Shown: piece by piece, positions 1-61,392 of the stretch
How positions within the stretch are numbered: the first letter of the stretch is position 1
Layout: each line of letters opens with the position of its first letter
Source: Octopus bimaculoides
Taxonomy: Eukaryota
Assembly: GCF_001194135.2 (NCBI RefSeq)
Contig: NC_068990.1
Span: 78,169,896-78,231,287, forward strand
DNA length: 61,392 nt
Reading direction: 5' to 3'
Notes under the pieces: generated by a model
The model's database searches: none
The model's input: only the letters and a program-made list of their open reading frames with translations
What the model was told of the DNA's origin: nothing
Made by a program: the position numbers and the translations under genes

Positions 1-176
1 GTTATGCAAGGGAAAGGCAAAGGCCGATACAGCTTGGCACCTGTGACGTCGCAACTGGATCAAGGTGAAATAAAGTGTCTTGCTCAAGAACACAACACGC
101 AGCCCGGTCCGGGATTCGAACTCACAACCTCATGATCGTAAGCTCGACGCTGTAACCACTGAGCCATGCTACTTCA
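1..176 (-). mobile_element. tRNA-derived SINE, 5' part
   Basis: Reverse complement reads gtgaagtagcatggctcagtggtt...gagttcgaatccc, giving Pol III A-box (TGGCTCAGTGG) and B-box (GTTCGAATCC) followed by non-tRNA body. Confidence 0.75.
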
Positions 177-1169
177 CACATACACATATATACACTACCA
201 CGCATACACTAGCACTGACCAATTCCCTTCCCCGCATGTTCACACCTTCACACCTACATACACACATGCATACGTTAAGATCACCAGCATTCTCTTACAC
301 ACACGCAGCTTCTTGTCTTGGGTTCACCACTTTTTTGTTNNNNNNNNNNNNNNNNNNNNNNNNNNNNNNNNNNNNNNNNNNNNNNNNNNNNNNNNNNNNN
401 NNNNNNNNNNNNNNNNNNNNNNNNNNNNNNNNNNNNNNNNNNNNNNNNNNNNNNNNNNNNNNNNNNNNNNNNNNNNNNNNNNNNNNNNNNNNNNNNNNNN
501 NNNNNNNNNNNNNNNNNNNNNNNNNNNNNNNNNNNNNNNNNNNNNNNNNNNNNNNNNNNNNNNNNNNNNNNNNNNNNNNNNNNNNNNNNNNNNNNNNNNN
601 NNATATATATATATATATATAGGGGAGGCTTCTTGCTAAATAATGTCAAAACTAGCAATAATATGTATTTTTTAACATGCACATTTATGTTTTCAAATTA
701 CAGTCATGTGCTAATTTTATGTTAATTGTGCTATATTTTAAAGAACCTTTTTATGATTTCTATATCACTAGTGGCTTTATTTGTCAGATGCTATTTCACT
801 ACACAGTATGGTTAACATTCATTTCTTATTGATATAATCTGTTTTATCTTTCTCTTTTTCAAGCTTCATTCAACTCTTGATATCATAGGTGTGCTGCCCA
901 TGTGATACTATGTGTTTTGGATATTTAAACCTAGTGGAGTTTCTTCTTCTCTAGGCCTGACCATAGCCGATTTCTTCCAGAAAGAAAGAAAGAGACAGGG
1001 AGGAAACAACCGTAGTACTGTAATAGCAGTTAATTTATCAGCACAGCTATACAATTGTGCATCTTATTCACTTTGTTTCCTCATAAATTTTCAGAAAAAT
1101 AAATATTTTTCAATGAAATTTTCTGTATATACTTATTGGAATTTGTTGTGAAAATTTTTCAGGGGGAGA

Positions 1170-1268
1170 GCCTGGTGTTGCCATCCGATTTCACCAGTCC
1201 TCAGTCAAATCGTCCAACCCATGCTAGCATGGAAAGCGGACGTTAAACGATGATGATGATGATGATGA
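1170..1268 (+). mobile_element. RTE LINE 3' tail fragment
   Basis: ccaacccatgctagcatggaaagcggacgttaaac(gat)n, the same tail seen on RT-coding RTE copies and fragments at 18.9, 19.4, 33.0, 33.8 and 49.5 kb. Confidence 0.75.
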
Positions 1269-2077
1269 GAGGAGTTTTGAATAATTCAAAAGAGTTGACT
1301 TTGTTTCCTCAAAACTTTCTGAAATATTTTTTTTAAATCTTCTATATTGATGATATATATTACGATTATATCAGAATTTAATATGAAAAAATAAATTACA
1401 CATGCATGCTGACGCACAACACATATATACCTACAAAATGAAACTTGAAATTTTGATTGAAATCATGTGCCAGTATATATTGTGTGCACGCTAACCTTTT
1501 TATTTTTTTAACATTACATTCCGATATTATCACAATCTTCGCTGTCTAAAAGGTATTTGTAGAAAATTTCATTAAAAAATATTCGTTTCTCTGAAAGTTA
1601 TGAAAAAAAAAATCCAAGTCGGCGCGGGGGGACTACACTTGTGTATGCATGCTAAAAGGTTGAAAGCTAAGTTGACCTCAGAGCAGTATTTGAACTCAGC
1701 ATACAGATAGAATGAATGCCATACTGGAACACATTTCTATCCGGTGTTCAAATAATTTTGTCAATTCGAAGAGAAAGTGTTAGTGAAGCATTTCTTCATG
1801 CAACGTAAACAACTCACTTTCACGAGACAATATAGCGACAACACGACGACATTAACACTCTACTTTCTCGTCTTTATTTAATTACATTTTTAAGGCATAA
1901 TCATTAAAGCGTCGATCTTGTCGAAGTCATTTTTTTGCCTTTCATCTTTAAATAAAGTCAATAAAATAACCAAATAATCAAGAGCTGATATCGATTTAAT
2001 CGACTGCTGATCAATTCCAAACATGTAATGAGCAGAATAGTATGTAACAGTAGAGCCCATATTTCTGTACACCTGAG

Positions 2078-2604
2078 CAATGGCGGCTCATGTATAGGCA
2101 CTGCAGAACTGCAGCACCCCCTATTTTCACTTGATATTATCGATAACATTCAATTTAATGAGTCCTTTTTTGTTTAATTCTTTCTTTATACTTGTACATT
2201 ATATAATCCTTAAGCTTTATGTCAGTAGCCATCCCCTAGTTTTATGACAAAAATGCAAAAATCCTTGTATAGAACTGTGCGCTTCACGGTTCCAGCGACG
2301 TGGTGTTTAGATGTTGTGCACATGCTCACACGTCCGAGATAGGAAGCTTCACACTAGGAAGAGAGAGTACTGTTTGAACAACAGTGCCAGATGAAAGGTA
2401 GTGTTTTTTTTTTACTCCGCGTTTGTTGTGCTTACAAACGTGTTTATGCTCTTGAATGTGATAAAGTGTAAAATTAGATTATTATCCTACTTCTAGTTTC
2501 AGTGTTCTTGCCAGGATTTGATTTCCTTTTACACAATATTAAAAGAATGGCTAAAAACTTTCTGAAACAGCACCCCCACTAATTTTATCTACGAGCCGCC
2601 ACTG
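2078..2604. mobile_element. hAT-type non-autonomous element (MITE) with perfect 8-bp TSD
   Basis: TIRs CAATGGCGGCTC (2078) and GAGCCGCCACTG (ends 2604); identical 8-bp flanks CACCTGAG at 2070-2077 and 2605-2612. An 8-bp TSD with CA...TG ends is typical of hAT. Confidence 0.85.
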
Positions 2605-3180
2605 CACCTGAGGGGCCTATGACAACAGGTGAAGTGACACAACATTTGGAATACATTGCCATTACATCAATACTGTATATCTATTACATCTATAAGATTG
2701 GCACAAGAGGTGGCGAGCTGAGAGTATTGTTAACCTGTCAGACAAAAATGCTTAGCAGTGTTTCTCCCGATTCATTACATTCTGAGTTCGAATCCCGCCA
2801 TGGTCAACTATGCCTTTTATTCTTTCCACGTTGATAAAAATAAAGTACCAGTCAAAAACTGGGGTCGATGTAATGGACTTGCACCAGCCTCCTTGAAATG
2901 GATAGCCTTGTGCCAAAATCAGAAATCAAATTACTACCACAAGACACATACGTATGTGTGTCTATATGTGTAAATGTTTTTCTTTTATTCTTTTACTTAT
3001 TTCAGTCCTTTAACTGTGGCCATGCTGGAGTGCTACCTTTTACTTTTAATTTGTCTCAGTCACTTGAATGCAGTCATGCTGGAGCACCACCATGAAGAGT
3101 TTAGTCAATCAAATTTGGCCCCACTACTTAGTTTAATTTTGTGTCTGTACTTAATCTACTGGCCTCTTTCACCAAACCCC

Positions 3181-4030
3181 TCGATGATGATGACAACAAC
3201 AACGATGATGATGACGACGACAACAATGATGATGACGATGACAACGATGATGATGACGATGACAACGATGATGACGATGACAACGATGATGATGACGACG
3301 ATGACAACAATGATGATGACGATGACGACGGTGATGATGACGATGACAACGATGATGATGACGATGACAACGATGATGATGACGACGACAACGATGATGA
3401 TGATGACGACAACAACGATGATGATGACGATGACAACGATGATGACGATGACAACGATGATGATGACGATGACAACGATGATGATGATGACGACAACGAT
3501 GATGATGACGACGACAACAATGATGATGACGATGACAACGATGATGATGATGATGACGACNNNNNNNNNNNNNNNNNNNNNNNNNNNNNNNNNNNNNNNN
3601 NNNNNNNNNNNNNNNNNNNNNNNNNNNNNNNNNNNNNNNNNNNNNNNNNNNNNNNNNNNNNNNNNNNNNNNNNNNNNNNNNNNNNNNNNNNNNNNNNNNN
3701 NNNNNNNNNNNNNNNNNNNNNNNNNNNNNNNNNNNNNNNNNNNNNNNNNNNNNNNNNNNNNNNNNNNNNNNNNNNNNNNNNNNNNNNNNNNNNNNNNNNN
3801 NNNNNNNNNNNNNNNNNNNNNNNNNNNNNNNNNNNNNNNNNNNNNNNNNNNNNNNNNNNNNNNNNNNNNNNNNNNNNNNNNNNNNNNNNNNNNNNNNNNN
3901 NNNGATGATGATGATGATGATGACGACGACGACAACGATGATGATGATGATGACAACGATGATGATGACCATGACAACGATGATGATGACGACGACAACG
4001 CTGATGACGATGACGACAATGATGATGATC
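3181..4030. repeat. Compound trinucleotide microsatellite (GAT/GAC/AAC)n with internal assembly gap
   Basis: Directly visible; produces the poly-D, poly-S, poly-H and poly-M/T pseudo-ORFs. Similar (GAT/GAC)n tract at 5613-5755. Confidence 0.95.
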
Positions 4031-4617
4031 AATGCTTATTTGGTTTCATGTGGTTAAGAAGTTTGCTTCGCGATCTCGTTGTTTCGAATTCGCAATCAAT
4101 CAAATCAACACCGGTTGTCAAGTGGTGTGGGGGACAAACAGATGTAAAAAGACACACACACACACACAATATGTGTGTGTGTGTGTGTGTGTGTGTACAT
4201 ATATCTATATATAATGGGCTTTCGCACAGTTTCTGTCTACCAAATTCACTTACAAGGCATTGGTCAGTCCGGGGCTGTTGTAGAGGACACTTACTCAAAG
4301 TGACACGCATTGGGACTGAAACCAAAACTATGTGGTTGCAAAGGCGAACTTTTTAACCCACACAGCCATGCGTATATATAAATATATATNNNNNNNNNNN
4401 NNNNNNNNNNNNNNNNNNNNNNNNNNNNNNNNNNNNNNNNNNNNNNNNNNNNNNNNNNNNNNNNNNNNNNNNNNNNNNNNNNNNNNNNNNNNNNNNNNNN
4501 NNNNNNNNNNNNNNNNNNNNNNNNNNNNNNNNNNNNNNNNNNNNNNNNNNNNNNNNNNNNNNNNNNNNNNNNNNNNNNNNNNNNNNTATATATATTTACA
4601 TATATGCGCATAAATGT

Positions 4618-4990
4618 ATTGTGGTAAGAAGCTTGCTTCCCAACCACATGGGTCTGGGTTCAGTCTCACTGCGTGACATTTTGGGCAAATGTCTTCTACT
4701 ATAGCCTTGGGCTGACCAAAGCCTTGTGAGTGGATTTGATAAGACGGAAAATGAAAGAAGCCCATCATGTGTATGTGTGTGTGTGTGTCCTTGTGTTTGC
4801 CGCCCCCCCCCCACCATCATTTGACAACCGATGCTGGTGTGTTTACATCCTCATAACTTTGCGGTTCGGCTACAGACACCAATACAATAAGTACTAGGCT
4901 TAGAAAGCATAAGTCCTGGGGCCGATTTCTTCAGGCGGTGCTCTAGCATGGCCACAGTCAAAGGACTGAAACAAATAAAAGAATAGAAGA
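4618..4990 (+). mobile_element. SINE family A (tRNA-derived, abundant)
   Basis: gtggtaagaagcttgcttcccaaccacatgg...tgactgaaac...aaaagaa pattern, repeated in either orientation at about 4.1, 6.75, 9.2, 10.1, 11.5, 27.4, 33.4 and 52.8 kb. Confidence 0.85.
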
Positions 4991-6744
4991 ATACATACGT
5001 ACGTACACACATACATACATACACACATACATACATACATGCATGCATACATACTCGCTTGCGTGTGACGGATAGCTGTACTGCAATGCAATTTGTGGTA
5101 TCTGTGTTCAAATTCTGTCAGGGGCAGTATTATTTGTTGGTTTTTTTTTTTTTTGGTTTTTTTTCCATTTATCCTGCTGCATTCAATAAAATAAACATCA
5201 ATCATATTTTGGCTTCAGTTCAATCGATTATATTACTCTTCTAAAAACGAGTTTTGTGTCTCAATAAAATAACCAATAATTCGATATCATCTTTTAAACC
5301 CTGAGTCCAATCAGAAAAAAAATAAAGAAAAAACTCTGGTGGCCTTGTGCTAATGTAAGGAAAGCATTACTGATTTTTACCATAAGCACAAAGTTAGTAA
5401 TTAATTTAATTTTTTAGGTGTGGTAATGTTGGTGGTGGTGGTGGGGGACTATTTCGATTGACCCCACCAAGTACTTGACTAGTAATTATTTCGTTGACCA
5501 TGGAAAGATGAAAAAGCAATGCGAGATTTTAGTTCGGAACTGAAACAAAAAAACGCAACCCAACCGATTCTTTGCAGTCCACCACCACACGTCTTAAAAT
5601 CTTGTTATTAATGGTGATGATGATGATGATGATGATGATGACGACGACGACAATGATGATGATGATGATGATGATGACGACGACAATAATGATGACAACG
5701 ACGACGACAGTAACGATGATGATGACGACAACGATGACAACAGCGATGATGATCGACGCTCATTTGGCTTCATATGATTAAGAAGTTTGCTTTTCAATCA
5801 CGTTGTTCTAAGTTGGCAATCACTGTGCCATGACAACTTGAGCAAACATCTACCTTAGCTTTGAATTGATGATAGCCTTTTGAGTGAAATTTGGTAAGCA
5901 GGAACTTCGTAAACACCTTATTGAACAGTAGACTTAATCTAACTGGACGTCAAGTTTAACACCATCACAACAACAACTACCGTTTGACCCTCGGAAGAGA
6001 GTGGGCAACCTTTTTCGAGAAGTGAGCCGCACTACCAGCTATGACCATCCCCTCTTATTAAAAATCTGTCCAGAGTCACATTACCCAATGTGTTCTTTTC
6101 CTTCCATGGATTGCAAGATAGTATTTTATTTAAGAAAGAATTGGCTGCTATTTCCTGACAGGTGGAGCAGCTATGTAGAAGTAATTTCACTGGCAATAAA
6201 TGTAAATACTGAAGTGAGATCTTGAGCAAAACTCAGGACCCCGACAGATGATTAAGCTTAGATACTGCTACCGATTTGTGAGAATGGAAATATTTGTATT
6301 TCTGTCTCGGCTAATACAATATTTAGCTTCCCTCAAAAAGATGGAAGGCAAAACTGACCAGGACAACATTCAAACTCAGACCTCTGAGAATCAAAATCAA
6401 TAAGATGGGGCATTTTGCTTGTAACTCTGATGACTTTACCTATTTCTCTCTTAATTTTAATGACTTAGCTATTAACCCATAACAATTCACAATACTCAAC
6501 TATTGCTCTGTTTGACTGCCTGGTATTGCTTACCATTGCAGTGCAACCATAGTTGAGGTTAAGGAACAGAGTAAGACCACAAATGTTCTTTGGTTCTAGG
6601 TTAGTCCTGATCGAACGGACTTATAAAAAAAACATTCCAACTGTAACCATTCTCACATCTTTCTCCAGACGCATTGCAGCTACGACTTCCACTCGAGGTT
6701 TTCAAACTGACATTTTTGGCTGTTAAAATATTTTATTCATTCTT

Positions 6745-7008
6745 TTATTCTTTTACTTGTTTCAGTCATTTGACTGTGGCCATGCTGGAGCACCGCCTTT
6801 AGTCGAGCAAATCGCCCCCAGGATTTATTCTTTGTAAGCCTAGTAATTATTCTATCAGTCTCTTTTGCCGAGCCACTAAGTTATGGGGATGTAAACACAC
6901 CAACATCAGTTGTCAAGCAATGGTGGGGGACAAACACAGACACATAAACATATATATATATATATATATATATATACAACAGGCTTCTTTCAGTTTCCGT
7001 TTACCAAT
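6745..7008 (-). mobile_element. SINE family A, 3' part
   Basis: tcttttacttgtttcagtcatttgactgtggccatgctggagcaccgcctttagtcgagcaaatc, the reverse of the family A tail. Confidence 0.85.
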
Positions 7009-7045
7009 NNNNNNNNNNNNNNNNNNNNNNNNNNNNNNNNNNNNN

Positions 7046-7262
7046 TACTGTCCACAAGGAGCTACACACAGAGGGGACAAACAAGAACAGACAAACAGAT
7101 TAAGTCGATTACATTGACCCCAGTGTGTAACTGGTACTTATTTAATCGACCCCGAAAGGATGAAAGGCAAAGTCGACCTCGGCGGAATTTGAACTCAGAA
7201 AGTAAAGACAGACGAAATACCGCAAAGCATTTCGCCCAACATGCTGACGTTTCTGCCAGCTT
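7046..7262 (-). mobile_element. SINE family B
   Basis: Reverse complement of the 12008-12242 copy (cgaccccgaaaggatgaaaggcaaagtcgacctcggcggaatttgaactcagaa). Confidence 0.85.
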
Positions 7263-8322
7263 CTTACCACACAGCCACACCTGTTCAACATTAATATTTT
7301 ACTCTGAAACTGAATTGCTAGTCCCCCACTCTCTCTCTCTCTCTTTCTTTCTCTCTCTCTGCACACGATCTATGTTATTTTGTTCATTGTCAATTTTCTT
7401 TTTAGGAGCATGTTTTGAAATTTTTGTAGCATATTTAGGAATATATTGATCCAAAAGTATCATTCTCTTTTTACAAAAACAGTAATATGCTTTAGGGAAG
7501 ATTTGTTTGTTATTTCTAGTAAGTCAAACACCCACATTGATGCACCCTATTTGATTCATGATGAAAAATGTTGTTTAGCTGCAAGTCATCTCTAGTTGAG
7601 AAGACCTATCATGAAAGGCATTCAAGTCGTGACCAAACCGTCTTCTTTAGAAACATGCCTAGAGGTACACACTTCAATGTGCCCTTTCCTTTCTCATGGT
7701 AACAAGGTAGAGTATGATTTGAGAGAGATTTGGTTGCTATTTCTAACAGGTGGAACAACCACATAGAGGCTTCTTTCATTGCCAAATATAGATGCTGACA
7801 GAGAACGAAAAGCAGGATCCAGGACTAAAGGGGGAAAAAAAATAAACTAATGTTAAATTGTGAGGAAACATATTTTGCAGCTAATTCACTATCATCTTAT
7901 TAAATTATACTGAACTCCTACGTCCAGCTTGGATTCTTGAAGAATTTTTTTGGTTTCTCAATTTGGGATTTCTATGCAACAACAACAAATTATCTTCATT
8001 TTTTTTTTTTCAATTTAGGCTCACTTCATTATATATTTTATTTTTATATTTTCTCTCTCTTTCTCTCACATACACACACACACATGTATACACACACACA
8101 TATATATATATATATATTGTTTTTTTTAGTTTTTTTTTTGTCTTCTATCGTTTCATGAGGAAAAATTCTTTAGAGCCATGAAAGAAATCTAATTTTAGTC
8201 GTTCCCATTCTTCTCAAAAAACAGTGAGATTGCCATGTTGGTGCCGTTGCTGCTATTGCAATTGTTGTTGATATTGATGTTGCTATTCTGGTTGTTGATG
8301 TTGTTGACTTATTCCTTTATAG

Positions 8323-8415
8323 ATTTATGTAGATGCTGGAAAAAGTATAAGCAACCATATTAGTCCTGCTTCACTGGTTTATAAAAGCAACAATCCCAAG
8401 TGGTATGAGGAAAAG
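8323..8415 (+). CDS. Candidate internal coding exon of an unidentified gene (IYVDAGKSISNHISPASLVYKSNNPKWYEEK)
   Basis: Acceptor ttattcctttatag|, 93-nt open phase-0/0 frame with protein-like composition, donor AAG|gtaaac, in apparently non-repetitive sequence. Family not recognised. Confidence 0.55.
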
Positions 8416-8785
8416 GTAAACACGTTTTTTTTATTTGTTTTATTTCATTTTTATTTATTTTTCCTAATTTTATTGAAGAATGAACGTTGACCAGCTGTAA
8501 TGTCTTAAGAATGACTTTCAAGCCCGGAACTTATTTATTATAATTGCTTTCTTTTTTATGTAAATAGTTTCCAAACTTACCTTTTAAAGGAAATTCCTTG
8601 ATCTGTGAAATGTATTTCAAAAGAAATTAAGAAGAAAAGCTTTTGTCTTCCATTAAAAAAATATATATATTTTTTTCCTAAATTTCTTTCTTTCTTTCAG
8701 TTTTGCTGTTGCTTCCTTCTTTTTCCATTGTAATTTATATTTTCTTGTTATTCTTTTTTGTTCTTATTTTTGTTGCTGCTCATTT

Positions 8786-8830
<45 letters not shown>

Positions 8831-9224
8831 ATCAAAATTTCACGTTCTGTTTCCATCAAAATCCTGTTTTGTTTGCAACCAAATTAAACAGAGTTTCAAA
8901 ACAACTAATAACAATAATCCTTTCTACTATAGGCACACATCGATTACATCGACTCCAATACTCAACTGGTACTTATTTTATCAACCCCAAAAGCGGAAAG
9001 GTACAGTAGACCTTCGCGGAATTTGAACTCGGAACATATAGACAGGTGATATGCCACTAAGCAATTTGCACGGCATACTAACGATTCTGCCAGCTCACCA
9101 CCTTAATAATAATCGCTCAAATAATTTTTGTCAAATCTGTCTGTCTGCAACATAACTTCTGGTTTGGCTTGCCATTCCACCTCCCTCTAGCTTTCTGCTC
9201 CATGTATATATGTACACAGGTACA

Positions 9225-9531
9225 CTCTTTTACTTGTTTCAGTCATTTGACTGTGGCCATGCTGGAGCACCGCCTTTAGTCGAGCAAATCAACCCCAGGA
9301 CCGCTAAGTTACAAGAGAGTAAACACACCAACACCGGTTGTCAAGTGGTGAGGGAGAGAAAAACACAAACACACACATATATACAACAGGCTTCTTTCAG
9401 TTTCCGTCTACCAAATCTACTCACAAGGCTTCGGTCGGCCCAAGGCTATAGTAGAAGGTGTCACACAATGAGACTGAACCCAGATCCATGTGGTTGGGAA
9501 GCAAGCTTCTTACCACACAGCCATGCCTGCA
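9225..9531 (-). mobile_element. SINE family A
   Basis: Reverse complement of the family A body and head, with an internal deletion. Confidence 0.85.
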
Positions 9532-9691
9532 CTTATGTATACATACATAAACAAAAAATAGATGTATTCTGATGTAATCAGGTACCAATATTGCACATGT
9601 GACAATTACCAAAAAATATGTTTAACCAGCATTAGGTACAAATCTATAAGAAATATAAGATATCGGGATTTTGATAAAATATTTTGTTCAG

Positions 9692-9787
9692 TTTCCTGAT
9701 ATTTCATTTAATAGTTTATTTATTCTCAATTTGATATTTGAATTGAAAAGATTTGAGATGCTTTCTTCAACTGAAGAGAAGTTATAA
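9692..9787 (+). CDS. Candidate terminal coding exon (FPDISFNSLFILNLIFELKRFEMLSSTEEKL*)
   Basis: Acceptor attttgttcag|, phase 0 compatible with the 8323-8415 exon, TAA at 9785-9787 and AATAAA at 9847-9852. Confidence 0.4.
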   Translation, partial: FPDISFNSLFILNLIFELKRFEMLSSTEEKL

Positions 9788-10426
9788 AGGGAAGAAGAAT
9801 GCAGATAGCTCAACAAACTTATTTAATGACAATGCAATCGAAATACAATAAATATGTAAAAAATTCATTGGATTTATTTTTTTTCTTTATCACTAACTAT
9901 ATTTCAATGCTAGGTCAAATGTCAATTTCTGCTCATCACTTGTGGCAATTTCATGTTTGCAAAAGTTGTTTTGATTTTTGTTATTTTTTTTAAAATTTTT
10001 ATGAAAATGAAATTCTGGTAATAAAATGTGAATTGTAATTTGCATCAAATGCTATTTTATTTGGAAAATTTAATTTGGATTGGGACAAAAAAGAAATTAT
10101 TGGAATTTTACAGAAAAGCTATAACTCCAAACATTGGATGCAGGCATGGCTATGTGCTGGAAGGTTTGGTTCCAAGCCTCATGCTTTTCGGTTCAGTGGC
10201 ACTATGTGACACATTGGGCAAGTGTCTTCTACTACAACCCCAGATTGACCAAAGCCTTGTGGGTGGATTTAGTGGAAGGAAATAGAAGACTCATTGTGTG
10301 TATGTGTGTGTGTGTGTGTGCATGTGTGTATGTGCACACGCGCAAGTGTGTGTGGATATTCTCTTACTTGTTTCAGTCATTAACCTGTGGCCAGGCTGGG
10401 GCACTGCCTTGTGCAGGGGCACCACC

Positions 10427-10478
<52 letters not shown>

Positions 10479-10955
10479 TCATCATCATCNNNNNNNNNNN
10501 NNNNNNNNNNNNNNNNNNNNNNNNNNNNNNNNNNNNNNNNNNNNNNNNNNNNNNNNNNNNNNNNNNNNNNNNNNNNNNNNNNNNNNNNNNNNNNNNNNNN
10601 NNNNNNNNNNNNNNNNNNNNNNNNNNNNNNNNNNNNNNNNNNNNNNNNNNNNNNNNNNNNNNNNNNNNNNNNNNNNNNNNNNNNNNNNNNNNNNNNNNNN
10701 NNNNNNNNNNNNNNNNNNNNNNNNNNNNNNNNNNNNNNNNNNNNNNNNNNNNNNNNNNNNNNNNNNNNNNNNNNNNNNNNNNNNNNNNNNNNNNNNNNNN
10801 NNNNNNNNNNNNNNNNNNNNNNNNNNNNNNNNNNNNNNNNNNNNNNNNNNNNNNNNNNNNNNNNNNNNNNNNNNNNNNNNNNNNNNNNNNNNNNNNNNNN
10901 NNNNNNNNNNNNNNNNNNNNNNNNNNNNNNNNNNNNNNNNNNNNNNNNNNNNNNN

Positions 10956-11250
10956 AGTCATCGCCTCGGTGAGGCCCAATGTACGAAGGTCTTGCCTCAC
11001 CACCTCAGCCCAGGTCTTCCTGGGCCTACCTCTTCCACGGGTTCCCTCAACTGTTAGGGTGTGGCACTTTTTCATGCAGCTATCCTCATCCATTCTCACC
11101 ACATGTCCATACCAGCGCAATCGTCTCTCTTGCACACCACAACTGATGCTTCTAATGTTCAGCTTTTCTCTCAAGATACTTACACTCTGACGGGTATTCA
11201 CATTGACATTACACATCCAACGGAGCATACTGGCTTCATTCTATTCTAGC
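10956..11250 (-). mobile_element. RTE-clade LINE, C-terminal ORF fragment
   Basis: Translation ...RRLRWYGHVVRMDEDSCMKKCHTLTVEGTRGRGRPRKTW..., the characteristic RTE C-terminus. Confidence 0.9.
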
Positions 11251-12007
11251 TTTTGATGGAGTAGAAGAGGTTAGAAAGGGTCAAGTGGTGAAGACATTGT
11301 TTCGGCCTAGCTAAAGGCATCTGGAAAATGTAAAACTGCTGTCAGAGAAAAACTATTGTTCCACTGTGGGAAAAGTTCTGTTTGCAGTGTTAATTTAAAT
11401 TTGACTATGGTGGATCGAATCCACTTCCTGCATGCAAGATCCACTACATATATATATATATCGAAATATGTATGCTTCTATGTTTGTGTTGAGCCCCTCC
11501 ACCGTTTAGCAACTGGTGTTGGTTTGTTTATGCTGCCGTAATCTAGCAGTTCTGGAAAAAGAAACCGATAGAATAAATATCTGGCTTTAAAAAATAAGTA
11601 CTAGGGTGGATTAGATTTGTTCGTCTGAACCTTTCAATGTGGTGCCCCAGTATGGCCGCAGTCCAATGAGAGAAACAAATAAAAGACAAAAGATTACAAG
11701 TACAATACTAAACGCAATAAAATGACTTTGAACGCCAAGATATGCTATGCACAGTTATGTCCCATGTGTACAGTAAAGTTGCCTCCCTTACAATAGCATT
11801 GTTTAGTATGAGTTCACTGTACTATCAAATGTACCCAACCAAATTAACAATAAATATCACCTTCTTTTCCGGGCGTCTTGCTGACACAACCATCAGGCAA
11901 AGAATTTCACAAGTTTCCGTAGGTTACCAACCAATTATCACCACCAAGATGCACTTGCACATCGATGAAAATATCACAAAATAAATTTCAAATAAGCACG
12001 ATGGTTC

Positions 12008-12242
12008 GAGGCGGCGAGCTGGCAGAAACGTTAGCACGCCGGTGGAAATGCTTAGCGGTATTTCGTCTACCGTTACGTTCTGAGTTCAAATTCCGCCGAG
12101 GTCGACTTTGCCTTTCATCCTTTCGGGGGTCGATAAATTAAGTACCAGTTACGCACTGGGGTCGATGAAATCGACTTAATCCCTTTGTCTGTCCCTGTTG
12201 GTCCTCTCTATGTTTAGCCCCTTGTGGGCAATAAAGAAATAA
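12008..12242 (+). mobile_element. SINE family B, full-length and CpG-rich
   Basis: Head ggcggcgagctggcagaa...gttcaaattcc, core gcctttcatcctttcgggggtcgataaattaagtaccag, A-rich tail; imperfect flanking repeat acgatggttcgag/acaatggtacgag. Confidence 0.9.
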
Positions 12243-12912
12243 CAATGGTACGAGCTGCACTACGCAACCGAATAGACGTTTTCAGAATTCCACGACTTAT
12301 TCCGTGAAGCAACATAATAACGGTNNNNNNNNNNNNNNNNNNNNNNNNNNNNNNNNNNNNNNNNNNNNNNNNNNNNNNNNNNNNNNNNNNNNNNNNNNNN
12401 NNNNNNNNNNNNNNNNNNNNNNNNNNNNNNNNNNNNNNNNNNNNNNNNNNNNNNNNNNNNNNNNNNNNNNNNNNNNNNNNNNNNNNNNNNNNNNNNNNNN
12501 NNNNNNNNNNNNNNNNNNNNNNNNNNNNNNNNNNNNNNNNNNNNNNNNNNNNNNNNNNNNNNNNNNNNNNNNNNNNNNNNNNNNNNNNNNNNNNNNNNNN
12601 NNNNNNNNNNNNNNNNNNNNNNNNNNNNNNNNNNNNNNNNNNNNNNNNNNNNNNNNNNNNNNNNNNNNNNNNNNNNNNNNNNNNNNNNNNNNNNNNNNNN
12701 NNNNNNNNNNNNNNNNNNNNNNNNNNNNNNNNNNNNNNNNNNNNNNNNNNNNNNNNNNNNNNNNNNNNNNNNNNNNNNNNNNNNNNNNNNNNNNNNNNNN
12801 NNNNNNNNNNNNNNNNNNNNNNNNNNNNNNNNNNNNNNNNNNNNNNNNNNNAAAAAGAACATAAATGATTCCCTTATTATGTCATGTACACACGTGCCTA
12901 CATTTGTTGTAC

Positions 12913-13017
12913 CTTCAAGTGATATGTTATGTATTTCAGAAGTCGCAGTTGAGATACACCTGTAGTGAAACTACCTATCGCCATTAGATACAAAACTACT
13001 ATCGCCATTCTTCTCAT
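12913..13017 (-). CDS. Candidate first coding exon with hydrophobic N-terminus (MRRMAIVVLYLMAIGSFTTGVSQLRLLKYITYHLK)
   Basis: ATG at 13017-13015 just beside the promoter-like island, ATGGCG contexts, signal or anchor-like peptide, donor AAG|gtacaa. No downstream exons found. Confidence 0.3.
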
Positions 13018-13059
13018 TTAAATATAAACAAACGCGAACGTAGCGGAAAGCATCAACCT

Positions 13060-13190
13060 TGTCATCACGTGACTGATCATTATTTGAAGCGGCAACTTCT
13101 TCGAACCGTTCCCGCCAGAACGCAAACTGACCAATCACAGCCCTTAATAAGGTCACGTGATAGAGTATATTTCTGATGTCTGGTGAGCCG
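13060..13190. promoter_or_regulatory. CpG-containing, possibly bidirectional promoter
   Basis: Two E-boxes (TCACGTGAC 13065-13073, GTCACGTGAT 13152-13161), CCAAT at 13131, E2F-like TTCCCGCC at 13109, local CpG enrichment, + strand donor CTG|gtgagc at 13182/13183. Confidence 0.55.
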
Positions 13191-14059
13191 CACATTTTTA
13201 CTACTGTAAACTGCATGTTAACCCCAAAAACTGTCATTTACAGAACCTTACTTAGAGAATATACGACGACATCAAAAACAAAACGAACCCCACACACACC
13301 ATCGACATCAGTAAAGCTTTTTATTCCATCCCTCGTTATCCACTTATACTTAATATTCTCAATAACCTCCTTAAGAAACAATACCACAAAACAAGGAGTA
13401 GCTAACTCAGAATGAGCTGATTGACGCCAACGATTTGGCATGGTTGACTGGAGATTTAACATGTCTTAATGACAGTACGTTTTGGCATAGGAGGCAAACA
13501 CACACACACACANNNNNNNNNNNNNNNNNNNNNNNNNNNNNNNNNNNNNNNNNNNNNNNNNNNNNNNNNNNNNNNNNNNNNNNNNNNNNNNNNNNNNNNN
13601 NNNNNNNNNNNNNNNNNNNNNNNNNNNNNNNNNNNNNNNNNNNNNNNNNNNNNNNNNNNNNNNNNNNNNNNNNNNNNNNNNNNNNNNNNNNNNNNNNNNN
13701 NNNNNNNNNNNNNNNNNNNNNNNNNNNNNNNNNNNNNNNNNNNNNNNNNNNNNNNNNNNNNNNNNNNNNNNNNNNNNNNNNNNGGGGGGGGGACATGTAC
13801 CAAAACACTTAGAATTTACCGTTTACCAGATGCAGCACCATAACGGCCAGGGTTTTTTTTTGTTTTTTTTTGTATTCAGTCTTTTCACTCTGAACCTACA
13901 CGGCTTTCTCACACTACAACAATCCATATACAATCTTCTAATACAGAATAAATAGCATCACAATCAAATTCTCCCACCATTCATTAGAGATAACTGCACA
14001 ACTAATTTATCTCTTACATCAACCCTCTCAAAACATGGGTTCAAATATAAATTTTAAAA

Positions 14060-14350
14060 AAAAAGCACTCCGTCGGTTACGATGACGAGGGTTCCAGTTG
14101 ATTCGATCAAGGGGACAGCTTGCTCGTGAATTGAAGTGCAAGTGAATGACATGCGTACTCTTAACGTAGTTCTCAGGGAGATTAAGCGCAACACAGAATG
14201 TCTCAAGGCCGGTCTTTATTTTACCTGCTGAATAGACTGGAGCAACATAAAATAAAGTGACTTGTTTAAGAACACAATGCACCGCCAGGAATCGAACACA
14301 TCACTTTACTACCATGAGCAAATACCCTAACCACTAAGTCACGCGCCTTC
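14060..14350 (-). mobile_element. SINE family C-related copy
   Basis: Shares gcactccgtcgg...gagggttccagttgat...cttaacgtagttctc with the 30324 and 51115 copies; tRNA-like head near 14340. Confidence 0.75.
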
Positions 14351-15985
14351 ACTGGCTTCAAGGCAAACCTGAAATAGCAAGTACCTGCCAAATCTATCAT
14401 CTTGCTTCCTCCCTGCTACACTAGAAAACAATCAAATACAACCATCTGTCACACTCAAGAACATAACCAGAAACAAGGCAAAAATAATGAGTGACACAGA
14501 ACACCGATTATGTTTGTGCTGCTGCTGTGACATTTGTATCTCAAGGGGTTATTTCCCTTGCACTAATTTTTCGTTTTGCTTCTTTTTTTTCACGTGCGTA
14601 AGCTTCAGAATAAATGTAATTTTAACTAGCTCACCCCGTGCCGCACACACATTCACATACCTCCTTTCTACATACACATACACGCACACATACTGCGCAT
14701 ATACACGCACACACACATACACACACGAAATAACCCACGTGCGATCCACAGAGCAAACCGCACGCATATACACACACACGTACACATACACACACGCACA
14801 CAAAAATACAGGCACATACTGCTAGGAAATCAAACACACACATACACACACACACACATACACGCACACACACATACACGCACACACACATACACGCACG
14901 CACACATACTCAAAAACTGCCTGCCCACTTTCTACTGACCATTGTCCACAACCACTCCCGAACTATTCCTGCTACTAATTCCTTCCACTACGTCACACGA
15001 CACACACACAAATGAATGACATCGATTCATAGTTAAAATAATTTATTCACTGGACTTAATTCGTCGTTGGTACGATCTAGCGGTTCGACAAAAGAGCCGA
15101 TAGAATANNNNNNNNNNNNNNNNNNNNNNNNNNNNNNNNNNNNNNNNNNNNNNNNNNNNNNNNNNNNNNNNNNNNNNNNNNNNNNNNNNNNNNNNNNNNN
15201 NNNNNNNNNNNNNNNNNNNNNNNNNNNNNNNNNNNNNNNNNNNNNNNNNNNNNNNNNNNNNNNNNNNNNNNNNNNNNNNNNNNNNNNNNNNNNNNNNNNN
15301 NNNNNNNNNNNNNNNNNNNNNNNNNNNNNNNNNNNNNNNNNNNNNNNNNNNNNNNNNNNNNNNNNNNNNNNNNNNNNNNNNNNNNNNNNNNNNNNNNNNN
15401 NNNNNNNNNNNNNNNNNNNNNNNNNNNNNNNNNNNNNNNNNNNNNNNNNNNNNNNNNNNNNNNNNNNNNNNNNNNNNNNNNNNNNNNNNNNNNNNNNNNN
15501 NNNNNNNNNNNNNNNNNNNNNNNNNNNNNNNNNNNNNNNNNNNNNNNNNNNNNNNNNNNNNNNNNNNNNNNNNNNNNNNNNNNNNNNNNNNNNNNNNNNN
15601 NNNNNNNNNNNNNNNNNNNNNNNNNNNNNNNNNNNNNNNNNNNNNNNNNNNNNNNNNNNNNNNNNNNNNNNNNNNNNNNNNNNNNNNNNNNNNNNNNNNN
15701 NNNNNNNNNNNNNNNNNNNNNNNNNNNNNNNNNNNNNNNNNNNNNNNNNNNNNNNNNNNNNNNNNNNNNNNNNNNNNNNNNNNNNNNNNNNNNNNNNNNN
15801 NNNNNNNNNNNNNNNNNNNNNNNNNNNNNNNNNNNNNNNNNNNNNNNNNNNNNNNNNNNNNNNNNNNNNNNNNNNNNNNNNNNNNNNNNNNNNNNNNNNN
15901 NNNNNNNNNNNNNNNNNNNNNNNNNNNNNNNNNNNNNNNNNNNNNNNNNNNNNNNNNNNNNNNNNNNNNNNNNNNNNNNNNNNNN

Positions 15986-16175
15986 GAGGGGGTTCATTTT
16001 ATCGATCGGCATTGCCGAACCACTAAGTTTAAGGGGTGGCATTTTATTGATATCCATTGCCGAACCGCTAAGTCATGGGGCTAATTTTTATCGATCTCCA
16101 TTGCCGAACCGCTAAGTTACTTGGGGGTGGGTCATTTTATCGATATACATTGCTGAACCGCAAAGTTACAGTGAG
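15986..16175. repeat. About 45-bp minisatellite derived from a SINE family A segment
   Basis: Four degenerate units gggg...ttttatcgat...cattgccgaaccgctaagt, matching the SINE A segment tattctatcggtc...ttttgccgaaccgctaagttacgggg; the array runs out of the gap at 15108-15985. Confidence 0.75.
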
Positions 16176-16769
16176 GTGGGCCAAGATGCCACGGAGTGGG
16201 AGTGAACCTGAAACCACGTAGTTGGGAAGCAAACTTCTTACCACATAACAATGCCTGCACCTCTGTTTATATTTTGCTGGTATGCAATATTGCATTTTGC
16301 ACAAATGCATCCTACTCTCTGCCCTTAAAAGGATAATCCCTTTACTATTTCAGCAGAGATAATAGCTCCTTGAATGATGTCCACCCACTTCTTACTCGAG
16401 CTGCTATGCTTTTGGAACACCTACTCCTAACTCTTCAACAGGTTTAGCTAGTGTTCTCAGCAACTACAGACTACAGTTTTGCTAACCTGAGTGGCATGTT
16501 ATCTAAGCTAATTCTCTTACTAATTGTACTCTTAATTAATTAATCTTTCTATTATATTCTTTACTCGCTCCATCAATTTCATGCATCCACAGTCACTTCA
16601 TAGAGCATCCATTTTGTCTTGAAATGTAACAATTGATAATGTACAAAATCGCAGAATTAGCTCCCTTCGTAGGAAAATCAGTGAGTAAGCTCCCTTGATT
16701 GCAACTGATTATCGCGTGTGTATTTGGAAGCTTCTAGAATTTGAGCTACTGGAATGTTCTAGAAAACTC

Positions 16770-17430
16770 CTCGGTCTTTCGTCATTGCCTCTGTGAGGCC
16801 CAACGTTCGAAGGTCATGCTTCACCAGCTCATCCCATGTCTTCCTGGGTCTTCCTCTACCATGGGTTCTTTCCACTGTTAGGGAGTGATACTTCATACAG
16901 CTCTCCTCATCCATACACAGCACATGACCATACCAGCGCTGTCATCTCTCTTGCACACCACATCTGATGCTTCTTATGTCCAACATTTCTCTCAGGGCGC
17001 TTGCACTCTGTAGTGTGTGCACACTGACATTACAAATCCAGTGGATCATACTAACTTCGTTTCTTTCAAGCCTACGCATGTCTTCAGCAGTCATGGCCCA
17101 TGTTTCACTGCAGTGAAGCATGGCAGTTCTCACACATGCATCATACAATCTACCTTTCACTCTGGGCGAGAGGCCCTGTAGAGGTAGGAGCTTTCTGAAC
17201 TTTGCCCAGGCTATTCTTATTCTAGTGGCAATGCTCTCTGAGCATCCACCCCCACTACAGGGTTGGTCACCTAGGTAGCAGAAGCTATCAACTATTTCTA
17301 GTTTCTTCCCCTAGCATGTGATCGAATCAGTTTTCTGAGCATCTGCAGTATTTATTGCCCTTGTGCATCTGCACACAAAAGCTATCTTTTTGATTAACCT
17401 TCTTTTGATGTTGCTGCACCTCTTATGTAC
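16770..17430 (-). mobile_element. RTE-clade LINE fragment
   Basis: Translation GRLYDACVRTAMLHCSETWAMTAEDMRRLERNE...; includes part of the Cys/His module (WVHKRCSNIK...FVCRC). Confidence 0.9.
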
Positions 17431-18860
17431 CCATAGCTTATATTGGTTATATCTTATGGAGTTATATATATATGATTGAAAAAATTGGAGTCAACAAGAA
17501 TATACCGTAACTATATATATGTGTGTGTGTGCATTTGTGTGTGTCTGTGTTTGTTCACCATCACATGACAATCGATGCTGGTGTGTTTATGTTCCAGTAA
17601 CTTAGCATTTCGGCTTTTTACATGCCACCGGAATGGCAGCCAGTGATAGGGCACTTGCTACAGCTACGATTTTGGTTTTACTTGACTCAACAGGTCTTCT
17701 CAAACATACCAACCATATCACCCAACGTATCAAGGGTACTCTTAAATAAGCCGGACATGCAAAACTGGCATCGGCCATGTCTGCGATCTCACTTTAGTTG
17801 TCGAATCTTCTCAGTTACAGTAAATCTCCAGAGGTCTCGGCCTCCAGTCATTGCCTCTGTGACGCCCAGCAGCATGAATAACAGATAATCAACAACTATT
17901 GAAATGGTTGCAAGAAGCAACGAAAATTTTAGAAAAATAAATAAATGAGTGGAAATATTACCGGTGTGCTAAATTCTAAGGCACTACAAGGGAATGACTC
18001 TCCCTAGACACAACAGAATATGCTTCAACACACAAACTCACATAAAGAATCTTGCAAACCAAATCCCAAAACGAAATAATGTTTAAATGTTTTGCACAGT
18101 TACCTCCCTTTAGCTATATTTCACAAAAAATGAAAATTTTTTCAATTAGAAAATTATCTTATTAGTATTCATAACATAACAGATTCCTCTCCGTACATAT
18201 TTATTTTTATTGTCCCCCGCCCTTAGTATTTAAGGCCACTTAGACAATTTCTTCTTAAATTTGTTTTGTATTTTATTGATTAGCTTTTAACGGACCCGAT
18301 AGAACGCTGTTGTTTTTAAATATTAGCTGACCAATTACGTTGTAGGATTGACAAGGTCTTACCCCACTTAGCATTGGGATATTATGATGACATCACACTT
18401 AATTTCTACCCAAATTATTTCTGTATTGATATAATTTTGTAAAGATTTCCCAACTCATTTTACCTTAACTAAATTTTATTACTATTCTCTTGCATAGTTT
18501 TTAGTTTCTAACTAATGACCCCTGTTATAAGGATCAGCCCATTAATCCCACCCTAAAACGTTTATTTTTATTATCTCCTCCATCAAATTGAAATAAGATG
18601 TGATCTCACATCTTCTGGATATAACCTTGGACTTTACTTTTTTACTTCTTACCATTATGGACTCTCTGATGAAGATTTCAAGTTCAATTTTTGCATAACT
18701 TTTGTATGATGTGTCAACTTCGGCAGGCTCGAACCCCAAAGAAGAAACAGCTGTAAGAATAGAGTTGTATTCATCTATTTATTCATCTCTATGATTGTAA
18801 TTAATAAATAGATCTTGCTAATTTTGTCAATTGAATATCTTCATTTTCTTCCTTGCCTTG

Positions 18861-18905
<45 letters not shown>

Positions 18906-19379
18906 TCATCATCATCATCTTTTAACGTCTGCTTTCCTTGCTCGCATGGGTTGGACGGTTTGACTGAGGACTGGCGAGCCAGATGGCTGCACCAGGCTCC
19001 AATCTGATCTGGCAGAGTTTCTACATCTGGATGCCATTCCTAACGCCAACCACTCCGAGAGTGGTTTTGTATTTGTATATAAATACATAGTCAAACTAAT
19101 ATATACATAGTGAAAGTAATTGAAATTGAAATCATATAATACTGAAAGTATTATATCACATTACGATAGAGATGTTATTGCTTCACTTTTGACATGTAAT
19201 ACCAAAACAGTGTAAGAGATAAGAAATTGCTCCATGCTCACATTAGGCAAGAAGTTGAAAATGTTTTTGGCCCATGACACTCCATGGACCTTAAGTAAAG
19301 CATGTGTAAAATTTGAATGAAATCTTTTGGGTAGTTCTCGTGTGTTAGTGATGCAGACAGACACTTTCTCACTTATATA

Positions 19380-19685
19380 TCATCATCATCATCATCATCA
19401 TCGTTTAACGTCCGCTTTCCATGCTAGCATGGGTTGGACGATTTGACTGAGGACTGGTGAAACCAGATGGCAACACCAGGCTCCAATCTAATTTGGCAGA
19501 GTTTCTACAGCTGGATGCCCTTCCTAACGCCAACCACTCAGAGAGTGTAGTGGGTGTTTTTACGTGTCACCCGCACGAAGGCCTGTCAGGCGGTACTGGC
19601 AACGGCCACGCTCGAAATGGTGTCTTTTATGTGCCACCTGCACAAGAGCCAGTCCAGGGGCACTGGCAACGATCTCGCTCGAAAT
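19380..19685 (-). mobile_element. 5'-truncated RTE LINE (3' UTR and (CAT)n tail)
   Basis: (cat)n-cgtttaacgtccgctttccatgctagcatgggttggacg...; similar copies at 18903-19055 and 33025-33390. Confidence 0.85.
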
Positions 19686-20409
19686 ATATCATGTTGACTT
19701 TCTGTGCCACATTTTATGGTTATTAGTCATACACCCTTCTTCTGTTCCCTCTCACTGTCACCCCACACAATGTTCAATATTTGGTGCGAGATTTTCTCTC
19801 TTTTCTATCCATCTCTTTATCCTTCTCCTCTTGTGCACAAAACCTTCCCCTTCTATTTCTATCTTCCTTCCTACCTATCTGCTGCCTTTCTCTTTACTAC
19901 CTTCCATTTTTTTCCTCTGTCCATCTCTGTCAACTACCTACTGTCTATCTTTATTCCCTTTTTTCTCCACACTCCCTCTTTCTTTCTACTTGCTCTTCCC
20001 CAACCCTCTCTACTCCACTCTGTCTCTCTTTCTTCACTTTTTTATTACTCATCTTTTTTCGACTTGACCAGGGCCTAAGTAAGACATATTTTCTTTCATC
20101 ACCTGCTCAGTATTCACTTCAGACCCGGAGTTTATCTTTTCTCTTTCTTTTTCCTTCTATCTTTTTTCCTTTTTATCCCATTTTCCAATCCTTCTCCTGA
20201 GCCCTCTTATTGTACCTTTGGAACACAAGCACCACTATTTTCTTTCTTTTTTGTTCGTTTTCGTCATGTAGTGTACCGCATTTCGAAATACTTGCAATTT
20301 GTATTTTTACTGCTTATGTTTGCTTCACTTGATAAATTTCTGAAATTAAACATTTTAATATACAAAATATACTTCACATTATTACATATAGTATATATTC
20401 ATGCAAAAA

Positions 20410-20880
20410 ATATTCTGTTTATTTACTATCTTCAAAATGGTCACACCATCAATGGAAAGTCCAATGCAAATTTGCTAAAGCAGTTAGAAAAAGCTATCAA
20501 GACCAAGTGTCTAGAAAAACTGATGAATGGAGGTCTTAGGACATTGCTTCAGCACACAAGTCCTTGGTTTCAATGGCTGCTATGTATGACTAGCTTTGAA
20601 CTGTTTGTTCAGCCTCCCTATTTTAGTGATTTGGTTCCATCTGATTATTAAGTTTGCATTTCCTAACATGAAAAACACTCGGTTGGACACCACTAATGCT
20701 GTGATGATGATTTCATCTACTGCTGATGACTATTTTGACCAACAGGATAGCTTCTTCACCAGTGCAATCCAAACACTGATGGAAGTATGATGGAAGGGGG
20801 AACTATGTACAAAAAATGAAGTTCATTTGGTCACATTCCATGAGAGTGTCTTGCACAGCCTATGAACATTTCAGCAAACC
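20410..20880 (+). mobile_element. Mariner transposase 3' fragment
   Basis: YYLQNGHTING...LKQLEKAIKTK...QPPYFSDLVPSDY, a degenerate HPPYSPDLAPSDY motif; related to the 57.6-58.8 kb element. Confidence 0.8.
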
Positions 20881-20899
20881 ATCATGATAATAAAAATTA

Positions 20900-21530
20900 T
20901 TATTGCACCTGGATTTGGACCTGGATTTGCACCCCCTGAGCAAATTTTGTTCCTGGGCCACTGCTGAAATAGCTGCTCTCCCATCCACCATAGAATTGGA
21001 AACATTGTTTGACTGTACTCAACAAGCAATAACAAAATTTAATGTTGACATGAATACCCCAGGTAACAGTCATATCATTGTAGTGAAATGTCAAAATTGT
21101 GGGAGTACACGCAAAGCTCATGCATGTCCAGCATATGGGAAAAATTGTAATTAGTGTGAAAAATTAGGGCATTTTGCAAGATATTGCTGATCAGGAAATG
21201 ATCGCAGTGTGCACAACATAAATCTCTGAGCGAGACTGGATGTCAACAGTTTGTTGCTAAACATGAACAACAATGAGAGTACAGATAACACAGGTTTTTG
21301 TAAGTGTTTTATGAATAACAAAAACATAGATAATATAAAAGTGGATACTGGGACAGCTTGTTTGATAGTTCCATAATCATTTTACTTCACAGTTTGGTAT
21401 CCCAATCGAATCATACCACAATAGATTACCCACTTTTGATGGTTCAAACCTAAAGGTTGTTGGATCTAACCCAGTGACATTTGTGGCAGACTCTACTGAA
21501 GAGAAAGGGAAATAAACAAGAGGTGTGTTC
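20900..21530 (+). mobile_element. Gypsy-type LTR retrotransposon gag/protease remnant
   Basis: Tandem zinc knuckles KCQNCGSTRKAHACPAYGKNCN*CEKLGHFARYC followed by aspartic protease motif IKVDTG near 21335. Confidence 0.75.
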
Positions 21531-22264
21531 CCTCCAAGGCTAGCAGGATAGTAATTAATTCTAGGTAGAATTCTAACTGTCTATGATTTTGTCTCTTATC
21601 TAGTAGTTCAAAGTATAAGGGGGCAATCACTTCCAAGGAAAGGGAAGGTGTAAGCATTATACATGGATATGGTTATAAAGGTTTCTCTGTTCATAGTGAC
21701 AACATTATTTTAGGTTGGGTTTTTTTACTACTATCTTAATGTTGGAGAATTAAACATTAAGCATCTAGGTCAACAGGGCTTTTTCTTTAGTCTGAATAAA
21801 GCATCAGTACTGTTTTACATATACTAAGTATCGAAAACTTATAGATATCAATATTAGCTTAATTAATATGTTAATAATAAAATGTAATTAGTTCATACAA
21901 AAAACCTGAAGTAGTGTCAATTTTGAATTCAAAAGCTATAGATAAGGTGTGAAGTTTAAGAATATTATATATGTTGGGCTCAGGAAACTATTTTGAATTA
22001 TTTTTTAAATTATTTTAAAATTTAAAATTTAAGCTAATATATTTAATATTATTTGAATGACACATAAGAGATAAAATTTATTTTTATAATGTAAGAATTA
22101 ATATAGGATTTATATAGTTTATAATAATGGGTTTATCAAGGTTTAAGGAACTAAAAAAAAGAATGGTAGGAATTAACAAAGAATTTAATAAAAATCCAAG
22201 ATATCCAATAGAGAACATGATAATTGTGTACTAGTTTAATTATAATTTTATGTATTCTTCTTCC

Positions 22265-22843
22265 CACTTGCTATTTGCATTTCCTTGGAGGTGGCTCCAT
22301 CGGCCACTACTGCCTGATGTCTATCCTTTAGAAAGTGGTGGAGCCATTCTCCAAGTTTTCCGCATATGCTGAGATCGCACAGTTTGTGACATATCGTACC
22401 ATGGTCAACTTTATCAAAAGCTTTGGCAAAGTCGAGATATATCACATCCATGCTTGAGTTATTCAGCAGCTGTTTTAACACCTAGTCGTAGTGTTGCAGA
22501 AGCTGTGTCAGACAGCTTCTACCTGGACGAAATCATTTTCTTCTGGGAACGTGATTAGTTTCTTGCGGACTAGTTGTTCCATGATTTTACCGATATGTGA
22601 TGTCAGAGAGATAGGCCTATAATTTTTAGCATCTGCTCTGCTTCCTCCTTTTTGGATAGGGCATATTATTCCTTTTTTCAGTTTGTCTGGGAGCTTACCA
22701 CTTGCAAGGAAGCTCTGGAAGAGAAGCTGCAGTGGTTTCGTAAGGGCTTGCTTGCATGATTTGAGTAGGACTGCTGGAAATCCATCCAGGCCAGCCACTG
22801 AGGGAATGGACAGAGAGAAGAAACTGTGAGACAAGGAGATCTA
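22265..22843 (-). mobile_element. CR1/L2-group LINE reverse transcriptase fragment
   Basis: KGGSRADAKNYRPISLTSHIGKIME and DVIYLDFAKAFDKVDH RT motifs. Confidence 0.9.
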
Positions 22844-23273
22844 NNNNNNNNNNNNNNNNNNNNNNNNNNNNNNNNNNNNNNNNNNNNNNNNNNNNNNNNN
22901 NNNNNNNNNNNNNNNNNNNNNNNNNNNNNNNNNNNNNNNNNNNNNNNNNNNNNNNNNNNNNNNNNNNNNNNNNNNNNNNNNNNNNNNNNNNNNNNNNNNN
23001 NNNNNNNNNNNNNNNNNNNNNNNNNNNNNNNNNNNNNNNNNNNNNNNNNNNNNNNNNNNNNNNNNNNNNNNNNNNNNNNNNNNNNNNNNNNNNNNNNNNN
23101 NNNNNNNNNNNNNNNNNNNNNNNNNNNNNNNNNNNNNNNNNNNNNNNNNNNNNNNNNNNNNNNNNNNNNNNNNNNNNNNNNNNNNNNNNNNNNNNNNNNN
23201 NNNNNNNNNNNNNNNNNNNNNNNNNNNNNNNNNNNNNNNNNNNNNNNNNNNNNNNNNNNNNNNNNNNNNNNNN

Positions 23274-23520
23274 CGCGAACGGGCGTGGTGGTGGGGAGAG
23301 GGCTCGAAACATTCACATCGTGAATGTTCCGAGCCCTCTCCCCCGCTTTCGCGAGCGCGCGTTTTTCTTCATATTCGTTCAGAGCAGATTGTTTTACATT
23401 TATTACACTATTTTTCTTTTGTTTCTTGGCTCCGGTGAGGCGTCTGGTTACATGCAGGATGTGAATGTTTTGTTTTTTTCGTTTTTGAGCTCGGGTCAAA
23501 CGCTTTAGTTTGACCCGAAT
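23274..23520. other. GC/CpG-rich segment with two stem-loops, possibly a Helentron-like non-autonomous element end
   Basis: 24-bp stem with one mismatch and a 3-nt loop at 23293-23343; perfect 11-bp stem TCGGGTCAAAC/GTTTGACCCGA at 23491-23518. Confidence 0.5.
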
Positions 23521-25593
23521 ATCTACATCGTTCTTGGAGTCATATCACAGTAATGGAAAACCTGGAATTGTGCTCAACACCTACTGTAGATTGGAGGTCG
23601 TTCTCTTGTGAAGTAACAGAAAAATGGCTTCACAAACAGGAACCAATGGGCGACGAATTAATTGAGGTAGAAATTGATGAAACCTTAATTGAGTAAATCT
23701 TCAAGTTTAGGGGGATAAAAAAATAAATAAAAATATTCAAGGGAAGTAACTGAACGTCTTACCAGTATTCTCCGTACTACTCTGTTTATAAATAAATCAC
23801 ACACGTGATTGAATATCATAGTTTCTTATGAGAAATCGAAAATGCCTCGTGGAAGACCGGCTGCACAACATGTTATTGTTGCTGAAAACGAAATCCTCAA
23901 TCTCATCTTATCTATATGAATTTATATGGCGGAATTCAACCGCAAAAGAAAAATCATTTGTTTATTTTTTGGCTGCCATTTCTGAAGTGTATAATGTTGA
24001 GTAGGTGAATTTCTAGAACTGCATGGTGATCCTCACTCGGCGAGGTCGTGTTCATTGAAAATAGATATATTTTAATGAAATTTTCTACAGTGCAATATAT
24101 TCAAACATCTGGAGCATAACTGTAGAAAATTTCATTAATAAATATCTATTTTTAATGAACACGATCTCATTGAGATCAGCATGCAGTCCTAGAAATTTAT
24201 CTGTTGAATTTCATTATCATTTCCATCGACAAAGTTCTCTCCATGCACAATTGTTTCTTTTCTGCCTGTTGTTTTTGACTCCGTTCCGTCGGGTACTTCT
24301 GCAAACCATTTCGTTTCCGTTTTGTAAAAAGAAAAAAACATTTTAAACTTTTATAAGAAAAAATTCCGTCGCATGCTGTTTTAGAAAAAAGAAAAAAAGC
24401 ACTTGTGTGATTTATTTATAAACAGCTAAAAGAAAACTGATAATAATGGTGAGTCGTTCAGTTATTTCTCTTGAATATTTTTATTTACTTTTTTTACTCC
24501 CCTAAACTTGAAGATTACCCTTAATTGTCCGCCGGAAATACGGGAGGGGTCGAATCCGGAGCCAAGTTTGGTTGTTTGGTGGAATAGAACGAACCAGTAA
24601 GCGTCGTGTTGTTGTGCCACTTATTAACAAGAAGCGTGACAAAGCAACACCGGTTCCTCTGATCCAGACATATATCAAACCTGGCTCAGTTATTTATAGT
24701 GATTCTTGGGCTGCCTACAAGAATTTAAGCAGTTTGGTTATCACCATTATGTGATAAACCATTCTGAAAATTTCATTAATGAAACACACACAAAACATTG
24801 AACGTTTGTGGAGGGACATCAAAGAGTGGATTAGAAGGCCAGGTATTTGCATCAGTACCTGGCCAGATATTTATTCATTTCCTCGGAGAAAAATAAAATT
24901 TACTTACTCCACAAATGTTTTCGAGAGACAGCCCAATTATATGTACCACTCTCAGACCAGCCACGTCCTTCGACCACTTAAGCACAATTCCAGGGACCCG
25001 GTTCTAACCCTAAATTCGGTTACAGTAGTATGGTGTAATTGTAAATAAATACCAAAAATCTTGTCATTTTAGTGGGTGTATCCAATAGCTTTTCCGTCAT
25101 CCTCAAAAACTTCATGGATACGAAAAAATAAAACCCACGTATACGACAGATATGTAAAACATATTTCTGTGTACTTTTCTCTTTGTTCTGATAAGGTGTA
25201 GAAATTGTTGGGCGCGCACACAGACACAAAAGTTCTCCAGACATTTAGCCGTTATTTTTAGTATATCGACATTTTCAGTTTCCGATAGCGAGAGGTATGT
25301 GAATCAATTTTGGAGTTTTGTGTAGCAAATTTGAAATGAAGAAAATTTTTTCCGTATTTTAATCTCCGAGGTTTTGCACGTAGATTGAAAAAAAAATTCG
25401 GAAAAAGTTAAAAATTTTAAATTTTGAAAACGTCCAGTGGGAAATATGCAACAATAACATCATCTTTAATTTACGAGATAAAATAATTAGTTGAGTGTAA
25501 TCACCATTCAGAACTGCATCGATACACTAAATTTGAAAACAATCTGAGCGAAATAAGAGGGGACTAATTTTGTGACTGAAACAGACTGGATCC
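23520..25593 (+). mobile_element. Merlin (IS1016/IS1595-like) DNA transposon, decayed and interrupted
   Basis: TVDW...IEVEIDETLI [insertion] VRRKYGRGR...WLFGGIERT...PGSVIYSDSWAAY...HTQNIERLWRDIK; possible right end ...gactggatCC at 25593. Confidence 0.85.
23691..24520. mobile_element. 830-bp non-autonomous TIR element inserted in the Merlin ORF
   Basis: TIRs GAGTAAATCTTCAAGTTTAGGGG and CCCCTAAACTTGAAGATTACCC; direct repeat TTAATT at 23685-23690 and 24521-24526; internal palindrome at about 24053-24160. Confidence 0.85.
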
Positions 25594-27000
25594 TATTTTA
25601 CACTGGTGCTTTGACTTTTATGCTACTCTCTCCTTCGACAAAAAGAAATAAAAAATTTTACTCCTAAAAAGTAGGAAACTTCAATTTATGTGTCATTGCA
25701 GTGGTGTCTAGACGACTCGTTTGAATAATTTCTTTTTTCTTTTTTAAAAAAAAAAGCATGTAAATTTTTGTTACAGCTCTTTGTAGTTTCAAGCTTAACA
25801 ACATCAAACACTAACGGAAAAACAGAAAAAAAAAAGAAAAGAAAAAAGGGTTTTATTGAAATGAACTGAATGCATNNNNNNNNNNNNNNNNNNNNNNNNN
25901 NNNNNNNNNNNNNNNNNNNNNNNNNNNNNNNNNNNNNNNNNNNNNNNNNNNNNNNNNNNNNNNNNNNNNNNNNNNNNNNNNNNNNNNNNNNNNNNNNNNN
26001 NNNNNNNNNNNNNNNNNNNNNNNNNNNNNNNNNNNNNNNNNNNNNNNNNNNNNNNNNNNNNNNNNNNNNNNNNNNNNNNNNNNNNNNNNNNNNNNNNNNN
26101 NNNNNNNNNNNNNNNNNNNNNNNNNNNNNNNNNNNNNNNNNNNNNNNNNNNNNNNNNNNNNNNNNNNNNNNNNNNNNNNNNNNNNNNNNNNNNNNNNNNN
26201 NNNNNNNNNNNNNNNNNNNNNNNNNNNNNNNNNNNNNNNNNNNNNNNNNNNNNNNNNNNNNNNNNNNNNNNNNNNNNNNNNNNNNNNNNNNNNNNNNNNN
26301 NNNNNNNNNNNNNNNNNNNNNNNNNNNNNNNNNNNNNNNNNNNNNNNNNNNNNNNNNNNNNNNNNNNNNNNNNNNNNNNNNNNNNNNNNNNNNNNNNNNN
26401 NNNNNNNNNNNNNNNNNNNNNNNNNNNNNNNNNNNNNNNNNNNNNNNNNNNNNNNNNNNNNNNNNNNNNNNNNNNNNNNNNNNNNNNNNNNNNNNNNNNN
26501 NNNNNNNNNNNNNNNNNNNTTTTTACCAAGAAATAAATAGAGCAATTACAGAATTTCTGGCTTATGGGAATAACTCTTTTGGATTCTAATTTGTATGAAA
26601 TAATGTTCTACATCATAAATCTCACTTGGAAACGGTCCTAATAGTGACTTTTGATTCACGACTGGATAAAATATTTAGGCCCCAATCCACTGAATTAATT
26701 TTTTCAAGAAACTCATGAATCTACTTCTCTCAAAATATCTTTGTTGAAGCCAATCATGAACAGACGGGACTTATTTCACAAAGCTATCTGTTGTAAAATA
26801 TTAACACCAAACTATTAATTTTACGAATCATTCTCCTCTCAATTACTAGTTTCTGAACTTTTAATGAAAAGCAAATTCTATTTAAAAAAAAGTAAGCTGT
26901 TTAATAATTGTAGGAGAGAACTTCAACGTATTCCTCCATGTGCAGCAAAGTTCTTGTAAAGTATTAAATAGTTGAAACAATTTTACGTTAAATCAGTGTA
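25594..27000 (+). repeat. Local duplication, copy 1 (partner 31035-32345)
   Basis: Collinear matches on both sides of the N-gap, e.g. ctcctaaaaagtaggaaacttcaatttatgtgtcattgcagtgg and aagaaataaatagagcaattacagaatttctggc. Confidence 0.9.
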
Positions 27001-27532
27001 ATGTTAACCAACGTCATGATGAGATAAAATAATGCTTTTATTTTAATCTAATGCTCTTTCTAGTGCATATATTCATTTTGTCTTCATCTATCCAGCTTTT
27101 ACATATCTCCTTGAAGTTTGTTTCAGACAATATTAATTTAGGGGCATTCTATAATTGTTTCACGTGCTTTTATACATATGTGTTGCTGTGTGCACACACA
27201 CGCATTTCCATACGTATACATATTGTTTTCATGTCCAGTGGGTCTGAGAAATTTTTGCGACAGATTTTCTGGGGCCAGATGCCCTTCTTGTTTCCCAGTA
27301 GGGATACTATTTCTTTGATGGTGACACTCTTTTACAACTATCACACAATGTCAAAGAGAAGGGAGCACAAACATAGACTTGTTTCAGTTTACAAATCTAC
27401 CAAATCCACTCTCAAGGTATCGGTTTGCCCAAGGCACCATGCATTGAGATAGAACCTGAAGCCATGTGGCTGGGAAAGGAACTTCTTCACCACACATACA
27501 CATACACACAAACATATGCACACACATGTATG

Positions 27533-28659
27533 CAGGCTGTTTGGGCTACATTTGAAGATTTTTTAATATCTCCTTTTTCAAGGACTTGCTTGATGTATTT
27601 GGTGAACAGTCAGTGGTGTTGGAGAGCATAAAGATTAAACTTGTAGTCGCAGAAACGTTAGCTTATATGGAAAACTGCAACCAGAATATTGGGAAAGAGT
27701 TACCTTTATCATGAGGATTCATGCCAGGTATCAAAATGCTGACATTGTGACTGCTGCTGCTCACTGCTCTGTAAAGGCTGTGGGATATGGACAGCTGCAA
27801 CAGAGCAGGAAGGGATGTGGCATATGTTTTGCTTGACAAGCTGGTTGGAAGATCTGAGTAATGGAATCTTGGCTTTAGCAAGAGAGAGATTAGTGTTGGA
27901 GTGGCCGCCACGAAGCTAGCCCTGAATGAGGACCTTCGCTACCACCTGTACAAAAGGCTGCTTGATGAAAGGAGCTCCTAAACAATGTTAGGCATCCTGT
28001 TAATCCACATATCTGGTTCTTTTCAAACGAAAAGAACTTCTGCCAGCACCAGTTACACAACACTCAGAACAAGACATGGTTTGTCCACAAACCACATGAT
28101 GTCCCATATATCATGAAAAACAGGTTTTCCTAAACTGTGATGGTATTTGAATATGGCTTTAGGCTCAATTCAGATGGTTATATGAAACTACTGGATACTG
28201 TGGTCAATCCATAGTTGGAGAAAATTGCTGTTGGAAGGCCTTATGTATGACTGCAAGATTCCGTTCCTTATCATTACCAGAAAGAGTCAGAAATAGTTGT
28301 TGGAGAATTTCTACAAGTTCACCAGCCCCAATTTCTGGCTTCCTAATTCCCCCAATTGTAATCTCATGGATTACTATGTGTGGGTTGCAGTCGAGAAAGA
28401 CCCCCAACCACTCTGGCTGCAACACCAAAGCCCAGCTGGTGGCCAAGATCAAAGTGTTCAAAGATCGTCTCTGGGACACTGTGAGGAATACATGCGCCAG
28501 GTTCTGTGGAGCCGTCTTAGACTGTGGTGAAAGTTGAAGGTGACTACTTTTAGAAAACCGTTTTTACCCATCCATAATAGATTTGCTATTTAAAAAACAT
28601 TTTGGTTGGGATTTTACATTTTCTTTTCCTTTCATATAAACTGTCAAGTGAACATCCTG
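27533..28659 (+). mobile_element. Tc1/mariner superfamily element (maT/DD37D-like), decayed
   Basis: IWFFSNEKNF near 28010 and FWLPNSPNCNLMDYYVW (degenerate WPPSSPDLNPLDY). Ends are approximate. Confidence 0.75.
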
Positions 28660-30020
28660 TGTATACATAGGAACATCATTGTTTTAGTATCCACTTTTGT
28701 GTGTTTGCATGGGTCAGATGGAATTCATTGAGGCAGATTTTTTATGACTGAATGCCATTCCTGTTGCAAACCAACACCTGACACCAAGGAAGGGATTATT
28801 ATCCCTATAACCCCAGACATGCATTACAGAAGATTGCAAATAAATGACTGCCTGTACGACTGTAACACATATTTACAACTATCTTGTGATAAAAAAGAAT
28901 TGAGCTTTATATCTTCCAAACAAAGATCATTTTCCATTGTTTTCACAATGTTCCTATATGTGTATGACGTGTTGTTTTGAAGTTTTGGGCTCTGAATTTT
29001 CTCTTTCTTTTTATTATGACTGTTGCTTCTTTTTATATTAAATTGTTTGGATGATTCTGTAATATATAAATTTTCACTTTCTGAGAAATTTACTATCTTG
29101 ACATTTGAAGTTAAACAAAAGCCAAAATAGAAATAACATCCAATTAAAAGAAATTGGATGGAAGAAAATTTAATAATACATTACAAGATATAATTCTTCA
29201 ATGGCAAAAACCTTTCCAAAGTAGCTGATGAATGTTATTTCATTCATATATACCTTATGGTTACCACTGCTTTTATTGTTTCCAAATGTAAGTTGTGTTA
29301 TTATTAATAATATTTTACTGCTTTTATTTACAACCAATAAATTCTGTAATATTTACAAGACACAAATTTCTCATGGAGAACTGTATAATCTACTTAAATT
29401 TGTTTAATCATTTTATTATTATAATCATTAGCTGGCAGAATCGTTAGCACGTTGGGTGAAATGCTTAGCAGAATTTTGTCCGTCTTTACATTCTGAGTTC
29501 AAATACTGCTGAGTCAATCCTTTCAGAGTCAATAAAATTTGTACCAGTTGAGCACTGGGATGGATGTAATTGACTTTGCCACTTCTCTAAAATTGCTGAC
29601 CTTGTGTTAAAATGTGAGACCATTATTATTAGTCGTACAGTAATCTCTTGACAGTACTCTACTGTATGTTTATTTTTATTTTTATAATTTGTATATAATA
29701 GAGAATAAAACTTTTTTAAAAAAAAGAACGATTAAAGTGAAACTTTATAATTATTATTACTTTATTATTTCATGTCATTATCTATCTACGTAAACACAAT
29801 TTCATCTTCAATGGCGTATATTTAGAAAAAAAAAAAAAACTTAAGATCCTTTCGCTCAATCCAACTCTTCCTCTCTTTCACACTCATTTATTATTGTCAT
29901 TTATTCATTTATTTATCTAATTTTGTCACAGTTTGGCTGACCGAAAACTGTTGGTCATAGTTCTAGTTAAGAATTCAAATGCCCAATTCTATCTCATTAT
30001 TATCATTAATATTCTCTCAC

Positions 30021-30091
30021 ACCGGAAGCCTGAGATTTTGCTGTTTCGTCGTGCTCGCGCCCTTCCCACTCCCATCGCCTGTACCGGAAGT
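30021..30091 (+). promoter_or_regulatory. Tandem ETS-type motifs, candidate promoter
   Basis: ACCGGAAG at 30021 and ACCGGAAGT at 30083 with a CpG cluster between them; downstream splice-like signals (donor 30155/6, acceptor 30221/2, donor 30285/6). Confidence 0.4.
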
Positions 30092-30323
30092 TTCTATCCT
30101 CTGGCCTCTATCAGATGTCTCTCCCATGAACACCTACAAAGGCTGGATCTTTTTGGTAAATGTTGCCCGTCAAACCAAAAAGATCCAAACATCATTATGA
30201 CCCATTGATTTGTTGTTTCAGATATTCCTACGTCCACACTGTATTTTTAGACAAGCATTGTGAATCTTAAAGAGCAGTCTGACAGGTACCATATGTACTT
30301 TCCTATTGCCGTACACCTGTAGA

Positions 30324-30703
30324 GTGGTGTCGCAATGGCCCAGTGGTTAGGGCAGCGGACTCGCGGTTTCGATTCCCAGACCAGCCGTTGTGAGTGTTTA
30401 TTGAGCGAAAACACCTAAAAAAGCTCCACGAGGCTCCGGCAGGGGGTGGTGGCGAACCCTGCTGTACTCTTTCACCACAACTTTCTCTCACTCTTACTTC
30501 CTGTTTCTGTTGTGCCTGTATTTCAAAGGGGCCAGCCTTGTCACACTGTGTCACGCTGAATATCCCCGAGAACTACGTTAAGGGTACACGTGTCTGTGGA
30601 GTGCTCAGCCACTTGCACGTTAATTTCACGAGCAGGCTGTTTCGTTGATCGGATCACCTGGAACCCTCGTCGTCGTAAGCGACGGAGTGCCAATATAACA
30701 ACA
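30324..30703 (+). mobile_element. SINE family C, full-length with 11-bp TSD
   Basis: Head gcaatggcccagtggttagggcagc; TSD ACACCTGTAGA at 30313-30323 and 30704-30714. Confidence 0.9.
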
Positions 30704-31034
30704 ACACCTGTAGAATTTGGTGGTAACTACAACAGAGACGAGCAGGGTGATACAGCAGTTAAACTGCATTTATTGCAGATCATTTGTAAATAACTCTCAT
30801 CGGTATATTTAGAGTGACAATTACGCTTTGTAAGGCTTCTCGGATGGAACAAACTTTAATCGCCATCGCCCATTAAGTAACGATTTCTCACAGTAGTTAA
30901 GCGGTCGCAAATTAGGTATTGAGTAATGTTGATTTCTTCGGGCATAATATACATATCGGCATTTATTTTATCGACCCCAGAGAGATAAAGGGTAAGGCTG
31001 ACATAGAACCTAAGGAAACTACACCACTGTAAGA

Positions 31035-32345
31035 CATATTTACACTAGTACTCTAATTCTTATGCTACTCTCTTCTTTAAAAAAACAAAAAAAAATTCAC
31101 TCCTAAAAAGTAGGAAACTTCAATTTATGTGTCATTGCAGTGGTGTCTAGACGACTCGTTTGAATAGTTTCTTTTTTCTTTTTTAAAAAAAAAAGCATGT
31201 AAATTTTTGTTACAGCTCTTTGTAGTTTCAAGCTTAACAACATCAAACACTAACGGAAAAACAGAAGAAAACGAAAAAGAAAAAAAGGGTTTTATTGAAA
31301 TGAACTGAATGCATCTGGTTTTAACTTATCAAACCCCGTAGGTAGGCGAAACTTTGCTTTGTGATGAATCTCACGTGACTCAACGTCTTTGACTGTCTGG
31401 AGCAGGACATTGTAACNNNNNNNNNNNNNNNNNNNNNNNNNNNNNNNNNNNNNNNNNNNNNNNNNNNNNNNNNNNNNNNNNNNNNNNNNNNNNNNNNNNN
31501 NNNNNNNNNNNNNNNNNNNNNNNNNNNNNNNNNNNNNNNNNNNNNNNNNNNNNNNNNNNNNNNNNNNNNNNNNNNNNNNNNNNNNNNNNNNNNNNNNNNN
31601 NNNNNNNNNNNNNNNNNNNNNNNNNNNNNNNNNNNNNNNNNNNNNNNNNNNNNNNNNNNNNNNNNNNNNNNNNNNNNNNNNNNNNNNNNNNNNNNNNNNN
31701 NNNNNNNNNNNNNNNNNNNNNNNNNNNNNNNNNNNNNNNNNNNNNNNNNNNNNNNNNNNNNNNNNNNNNNNNNNNNTCTTCCGGTCATATTGGGAAATAT
31801 TGATCACAGAATTTCAACTTTTTATCAAGAAATAAATAGAGCAATTACAGAATTTCTGGCTTATGAGAATAATTCTTTTGGATTCTAATTTGTATGAAAT
31901 AATGTTCTACATCATAAATCTCACTTGGAAACGGTCCTAATGGTGACTTTTGATTCACGACTGGATAAAATATTTAGGCCCCAAGCCATTGAATTAATTT
32001 TTTCAAGAAACTCATGAATCAACTTCTTTCAAAATATCTTTGTTCAAGCCAATCATGAACAGACGGGACTTATTTCACAAAGCTATCTGTTGTAAAATAT
32101 TAACACCAAACTATTAATTTTACCAATCATTCTCCTACAATCACCTGTCATAAACCTGTCTCATATGGGATTACTTAATTGCCAAAGCTGAAATTTTTAT
32201 CAATTTCAGAACTTTAATCAAAAGCGAATTTTGTTTTAAAAAAAAGTAAGCTGTTTAATAATTGTAGTCGAGAACTTCAACGTATTCCTCCATGTGCTGC
32301 GAAATTCTTGTAAGTATAAAATATTTCAAACATTTTAACGTTAAA
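31035..32345 (+). repeat. Local duplication, copy 2 (partner 25594-27000)
   Basis: As for copy 1; this copy carries extra sequence near 32140-32205. Confidence 0.9.
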
Positions 32346-33959
32346 GTTTCTCATTAATTATGGTTAATGTCAACCGTGATCCCACTGACCCCAATATTTC
32401 AAAGATATAACTTTGACTGTGGAAAGTGAAATGTAGCGACTCCTGAGTCTATATTTCTGCTTTCTCTTTACCAACCAACAAGATACCTTCACTATGTTTG
32501 CTGGTCGGCGAAGGTGTGTTAGATTTTTTCCGCATTCTTTCATTTTATGATTGGAGACTGAAAACAGAAAATGATCGTAAGCAAACAACACTAAAATTTT
32601 GAAATGGAAATATGAACTCTTCCAGTAAAACTTTTTCAGAATTGTTATTGCAGTATCTTAAAGCTTAGAATCGAAATAAATGTTTAAAGTAAAAAAGAAG
32701 AAAAAGGTGGAGAGGGAGACAGTTTTTCGGTAAAAGCCTATGGCGTCATGAGTATGTGTGTGACAACGTCTTTCATCTGCCCAACACAGCTGAACACATT
32801 CGATCGTGACTGACGTTATGTATCAATACCGAAGCATTGCCCTCACAAAATGTTTTGAGGTGGTCGATCAAAATATATTTCGTTGTTGCAAACAGGAATC
32901 CGAAGAAATATTGAAAGTAGCGGGGTGCCTCGTTTGACACATCCTCCGGGACATACTAGAATAATCAATATTTCTAGTTTCAATTTGTGATCATAAAGTG
33001 AAGGAATGTCTTTATCTATATATATATCATCATCATCGTTTAACGTCCGCTTTCCATGCTAGCATGGGTTGGACGATTTGACTGAGGACAGGTGAACCAG
33101 ATGGCTACACCAGGCTCCAATCTGATTTGGCAGAGTTTCTACAGCTGGATGCCCTTCCTAACGCCAACCACTCCGAGAGTGTAGTGGGTGCTTTTANNNN
33201 NNNNNNGGCAGAGTTTCTACAGCTGGATGCCCTTCCTAACGCCAACCACTCCGAGAGTGTAGTGGGTGCTTTTACGTGCCACCGGCATGAAGGCCAGTCA
33301 GGCGGTACTGGCAACGGCCACGCTCGAAATGGTGTATTTTACGTGCCACCTGCACAGAAGCCAGTCCAGCGGCACTGGCAACGATCTCGTTAAGTTTTCT
33401 TTTTCATCTCGTACTAGTGGGGCTTCTGAGTGGATTTGGTAGACGGAAACTCAAAGAAGCCCGTCGTATATATGTATATTTATATATGTGTTTGTCTCCC
33501 CAACATCGCTTGACAACCGATGCTGGTGTGTTTACGTCTCCATAACTTAGCGGTTCGGCAAAAAAGACCGATAGAATAATACTACCCTTACAAAGAATAA
33601 GTCCTAGGATCGATTTGCTCGACTAAAGGCGGTGCTCCAGCAGGGCCACAGTCAAATGACTGAATCAAGTAAAAGAGTAAGATTCTATTGTTTTCCCTCG
33701 TGGCATTAGGAAGGGCATCCAGCTGTAGAAACTTTGCCAGATCAGATTGAAGCCTGGTGCAGCTTTCTGGCTTGCCAGCCCTCAGTGAAACCGTCCAACC
33801 CATGCCAGCATGGAAAGCGGACGTTAAATGATGATGATGAACTTTCCAGAAAATGGATAGCTTTTGATGAAATTTTATATAAATACCTTCCAAACGGTTT
33901 TTAGCATATCTCATGACCGTCTGATACCGTCCTTATCTATTTAATATTTTCTGTTAATT

Positions 33960-34119
33960 TTTATGTTCCGAGTTCAAATTCTACTGAGATCAACTTTGTC
34001 TTTCATCCTTTTGGGGTCGATAAATTAAGTACTAGTTGTGTACTGGGGTCGATCTAATCAACTGCACCCCTCCCTAAAAATTTTGGGATTTGTGCCTGGA
34101 GTAGAAAAGAATATTTTTG
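33960..34119 (+). mobile_element. 5'-truncated SINE family B with 7-bp TSD
   Basis: GTTAATT at 33953-33959 and 34120-34126; the insert is absent at the paralogous site near 49895. Confidence 0.8.
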
Positions 34120-34129
34120 GTTAATTACT

Positions 34130-34497
34130 ACAAGTTCTCTCAGTCACCAATAAGCAAGTTAACAAGTCTAATGGGTGTTGGAAGATCTGTATAGAATGTT
34201 TTAAAGTATATAAGCATAGTTGAGGGTAAGAAGAATGTTTTCCAGTATAAAAAATGCGCCAGTGTACCTTTAAGGAGTTATTGGTGAACGACATCAAGAA
34301 CCAGTATACATTCTAGGAACATGGGTGTAGTCTTACAGCCGTCAAAAGAAACTTATGAAGTTGGGGTGGTGAGATGGCCTGTATGAAAAGTAACTGAGCG
34401 ACATATTGTTCAAGTAGCTAGGTCTCTCATTCCGGGTCGAACAATAGACTTTCTCGGGTTTCTCCATAAATGCTCAGTATTTTGTGTGTGAATAGAA
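34130..34497 (-). mobile_element. Merlin transposase C-terminal fragment (second family)
   Basis: Minus strand reads HTQNTEHLWRNPRKSIVRPG then, frameshifted, LLEQYVAQLLFIQ...LHKFLLTAVRLHP, homologous to HTQNIERLWRDIKEWIRRPG at 24.8 kb. Near-identical copy at 49903-50270. Confidence 0.75.
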
Positions 34498-37400
34498 GAT
34501 ATCAAAGTTACGAGGGAAAAAAAATCGGATCTTGTAAATTTTCNNNNNNNNNNCCCCCACGGGTTTCTTTATAATTGTAATCTGTGTTATTTGAAGGATA
34601 ATTTATTTGAAATTTCATTAAAAACGCATTTTCCTAAAAGTCACTATTCATTTTACCCCATTTTAGAGACATCATTTTTTGAAAATTGAAAATTATATCA
34701 AAGACATTAGTGTGGGAAAAATTCGCTTGGAATCCAACAAATAAAAGAATATTGGTTGCTAAACACCAAAAATTATCCAGATATTTTATTAGGAACCCCA
34801 ATTACAATCGGGTCGAAGTTGAAAAATTTCTTGAAAAAATTATTTCTGTCACCTGACTCTTTCAAATTCTCTCAATTTCAACAATACCCATGCCGACCAG
34901 TTTTCACTCCCAGAGATGATGCAACATTACAAAATGATGAGGCAGTATTTGCAATGTAATGTTTTCAAACAGGTAGAAATAACGAGAAATTAGAAATTAC
35001 TCATTTTGCCCCGGTTACGAATTTTGCGCCCTTCCCCCTTATATTCTGCATTCCTGACAAAAATCATAAGATGTTCTTTAGCTTTCACTGCAGTTAGGCC
35101 ACATAGGGTGAAAGACATTTTATTTCTGAAAAAATGCAAGGATATTTGATTGACATAAAGAAAAAGAACTCGACATGTTTCTCTCATGTTGTTTTCCTTC
35201 TTTGCTCTTTCTTATTCTTCCGTATAGCTTTATTTCATTCAACTTCTTTTGCTATTTCTTTTCCCTTTTACTTTCATTCACCCAGAAATAATTTAGAAAA
35301 CATTGTTGTACTGAATACGCTAACCCTTTAGACTCAATATGTCCTACTCTGGCAAGTAACACTCATCTAGGCAGTCATCCGTTTCTCATGTAAATCTGCA
35401 CTGACAAACCCACTGCAACATATATCTACAGGCTGCTTAGGGATAGAAAAAGTGTCTTTCCGCTATGTGTATGGTCTATGAGTGTGTATAGTGCGTGTAT
35501 ATACACACACACACTTGTTCATTCTGTAGCTAGATAAATTTTTCCCCCTATTTTGACATATTTACACGTAATGTATCTGACTGTTATTGATGTGTGCATA
35601 AAATAGGTAAACAGCTATTGGCGTTTAAATTAGTGAGCTAGCTAGGACTATAAGCAACACAAAACGTACAGAGAGAGTGAGTGTAGACTGTAAAGAGCTG
35701 TCACCTAACTTACATATTGGATTTAGTCATATCTCATTACATGGAATTTTAAATATTTCATCCGATTTGGGGAAGGTAATATAAATGCAGTGTTTTACTG
35801 TTGGTAACATAAAGTGTTCATTTGTTCAGTAGACAATTTGTTACTACACTTTCTTTATATAATGTTAAATAAATTAAACAGCATTTACAATGAACAAATA
35901 CAAAGTTAGTAATGTATTCACTGGAAAGATTTATTGCATCTTTTTAAGGCCAAGATAGGTTTTTGTCATATATTTGTATTACACAAATATTGTCATCTCT
36001 TTTGTATGGAATGTTTTTGTCCTGAATTCTGCAAATTAAACTAGAAAAATGTGTAAGTTCCCTTAATACTTGTGGGATGGAGCGGGTGTTAATGATGTCA
36101 GTGTGTGTTAGGGGTGGCTCTTAACTGCTCGCCACTGTCGCCACGCAGTCTACCATCAACTGTTATATTCATCACACGCCGGTATTTAGCTGTTCGTGTT
36201 TATCCTTTGATAACGCTCACCTGGTTAGCTAGACTGGTATGTATACTTTTTAGTGTCGGGGTGTGCTGTGAAGCCCCCCCCCCTCCCGCAACACCTGTAT
36301 CAAACGTAGGTTGACTCTACCTAGTATTTCGGATAGATTATACGTCTACCTTGCTGGTGGGGACAATAGTTTACATTTCGACATGCAGTGGTTGATCGTC
36401 GTATGGAATACCGTGTGAAAGTCTGGGTATGTTGTATCTTTCTATTATCTATTTACATGTGTTATTGTTTCGCCCCATGTCAACCCTTATGGAGCAGACT
36501 TATGATGATAGGCATTCTAGACATTACTATCGCATATTTTTTCAGATTTTGCTTGCCTCGAACTACATCATATAAACTTGTCCATTTGTAAGACAACAGG
36601 GTGTTAATCGAGAGATGTGGCTGCTATTTCTAGCAAGTCAGAAGACCATGTAGAATTTCCTTCGTTGGCTCATATCTTGCTCTTTACCCTCAGGTCGTCC
36701 TTATTAACGTATCTTCTTAGAAATATCTATCACTTCCTTATCCAGTGTAACCATATTAAAAATAGCAAAGTGATTTGAGGGAAATTTGGCCGCATTTTCA
36801 TGCAGCTCACAGCGGAATGAAGTGAGACGGCCTACATATAGTTGTTTCACTGGTGGTACCCAGTACAATGTTTATGTAGGCAGAGTATTTCTATATAGGG
36901 TGGCAATAATGTGGGGTATGTGATAAGGATTCTAAGAAATTGTATTAGTGTCTGGACACTACTAATTTCTTGTGACCCCAACATTTAGCGATCTTGGAAT
37001 ATAACGGACTGTTTTTCCTTTCAGTTTTGCAAATGATATTCATAACTCGGTAGCAATGAGAATTTTAAAGAAATGAAGAAAATTTTGTTTATGTACAACA
37101 AAAGGATTTTTTAAAAAATAATTACTCAATTACAACTTCATGAAATAAATGAGAGAACATTTTTAATGAATAGTTTGTGGTCCGAGATAAACTAAAAACT
37201 AAAGTTTGACTAAACTGAGAGTTAAACTGTAAGGGGGAAAAAGAAAACATAGCCAAAGTTACTGGAGTCTCCAGGACAAATAAAAATTACTGCAAAAAAA
37301 AAAAGTACCCCCGCCACCAAAACGGTACGCTATACTCCAAGTTAGCTTCTATGTATATTTTTTTCTCACAATTCTGGAAATATAAAAAAAGGTATAGTTT

Positions 37401-38097
37401 TGTTTTTTTTATCGATAATTTCTAAATTGTATTAAACAGTGTATAACATTATCAGAGACGTTGGATTGAGACCCAGAACTGCCTTTTCAGTCGTGTAAAG
37501 TGGGACGACAGCTAGAGGCATGTTGTTTGGTCAATATTATTTCATTGAGATTATTGCAAGCAGTAGGAAAGACATCTAAAGATTGTGTGTAAGCCAACAA
37601 ATGGGACGTATGAACATATTTTAATAGCGTAACAAGTCAGACACTGCAAAACGTTAGTAATGCTGCCGGGTTATTTAGACTCCTATTCAGCACTGATTGA
37701 CCTAAATCACCATATGATAAAAAGGTGTTTCAGCCCTCATCATGTCTTTTTAGGGGTTTGTATGTAGGAATACATTAATTAATGTAGGAATACATTAATT
37801 TTTGTTCTTTCTAAGAGTTCAGGATGTAATGTTAAGGATATATGGCTGTTTTTTTTCTGGACTCTTATTGAATTTTTCAAGTATTTTGGGAGAATTCTTT
37901 TAATGGTTTCAGTTACTCGACTGTGGCCATGCTGGAGCACCGCCTTCATTTTTTTGTGTTGTCGCTTTATGATTGAAAGTGGGTCAGTGATCGAGTCTGT
38001 TGTTGCTGATATCCCCTGAGTTTATCCTTGAATGGCTGGTTGGTCCGGTATCATCGTTAGATCATCCAATGTTTGTTTAAAAGTTTCAGTAGAGGTC

Positions 38098-38136
<39 letters not shown>

Positions 38137-38899
38137 AATGCGAAAACTAATTTCTGTGTGTCAATGTGTCACACTTCGACCCCCTCTCTTACTGTTCATT
38201 GACACTTCTACTAGTGCTTATACTGGGGTAGGAGTAATAGTATGCATAGAGACGGTGAGAGTGGTGACAAAGAGAGAGAAAGAGAGATAGAAAGAAGGAG
38301 GGAGAGAAAGAGAGACAAAGAAATTTAGGGAGAGTTGATGTTTTTATTAAAAAAGTAGTGTTGATGCTGGCAGTGGGAGTAATAATAAGAGAAAGAGTGG
38401 CATGTGAGAGAAAGAGAACCTGAACCAATATACTGGACGATGGTAATGGGGTTACAGTAATGGTATGAGCTGTAGTTGTGATAGAGAAGGAGGCGGCAGT
38501 GGTGGTAGCGAGGCGGTCAGGGATGACGATTAGTAAATGATGTGAAAGACAGCGGTCAAATTTAATAAAATTTAATATGTACTCAATGCATGAAGTGTCG
38601 TTGTTGGGCCCAAGACCTAATGAAGAGCCCTCTGCACTAACTATATTAAATAACCTAGTGTATAGGATTCTGAGAATTATGATTCCATTACAGTTCACGC
38701 TGAAGAGAAACAGACATTCGGTAAGAGTGTTGATTTCGAAACTAGTCCGTGGGTAATAATGTTTTATTTCTGTAATTTTCACTGTCTTGCCCGCATACGA
38801 TTTGGTATTTCGCTGAATTTCGTTTTGAGAACAATTTAGGTCTTAGTAGACACATGTGGTCTATTTCTAGCACATTAAATGTCCACTTTAGTGGTCAAC

Positions 38900-38935
<36 letters not shown>

Positions 38936-39627
38936 TAAATGAGTATATGCATATATACGTACAGGTATGTGCATACCGACATCCACCTGTATGTATNNNN
39001 NNNNNNNNNNNNNNNNNNNNNNNNNNNNNNNNNNNNNNNNNNNNNNNNNNNNNNNNNNNNNNNNNNNNNNNNNNNNNNNNNNNNNNNNNNNNNNNNNNNN
39101 NNNNNNNNNNNNNNNNNNNNNNNNNNNNNNNNNNNNNNNNNNNNNNNNNNNNNNNNNNNNNNNNNNNNNNNNNNNNNNNNNNNNNNNNNNNNNNNNNNNN
39201 NNNNNNNNNNNNNNNNAAACAAGACAGGAAAACAAACAGAAGGCTTTACGGCCAGACGAGAAAAATTATGTGTGTATGAACGCGATGAGGCACGGAACCG
39301 AGAGAGACAAAGTGGTAGCGTGTGTTACTTAGCGAAAGCCAAGGAAGGAATATATATATATATATATATATAATTAAGATTCAGTTGAATTAGGTACTTA
39401 AATTGAGGTACCTTGCTAGGTCAGTATAATCCGTACATCCAAGCCATATTAATTGAATATCAAGACGCCATGCAGGGGTGTTTATACCTGATATTCCTGT
39501 CATGTGTGCAGACAATGCAACCCATCTAAGTGAAGATAACCGCTCTTGATAATTCAGACATGTACCTTTTATATAGGTACCTTCTGTAGTATTTTCAAAG
39601 TGCAGATTCCAAGTTAGGTGAACAGAT

Positions 39628-40017
39628 TATAAATAAGTAACAAAGATGTACAGGTGTCAATTCATTACAGCTGTTTCAAGCAGCTCTTTTAATTGATTAA
39701 TGAAAACATTGCATCAGTTTGCAAACTGTTTAGTCAGATGACCACATAGACTTCAAACATATAACCATTTTTTAAAAACATATTTACATCAATATTGGAA
39801 CTCAAAGTATTCACATTGTTTCTTTTTGTGATATTTGTGACAAAAGATGTAAATATGTCTTATAAAAATGGTTATATCCATATGTTTGAAGTGTATGCGG
39901 TCATCTGACGAATGGTTTTTTTTCAAATCGATGTAATGTTTCCGTTAATTAATTGAAGGAGCCACTTGAAACGGCCGTAATGAATTGATACTTGTACATC
40001 TTTGTTACTCATTTATA
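39628..40017. mobile_element. About 390-bp foldback (palindromic) MITE
   Basis: Left arm ataaataagtaacaaagatgtacaggtgtcaattcattacagctgtttcaag and right arm cttgaaacggccgtaatgaattgatacttgtacatctttgttactcatttata are reverse complements; pairing continues inward for about 170 bp per arm. Confidence 0.85.
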
Positions 40018-40029
40018 TTCTCTGTCTCT

Positions 40030-43000
40030 CTCTATGACAAAGTTTCTACAGCTGGATGTCTTTCTTAATGCCAACCACTCTAAGAGTGTAGTGGGTGCTT
40101 TTTAACTGCCACCGGCACAGGAACCAATCAGGTGGACCTGGCATCAATCACGTTTGGATAGTGCTTTTTATGTGCCACCAGCACAGGAGCCAGTCAGTGG
40201 GTACTGGCATTGGCCATGTTCGGATGGTGCTTTTTATGTACCACCAGCATGGGTGCCAGTCAGGACACTGGCATTGACCACATTTGGATGATGCACTTTA
40301 TGTACCACCAGAACAGGAGCCAGTCAGTGGGCTCTGGCCACAGCTACGATTTTTGGTTTTGACTCAACAGGTCTTCTCAAGCATATCATATTGCCTGAAT
40401 CATTAAGGGTACTCTTAAATGGGCCGGACATGCAACATTGGCATCAGCCATGGCTGCAATCTCACTTTACTTGCCGGGTCTTCTCAATCACAGCATATCT
40501 CCAAAGGTCTCAATCTCCTGTCATTGTCTCTTTGAAGCCCAATGTTTGAAGGTCATGCTTCACCACCTCATCCCATGTCTTCCTGGGTCTACCTCTTCCA
40601 CAGGTTCCTTCTACAGTTAGGGAGTGGCACTTCCTAACACAGCTGTCTTTATTTCATACACAACACATGACCATACCAGCACAGTCGTCTTGCACACCAC
40701 ATCTGATGCTTCTTAGGTCCAACTTCTCTCTCAGGGCACTTACACTGTGTCATGTATGCACACTGACATTACACATCCAGCAGATCATACTTGCTTCATT
40801 TCTTTCAAGCCTATGCATGTCCTTATCAGTCATGGTCCATGTTTTTCTGCCATGTAGCATGGCAGTTCGCACACATGCATCATACAGTCTACCTTTCATC
40901 CTGAGCTAGAGGCCCTTAGTTGCCAGCAGAGGTAGGAGCTCCCTGAACTTTGCCCAGGCTATTCTTATTCTAGCCACTACTCTCTCAGAGCATCCACCCC
41001 CACTATAGACTTGGTATCCTAGGTGGCGGAAGCTATCAACTAGTTCTAGTTTTTCCCCCTGGCATCTTAGAGAATCTGTTTTCTGTACATCTTCAATGTT
41101 TATTGCCCCTGTGCATCTGCTACACATAAAAACTGTCTTCCCAGTTAACTTTCCTTTGATATTGCTGCAACTTTTATGTGTCCATAGCATACACTGGGTA
41201 CATCGCATGGAGTTTCTACCCATGCCTTTTCCACAAATCGAGCAGGGCCATCTACCTGAAGGGGTTTTCGATTTGTCAGCCTTCCTACTTTCTAAGACTG
41301 GTTTTTGCTAGGTTAACCCTGAGCTTACCTCTTCCACAGGTTCCCTCCACAATTCCTTATCCGTATACATCACAATTTTCTCTCTTGCACACTACATCTG
41401 ATGCCTCATACACACAATTTATCTCTTCAAACATTTACACTTTGTCATACATGCACATTAACACTGCACATCCAGTGGAGTATGCTCTGTTAATTTTTTT
41501 CCAACCCTACACATGATCTGTGCAACCACAGCCCAGGTTTAACTGCCATATAGTATAACTGTCCAAATCTGCTTTTCACCCCGTGGGAGAGGCTCTTTGT
41601 TACCAACAACGGTAGTAACTCTCTAAACCATGACCAGCCTGTTCTTAAAGTAGCAACTACTGTTTTAGAATGTCCTCCTTAATTGCTAACTTTGTTTCCT
41701 AGATAATGGACACTGTCTACTACTTCTAAGGAACATCCCAGACATTTCAGAAAGTGTATTTCCTGTACACTCTGCGAGTTTATTGTACCTGGACATCTGC
41801 CACAGACAAAGACTACTTTCTTTGTTAACCTTCCTGTGGTACTGCTGCACCTCTTGTGTCCATAACTTGTGCTGAGCACACTATAAAGAATTTCTACATA
41901 TTGAGCAGGGCTGCCTCCTTGAAGGGGATTAGTAATTTGTCTGTGTTCCTACTTACTAGGATTTTGGTCTTAGCTAAATTTAAGTCTAAGGCCCTTTGAT
42001 TCCAGACCTTGCTTCCGCATCTGAAATTTCTTCTCTAATTCTTGTAAAAATTCAGCTATAAGAACAGGGTTATCAGTTTAGAAGAGCTCTCTAGGGCATC
42101 CAGTCTTAAATTCCTCAGTTAAGGCTTGGAGGACTATGATATGCAAAAGTGGGCTGAATACCAATCCTTCATGAGCTCCTGCCAGTACGCTAAACTCGTT
42201 GCCAACTTTCACCTTACTGATGGTGTCCCAGTACATGGCTTGTACTACTCTCATCAACCACTCACCTATCCCTAGCATTTACATTGCCCACCAGATAAGG
42301 GAGTGGAGGACCCTGTCAAAGGCTTTCTCTATGTACTGTGGTTTATTCTTCGTTAGATGCTTCTCCTGCAGTTACTTTACTAGGAAGATAGCATCAGTAT
42401 TACTTCTTCTTAGAGCAAAACCAAACTGCATTTCATGTAGGCTAATTCTATTCCTAATTAGTTGAGTTATGATCCTTTCTGTAACTTTCATCACCTGGTC
42501 AGCAATTTGAAACCTCTATGATTATTTCTGTCTAAGATGTCAGGTTTATCTTTGTAGCAGTTGACTATAATGCTGTTACATCAGTTGTTGGGTATGATTC
42601 CCTTGTGGACAACCTTATTCACTATATGAGTGAGTAGCTCTTATCCCTCTCTGCCAGATATTTTAAGCATCTCATTGGTGATACTTGAATGGCTGAGGGA
42701 TTTCACTGTCTTCATATCTTTAATTGCTTTATCTACCGAGCTACTGTTGATTCAGATAGCTAGTCCCTCTGTTTGGTCTATATGAGGTAGACTCCCCTTC
42801 TCCTATGCATTCTGCTCACTTAGCACTCTTTCATGGTGCACTTCCAAGCCTCTTCCTTTGCAGAATCACTAAGTGCAGGTATATTATCATCCATGTCAAC
42901 ACACTTCTCTCCTACATCACAATTTTCTCTGACATACTGTCTTGCCATCTGAAACAACTCAAGCCTCTGGTTCTCATGCTGCAGAACACTGGCAAACTTC
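40030..43000 (-). mobile_element. RTE-clade LINE, two joined or nested decayed copies including RT
   Basis: RT motifs (GLVFSPLLHIIVLQAL, LDKAFDRV-like at about 42320), two PHD-like Cys/His modules, C-terminal region, and a 3' UTR with about 65-bp internal repeats at 40090-40350. Confidence 0.9.
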
Positions 43001-43428
43001 CATTTTATACTATTTACTAGTTATTCTTTTTGTATTTTATTGATTTTTTGAATAAAATCAATTTTGTGATATATTTGTTTTCTGGAGGGTGTGAGTTGAT
43101 TTCTTCTTTGTTGAATTATTTAATAATGGTTTTTCTTTAAATTATACATATATATTTTATATTGGGAAATTTGATTTAGTATTGCTAAATTGAATTTTTC
43201 CCTGTAAGTTTTGTACTTTATTCCCTATTATTATTATTATTATAATATATATATATATATGTATATATATGGGTACACTGTGCACCTGTTTAGGCAGCGT
43301 TGATTTGATAGAGAGAGAGTGAGCTAATGTACAGCACGTACATTTGATCACTAGAAATGAATCATTTGTGCTGCAGTTCATTCAGCAAAAGCTGTGCTCA
43401 TACATTGTTTTCAACAGGAGAGTCCACC

Positions 43429-43469
<41 letters not shown>

Positions 43470-43475
<6 letters not shown>

Positions 43476-45560
43476 ATATAGCATGCCAGGTAGCATCTGG
43501 TGAGACACAGGAGTCTGTGCAGGAAGCACCCTGGAGATATCTCAGTAGCTGTATTGCATCAGAGGTCCAAGCCTATCCAGCAAGAAAGTTCGATCACTTG
43601 GGGCAAGGAGAGAAATCAAAACCCTCAATAAGTAGTAAAAGGGAGAGCAATAAAAGCTGAGAAGCAGAAGGGGACTAAAAGGGTTCAGTATACAAAGGAC
43701 ACATTTAGGTTTACCTGATGGATCAGGTCGAGTAGATTCTAGCTCTAGGTATGTAAAAACCACTCTGAATGCCAACCCAGACTTTAGTAGAGTTGAATTA
43801 TCGGAAAATAAGCTTAACATAACAGTCCATCATAGAAAGAAGTTACAAAAACAGTGAAGAAAATCAGAACCAGATCCCACTCTTTGCCGAAGTGGTATAC
43901 TGTAAAAAATATATAAAACATACCTGATGCTCCTTCAGAGATGATGGACCAAAAAATCTGGAAAAAGGAAATCATTCCTTCAAGAAGGTAGAATGTTGTT
44001 TTGTACCAAAAGAATTATCTCACTCATGAGTTTTGAAGGTAAAATCTTCTTTTCAAAAAGATGACCTCGTATGTGACTGAGAATGGATACATGAATCCCT
44101 CTGTCCAGAAATCTAGAACAGTCTAGAATTCTCAGAAGATTTAGGAAGCATAAAAGCAAAGGTGAACTTGATAGTGGTCTGGTGAGATTTGATTGATACA
44201 TATGGATTAATCTCTCATACAGAAAGCCCTACACTACCACTACATCAAGGGATTTTGGAGTCATCCAGTTGTGTTTTAGAATGTGCCACCTTACAATTTG
44301 GTGGCAAGCCTTAGTGAAAGGAAGCATAACTGGTTACACAATTTTCCCCATTCTTTTCATCATAGGAATAAACCTCCTCATAACAACTGCTGATAAGGAT
44401 GTCTAAAGATTACAAATAGAGTTGAGCAGCCAATAACATCTAAAAAGTGAGGATCATGGATGTTCTTAAAGTGATAACCACAGTCTATGTACAAACAAAA
44501 CATACAAACTTTATTTGAACACAGCAACATGGGTTAGAATGAAGTTTAAGCTTAAGAAACCTAAAAAGTATGGTGATCAGTATAGGCATGCAAGTACAAG
44601 CATCAGCTATTCCATAAGTGGAGGAGAATCTGATCAAATGCCTTGAAAAATGTTTTGATATTTTACTCACTGATTAGAACGACCTCACCAATACTGAGAA
44701 GCAGGCAGATTCAGGGCTTTCAGGAAAATTCAAAGCATGGCTCTGCCGACATAGATTACATCTGAGATTTGCGTCAGTTGAGAGTATTTGACATACAGAC
44801 AAACGGAAGGAGTGGAAAAGATGAGTAACTCTGAAGTGGTACCTAAAATCTGGATTACTCTTGCTTCCCCTGTCATTTGTGGTGTAGAATAGTAATGATG
44901 AGCAAGTCAGACAGGCAGGTATCACTACAAGATCAGGATGCAAGTGGGCAACCAACTGCACAGTTGCACATGCTAAAAGCATGCAGCATTTGAATAGAAT
45001 GGTATGGTCTTGGTTCTTCCTATTTCCAACAGTGACCCAGGAAGTTGTATGACACCAAGATGAAGAAAGATCAAGAACTATAGAGCTAATATCTCAGAGA
45101 AGCTGAACCAAATGAGCCAACACAAGAGGAAGACCACATGGATTAGAACATTTGTGTTTTGTTTCTGCTGTCAGCAATGTATGGCATGCTACCAACACCG
45201 ACAAACCTGCACAGAAAGGACATGAAGGATAACCAGCTGTGTAGATCATGTGGCAAGAAGGGTAGCCTCATACACATCTTGTCAGGGTGTAAAACAGTAC
45301 TTATGCAAGGGAGATATTAGTGGTGCCATGAGAAGGTGGTTACGCTCACACCCTAGAGTAAAAGAGATGCAAAAAGCACCAACAGCAGGGGAAAATGGCA
45401 CCACCAATGAAGGAAAGATAATAGTGAAAAAAATGAGAAGTTTACAGGAGGTCCAATCATGGAATATGACAGTAGACCTGGGAGAAAGTAAAAAGATCCT
45501 TTACCTTTAAAACAGATAAGGTTTAGCATCAAGAACAGCATCCACCTGCAAAACAATGCT
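43470..45560 (+). mobile_element. Non-LTR retrotransposon of the restriction-like-endonuclease group (Hero-like), decayed
   Basis: RT-like motif near 44335 (degenerate GCTISPILF), VRMKFK near 44535, and zinc knuckle PTPTNLHR...LCRSCGKKGSLIHILSGC...GRY*WCHEKV. Confidence 0.75.
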
Positions 45561-46900
45561 TCAGATCACATATTTATTCAGTTCATGTGAGTATAGAAAA
45601 CAATGGATGCAAAACAAATAAAGAAATGAATCCATATAAAATTGAGAAATTTAGTTTTGCACTTGTTACTTGTTTTTAGCTGGAGCTGTAAGAGTATATA
45701 TTTTAAAATTTCTTAATATGAAATCTAAATACTCTGTATTACCTTGATATTGATATGTGAGTAAGTATATAGAATTATTTGATGGTTGTTTTTCAAGATT
45801 AGTTATGAACTGGCTAAATAAATAAGCATTTGGAGTATCATGTCATACTGCAGGATTTTCTATCCACTGTTAGACACATGTGATCTAGAAGGATTATTTA
45901 CAACCATGTGGTTTTGGGTTTGATCCCACTGTATGACAACTTAGCCAAGGGTCTTCTATAGCCTTGAGTTGACTGATACTTTGTGAAATTTAATAGCTGG
46001 GGTGGGGAAACTTTTTAGTGCAGCCGGCAAAAATTTATGAGTGGATCACAAGTTCTAACTCTTTATATCTGTGTATAATTTGATGAACATTAATAAAGAG
46101 AAGTTTAACACATTAAATTAATGCTGCCACTGAATTTAGGACATTTATATTATGAGGTATTCTATATTTTTCCAAATGCACCTATCCAAATGATGGAGAA
46201 ATCATAACAATCAAGCACAGACCAAATTTAATTTTGAAAAATTACATTAATACCTGAATAACATATGTGAATGACATTTTTAAACAAATTTACCCTAGTG
46301 ATAGTTTTATCAAAGCTTTAACTTTAAAATTTGGTTTTGTTTAGTGAGAAAGGTGAAATTACTTCTTTTTTTTTTTTTTCTTGAAAGTTTAGGAATATCA
46401 TGCCTTTGAATAAACTGCTATTCTTAGTTCATTACTCAAGTTTTCGTCAGCAAGTCTGGTACGAAGATTTTTTGCATAATTCAATTTGGCAAAAAAACTG
46501 CTCACATTGATAAGTTGTCAAAAATTCAGATTGATGAATTCCAATAAAGATAGAGTATCATATTTCGATTTTATTAACTTATACGAATGCAAACCAATTA
46601 ATGCTAATTGTAAAGAATCTGAAGCTTCCTCAGAACACCTCGAAAGGTGTTTCAAAAACACATAGATCGATTTTGTTATCTTGTATTTCTTCAAAAGACT
46701 TCTGCACTTGTCAAAGTGTTTCCTTTGTTGATTTGGGATTTTGTTTCTCAATTTGGAAAAATGCGTGAAACACTTTCTTTTCAATTGTGTGACAAATAAA
46801 TGAATCATTGATTCAAAGCTTTTGGTATGAGAAAGCAAACTGGTTATTAGCTGATTGGAACCTTGTAGTTTCAAGTTCAAATTATTTAAATGACTAATTA

Positions 46901-48181
46901 TCTCTCTATATAAAATTCTTTGTCTGTTCCCTATGTATTCTCAAACGGCTCCACAAAATCAAATCATATTTTACAAGGTAATAAATAGTGGTGTCAACAT
47001 GTAATTTTTATTTCAATTTGGATTGAAACAATATAACATTATCTAGACATAATCTTTCTGAAGTCAAACTGTAGTTAAAGGACATTTTATATGACGTCGA
47101 TGACGATGTCACATTTTGTGTGTGTGTGTGTGTATCTGTTTGCGCCTTCCTTACATACGACATAGTAGAGGACATTTTATATGACGACGACCATGATGAC
47201 ACATTTTGTGTGTGTATGTGTGAATGTTTGCGCCTTCTTTATGTACGACAAGGTAAAAGACATTTCATACCTTGACAACGGCACATTTTGTATATGAGTG
47301 TGTATGTGTTTGCATGGTTGTTATGTAAATGTATGTTTGTGTGTGTTTGTCTTAGTATATATGAGTGTGTGTGATTGTCAATTACACTGATGTAAACTGG
47401 GTTATGTGAAAGAGCTATACTGGCTCCAACTAATGAAATGGTTGATAAACTCAATCATGAACTTTTGCAAAAGTTAACATGTACATCAGAAATGACTTTT
47501 CCCTCAATTCACGCAGCAATCGATCAAGAACATGTTGTTCAATATCCTGTTGAATTTCTGAACACATTTATAAACCCACTGGGATGCCATCGCATAACTT
47601 GATACTAAAACTGGGTGCTCCCATTATGTTATTTAGGAATTTTGACCCACCTCGCCTGTGTAATGGAACTCGCTTAATTGTTACTTCCATGAAGCCCATG
47701 TCCTACAGGCAACAATCATAACTGGTAGTCACAAAAAAGAAAATGTCTTTATTTCAAAATTTCCTCTCATATCTACTGATGTTCCATTTGAATTTAAGAG
47801 GCTTCAGATTCCAGTCAAACTAAGTTTTGGTATTTCAATTAACAAATCTCTGGGTCATTCCCCCAAGGTAGTTGGACTTGATCTCTCTACTACATGCTTC
47901 TTCCATGGTCAACTCTATGTTGGTTGCTCACAAGTTGGAAGCAGCAACAATTTATTCATTTGGACAAAAACAAAAAAAAAATGACGCAATGACTATTGTT
48001 TACCCTGCTTCAAGATTGACAGATTTTCACTTCTAAATTCTATTATCATCACAATTTGGATATTTAAAAAAATAAAATATAGATATTTTGAAATAATTAT
48101 GAGAAAAAAGATGTATCTTCATATTTATTTAGTAATCTGAATAGCAGCAGTAACCTGGGCAACGCTGGGTAATTCAGCTAG
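46901..48181 (+). mobile_element. Internally deleted Helitron with both termini
   Basis: A|TC 5' end at 46901; PIF1 helicase C-terminus (LAPTNEMVDKLN, PIMLFRNFDPPRLCNGTRL, HGQLYVGCSQVG); hairpin acctgggcaacgctgggt then CTAG|T at 48178-48182; about 87-bp tandem repeat at 47080-47260. Confidence 0.92.
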
Positions 48182-48836
48182 TATCTACTAAAAATGCTAA
48201 ATCACTTTGAATCTTATCTACCAGTTCTACAATAGGAACTCCTTTAATATTCATAAAAAAAATTTCACTTCTTCCATCAGTCCATAAAATCGCTTAAGCA
48301 TTTGGGTCTACATAACCACCTAACTTCACAATGCTACAATAAATCCCCATATACAGCTTCAAGATCTTTCAAAAATTCTTTAAATTCCCTATTATTCAAC
48401 CCTTTGTTTTTATCAAATTAACAGCCTTAGTTACAACCTTCATTACATTGCCCATCTTAAGAGATTTTGCACTTAAACTTTGCATATGAATAAAGCATTG
48501 ATTGGCACACAAAGTTTCTTAAATTTATTCTTAAGCAGAACTATCAACCCTTTTTCACAACCTACCACAGATAGAGTGCCATCTGTAGCGATACCACTCG
48601 CTTTTTTTTTCATACAGTAAATCAAAATCCTTTAAGGCTCTAGTTGTTCTATGCATTAATTTCAAGGCAAGAAATTCTTCCCAAATGTTGAGTTTTGCAG
48701 TTATTCCACGTATAAATATTACTATCTGGGCGGTAATTAGACAGATCAGTTGTTTCATCAATAGCTAGTGAATATAAAACGAATTCTACTGAATCAGATT
48801 TTGAATGTCATAAGCAGTATCTTTGGTTAATGTTTA

Positions 48837-49136
48837 CAATATTACCCGGAAACGAAATCAGAAAAAAAACTAGTGCAACAGGTGTAAAACAATGTGTATG
48901 AAACGAATATGAAAACAAAAATGTGCACAAAGCAACGGAGTGGGGGGAGGGGACTTTCAGAAAATTCTGATAACATTTTTGTAACAAATCGTGTCTATTG
49001 AAGAAGCCAAGTCAACAATGTGTTGAATCAAAAGATTCTAACCCTTTTAATCCAATCTCTTGTCGCCACATGAAATCAGCTTTTTTAGTGGGGAGATGAC
49101 CCAATTTTTTAATGGGGGTGAGATAACCAAAAAGTA

Positions 49137-49171
<35 letters not shown>

Positions 49172-50589
49172 GTTGAATGAATTACGGTAATCGGTTAATG
49201 TTTACTTTCCTCCATAACTTTGAGGAAAATGGATATCCTTTCATGAAATTTTAATATAAATACCTTTCAAGCGGCATACATTACGGTTATAAAGAAATTT
49301 GTGGGGGAAATCTTTTCCGAGGCGTGGGGAGAGGACTTTCAGAAAATTCACAAGATCCTATTGTTTTCCCTCGTGACATTAGGAAGGGCATCCAGCTGTA
49401 GAAACTTTGCCAGATCAGCTTGAAGCCTTGTGCAGCTTTCTGGCCCTCAGTGAAACCGTCCAACCCATGCTAGCATGGAAAGCGGACGTTAAACAACGAT
49501 GATGATAATGATGAACTTTGAGGAAAATGGATATCTTTTGATGAAATTTTATATAAATACCTTTCAAACGGCATACATTACTATTATAAAGAAATTTGTG
49601 GGGGAAAAATCTTTTCCGATGGGGAGAGGACATTCGAAGAGAAAGAAATTCATAAATTATTTTTTTTGCTTGAGTGTAACGAAAAAAGGCTTGAAAAAAA
49701 AACCCCTTTTCTTTTTTTTTGTAATAGAAAAAGGTTTTAAAAAAAGATTCCATGTATCATGGTGAGAGAAACAAATTCATAAATATGGTGTTGAATATGG
49801 TTTCATTATAGAAAAAAGTTAAGGGCGATTTAGCTGTTGTTTTTAGCATATCTGATGACCGTCTGATACCTTCCTTATTTGTTTAATATTTTTGCTTAAT
49901 TACAAGTTCTCTCAGTCACCAATAAGCAAGTTAACAAGTCTAATGGGTGTTGGAAGATCTGTATAGAATGTTTTAAAGTATATAAGCATAGTTGAGGGCA
50001 AGAAGAATGTTTTCCAGTATAAAAAATGCGCCAGTGTACCTTTAAGGAGTTATTGGTGAACGACATCAAGAACCAGTATACATTCTAGGAACATGGGTGT
50101 AGTCTTACAGCCGTCAAAAGAAACTTATGAAGTTGGGGTGGTGAGATGGCCTGTATGAAAAGTAACTGAGCGACATATTGTTCAAGTAGCTAGGTCTCTC
50201 ATTCCTTGTCGAACAATAGACTTTCTCGGGTTTCTCCATAAATGCTCAGTATTTTGAGTGTGAATAGAAAGGGATTTCTATAAAATTTCATTAGAAGATA
50301 TCAAAGTTACGAGGGGAAAAAAATCGGATCTTGTGAATTTTCCAAAAGTCCTTTCCCCACCCCCAGAAAAAGATTTCCCCCACGGGTTTCTTTATAATTG
50401 TAATCTGTGTTATTTGAAGGATATTTATATGAAATTTCATTAAAAGATATTCATTTTCCTCAAAGTTACGAGGGAAAAAGAAGTCGGATCTTGTGAATTT
50501 TCCGAAAGTCCCCCCCCCCTTTGCTCGCATTTTTGTTTCATTTTTTTACACCCGTTGCATTATTATTTTCTTCTTTCTTGTTAGTATTG
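48837..50589. mobile_element. Foldback-like non-autonomous element with long imperfect TIRs and TA flanks
   Basis: TA|CAATA... at 48835-48841 and ...TATTG|TA at 50585-50591; subterminal units repeated directly (49217, 49510) and inverted (50295-50510); contains an RTE tail and a Merlin fragment. Confidence 0.7.
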
Positions 50590-51114
50590 TAAAATATTAA
50601 CCATATCAGTTATCTTTAATACGATCAGAAACACTTCTGGATAAACTAATTATTTCCTAACAAAAGTTTTCTTCCTCATAATTAACTGATTCACTTTCAA
50701 GAATCGTCCTTTAAAAAAATCTTTTCTTTTGATTAGATTTTCTTTCAAGGAGGCTTTCTTGGCTAAACATTCAGATTCTTTTAAATTTTCATCGGTCTTA
50801 TGCTTATTCACAAAATCCTCCTCAATATTATATTTTTTGTGAACAGCTATTTATTTGTTGCAAATGAAACAAAAACACTTATCTATTTCAATAAAAAAAT
50901 AATAAGGTTCAGTCCATTTTTCATCAAACAAAGCACGTTCATCAACACCTTTCTTTATAACCACTTGCCATATTGATTAAGGGTATCGAAAACAAATTGG
51001 TTTAACAAAGTTATAAACTGGTTAAACTTATCACTTTCGGAATTTTTATCATTACCGCTGCTGCCTGGGGAAAACAAAAGCCAACCAACTCTTCATGAAT
51101 GCATTCAGTGTTGT

Positions 51115-51481
51115 GTGTTGGCACTCCGTCGCTTACAACAGAGGGTTCCAGTTGATCCGATCAACGGAAACAGCCTGTTCGTGAAATTAACGTGCAAGTG
51201 GCTGAGCACTCCACAGACACGTGTACCCTTAATGTAGTTCTCGGGGATATTCAGCGTGACACAGTGTGACAAGGCTGGCCTTTTGAATTACAGGCACAAC
51301 AGAAACAGGAAGTAAGAGTGAGAGAAAGTTGTGGTGAAAGAGTACAGCAGGGTTCGCCACCATCCCCTGCCTGAGCCTCGTGGAGCTCTAGGTGTTTTCG
51401 CTCAATAAACATTCACAACGCCCGCTCTGGGAATAGAAACCACGAGTGCGCTGCCCTAACCACTGGGCCATTGCGCCTCCG
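51115..51481 (-). mobile_element. SINE family C, full-length with 11-bp TSD
   Basis: Reverse complement of 30324-30703; TSD TTCAGTGTTGT at 51104-51114 and 51482-51492. Confidence 0.9.
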
Positions 51482-52756
51482 TTCAGTGTTGTAAAAAAAA
51501 AAATATCTGACAAAAATTAAGATATTGTTTGGTGGGTCGATAACTGATAATTCAATGACCTGAAAGTAGTTCCTGTTGACCTTCTTGAGACACTGATAGC
51601 AAAAAGTGCGACATTCCTTTCGATGGTTTCCTTTATGAGTTGATATCTTCATTTCAACGGAGTATTATAAATGTATAAATACCTCTAATGGTGATACTTT
51701 AGAAAAGAAAAAAAAAGAAATCGAATTTACAAATTTCAAAAAAGATTATTTTTCACAGCTTTTTCAAAAAAAAAAAGTCATATTTTTTTTTTATAATTCT
51801 CTTCATAAAACACCAAATTAATAGTTTCTGTTTCGATGAAGCTTTACCAGTTTGTTTTAAATTTTTTAATAGACTTCTAAATATTTTTTGCTTATAGATT
51901 GACAGAAAGAGGGTGAGTGTCGATTTTGGAGATTTCTTTTTTATTTCATAAAATACGTGAAAATGAAATAGGGAGTGGGGTTCTTAGATATGAATAATTT
52001 TTACACGGTATCTTCTACAATCCTTCAGCTTCATTTAAATAAAAAGTTATTTCAATACATGCAATATATTTTTTGTTTTCTCACCTAGTGTAGTTGAGTC
52101 TCAACGAGAGTACAAACCTAGCAACATGTGTTTTATAGTGAAAACAAAATTTCCATTCAAATGGCAACTACTGGACAATTTCTGTTTGAGTCTGACCTTT
52201 TTTAGTCATAGTGGAAACGTGACCTATGTCGCAAATAGACGTACGAGTATTGTATAAATTTTATAATTGAAAAACTTAGTCACTCCTGCGCCTACTACAA
52301 AATATACTGTGTGAAAGAAACAGTATGGAAGACGCGTGTAGTGACGGACACCTTTGTATCTGGCCAGGGGTTAGTTAACTTTTTTTGTTACCACCTCAGT
52401 AGTAAGATCAGGCTGTAGAAGAGGTATCTGTCACGAGACAGATTCATAAGAAGATGGAAGCCTGTGGCGGGGGAGCTGGGAGTGTTTGGCACCAGGTAAG
52501 TGGAAGCCAAAAACAAGGGAAAGAAAAAGCAAGGGGGTCTACCCTGGTGGTCGGATGCCTATCCTTCAAGAAAGCCATTACAAATTGCATCTGTAATGAG
52601 CAATGCTTTAATCGAACATTGTAAATATAATCAAATTATTATGGTATATTTAAAATTGTAAATATTTAATCGATACAGCTACTCTCCCACTCTTTTATGT
52701 TTGTCTGTCCTTGTTCGTCTCCTCTTTGTAATGCCTTTATGGCAAATATTTATGAA

Positions 52757-53115
52757 ATAAAGTAGCTTGCTTACCAACCACATGGTTCCGGGTTCGGTCC
52801 CACTGCGTGGCACCTTGTGCAAATATCTTCTACTATATAGCCTCGGGCTGACCAAGGCCTTGTGAGTGGATTTGGTAGACGGAAACTGAAAGAAGCCCGT
52901 CGTATATATGTATGTGTGTGTGTTCATGTCTGTCTCCCCAACATCGCTTTACAACCGATGCTGGCTAAGTTACGTGTCGCCGTAACTTAGCGGTTGGGCA
53001 AAAGAGACCGATACAAATAAGTACTAGGCTTACAAAGAATAAGTCCTGGGGTCGATTTGCTTGACTAAAGGCCGTGTTCCAGCATGGCCGCAGTCAAATA
53101 ACTGAAACAAAAAAA
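52757..53115 (+). mobile_element. SINE family A
   Basis: agtagcttgcttaccaaccacatggttccgggttcggtcccactgcg...caaataactgaaac. Confidence 0.88.
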
Positions 53116-53515
53116 TTACATGTGTATATCAGCCTGCGGGTGCAATAATGTGGGCTTGCGGGTACAATTGCACTCGCAGGCAGGGATTTTCCCACCCTTT
53201 CTTAACAGGGACCGGAGAATGTGTACGTGTTTATATGCATCTTCATATTGACACAACTTATGGAATGGTAGTATTTATGTTCCACATAAACATGTCTGGC
53301 AGATGAGTGGAATAAAGTACCTTGAAAAAAATAAAAATATATAAGTGTTGGGCATGAAGAAGAGTGTCTAGCTGTAGAATACTGCCTCAAGAAGTTTCCT
53401 GCAAACCATATCAACATGGAAAACACTTGTAAAACCAATGATAATGATGATGTTGCCAATGTTTTGTTATACTTCTGAACAGGACACTCAATTCTGTAGG
53501 TCTCAGATAACTTAC

Positions 53516-53581
53516 CTTTATGGAACAAATATCAGGTTGTAGACCATAGCCTTTGGGGGTGAATCTGAAACATGGCTGTTG
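53516..53581 (-). CDS. Candidate 66-nt antisense exon (QQPCFRFTPKGYGLQPDICSIK)
   Basis: Acceptor tttttctctagtattttttcacacag|, donor AAG|gtaagt; only the phase-0 frame is open. No partner exons found. Confidence 0.3.
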
Positions 53582-53789
53582 CTGTGTGAAAAAATACTAG
53601 AGAAAAACTTATATTTAATCAACTTAATCCTATGCTTTGGGTTCCTTGTAACTTGTAAAGACCTCTTTATATTTCCAAGTGTATTTTACTATAGACTACC
53701 ATTCTGACTATGGCTGATATCTGTAGATGTCAGTGGATTAACATGGTTTCCATTTTTAATGTTCTTTTTCCTATTTTCTATTTCTCCAG

Positions 53790-54255
53790 AATTGTTAAGT
53801 CCAGTCTATTATTTCCATCTTCTATGGACAACACAGCCATCTCTACTTCACCACCTGTTGCTAATACAACTGATATCCTCACCGCTACTGCTCTTACAGA
53901 TATTAATATTACTGCGACTACTGTTAGTATCAATAATATTGAAACTTTTGAAGATTCTGATGAAGATGTCAAACTTTTTGACTTGAAGAGAAAGTTACAC
54001 GAAGGCTGTAAGTCAAACCACACGACAGATACTAAATATTTAGAAACTAATGGATTACTCCTAGAATTCCACAGCAAAGCAAAGAAGAGAAGGGGCCGAA
54101 AGCCGAAAATGGTGCACCCAAAATCATGTGATAGTGAAGAATTGAAGGAGGAAATAGAACAGTGTCTAGAGAAGAAAAAGACAAAAAGTTGTAAAAGAAA
54201 ATTACACAGCTACCAAATCCCTTTAAGCCCCCAGAAAGATCTTGGAAACAAGGTA
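53790..54255 (+). CDS. DNMT3: DNMT3-like gene, N-terminal exon (probable ATG at 53824; Thr-rich, acidic, then basic with KKRRGRKPK)
   Basis: Acceptor ctattttctatttctccag|; open frame to phase-0 donors at 54252 (AG|gtagta) or 54255 (GTA|gtaagt); splices in frame to the PWWP exon. Confidence 0.7.
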
Positions 54256-55058
54256 GTAAGTTATTTTACAACAAGGTTGTATTTTGTTTTAAGGTCTTTG
54301 AAATAATTTATTTAATAATTAAAAGTTGCTGAGCGTATTATCTCTTTATCTGATTAATTTCAACAGTGTTTGTTTACAACTACTAACCTTTTATTTTCAA
54401 GAATCTTGTATTTTTAGACAATCCTAGAATATTGGTTTTGTAGATTAAAAAAACCAACAAATCTTACATGTAAGCCTACAGATAAGCATTTTCCTATCTC
54501 TTTGCTACTAGCTGTGTCTTCTCTCTATTTCTTATATTACTACTATAAGCTGCTACTCCATTTGACACTAACCTTATACTGCTTTCTCAGTGTACACATT
54601 GCACTCTGCTTGGAAGTCCTTTTGTGTACTATAGATATATTGTCCAATTCTTTCCCACTCCTGACACTTGCAAGTTTCTATAATTCCTTCTTGCCAACAT
54701 GTTCTTTTCAATTAGCATCAGTTCAAATATTAACCATTCTAACCTCATCAAATTTTCTTCTGTTCATGCCCAAAGCAACTTACTTAGAATGGTGGATACT
54801 CTTAAATATCATTTGTAAATGAAGAATAAACAATTTTAATGTTGCTAAAGTATATTTTAGCAACAGAGAAATAACAGATATGAAACATTTTGTTACTAGT
54901 GAAAACCTTTCAAATGATGCCTGAATAAAATATGCATCCAACATTAAACAGCAGAGATGTTCACTATCAGATATAAATTATATTTTTCTTTCAGATGTTA
55001 TGGATTCATAGCGGAATGATTTTAAATTTACCTTCAAATGTTTCTCTCTATTGTCCAG

Positions 55059-55205
55059 TGTTTTCCTGTTGGCAGTGTAATATGGGGTAAATTATCTGGA
55101 TTCAAACCATGGCCAGGATTAGTAATAAATCATGAAGACATACAGAAAAAGTCATCTCCATTAACTGTCTGGGTTTTATGGTTTGGTGACTATAAAATCT
55201 CAGAG
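55059..55205 (+). CDS. DNMT3: DNMT3-like gene, PWWP exon 1 (CFPVGSVIWGKLSGFKPWPGLVINHEDIQKKSSPLTVWVLWFGDYKISE)
   Basis: Acceptor tctctattgtccag|, donor GAG|gtatgt, phase 0/0. Matches the DNMT3-type PWWP signature (human DNMT3A GELVWGKLRGFSWWPG...WVMWFGDGKFS). Confidence 0.9.
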
Positions 55206-55633
55206 GTATGTTATCTTCTATTTCATATGTTTAATGTCTGGAAAATTAACTAATTTTGTCAGAAATAGATATCTGTCTAATTTATCTGTGTGTGTGTGTG
55301 TGTATGATTGATATTCTTTAACTGTTGGAAGGTCTAGGCGGACTGTAACCAAGGATACCTGCTGCATCAAATACAATTAGTAAAGTGGATGCTTGTAAAC
55401 TTAATCCTAAATCTTTGGTCTCACATGCTCTCCCCTTTGGTGCATTTGTTTCTCTTTCTAACCTGAATGTTCACTAGTGATTAGATTCAGAATATAGTCT
55501 CCTTTTTTTCTTTTTTCTTTTTTGCTTGTAAAATAGTGTCCAATTAATATCTGATCATTGTGTGTGCCTGTGGTATGATGTGCATGTGTGTATGTACACA
55601 ACACACACTTGAGATTTTCCTTTGTAATTTCAG

Positions 55634-55732
55634 TTACCACTTTCTAAAGTGACTCGTTTTGACCAGTACTTTTATTTGAATTATAAGAATCCTTCCAAAG
55701 TGTTCAGCGTGGCTGTTACAGAAGCTCTAGAG
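55634..55732 (+). CDS. DNMT3: DNMT3-like gene, PWWP exon 2 (LPLSKVTRFDQYFYLNYKNPSKVFSVAVTEALE)
   Basis: Acceptor tttgtaatttcag|, donor GAG|gtaagt, phase 0/0. Aligns to VCVEKLMPLSSF...YRKAIYEVLQ. Confidence 0.88.
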
Positions 55733-56691
55733 GTAAGTGTACTCTTTGCTCTGTATAGTTGTTACTTTATTTATTTGTGTATAATGCACAAATGCTGGGG
55801 AAAAATATGTTTAGAACTACAAGATTTGTGTTTAGAACTACAAGTTAAATACCGGTCAATATGTACCTTTGAAGATGTGTGGAATATGAGATTGCTTACT
55901 TGAAAAACAAATAAATTTTATTGACAAAAAGGGTATCCAACTGTAATAATGCATTTGTCTAAGCCATGCTGACATAGAAAAATGGATGTAAAAATTAATG
56001 GAAACAAACTTAGAAATGAGTAAGAGTTGGCAGCTAGCTGTAGAATACTACTTCAACACCTAGCCCATGCCAGCATGGGAAACTTGGACAGAAAAAACAA
56101 TGGTGATGATTGCTTTTCTAAAATGTTCTTACTCTGGAAATAATTGCATGATAGAGTTTTACAGCATGGTTTTCAATCAAAATGAAATCCACCATAGCTT
56201 GAGATACTGTGTAGCTTTGGTGCTGGAATTGAGATATGACATGTCTGTGGGTTCATGCTAAATTGTTAGCAAACCAATAGCTGAACACAACCAATAGCAA
56301 TGTCATTGACATAAACATCATCACCAAAAATACTAACTTTAGTATTGATCCCCATTCATCATTATCAACACTATTTAGCCTCTGCTATCAGCATCAACCT
56401 ATGATTACATGAACGAATGAGGTTGTTTGGCTTGCTACAAATAGCAGCCAAATTTCACTCAAATTAGATCTTGCCATCTTATAACAAGAAGGGAGAACAC
56501 ATTGGGTAATATGAAGTGTAGTCCTAGATAATTCTCGTTTGAAAAAGAAAATAATGTAGGAGAGAATCACAGTGGGATTCTTTTGAATATGATTTACCTT
56601 AATCAAATCTGACCTGAAAGCCTAAACACCAGCCCCCCCCCCCCTCTCTTTTGCATGAGTACAGGTTGAAACTGATATTTTTGTATTCCAG

Positions 56692-56812
56692 GTATGTGCA
56701 CAACGTAGTGGTCTGAAAGAAGATGAACTTAGCTCTGAACATTTGTTTAACTGGGCAAAACACCGTTTTATGGAAATGGTTGAGGATAAAGATCCATTTC
56801 TACCTTTGAAAG
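56692..56812 (+). CDS. DNMT3: DNMT3-like gene, PWWP C-terminal exon (VCAQRSGLKEDELSSEHLFNWAKHRFMEMVEDKDPFLPLK+G)
   Basis: Acceptor atttttgtattccag|, donor G|gtcagg in phase 1. Aligns to VASSRAG...EWALGGF. Confidence 0.8.
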
Positions 56813-57589
56813 GTCAGGTTTGTTCGCTTTTGCATTTTAGAATCACCTGAAATATTAACATAGTTTCCCTCTGTCTTAATTTTCTATTTGTTGTATGTGG
56901 GTTAAGAGAGCATGCCCTCTGACTCCAGCGAAATTGATGTTCTTAATGTTCTGATTAAACTGTTACAAGTCAATACCTGCAGGCAGGGAAGACTAACCAT
57001 ATGGTTGAATGGATTTGACCATTTGTCCTCAGTCTAAAAATAAAAGCCCTTTCAAAATTCTTTGTTTGTCAGATCCGTTCTACCATTCAGGACCAAAGTT
57101 TTGATAACCAACAAAATTATTTTCTCTTTGATATTTAATGTTTATTGTTACGTTGCTGGACTTTTTTTTTTATCTATCCCATGTAAGTTAAAATTTTTCC
57201 TTTTTGACCAGGGTCTTTCATTGCTTTGTTGATTTATTAAGATTATTTTCCGTTTTATTCAAATTGACTTTCAATTCAAACACACACACGTACAGATATT
57301 TCTTTTATAAAATCTTTTGAACTTATGTCGATCTTATGTCAATTGAAAAAGATTTCGACAACTGATTAAAACAGAAGATTTCTATGACAATATAATAAAT
57401 GTATTTGCCTTGAAAGATCGAAGAACTGAATTAATTTATAAATAAGGTATGTAAATAATAATTTTTAGTACATCTTTTAAAAAAGTTTTAAATGCATTAA
57501 AACAGCAACCATCATGGGCATGTTATGAAACTAATTTGGTTCTTTTAAATAAACAATTATGAAAAATGAATTAGCTCAACCAATATGTA

Positions 57590-58805
57590 TGAGGGTGGGT
57601 TGAAACATTCATAGGTTGATTATGAAGGAGTGACGCTAGAAATGTTGCATGCATTCATTTCAACTTTGCATATTTATAACTGCATTGTTTCCGTGCAAGT
57701 AAACTGACATCTGACTGTTCAGAAAAGACTTCAAAAGTAACTAGTAGCAACTTCTCTCGAAAATAAATAAAATTTGGCATCGTGGTGTTATCACATATCT
57801 TCAGAAAAGGCTTTAGCCCACAAGGACATTCATGCTGACATGGTTGCTACATTACAGGATGACACTCCAGCTTTATCAACAGTGTAAAAGTAGGCAGTTG
57901 AATTCAGGAGGGGGAGGGGAGAGTCTTGAAGATGACATCCCACAACTGCCATCACTGAAGAAAACATTGATTGATGGATAACAGGCAATTGACTATAAAC
58001 CAAATAGCCAATGTTATTAGCATATCCTGTGAGGGAGTTGAGAATATTCTGCACAATGAACTTGGCTTGGCGAAGGTTCATGCTTGATGGGTGCCATGAC
58101 TTCTGACACCTGATCAAAAGCACACCAAGCTGGTCACATGACTGGGAAATCTGACATTGTTTGACGCAGATCCAGCTGGTCTTGTTGAATGTATCCTAAC
58201 GCATGATGAATGTTAGGTTCATCACTTTAAGCCAGAGACAATCAATGCAGGGGAAACACTCCTCCTCACCTGTTTGATAGAAAGCCAAGGTTGTTTCATC
58301 TGCAGGGAAGGTGATGGACTTAGTTATTTGGCATGCAAAAGGTGTGTTTATTTACCCTCTTCAAAAGGGCCATATCATCAGTGCAACGTACTATGCCAAC
58401 ATGCTGGGGCACTTACAAAATGCCCAGCAAAACTGACGAAAGCGTCTTCCTCCTCCTTTGTCAGGACAATGCTCCAGCACACATGTCCTTCGTTTCAATG
58501 GCTGCTATGTATGAATGACTTCGAACTAGTTGATCACCATCCCTATTCTCCTGATTTGGCTGTCTGACTATCATCTGTTTGCTAACATGAAAAACACATG
58601 GCTAGGAACCAGTATCACTATGGTGATGTCCTATTTGCTGTTGATAACTTTTTGGTGAACAGGAAGAAAGACTTTTCACCAATGGGCTCCAAGCACTGCA
58701 GCATCAATGGAAGAAGTATATGGACTGCAAGTGGTGGTGGTGGGGGGGTCTATGTTGAAAAATAAACCTTATTTGATCACATTTCATCTTTTCAATCAAC
58801 CCTTG
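57590..58805 (+). mobile_element. Mariner element, near full length (about 1.2 kb) and decayed, in a DNMT3 intron
   Basis: TA flanks at 57588-57589 and 58806-58807; TIR tgagggtgggttgaaa / ttcaatcaacccttg; motifs WVP*LLT, THDEC*VHHF and HHPYSPDLA. Confidence 0.9.
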
Positions 58806-58889
58806 TATTTATTGCATGACCAACCTCAAAAGTCACTGCATGCCACTGATATATGTGTGTGGATGTGTAAAAAAAAATCATTGATAGGG

Positions 58890-59760
58890 TATTACCCACC
58901 CTTAAGTCTAAAATTAGATTAGACTTCTGGTGGTTGGATGGTTTAAGCTTCTAGAAATTAGTAAGAATAGTAAATTCTTGCAACTAGATATAGAAAACTA
59001 TTAACCCGATTGTTCTTAATCAAGCCCTGATTTATTGCATGAAAAATTCTGATTTGTCCCGATGCGAAATAGATATTATCCGAGCCACTCTAGTAGATTA
59101 GATAGGGAGAATGCATTTGACATAGAAATGGGCTCGTACGACTCTGCTCAGATCACTGACCTAGTCGGTTTATATATCTTTTCATTAATGCAATCTTCCT
59201 TTCCAGAAGTAACAGGGGGTCTATATAGGGATAATGCTTTATTTTTCTGGACAGAAGTAGCAAAGTACAGTTAGAAAGAAATAGGAAAAATTTCTTTAGA
59301 CTTTTCAAAAATTTAGTACTAAATATTACAAATGGGTAAAGATTATTGTGGAGTGAATTTTCTTGACGCTAGCTTCTGTCTCGATACTGGATTATTTGAA
59401 CTATTTCATAAGCCAAATAATCATATTAAGTACATTAACATAGCATCCAACCATCCAACCTTGATTATATGGGGACTAGTTAAGGATATTTCTACAAGAA
59501 TTTCTAGATTATCTGCTAATAATAAAATTTTTGAATCACATGCAACTTATAATGCTGCTCTAGCTAGGGTTGGGTACTGTGAAAAAATTCAATATATACA
59601 CGAAGCAGGCATACACTACACTGGTAATTCATCCAACTGTGATACACATTGTACACCACCACAATGTCACGGTTTAAGAACTCACTCAGATAAAGAATAC
59701 AGACCAAGAAGAATTGTTGGAAGTATGAATGATTTGAATAGCACCTGCATTTGACTCCAT
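58890..59760 (+). mobile_element. Penelope-like retroelement RT fragment
   Basis: FDIEMGSYDSAQITDLVGLYI, GGLYRDNAL, VNFLDASFCL and YINIASNHP motifs. Confidence 0.85.
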
Positions 59761-60199
59761 TTCTCATTCTATCTGTTATACAAAAATATTTCACTTAGCC
59801 TTGGAATTTGTACCTTTATGAGCAGGCTGTAATATCCTTGGCACTCATGTGAATTTTTGCTACCCTAGTAAATATTTTTTCTGTGTTATTGTATACATTG
59901 AAAAAATACACATACATTTATGTGTGTTTATATATATGCATGCATGTGTACATATATATATGTGTGTGTATATATATATGTATATATATATGTGTGTGTA
60001 TATGGGGAAAGTAAGAAGAAAAAAGCGAAAATGCACATTGAATATCAAAAAAATAAAGGCATTTTTTATGAAAAGTAGTGATAAATAAATACAATTAGAT
60101 GAACTGAGGTAGAATTAAGAGGAATAAAAGTCATTATTTTGAACTGTTAAAGAGATTCAAAGTCAAACCGGTGTCATCATTGCTGTTCACTGGGTTTGA

Positions 60200-60216
60200 A
60201 TGTGTGTATATATATA

Positions 60217-60297
<81 letters not shown>

Positions 60298-60332
60298 GTG
60301 AGTATATGTATATATGTGTGTGTGTATATATA

Positions 60333-60365
<33 letters not shown>

Positions 60366-60510
60366 ATATATATTTGTATATATATGCGTGTGTGTGTATA
60401 TATATGTGTATATATATATATATATATTTGTATGTATATGTGTGTGTATATATATATATGTGTGTGTATGTGTATGTATATTCATATATGTCTATATATA
60501 GATGTGTGTG
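60200..60510. repeat. Compound (TG)n/(TA)n microsatellite
   Basis: Directly visible; source of the VCVYIY and THTHIY pseudo-ORFs. Similar tracts at 14670-14910 and 59920-60005. Confidence 0.97.
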
Positions 60511-61002
60511 TGTCTGTTTCCTTGTCTTAGCATCATATGATTGTTGTAAATGAATGACATTCATTTCTAATATTTTGCCAAGATCTGTTCTCTGACCTTA
60601 GGAAGATATTACCTTGCTTTGAAACAGGAAGGACATCTGGTAGTAGAAAATCTGTGTCAATAAATTCTGTCTGACCCTTGATGACTGGGCACTTTTTTTC
60701 ATTGCACTGGTGAGGTCATCTTGTAATTATCTAGACTAAAAAACTGCCAAACACATTTTAATCTGTACTTTCATCTCCTTACATCTGTACATATGTTACG
60801 AAAGCTAGATGTGCATATCATTCTAACATGGAATCAAAGATCAGGGCACGTTTGAGTAAAACAGGCAAAAAAGCAAACATTGTCATTTCCTTTCCTAGCA
60901 AAGATATTTTAGTACTCTTCAGTGCACTAGCTTCTCTGCAAAATTCATGTAGAGTTGTTGGACAGCGAGTTTCAACAATTGTCAAACCTATATATATATA
61001 TT

Positions 61003-61229
61003 AATTCTTTATTGCCCACAAGGGGCTAAACATAGAGGGGACAAACAAGGACAGACAAAGGGACTAAGTCGATTACATCGACCCCAGTGCGTAACTGGTA
61101 CTTATTCGATCAACCCCGAAAGGATGAAAGGCAAAGCCAACCTCGGCGGAATTTGAACTCAGAACATAACGGTAGGCGAAATACCGTTAAGCATTTTGCC
61201 TGGCGTGCTAACGATTCTGCCAGCTCGCC
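61003..61229 (-). mobile_element. SINE family B inserted in (TA)n
   Basis: Reverse complement of 12008-12242, flanked on both sides by cctatatatat. Confidence 0.9.
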
Positions 61230-61392
61230 TATATATATATATATATATATATAGTTTTAGGGAAAATAACCAATTTTCAAGAACTCATCGATGAAAATCC
61301 ACTATCACATATAGAAAAATTAATAATTAAAAGCACAATAAATGAGTATAATATAAAGTAAAGTAAATATCATAAGATAAATATAATAAAAA

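What the first reader, a model, noticed from the sequence alone, without database searches (positions are those of the whole stretch)
53790..56812. Spliced DNMT3-type (de novo DNA methyltransferase) PWWP gene in an octopus-like genome, largely missed by the ORF track
Seen: four GT-AG exons splice into one open frame of about 265 aa from the ATG at 53824, ending in a complete PWWP fold. Established: the WGKL.GF..WPG...WV.WFGD.K.S signature is the DNMT3 subtype of PWWP rather than NSD, HDGF, MSH6 or BRPF. The residues corresponding to human DNMT3A F303, W306, W330 and D333 (the H3K36me2/3 cage) are retained, although the motif reads KPWP. The intron positions KISE|LP and EALE|VC and the phase series 0,0,0,1 match my recollection of DNMT3A introns 7-10. 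Inference: if this is Octopus, it matters because I recall DNMT3 being reported as absent from Octopus bimaculoides gene sets; that recollection must be checked. A fragmented, transposon-bloated locus would explain a missed annotation, and an H3K36me reader would fit gene-body methylation.
Basis: partly seen in the sequence, partly recalled or inferred. Interest (0 to 1): 0.85.

Follow-up and report, generated by a model that had tools for sequence, protein, structure and literature searches.

The report
Octopus DNMT3 gene, first four exons
The flagged stretch is the 5' end (exons 1-4, including the PWWP histone-reading domain) of the Octopus bimaculoides de novo DNA methyltransferase gene DNMT3; it is real and correctly read, but it has been annotated since 2015 and already studied, so it is ordinary.

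Summary
Four GT-AG exons on the + strand (53824-54255 or -54252, 55059-55205, 55634-55732, 56692-56812; phases 0,0,0,1) splice into a 265/266-aa open frame. Its C-terminal part is a PWWP domain, closest to DNMT3A/3B. The DNMT3 interpretation is also correct.

The novelty premise is wrong. Window 43824-61392 is 100% identical to O. bimaculoides chromosome CM046610.1. The spliced peptide equals residues 1-266 of RefSeq XP_052827281.1 / XP_014770808.1 (UniProt A0A0L8HNR6, LOC106869540, Ocbimv22010487m), "DNA (cytosine-5)-methyltransferase 3B", 748 aa, with PWWP, ADD and C5-methyltransferase domains.

That gene has 19 coding exons over 44 kb; the window holds exons 1-4 only. Both alternative donors are already annotated as isoforms X1 and X2. 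Macchi et al. 2022 tabulate its tissue expression. A 2025 preprint reports that this protein is active in a cell reporter assay.

All 18 intron phases match scallop DNMT3. The intron positions within and just after the PWWP domain match a fish DNMT3A-like gene.

Verdict: already known; low interest. Two minor by-products: the O. vulgaris annotation mis-models the ortholog, and coleoid cephalopods read K/R-P-W-P where nearly all other DNMT3s read SWWP.

The parts
53824..54255 (+). Coding exon 1 of DNMT3 (LOC106869540). It runs from the start codon ATG at 53824 and encodes aa 1-144, an octopod-specific N-terminus predicted to be disordered, with the basic stretch KAKKRRGRKPK. There are two tandem alternative donors: 54255|GTAAGT (isoform X1, 748 aa) and 54252|GTAGTA (isoform X2, 747 aa, lacking V144).
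   Evidence: pLDDT is below 50 for residues 1-143. The exon is 92% identical in amino acids to O. vulgaris and cannot be aligned to scallop or fish DNMT3.
54256..55058 (+). Intron 1 (phase 0), GT-AG.
55059..55205 (+). Coding exon 2 (aa 145-193): the beta-barrel core of the PWWP domain, CFPVGSVIWGKLSGFKPWPG...WVLWFGDYKISE. It carries the aromatic-cage residues F159, W162 and W185, plus D188.
   Evidence: It is 49/49 identical in amino acids to O. vulgaris. The model shows strands at 151-154, 162-167, 180-185 and 191-195.
55206..55633 (+). Intron 2 (phase 0), following KISE. The position is shared with scallop DNMT3 and with a fish DNMT3A-like gene.
55634..55732 (+). Coding exon 3 (aa 194-226): the last PWWP strand and the start of the first helix (LPLSKVTRFDQYF...AVTEALE).
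55733..56691 (+). Intron 3 (phase 0), following EALE. The position is shared with scallop and fish DNMT3.
56692..56812 (+). Coding exon 4 (aa 227-266 plus the first base of codon 267): the C-terminal helices of the PWWP domain (VCAQRSG...HLFNWAKHRFMEMVE...PLK). The exon ends in phase 1.
   Evidence: The model shows helices at 215-231 and 241-254.
56813..61392 (+). The first 4.6 kb of intron 4, a 16.3-kb phase-1 intron. Exon 5 (GDPYPQFVKRKLQ...) lies about 11.7 kb beyond the window end. This stretch holds interspersed-repeat debris and a TA/TG microsatellite, and no DNMT3 coding sequence.
   Evidence: intron 4 = L002 12990-29290. (no ADD or methyltransferase hits anywhere in the window)..

Best explanation
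The region is the 5' part (coding exons 1-4 of 19) of the single-copy Octopus bimaculoides DNMT3 gene (RefSeq LOC106869540, 'DNA (cytosine-5)-methyltransferase 3B', 748 aa). Exon 1 encodes a disordered, basic, octopod-specific N-terminus. Exons 2-4 encode a DNMT3-type PWWP domain. The ADD zinc-finger exons and the ten C5-methyltransferase exons follow downstream of the window, in the same gene and on the same strand.

Inferred mechanism, by homology with mammalian DNMT3A/3B: the PWWP cage (F159, W162, W185, with D188) reads H3K36me2/3 on transcribed chromatin. The ADD domain reads unmethylated H3K4 and relieves autoinhibition. The catalytic domain then methylates CpGs de novo. This fits the gene-body methylation reported for octopus.

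What is shown here: gene identity, exon structure, domain architecture, conservation of the key residues and of the intron positions, and the fold. What is shown by others: expression and activity in a reporter assay. What remains inference: H3K36me binding by the octopus PWWP.
For: - Identity of the DNA: window 43824-61392 is 100% identical over 17,569 bp to CM046610.1 of GCA_001194135.2.
- Identity of the protein: the spliced peptide equals P0003 residues 1-266 (265/266 with the 54252 donor, 266/266 with the 54255 donor). P0003 is XP_052827281.1 / XP_014770808.1 / A0A0L8HNR6.
- Domains: Pfam finds PWWP, ADD_DNMT3, DNMT3_ADD_GATA1-like and DNA_methylase, all above their cut-offs.
- Gene structure: 19 exons were mapped exactly, and the 18 intron phases are identical to Pecten maximus DNMT3.
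- Catalytic motifs are present: FDGIGTG, GGSPCNDLS, ENV, TTRSNS, GRAWSVPV.
- Fold: the AlphaFold model gives the PWWP, ADD and methyltransferase regions pLDDT of about 70-95. The top 50 PDB matches are all DNMT3A, 3B or 3C (E down to 2e-50; methyltransferase domain TM 0.93, rmsd 2.2 A).
- Cage residues: W162, W185 and D188 are invariant in a 34-sequence DNMT3 alignment. In a 127-sequence alignment, F159 is F in 90, W162 is W in 125, W185 is W in all 127, and D188 is D in 122 (E in the other 5).
- Orthologs: the orthologous exons are intact in O. vulgaris, and O. sinensis has annotated orthologs.
- Literature: expression across tissues (Macchi 2022 supplement); obDNMT3 (A0A0L8HNR6) active in a cell silencing reporter (bioRxiv 10.1101/2025.09.24.678339); octopus 5mC concentrated in gene bodies (PMC9476566).
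Against: Nothing contradicts the identity. There are three limits.
- The window itself holds only exons 1-4, so the ADD and methyltransferase evidence comes from the contiguous chromosome sequence (L002), not from the window.
- Histone binding by this PWWP is untested, and the signature motif is KPWP rather than SWWP. The position equivalent to human W305 is P only in coleoid cephalopods among 127 DNMT3s, so reader specificity could differ.
- Expression is low in most tissues.
Confidence: 0.97

Rival explanations
1. It is a stand-alone short PWWP protein or a truncated DNMT3 relic or pseudogene with no catalytic part. This would resemble the 268-aa 'hypothetical predicted protein' model in O. 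vulgaris.
For: The only strong hits in the first homology search were a 268-aa O. vulgaris model without ADD or methyltransferase and a 156-aa fragment. The window itself contains no ADD or methyltransferase exon.
Against: The O. vulgaris model is an annotation artefact. It skips PWWP exon 2, joins exon 5 to the motif-I exon in the wrong frame, and then stops. Intact ADD and methyltransferase exons nevertheless lie downstream in the same locus. In O. bimaculoides the full 748-aa product maps exactly as 19 GT-AG exons, it is expressed, and it is reported to be active.
Confidence: 0.02
2. The PWWP belongs to another PWWP family (PWWP2A/B, MSH6, NSD, HDGF/LEDGF, BRPF, ZMYND11) rather than to DNMT3.
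For: PWWP2B is a fairly close second among solved structures (E=3.8e-9).
Against: DNMT3B and DNMT3A score better, at 6e-12 to 4e-10. MSH6 scores 0.01 and HDGF and ZMYND11 score 0.1 or worse. NSD and BRPF were not reported at E<=1. The same gene product carries the ADD_DNMT3 and C5-methyltransferase domains. The intron positions are those of DNMT3 genes.
Confidence: 0.01

Closest known systems
Octopus bimaculoides DNMT3B (LOC106869540; XP_052827281.1 / XP_014770808.1; UniProt A0A0L8HNR6; Ocbimv22010487m)
   Same: It is the same gene. The DNA is 100% identical, and the peptide equals residues 1-266.
   Different: Nothing differs. The window simply stops inside intron 4, so it holds 4 of the 19 coding exons.
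Octopus sinensis DNMT3B isoforms (XP_029641100.1 and others) and the O. vulgaris ortholog on OX597823.1
   Same: These are orthologs in the same 90%-identity cluster, with the same exons. PWWP exon 2 is identical in amino acids.
   Different: The O. vulgaris annotation holds only a mis-spliced 268-aa model. The O. vulgaris gene is longer: more than 65 kb, against 44 kb.
Human DNMT3A / DNMT3B (PWWP structures 3LLR, 1KHC, 5CIU; full-length cryo-EM structures 9E05, 9PRW, 8EIH)
   Same: The architecture is the same: PWWP, ADD, then C5-methyltransferase. The cage residues F303, W306, W330 and D333 and the catalytic PCN and ENV motifs are conserved. The fold matches, with methyltransferase TM 0.93. 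The intron positions within and just after the PWWP domain (KISE|, EALE|, phase-1 K|G) are shared with a fish DNMT3A-like gene.
   Different: Overall identity is about 35%. The N-terminus is unrelated. The motif is KPWP instead of SWWP. The residue equivalent to R882 is H, flanked by R at the 878 and 884 equivalents (bioRxiv 10.1101/2025.09.24.678339). The invertebrate gene is single-copy and predates the vertebrate 3A/3B split, so the RefSeq label '3B' is nominal.
Molluscan DNMT3 (Pecten maximus XP, P0005; Acanthosepion pharaonis, P0004)
   Same: Pecten has the same domain set and identical phases for all 18 introns. The cuttlefish shares the x-P-W-P motif, as RPWP.
   Different: Identity is 38-50%. 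Scallop keeps RWWP. The N-terminal extension before the PWWP domain is not conserved.

Membership tests
DNMT3 (de novo DNA cytosine-5 methyltransferase) | An N-terminal PWWP domain of the DNMT3 subtype. | tested here: met
   Pfam PWWP E=4.3e-11. The best PDB sequence matches are the DNMT3B and DNMT3A PWWP domains. The PWWP lies in the window (exons 2-4).
DNMT3 (de novo DNA cytosine-5 methyltransferase) | An ADD (ATRX-DNMT3-DNMT3L) cysteine-rich domain in the same polypeptide. | tested here: met
   PF17980 at E=9e-16 and PF21255 at E=6e-9 in P0003. The exons map at L002 30319-41293, downstream of the window on the same strand.
DNMT3 (de novo DNA cytosine-5 methyltransferase) | A C-terminal C5-methyltransferase domain with motifs I (FxGxG), IV (PCN, catalytic Cys), VI (ENV), IX and X. 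| tested here: met
   PF00145 at E=7e-17. FDGIGTG, GGSPCNDLS, ENV, TTRSNS and GRAWSVPV are present. C542, E588 and N589 are invariant in the 34-sequence alignment. These exons lie outside the window.
DNMT3 (de novo DNA cytosine-5 methyltransferase) | An orthologous gene structure, with shared intron positions and phases. | tested here: met
   All 18 intron phases are identical to Pecten DNMT3. Most positions, including the KISE|, EALE| and phase-1 K|G introns, are shared with the Scleropages DNMT3A-like gene. Human intron numbering (introns 7-10) was not checked.
DNMT3 (de novo DNA cytosine-5 methyltransferase) | A three-dimensional fold matching solved DNMT3 structures. | tested here: met
   AlphaFold model with mean pLDDT 70 (domains 70-95). 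The top 50 Foldseek PDB matches are all DNMT3A, 3B or 3C, with E down to 1.9e-50.
DNMT3 (de novo DNA cytosine-5 methyltransferase) | Retention of the H3K36me2/3 aromatic cage (human F303, W306, W330, D333), and actual binding of the mark. | tested here: inconclusive
   The residues are retained as F159, W162, W185 and D188. Binding cannot be tested here, and the neighbouring motif is KPWP instead of SWWP.
DNMT3 (de novo DNA cytosine-5 methyltransferase) | DNA methyltransferase activity. | not testable with these tools
   Activity of obDNMT3 (A0A0L8HNR6) in a fluorescent silencing reporter is reported in bioRxiv 10.1101/2025.09.24.678339.
PWWP2A/PWWP2B | The PWWP is closest to the PWWP2 family, and the protein has no ADD or methyltransferase domain. 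| tested here: not met
   PWWP2B scores E=3.8e-9, weaker than DNMT3B at 6e-12. The product has ADD and methyltransferase domains.
MSH6 / NSD / HDGF / BRPF / ZMYND11 PWWP proteins | The PWWP is closest to one of these families. | tested here: not met
   MSH6 scores E=0.011, ZMYND11 0.14 and HDGF 0.69. NSD and BRPF were not reported at E<=1.

The most novel reading that the evidence does not exclude
The coleoid-cephalopod change of the signature motif from SWWP to K/R-P-W-P might alter the chromatin-reading specificity or affinity of the DNMT3 PWWP domain. The position equivalent to human W305 is Pro only in Octopus and Acanthosepion among 127 DNMT3s. From my own memory, unchecked here, this sits next to the serine whose S270P change in human DNMT3B causes ICF syndrome. 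Such a change could contribute to the unusually low (<10% of CpGs), gene-body-restricted methylation of octopus.
Probability: 0.1. Interest if true: 0.35.

Novelty: already known. Interest (0 to 1): 0.06.

Why it matters
It matters little as a discovery. The gene is in the 2015 O. bimaculoides gene set, in RefSeq, in UniProt and in EukProt. Its expression has been tabulated, and the protein has been used experimentally. The check does correct the belief that octopus lacks a de novo methyltransferase: octopus has a complete DNMT1 / UHRF1 / DNMT3 toolkit. Two small useful by-products remain. First, the O. vulgaris reference annotation mis-models its intact DNMT3 ortholog as a 268-aa hypothetical protein, which could mislead presence/absence surveys. 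Second, there is a cephalopod-specific variant of the PWWP signature motif.

Tried and rejected
- **First homology search.** The word-index search with the 265-aa peptide returned only two proteins and missed the identical RefSeq protein. A second search with a PWWP + ADD + methyltransferase query found it. Absence was therefore a sensitivity artefact, not evidence of missing annotation.
- **Stand-alone PWWP protein.** I considered this because of the 268-aa O. vulgaris model. I rejected it after finding the ADD and methyltransferase exons downstream.
- **Probe sequence.** All conclusions rest on database proteins obtained later.
- **Transposon fragments.** I tried to name the fragments in intron 4 (57.7-59.8 kb) and the repeat at 40.4-43.0 kb with Pfam. 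There were no significant hits; only a sub-threshold PHD_2 at E=0.0045. I therefore do not name their type.
- **Literature and look-ups.** Männer et al. 2021 (PMC8059957) is not held. The supplements of the Nautilus paper are not held. The look-up of P0046 found nothing on record.
- **Other scans.** The Rfam and tRNA scans of the window found nothing. The sigma-70 promoter scan is irrelevant for a eukaryote and I ignore it.
- **Human intron numbering.** The human DNMT3A introns 7-10 could not be checked directly. A fish DNMT3A-like gene and scallop DNMT3 served instead.
Full report
**1. Observation**

Reading window 53700-56900 and splicing the candidate exons confirms four + strand exons: 53824-54252/54255, 55059-55205, 55634-55732 and 56692-56812. 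Each is preceded by a polypyrimidine tract and AG, and each is followed by a GT donor. The exon lengths are 429/432, 147, 99 and 121 nt, which gives phases 0, 0, 0, 1. The result is one open frame of 265 or 266 aa starting at the ATG at 53824. The bacterial-style ORF list sees only fragments, as expected for a spliced eukaryotic gene.

**2. What the peptide is**

- Pfam places a PWWP domain at residues 148-225 (E=4.3e-11, 43.6 bits against a cut-off of 25.6, model positions 1-90 of 93).
- Against all PDB sequences, the best matches are the PWWP domains of DNMT3B (1KHC 6e-12, 5CIU 1.9e-11) and DNMT3A (3LLR 2.6e-11).
- The next matches are PWWP2B (3.8e-9), MSH6 (0.011), ZMYND11 (0.14) and HDGF (0.69).
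- In those alignments, GFKPWPG aligns with human GFSWWPG, and WVLWFGD aligns with WVMWFGD. The equivalents of human F303, W306, W330 and D333 are therefore retained as F159, W162, W185 and D188.

**3. Source and annotation**

A first homology search returned only a 268-aa O. vulgaris 'hypothetical predicted protein' (77% identity) and a 156-aa fragment. I fetched the O. vulgaris locus (L001, OX597823.1). It is colinear with window 48085-60291 at about 86-90% nucleotide identity.

Downstream on the same strand, that locus carries ADD exons and C5-methyltransferase exons. The latter include motif I (IRVLSLFDGIGTG), motif IV (GGSPCNDLS) and motif VI (ENV).

A second search used the window PWWP plus these O. 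vulgaris exons. Its top hit was P0003, 'DNA (cytosine-5)-methyltransferase 3B [Octopus bimaculoides]', 748 aa.

- The window peptide is identical to P0003 residues 1-266; the only difference is V144, which depends on the choice of donor.
- P0003 is XP_052827281.1 = XP_014770808.1 = UniProt A0A0L8HNR6 = EukProt EP00106_P003366.
- Its genomic locus, L002, lies on CM046610.1 of GCA_001194135.2.
- Window 43824-61392 equals L002 1-17569 at 100% identity over 17,569 bp.

The window is therefore O. bimaculoides, and the ATG at 53824 is the annotated CDS start (L002 position 10001).

**4. Whole-gene anatomy**

An exact spliced mapping gives 19 coding exons across L002 10001-54246 (44.2 kb). The intron phases are 0,0,0,1,1,1,0,0,2,0,0,1,0,1,0,2,0,2.

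- Exons 1-4 are the four window exons.
- Intron 4 is 16.3 kb, so exon 5 lies about 11.7 kb past the window end. This explains why no ADD or methyltransferase exon is found in the window.
- Isoform X2 (P0127, A0A0L8HNI8, 747 aa) lacks V144, which means it uses the 54252 donor.
- Pfam finds PWWP, ADD_DNMT3, DNMT3_ADD_GATA1-like and DNA_methylase in P0003, all above threshold.

**5. Intron conservation**

I mapped Pecten maximus DNMT3 (P0005 on L003) and a Scleropages formosus DNMT3A-like gene (P0103 on L004) in the same way. The scallop gene has the identical 18-phase series. The fish gene shares the introns after KISE/KFSE (phase 0) and after EALE (phase 0), the phase-1 intron after the PWWP domain, and most of the later introns. 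The human intron numbers were not checked.

**6. Residue conservation and fold**

- In a 127-sequence alignment of DNMT3 PWWP domains, the W306, W330 and D333 equivalents are W in 125 of 127, W in 127 of 127, and D in 122 (E in the other 5). The F303 equivalent is F in 90.
- In the same alignment, the W305 equivalent is Pro only in Octopus and Acanthosepion.
- An AlphaFold model of P0003 built from a 34-sequence alignment has residues 1-143 (exon 1) at pLDDT below 50, which suggests disorder.
- In that model the PWWP region has a five-strand barrel plus two long helices at pLDDT of about 70-90, and the ADD and methyltransferase domains are confident.
- All of the top 50 Foldseek PDB matches are DNMT3A, 3B or 3C structures. 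E-values go down to 1.9e-50, and the methyltransferase domain matches at TM 0.93 and rmsd 2.2 A.

**7. Selection**

Between O. bimaculoides and O. vulgaris, the four exons are 96.0, 98.6, 99.0 and 96.7% identical in nucleotides. The aligned parts of introns 1-3 are 92-94% identical and also carry many indels. The PWWP exons differ by a single amino acid. This is consistent with a functional gene.

**8. Literature**

- Macchi et al. 2022 (PMC9476566) discuss DNMT1 and UHRF1 in the main text. Their supplementary tables list DNMT3B as Ocbimv22010486m/487m, LOC106869540, XP_014770812.1 / A0A0L8HNI8 / A0A0L8HNR6, with low expression values across tissues.
- bioRxiv 10.1101/2025.09.24.678339 uses A0A0L8HNR6 as an octopus DNMT3 with PWWP, ADD and methyltransferase domains. 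It reports that obDNMT3 is active in a cell silencing reporter, and notes H at the R882-equivalent position with R at the 878 and 884 equivalents. P0003 shows exactly this...RNLNHSRRQRLLGRAWSVPV.
- The Nautilus methylome paper builds DNMT trees that include the two Octopus species (PMC12532940).
- None of the held papers I read that mention DNMT3 together with octopus reports DNMT3 as absent from octopus. The 'no homolog of DNMT3' statement I found concerns Biomphalaria glabrata (PMC5440852).

**9. Mechanism**

By homology with mammalian DNMT3A/3B (established knowledge), the PWWP cage reads H3K36me2/3. The ADD domain reads H3K4me0 and relieves autoinhibition. The catalytic domain then methylates CpG de novo. 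This would place 5mC in the bodies of transcribed genes, as reported for octopus.

Shown here: architecture, residues, fold and orthology. Shown by others: expression and reporter activity. Inferred: H3K36me reading by the KPWP-type PWWP.

**10. Verdict**

The DNMT3 reading is correct. The novelty premise is refuted. Category: already known. Interest is low.

Noticed in passing
L001 (O. vulgaris OX597823.1, GCA_951406725.2) 10001-75126: The O. vulgaris annotation models the DNMT3 ortholog as a 268-aa 'hypothetical predicted protein' (P0001). The model skips PWWP exon 2 and all the ADD exons, then runs into the motif-I exon in the wrong frame and stops. Intact PWWP, ADD and methyltransferase exons are nevertheless present at 11215-74249, and no other gene is called there. 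This is a real missed annotation, but it is in O. vulgaris, not in O. bimaculoides.
   Followed up: partly
window 54250-54262: There is a tandem alternative 5' splice site, AAG|GTA|GTAAGT. Donor 54252 gives isoform X2 (747 aa, without V144). Donor 54255 gives isoform X1 (748 aa). O. sinensis isoforms show the same one-residue choice (GNKCFP versus GNKACFP).
   Followed up: yes
window 55101-55112 (GFKPWPG, P0003 residues 158-164): The PWWP signature motif reads KPWP in Octopus and RPWP in the cuttlefish Acanthosepion. Of 127 DNMT3 sequences, 106 have W at the first-W position, and only the cephalopods have P there. The cage tryptophan that follows is conserved.
   Followed up: partly
window 53824-54255 (exon 1, aa 1-144): The N-terminal 143 residues are predicted to be disordered (pLDDT below 50). 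They contain a Thr/Asn/Ile-rich stretch and a basic run, KAKKRRGRKPK, which looks like a nuclear localisation signal (untested). They are conserved among octopods (about 92% with O. vulgaris; 84% with a third species, P0002). They cannot be aligned with scallop or fish DNMT3.
   Followed up: partly
window 340-39216: There are fourteen assembly gaps (runs of N, 10-878 nt, 4,656 nt in all). All lie upstream of the gene, and none lies at or beyond 43824. The DNMT3 part of the window is therefore not fragmented.
   Followed up: yes
window 40400-43000, 16770-17463, 10956-11256; also 18887-19690 and 33024-33406: These are interspersed repeats, each with 5-10 or more copies inside the 75-kb O. vulgaris DNMT3 locus (67-95% identity). 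The 40.4-43.0 kb copy carries decayed frames resembling reverse transcriptase and a zinc finger on the minus strand. Pfam gives only a sub-threshold PHD_2 hit (E=0.0045), so I do not name the element type.
   Followed up: partly
window 57971-59915 (intron 4): The short ORF fragments here, which look like transposase or reverse-transcriptase remnants, lie in sequence that is colinear with O. vulgaris intron 4 at 87% identity. Any insertion therefore predates the split of the two species. Pfam finds nothing significant.
   Followed up: partly
window 59919-60500: A TA/TG-rich microsatellite block (period 2, about 133 copies, plus 14-20-nt variants) lies inside intron 4. It generates long spurious ORFs rich in Cys, Val, Tyr and Ile in the ORF list.
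   Followed up: yes
L002 57706-64246 (outside the window, 3.5 kb downstream of the DNMT3 stop): The convergent neighbour on the minus strand is a FERM-PDZ protein tyrosine phosphatase (PTPN3/4-like; it has the FERM_N/M/C, FA, PDZ and Y_phosphatase domains).
   Followed up: no
tool behaviour: The word-index homology search with the exact 265-aa peptide failed to return the identical 748-aa RefSeq protein, which a longer composite query then found at once. Negative results from that tool should not be read as 'not annotated'.
   Followed up: yes
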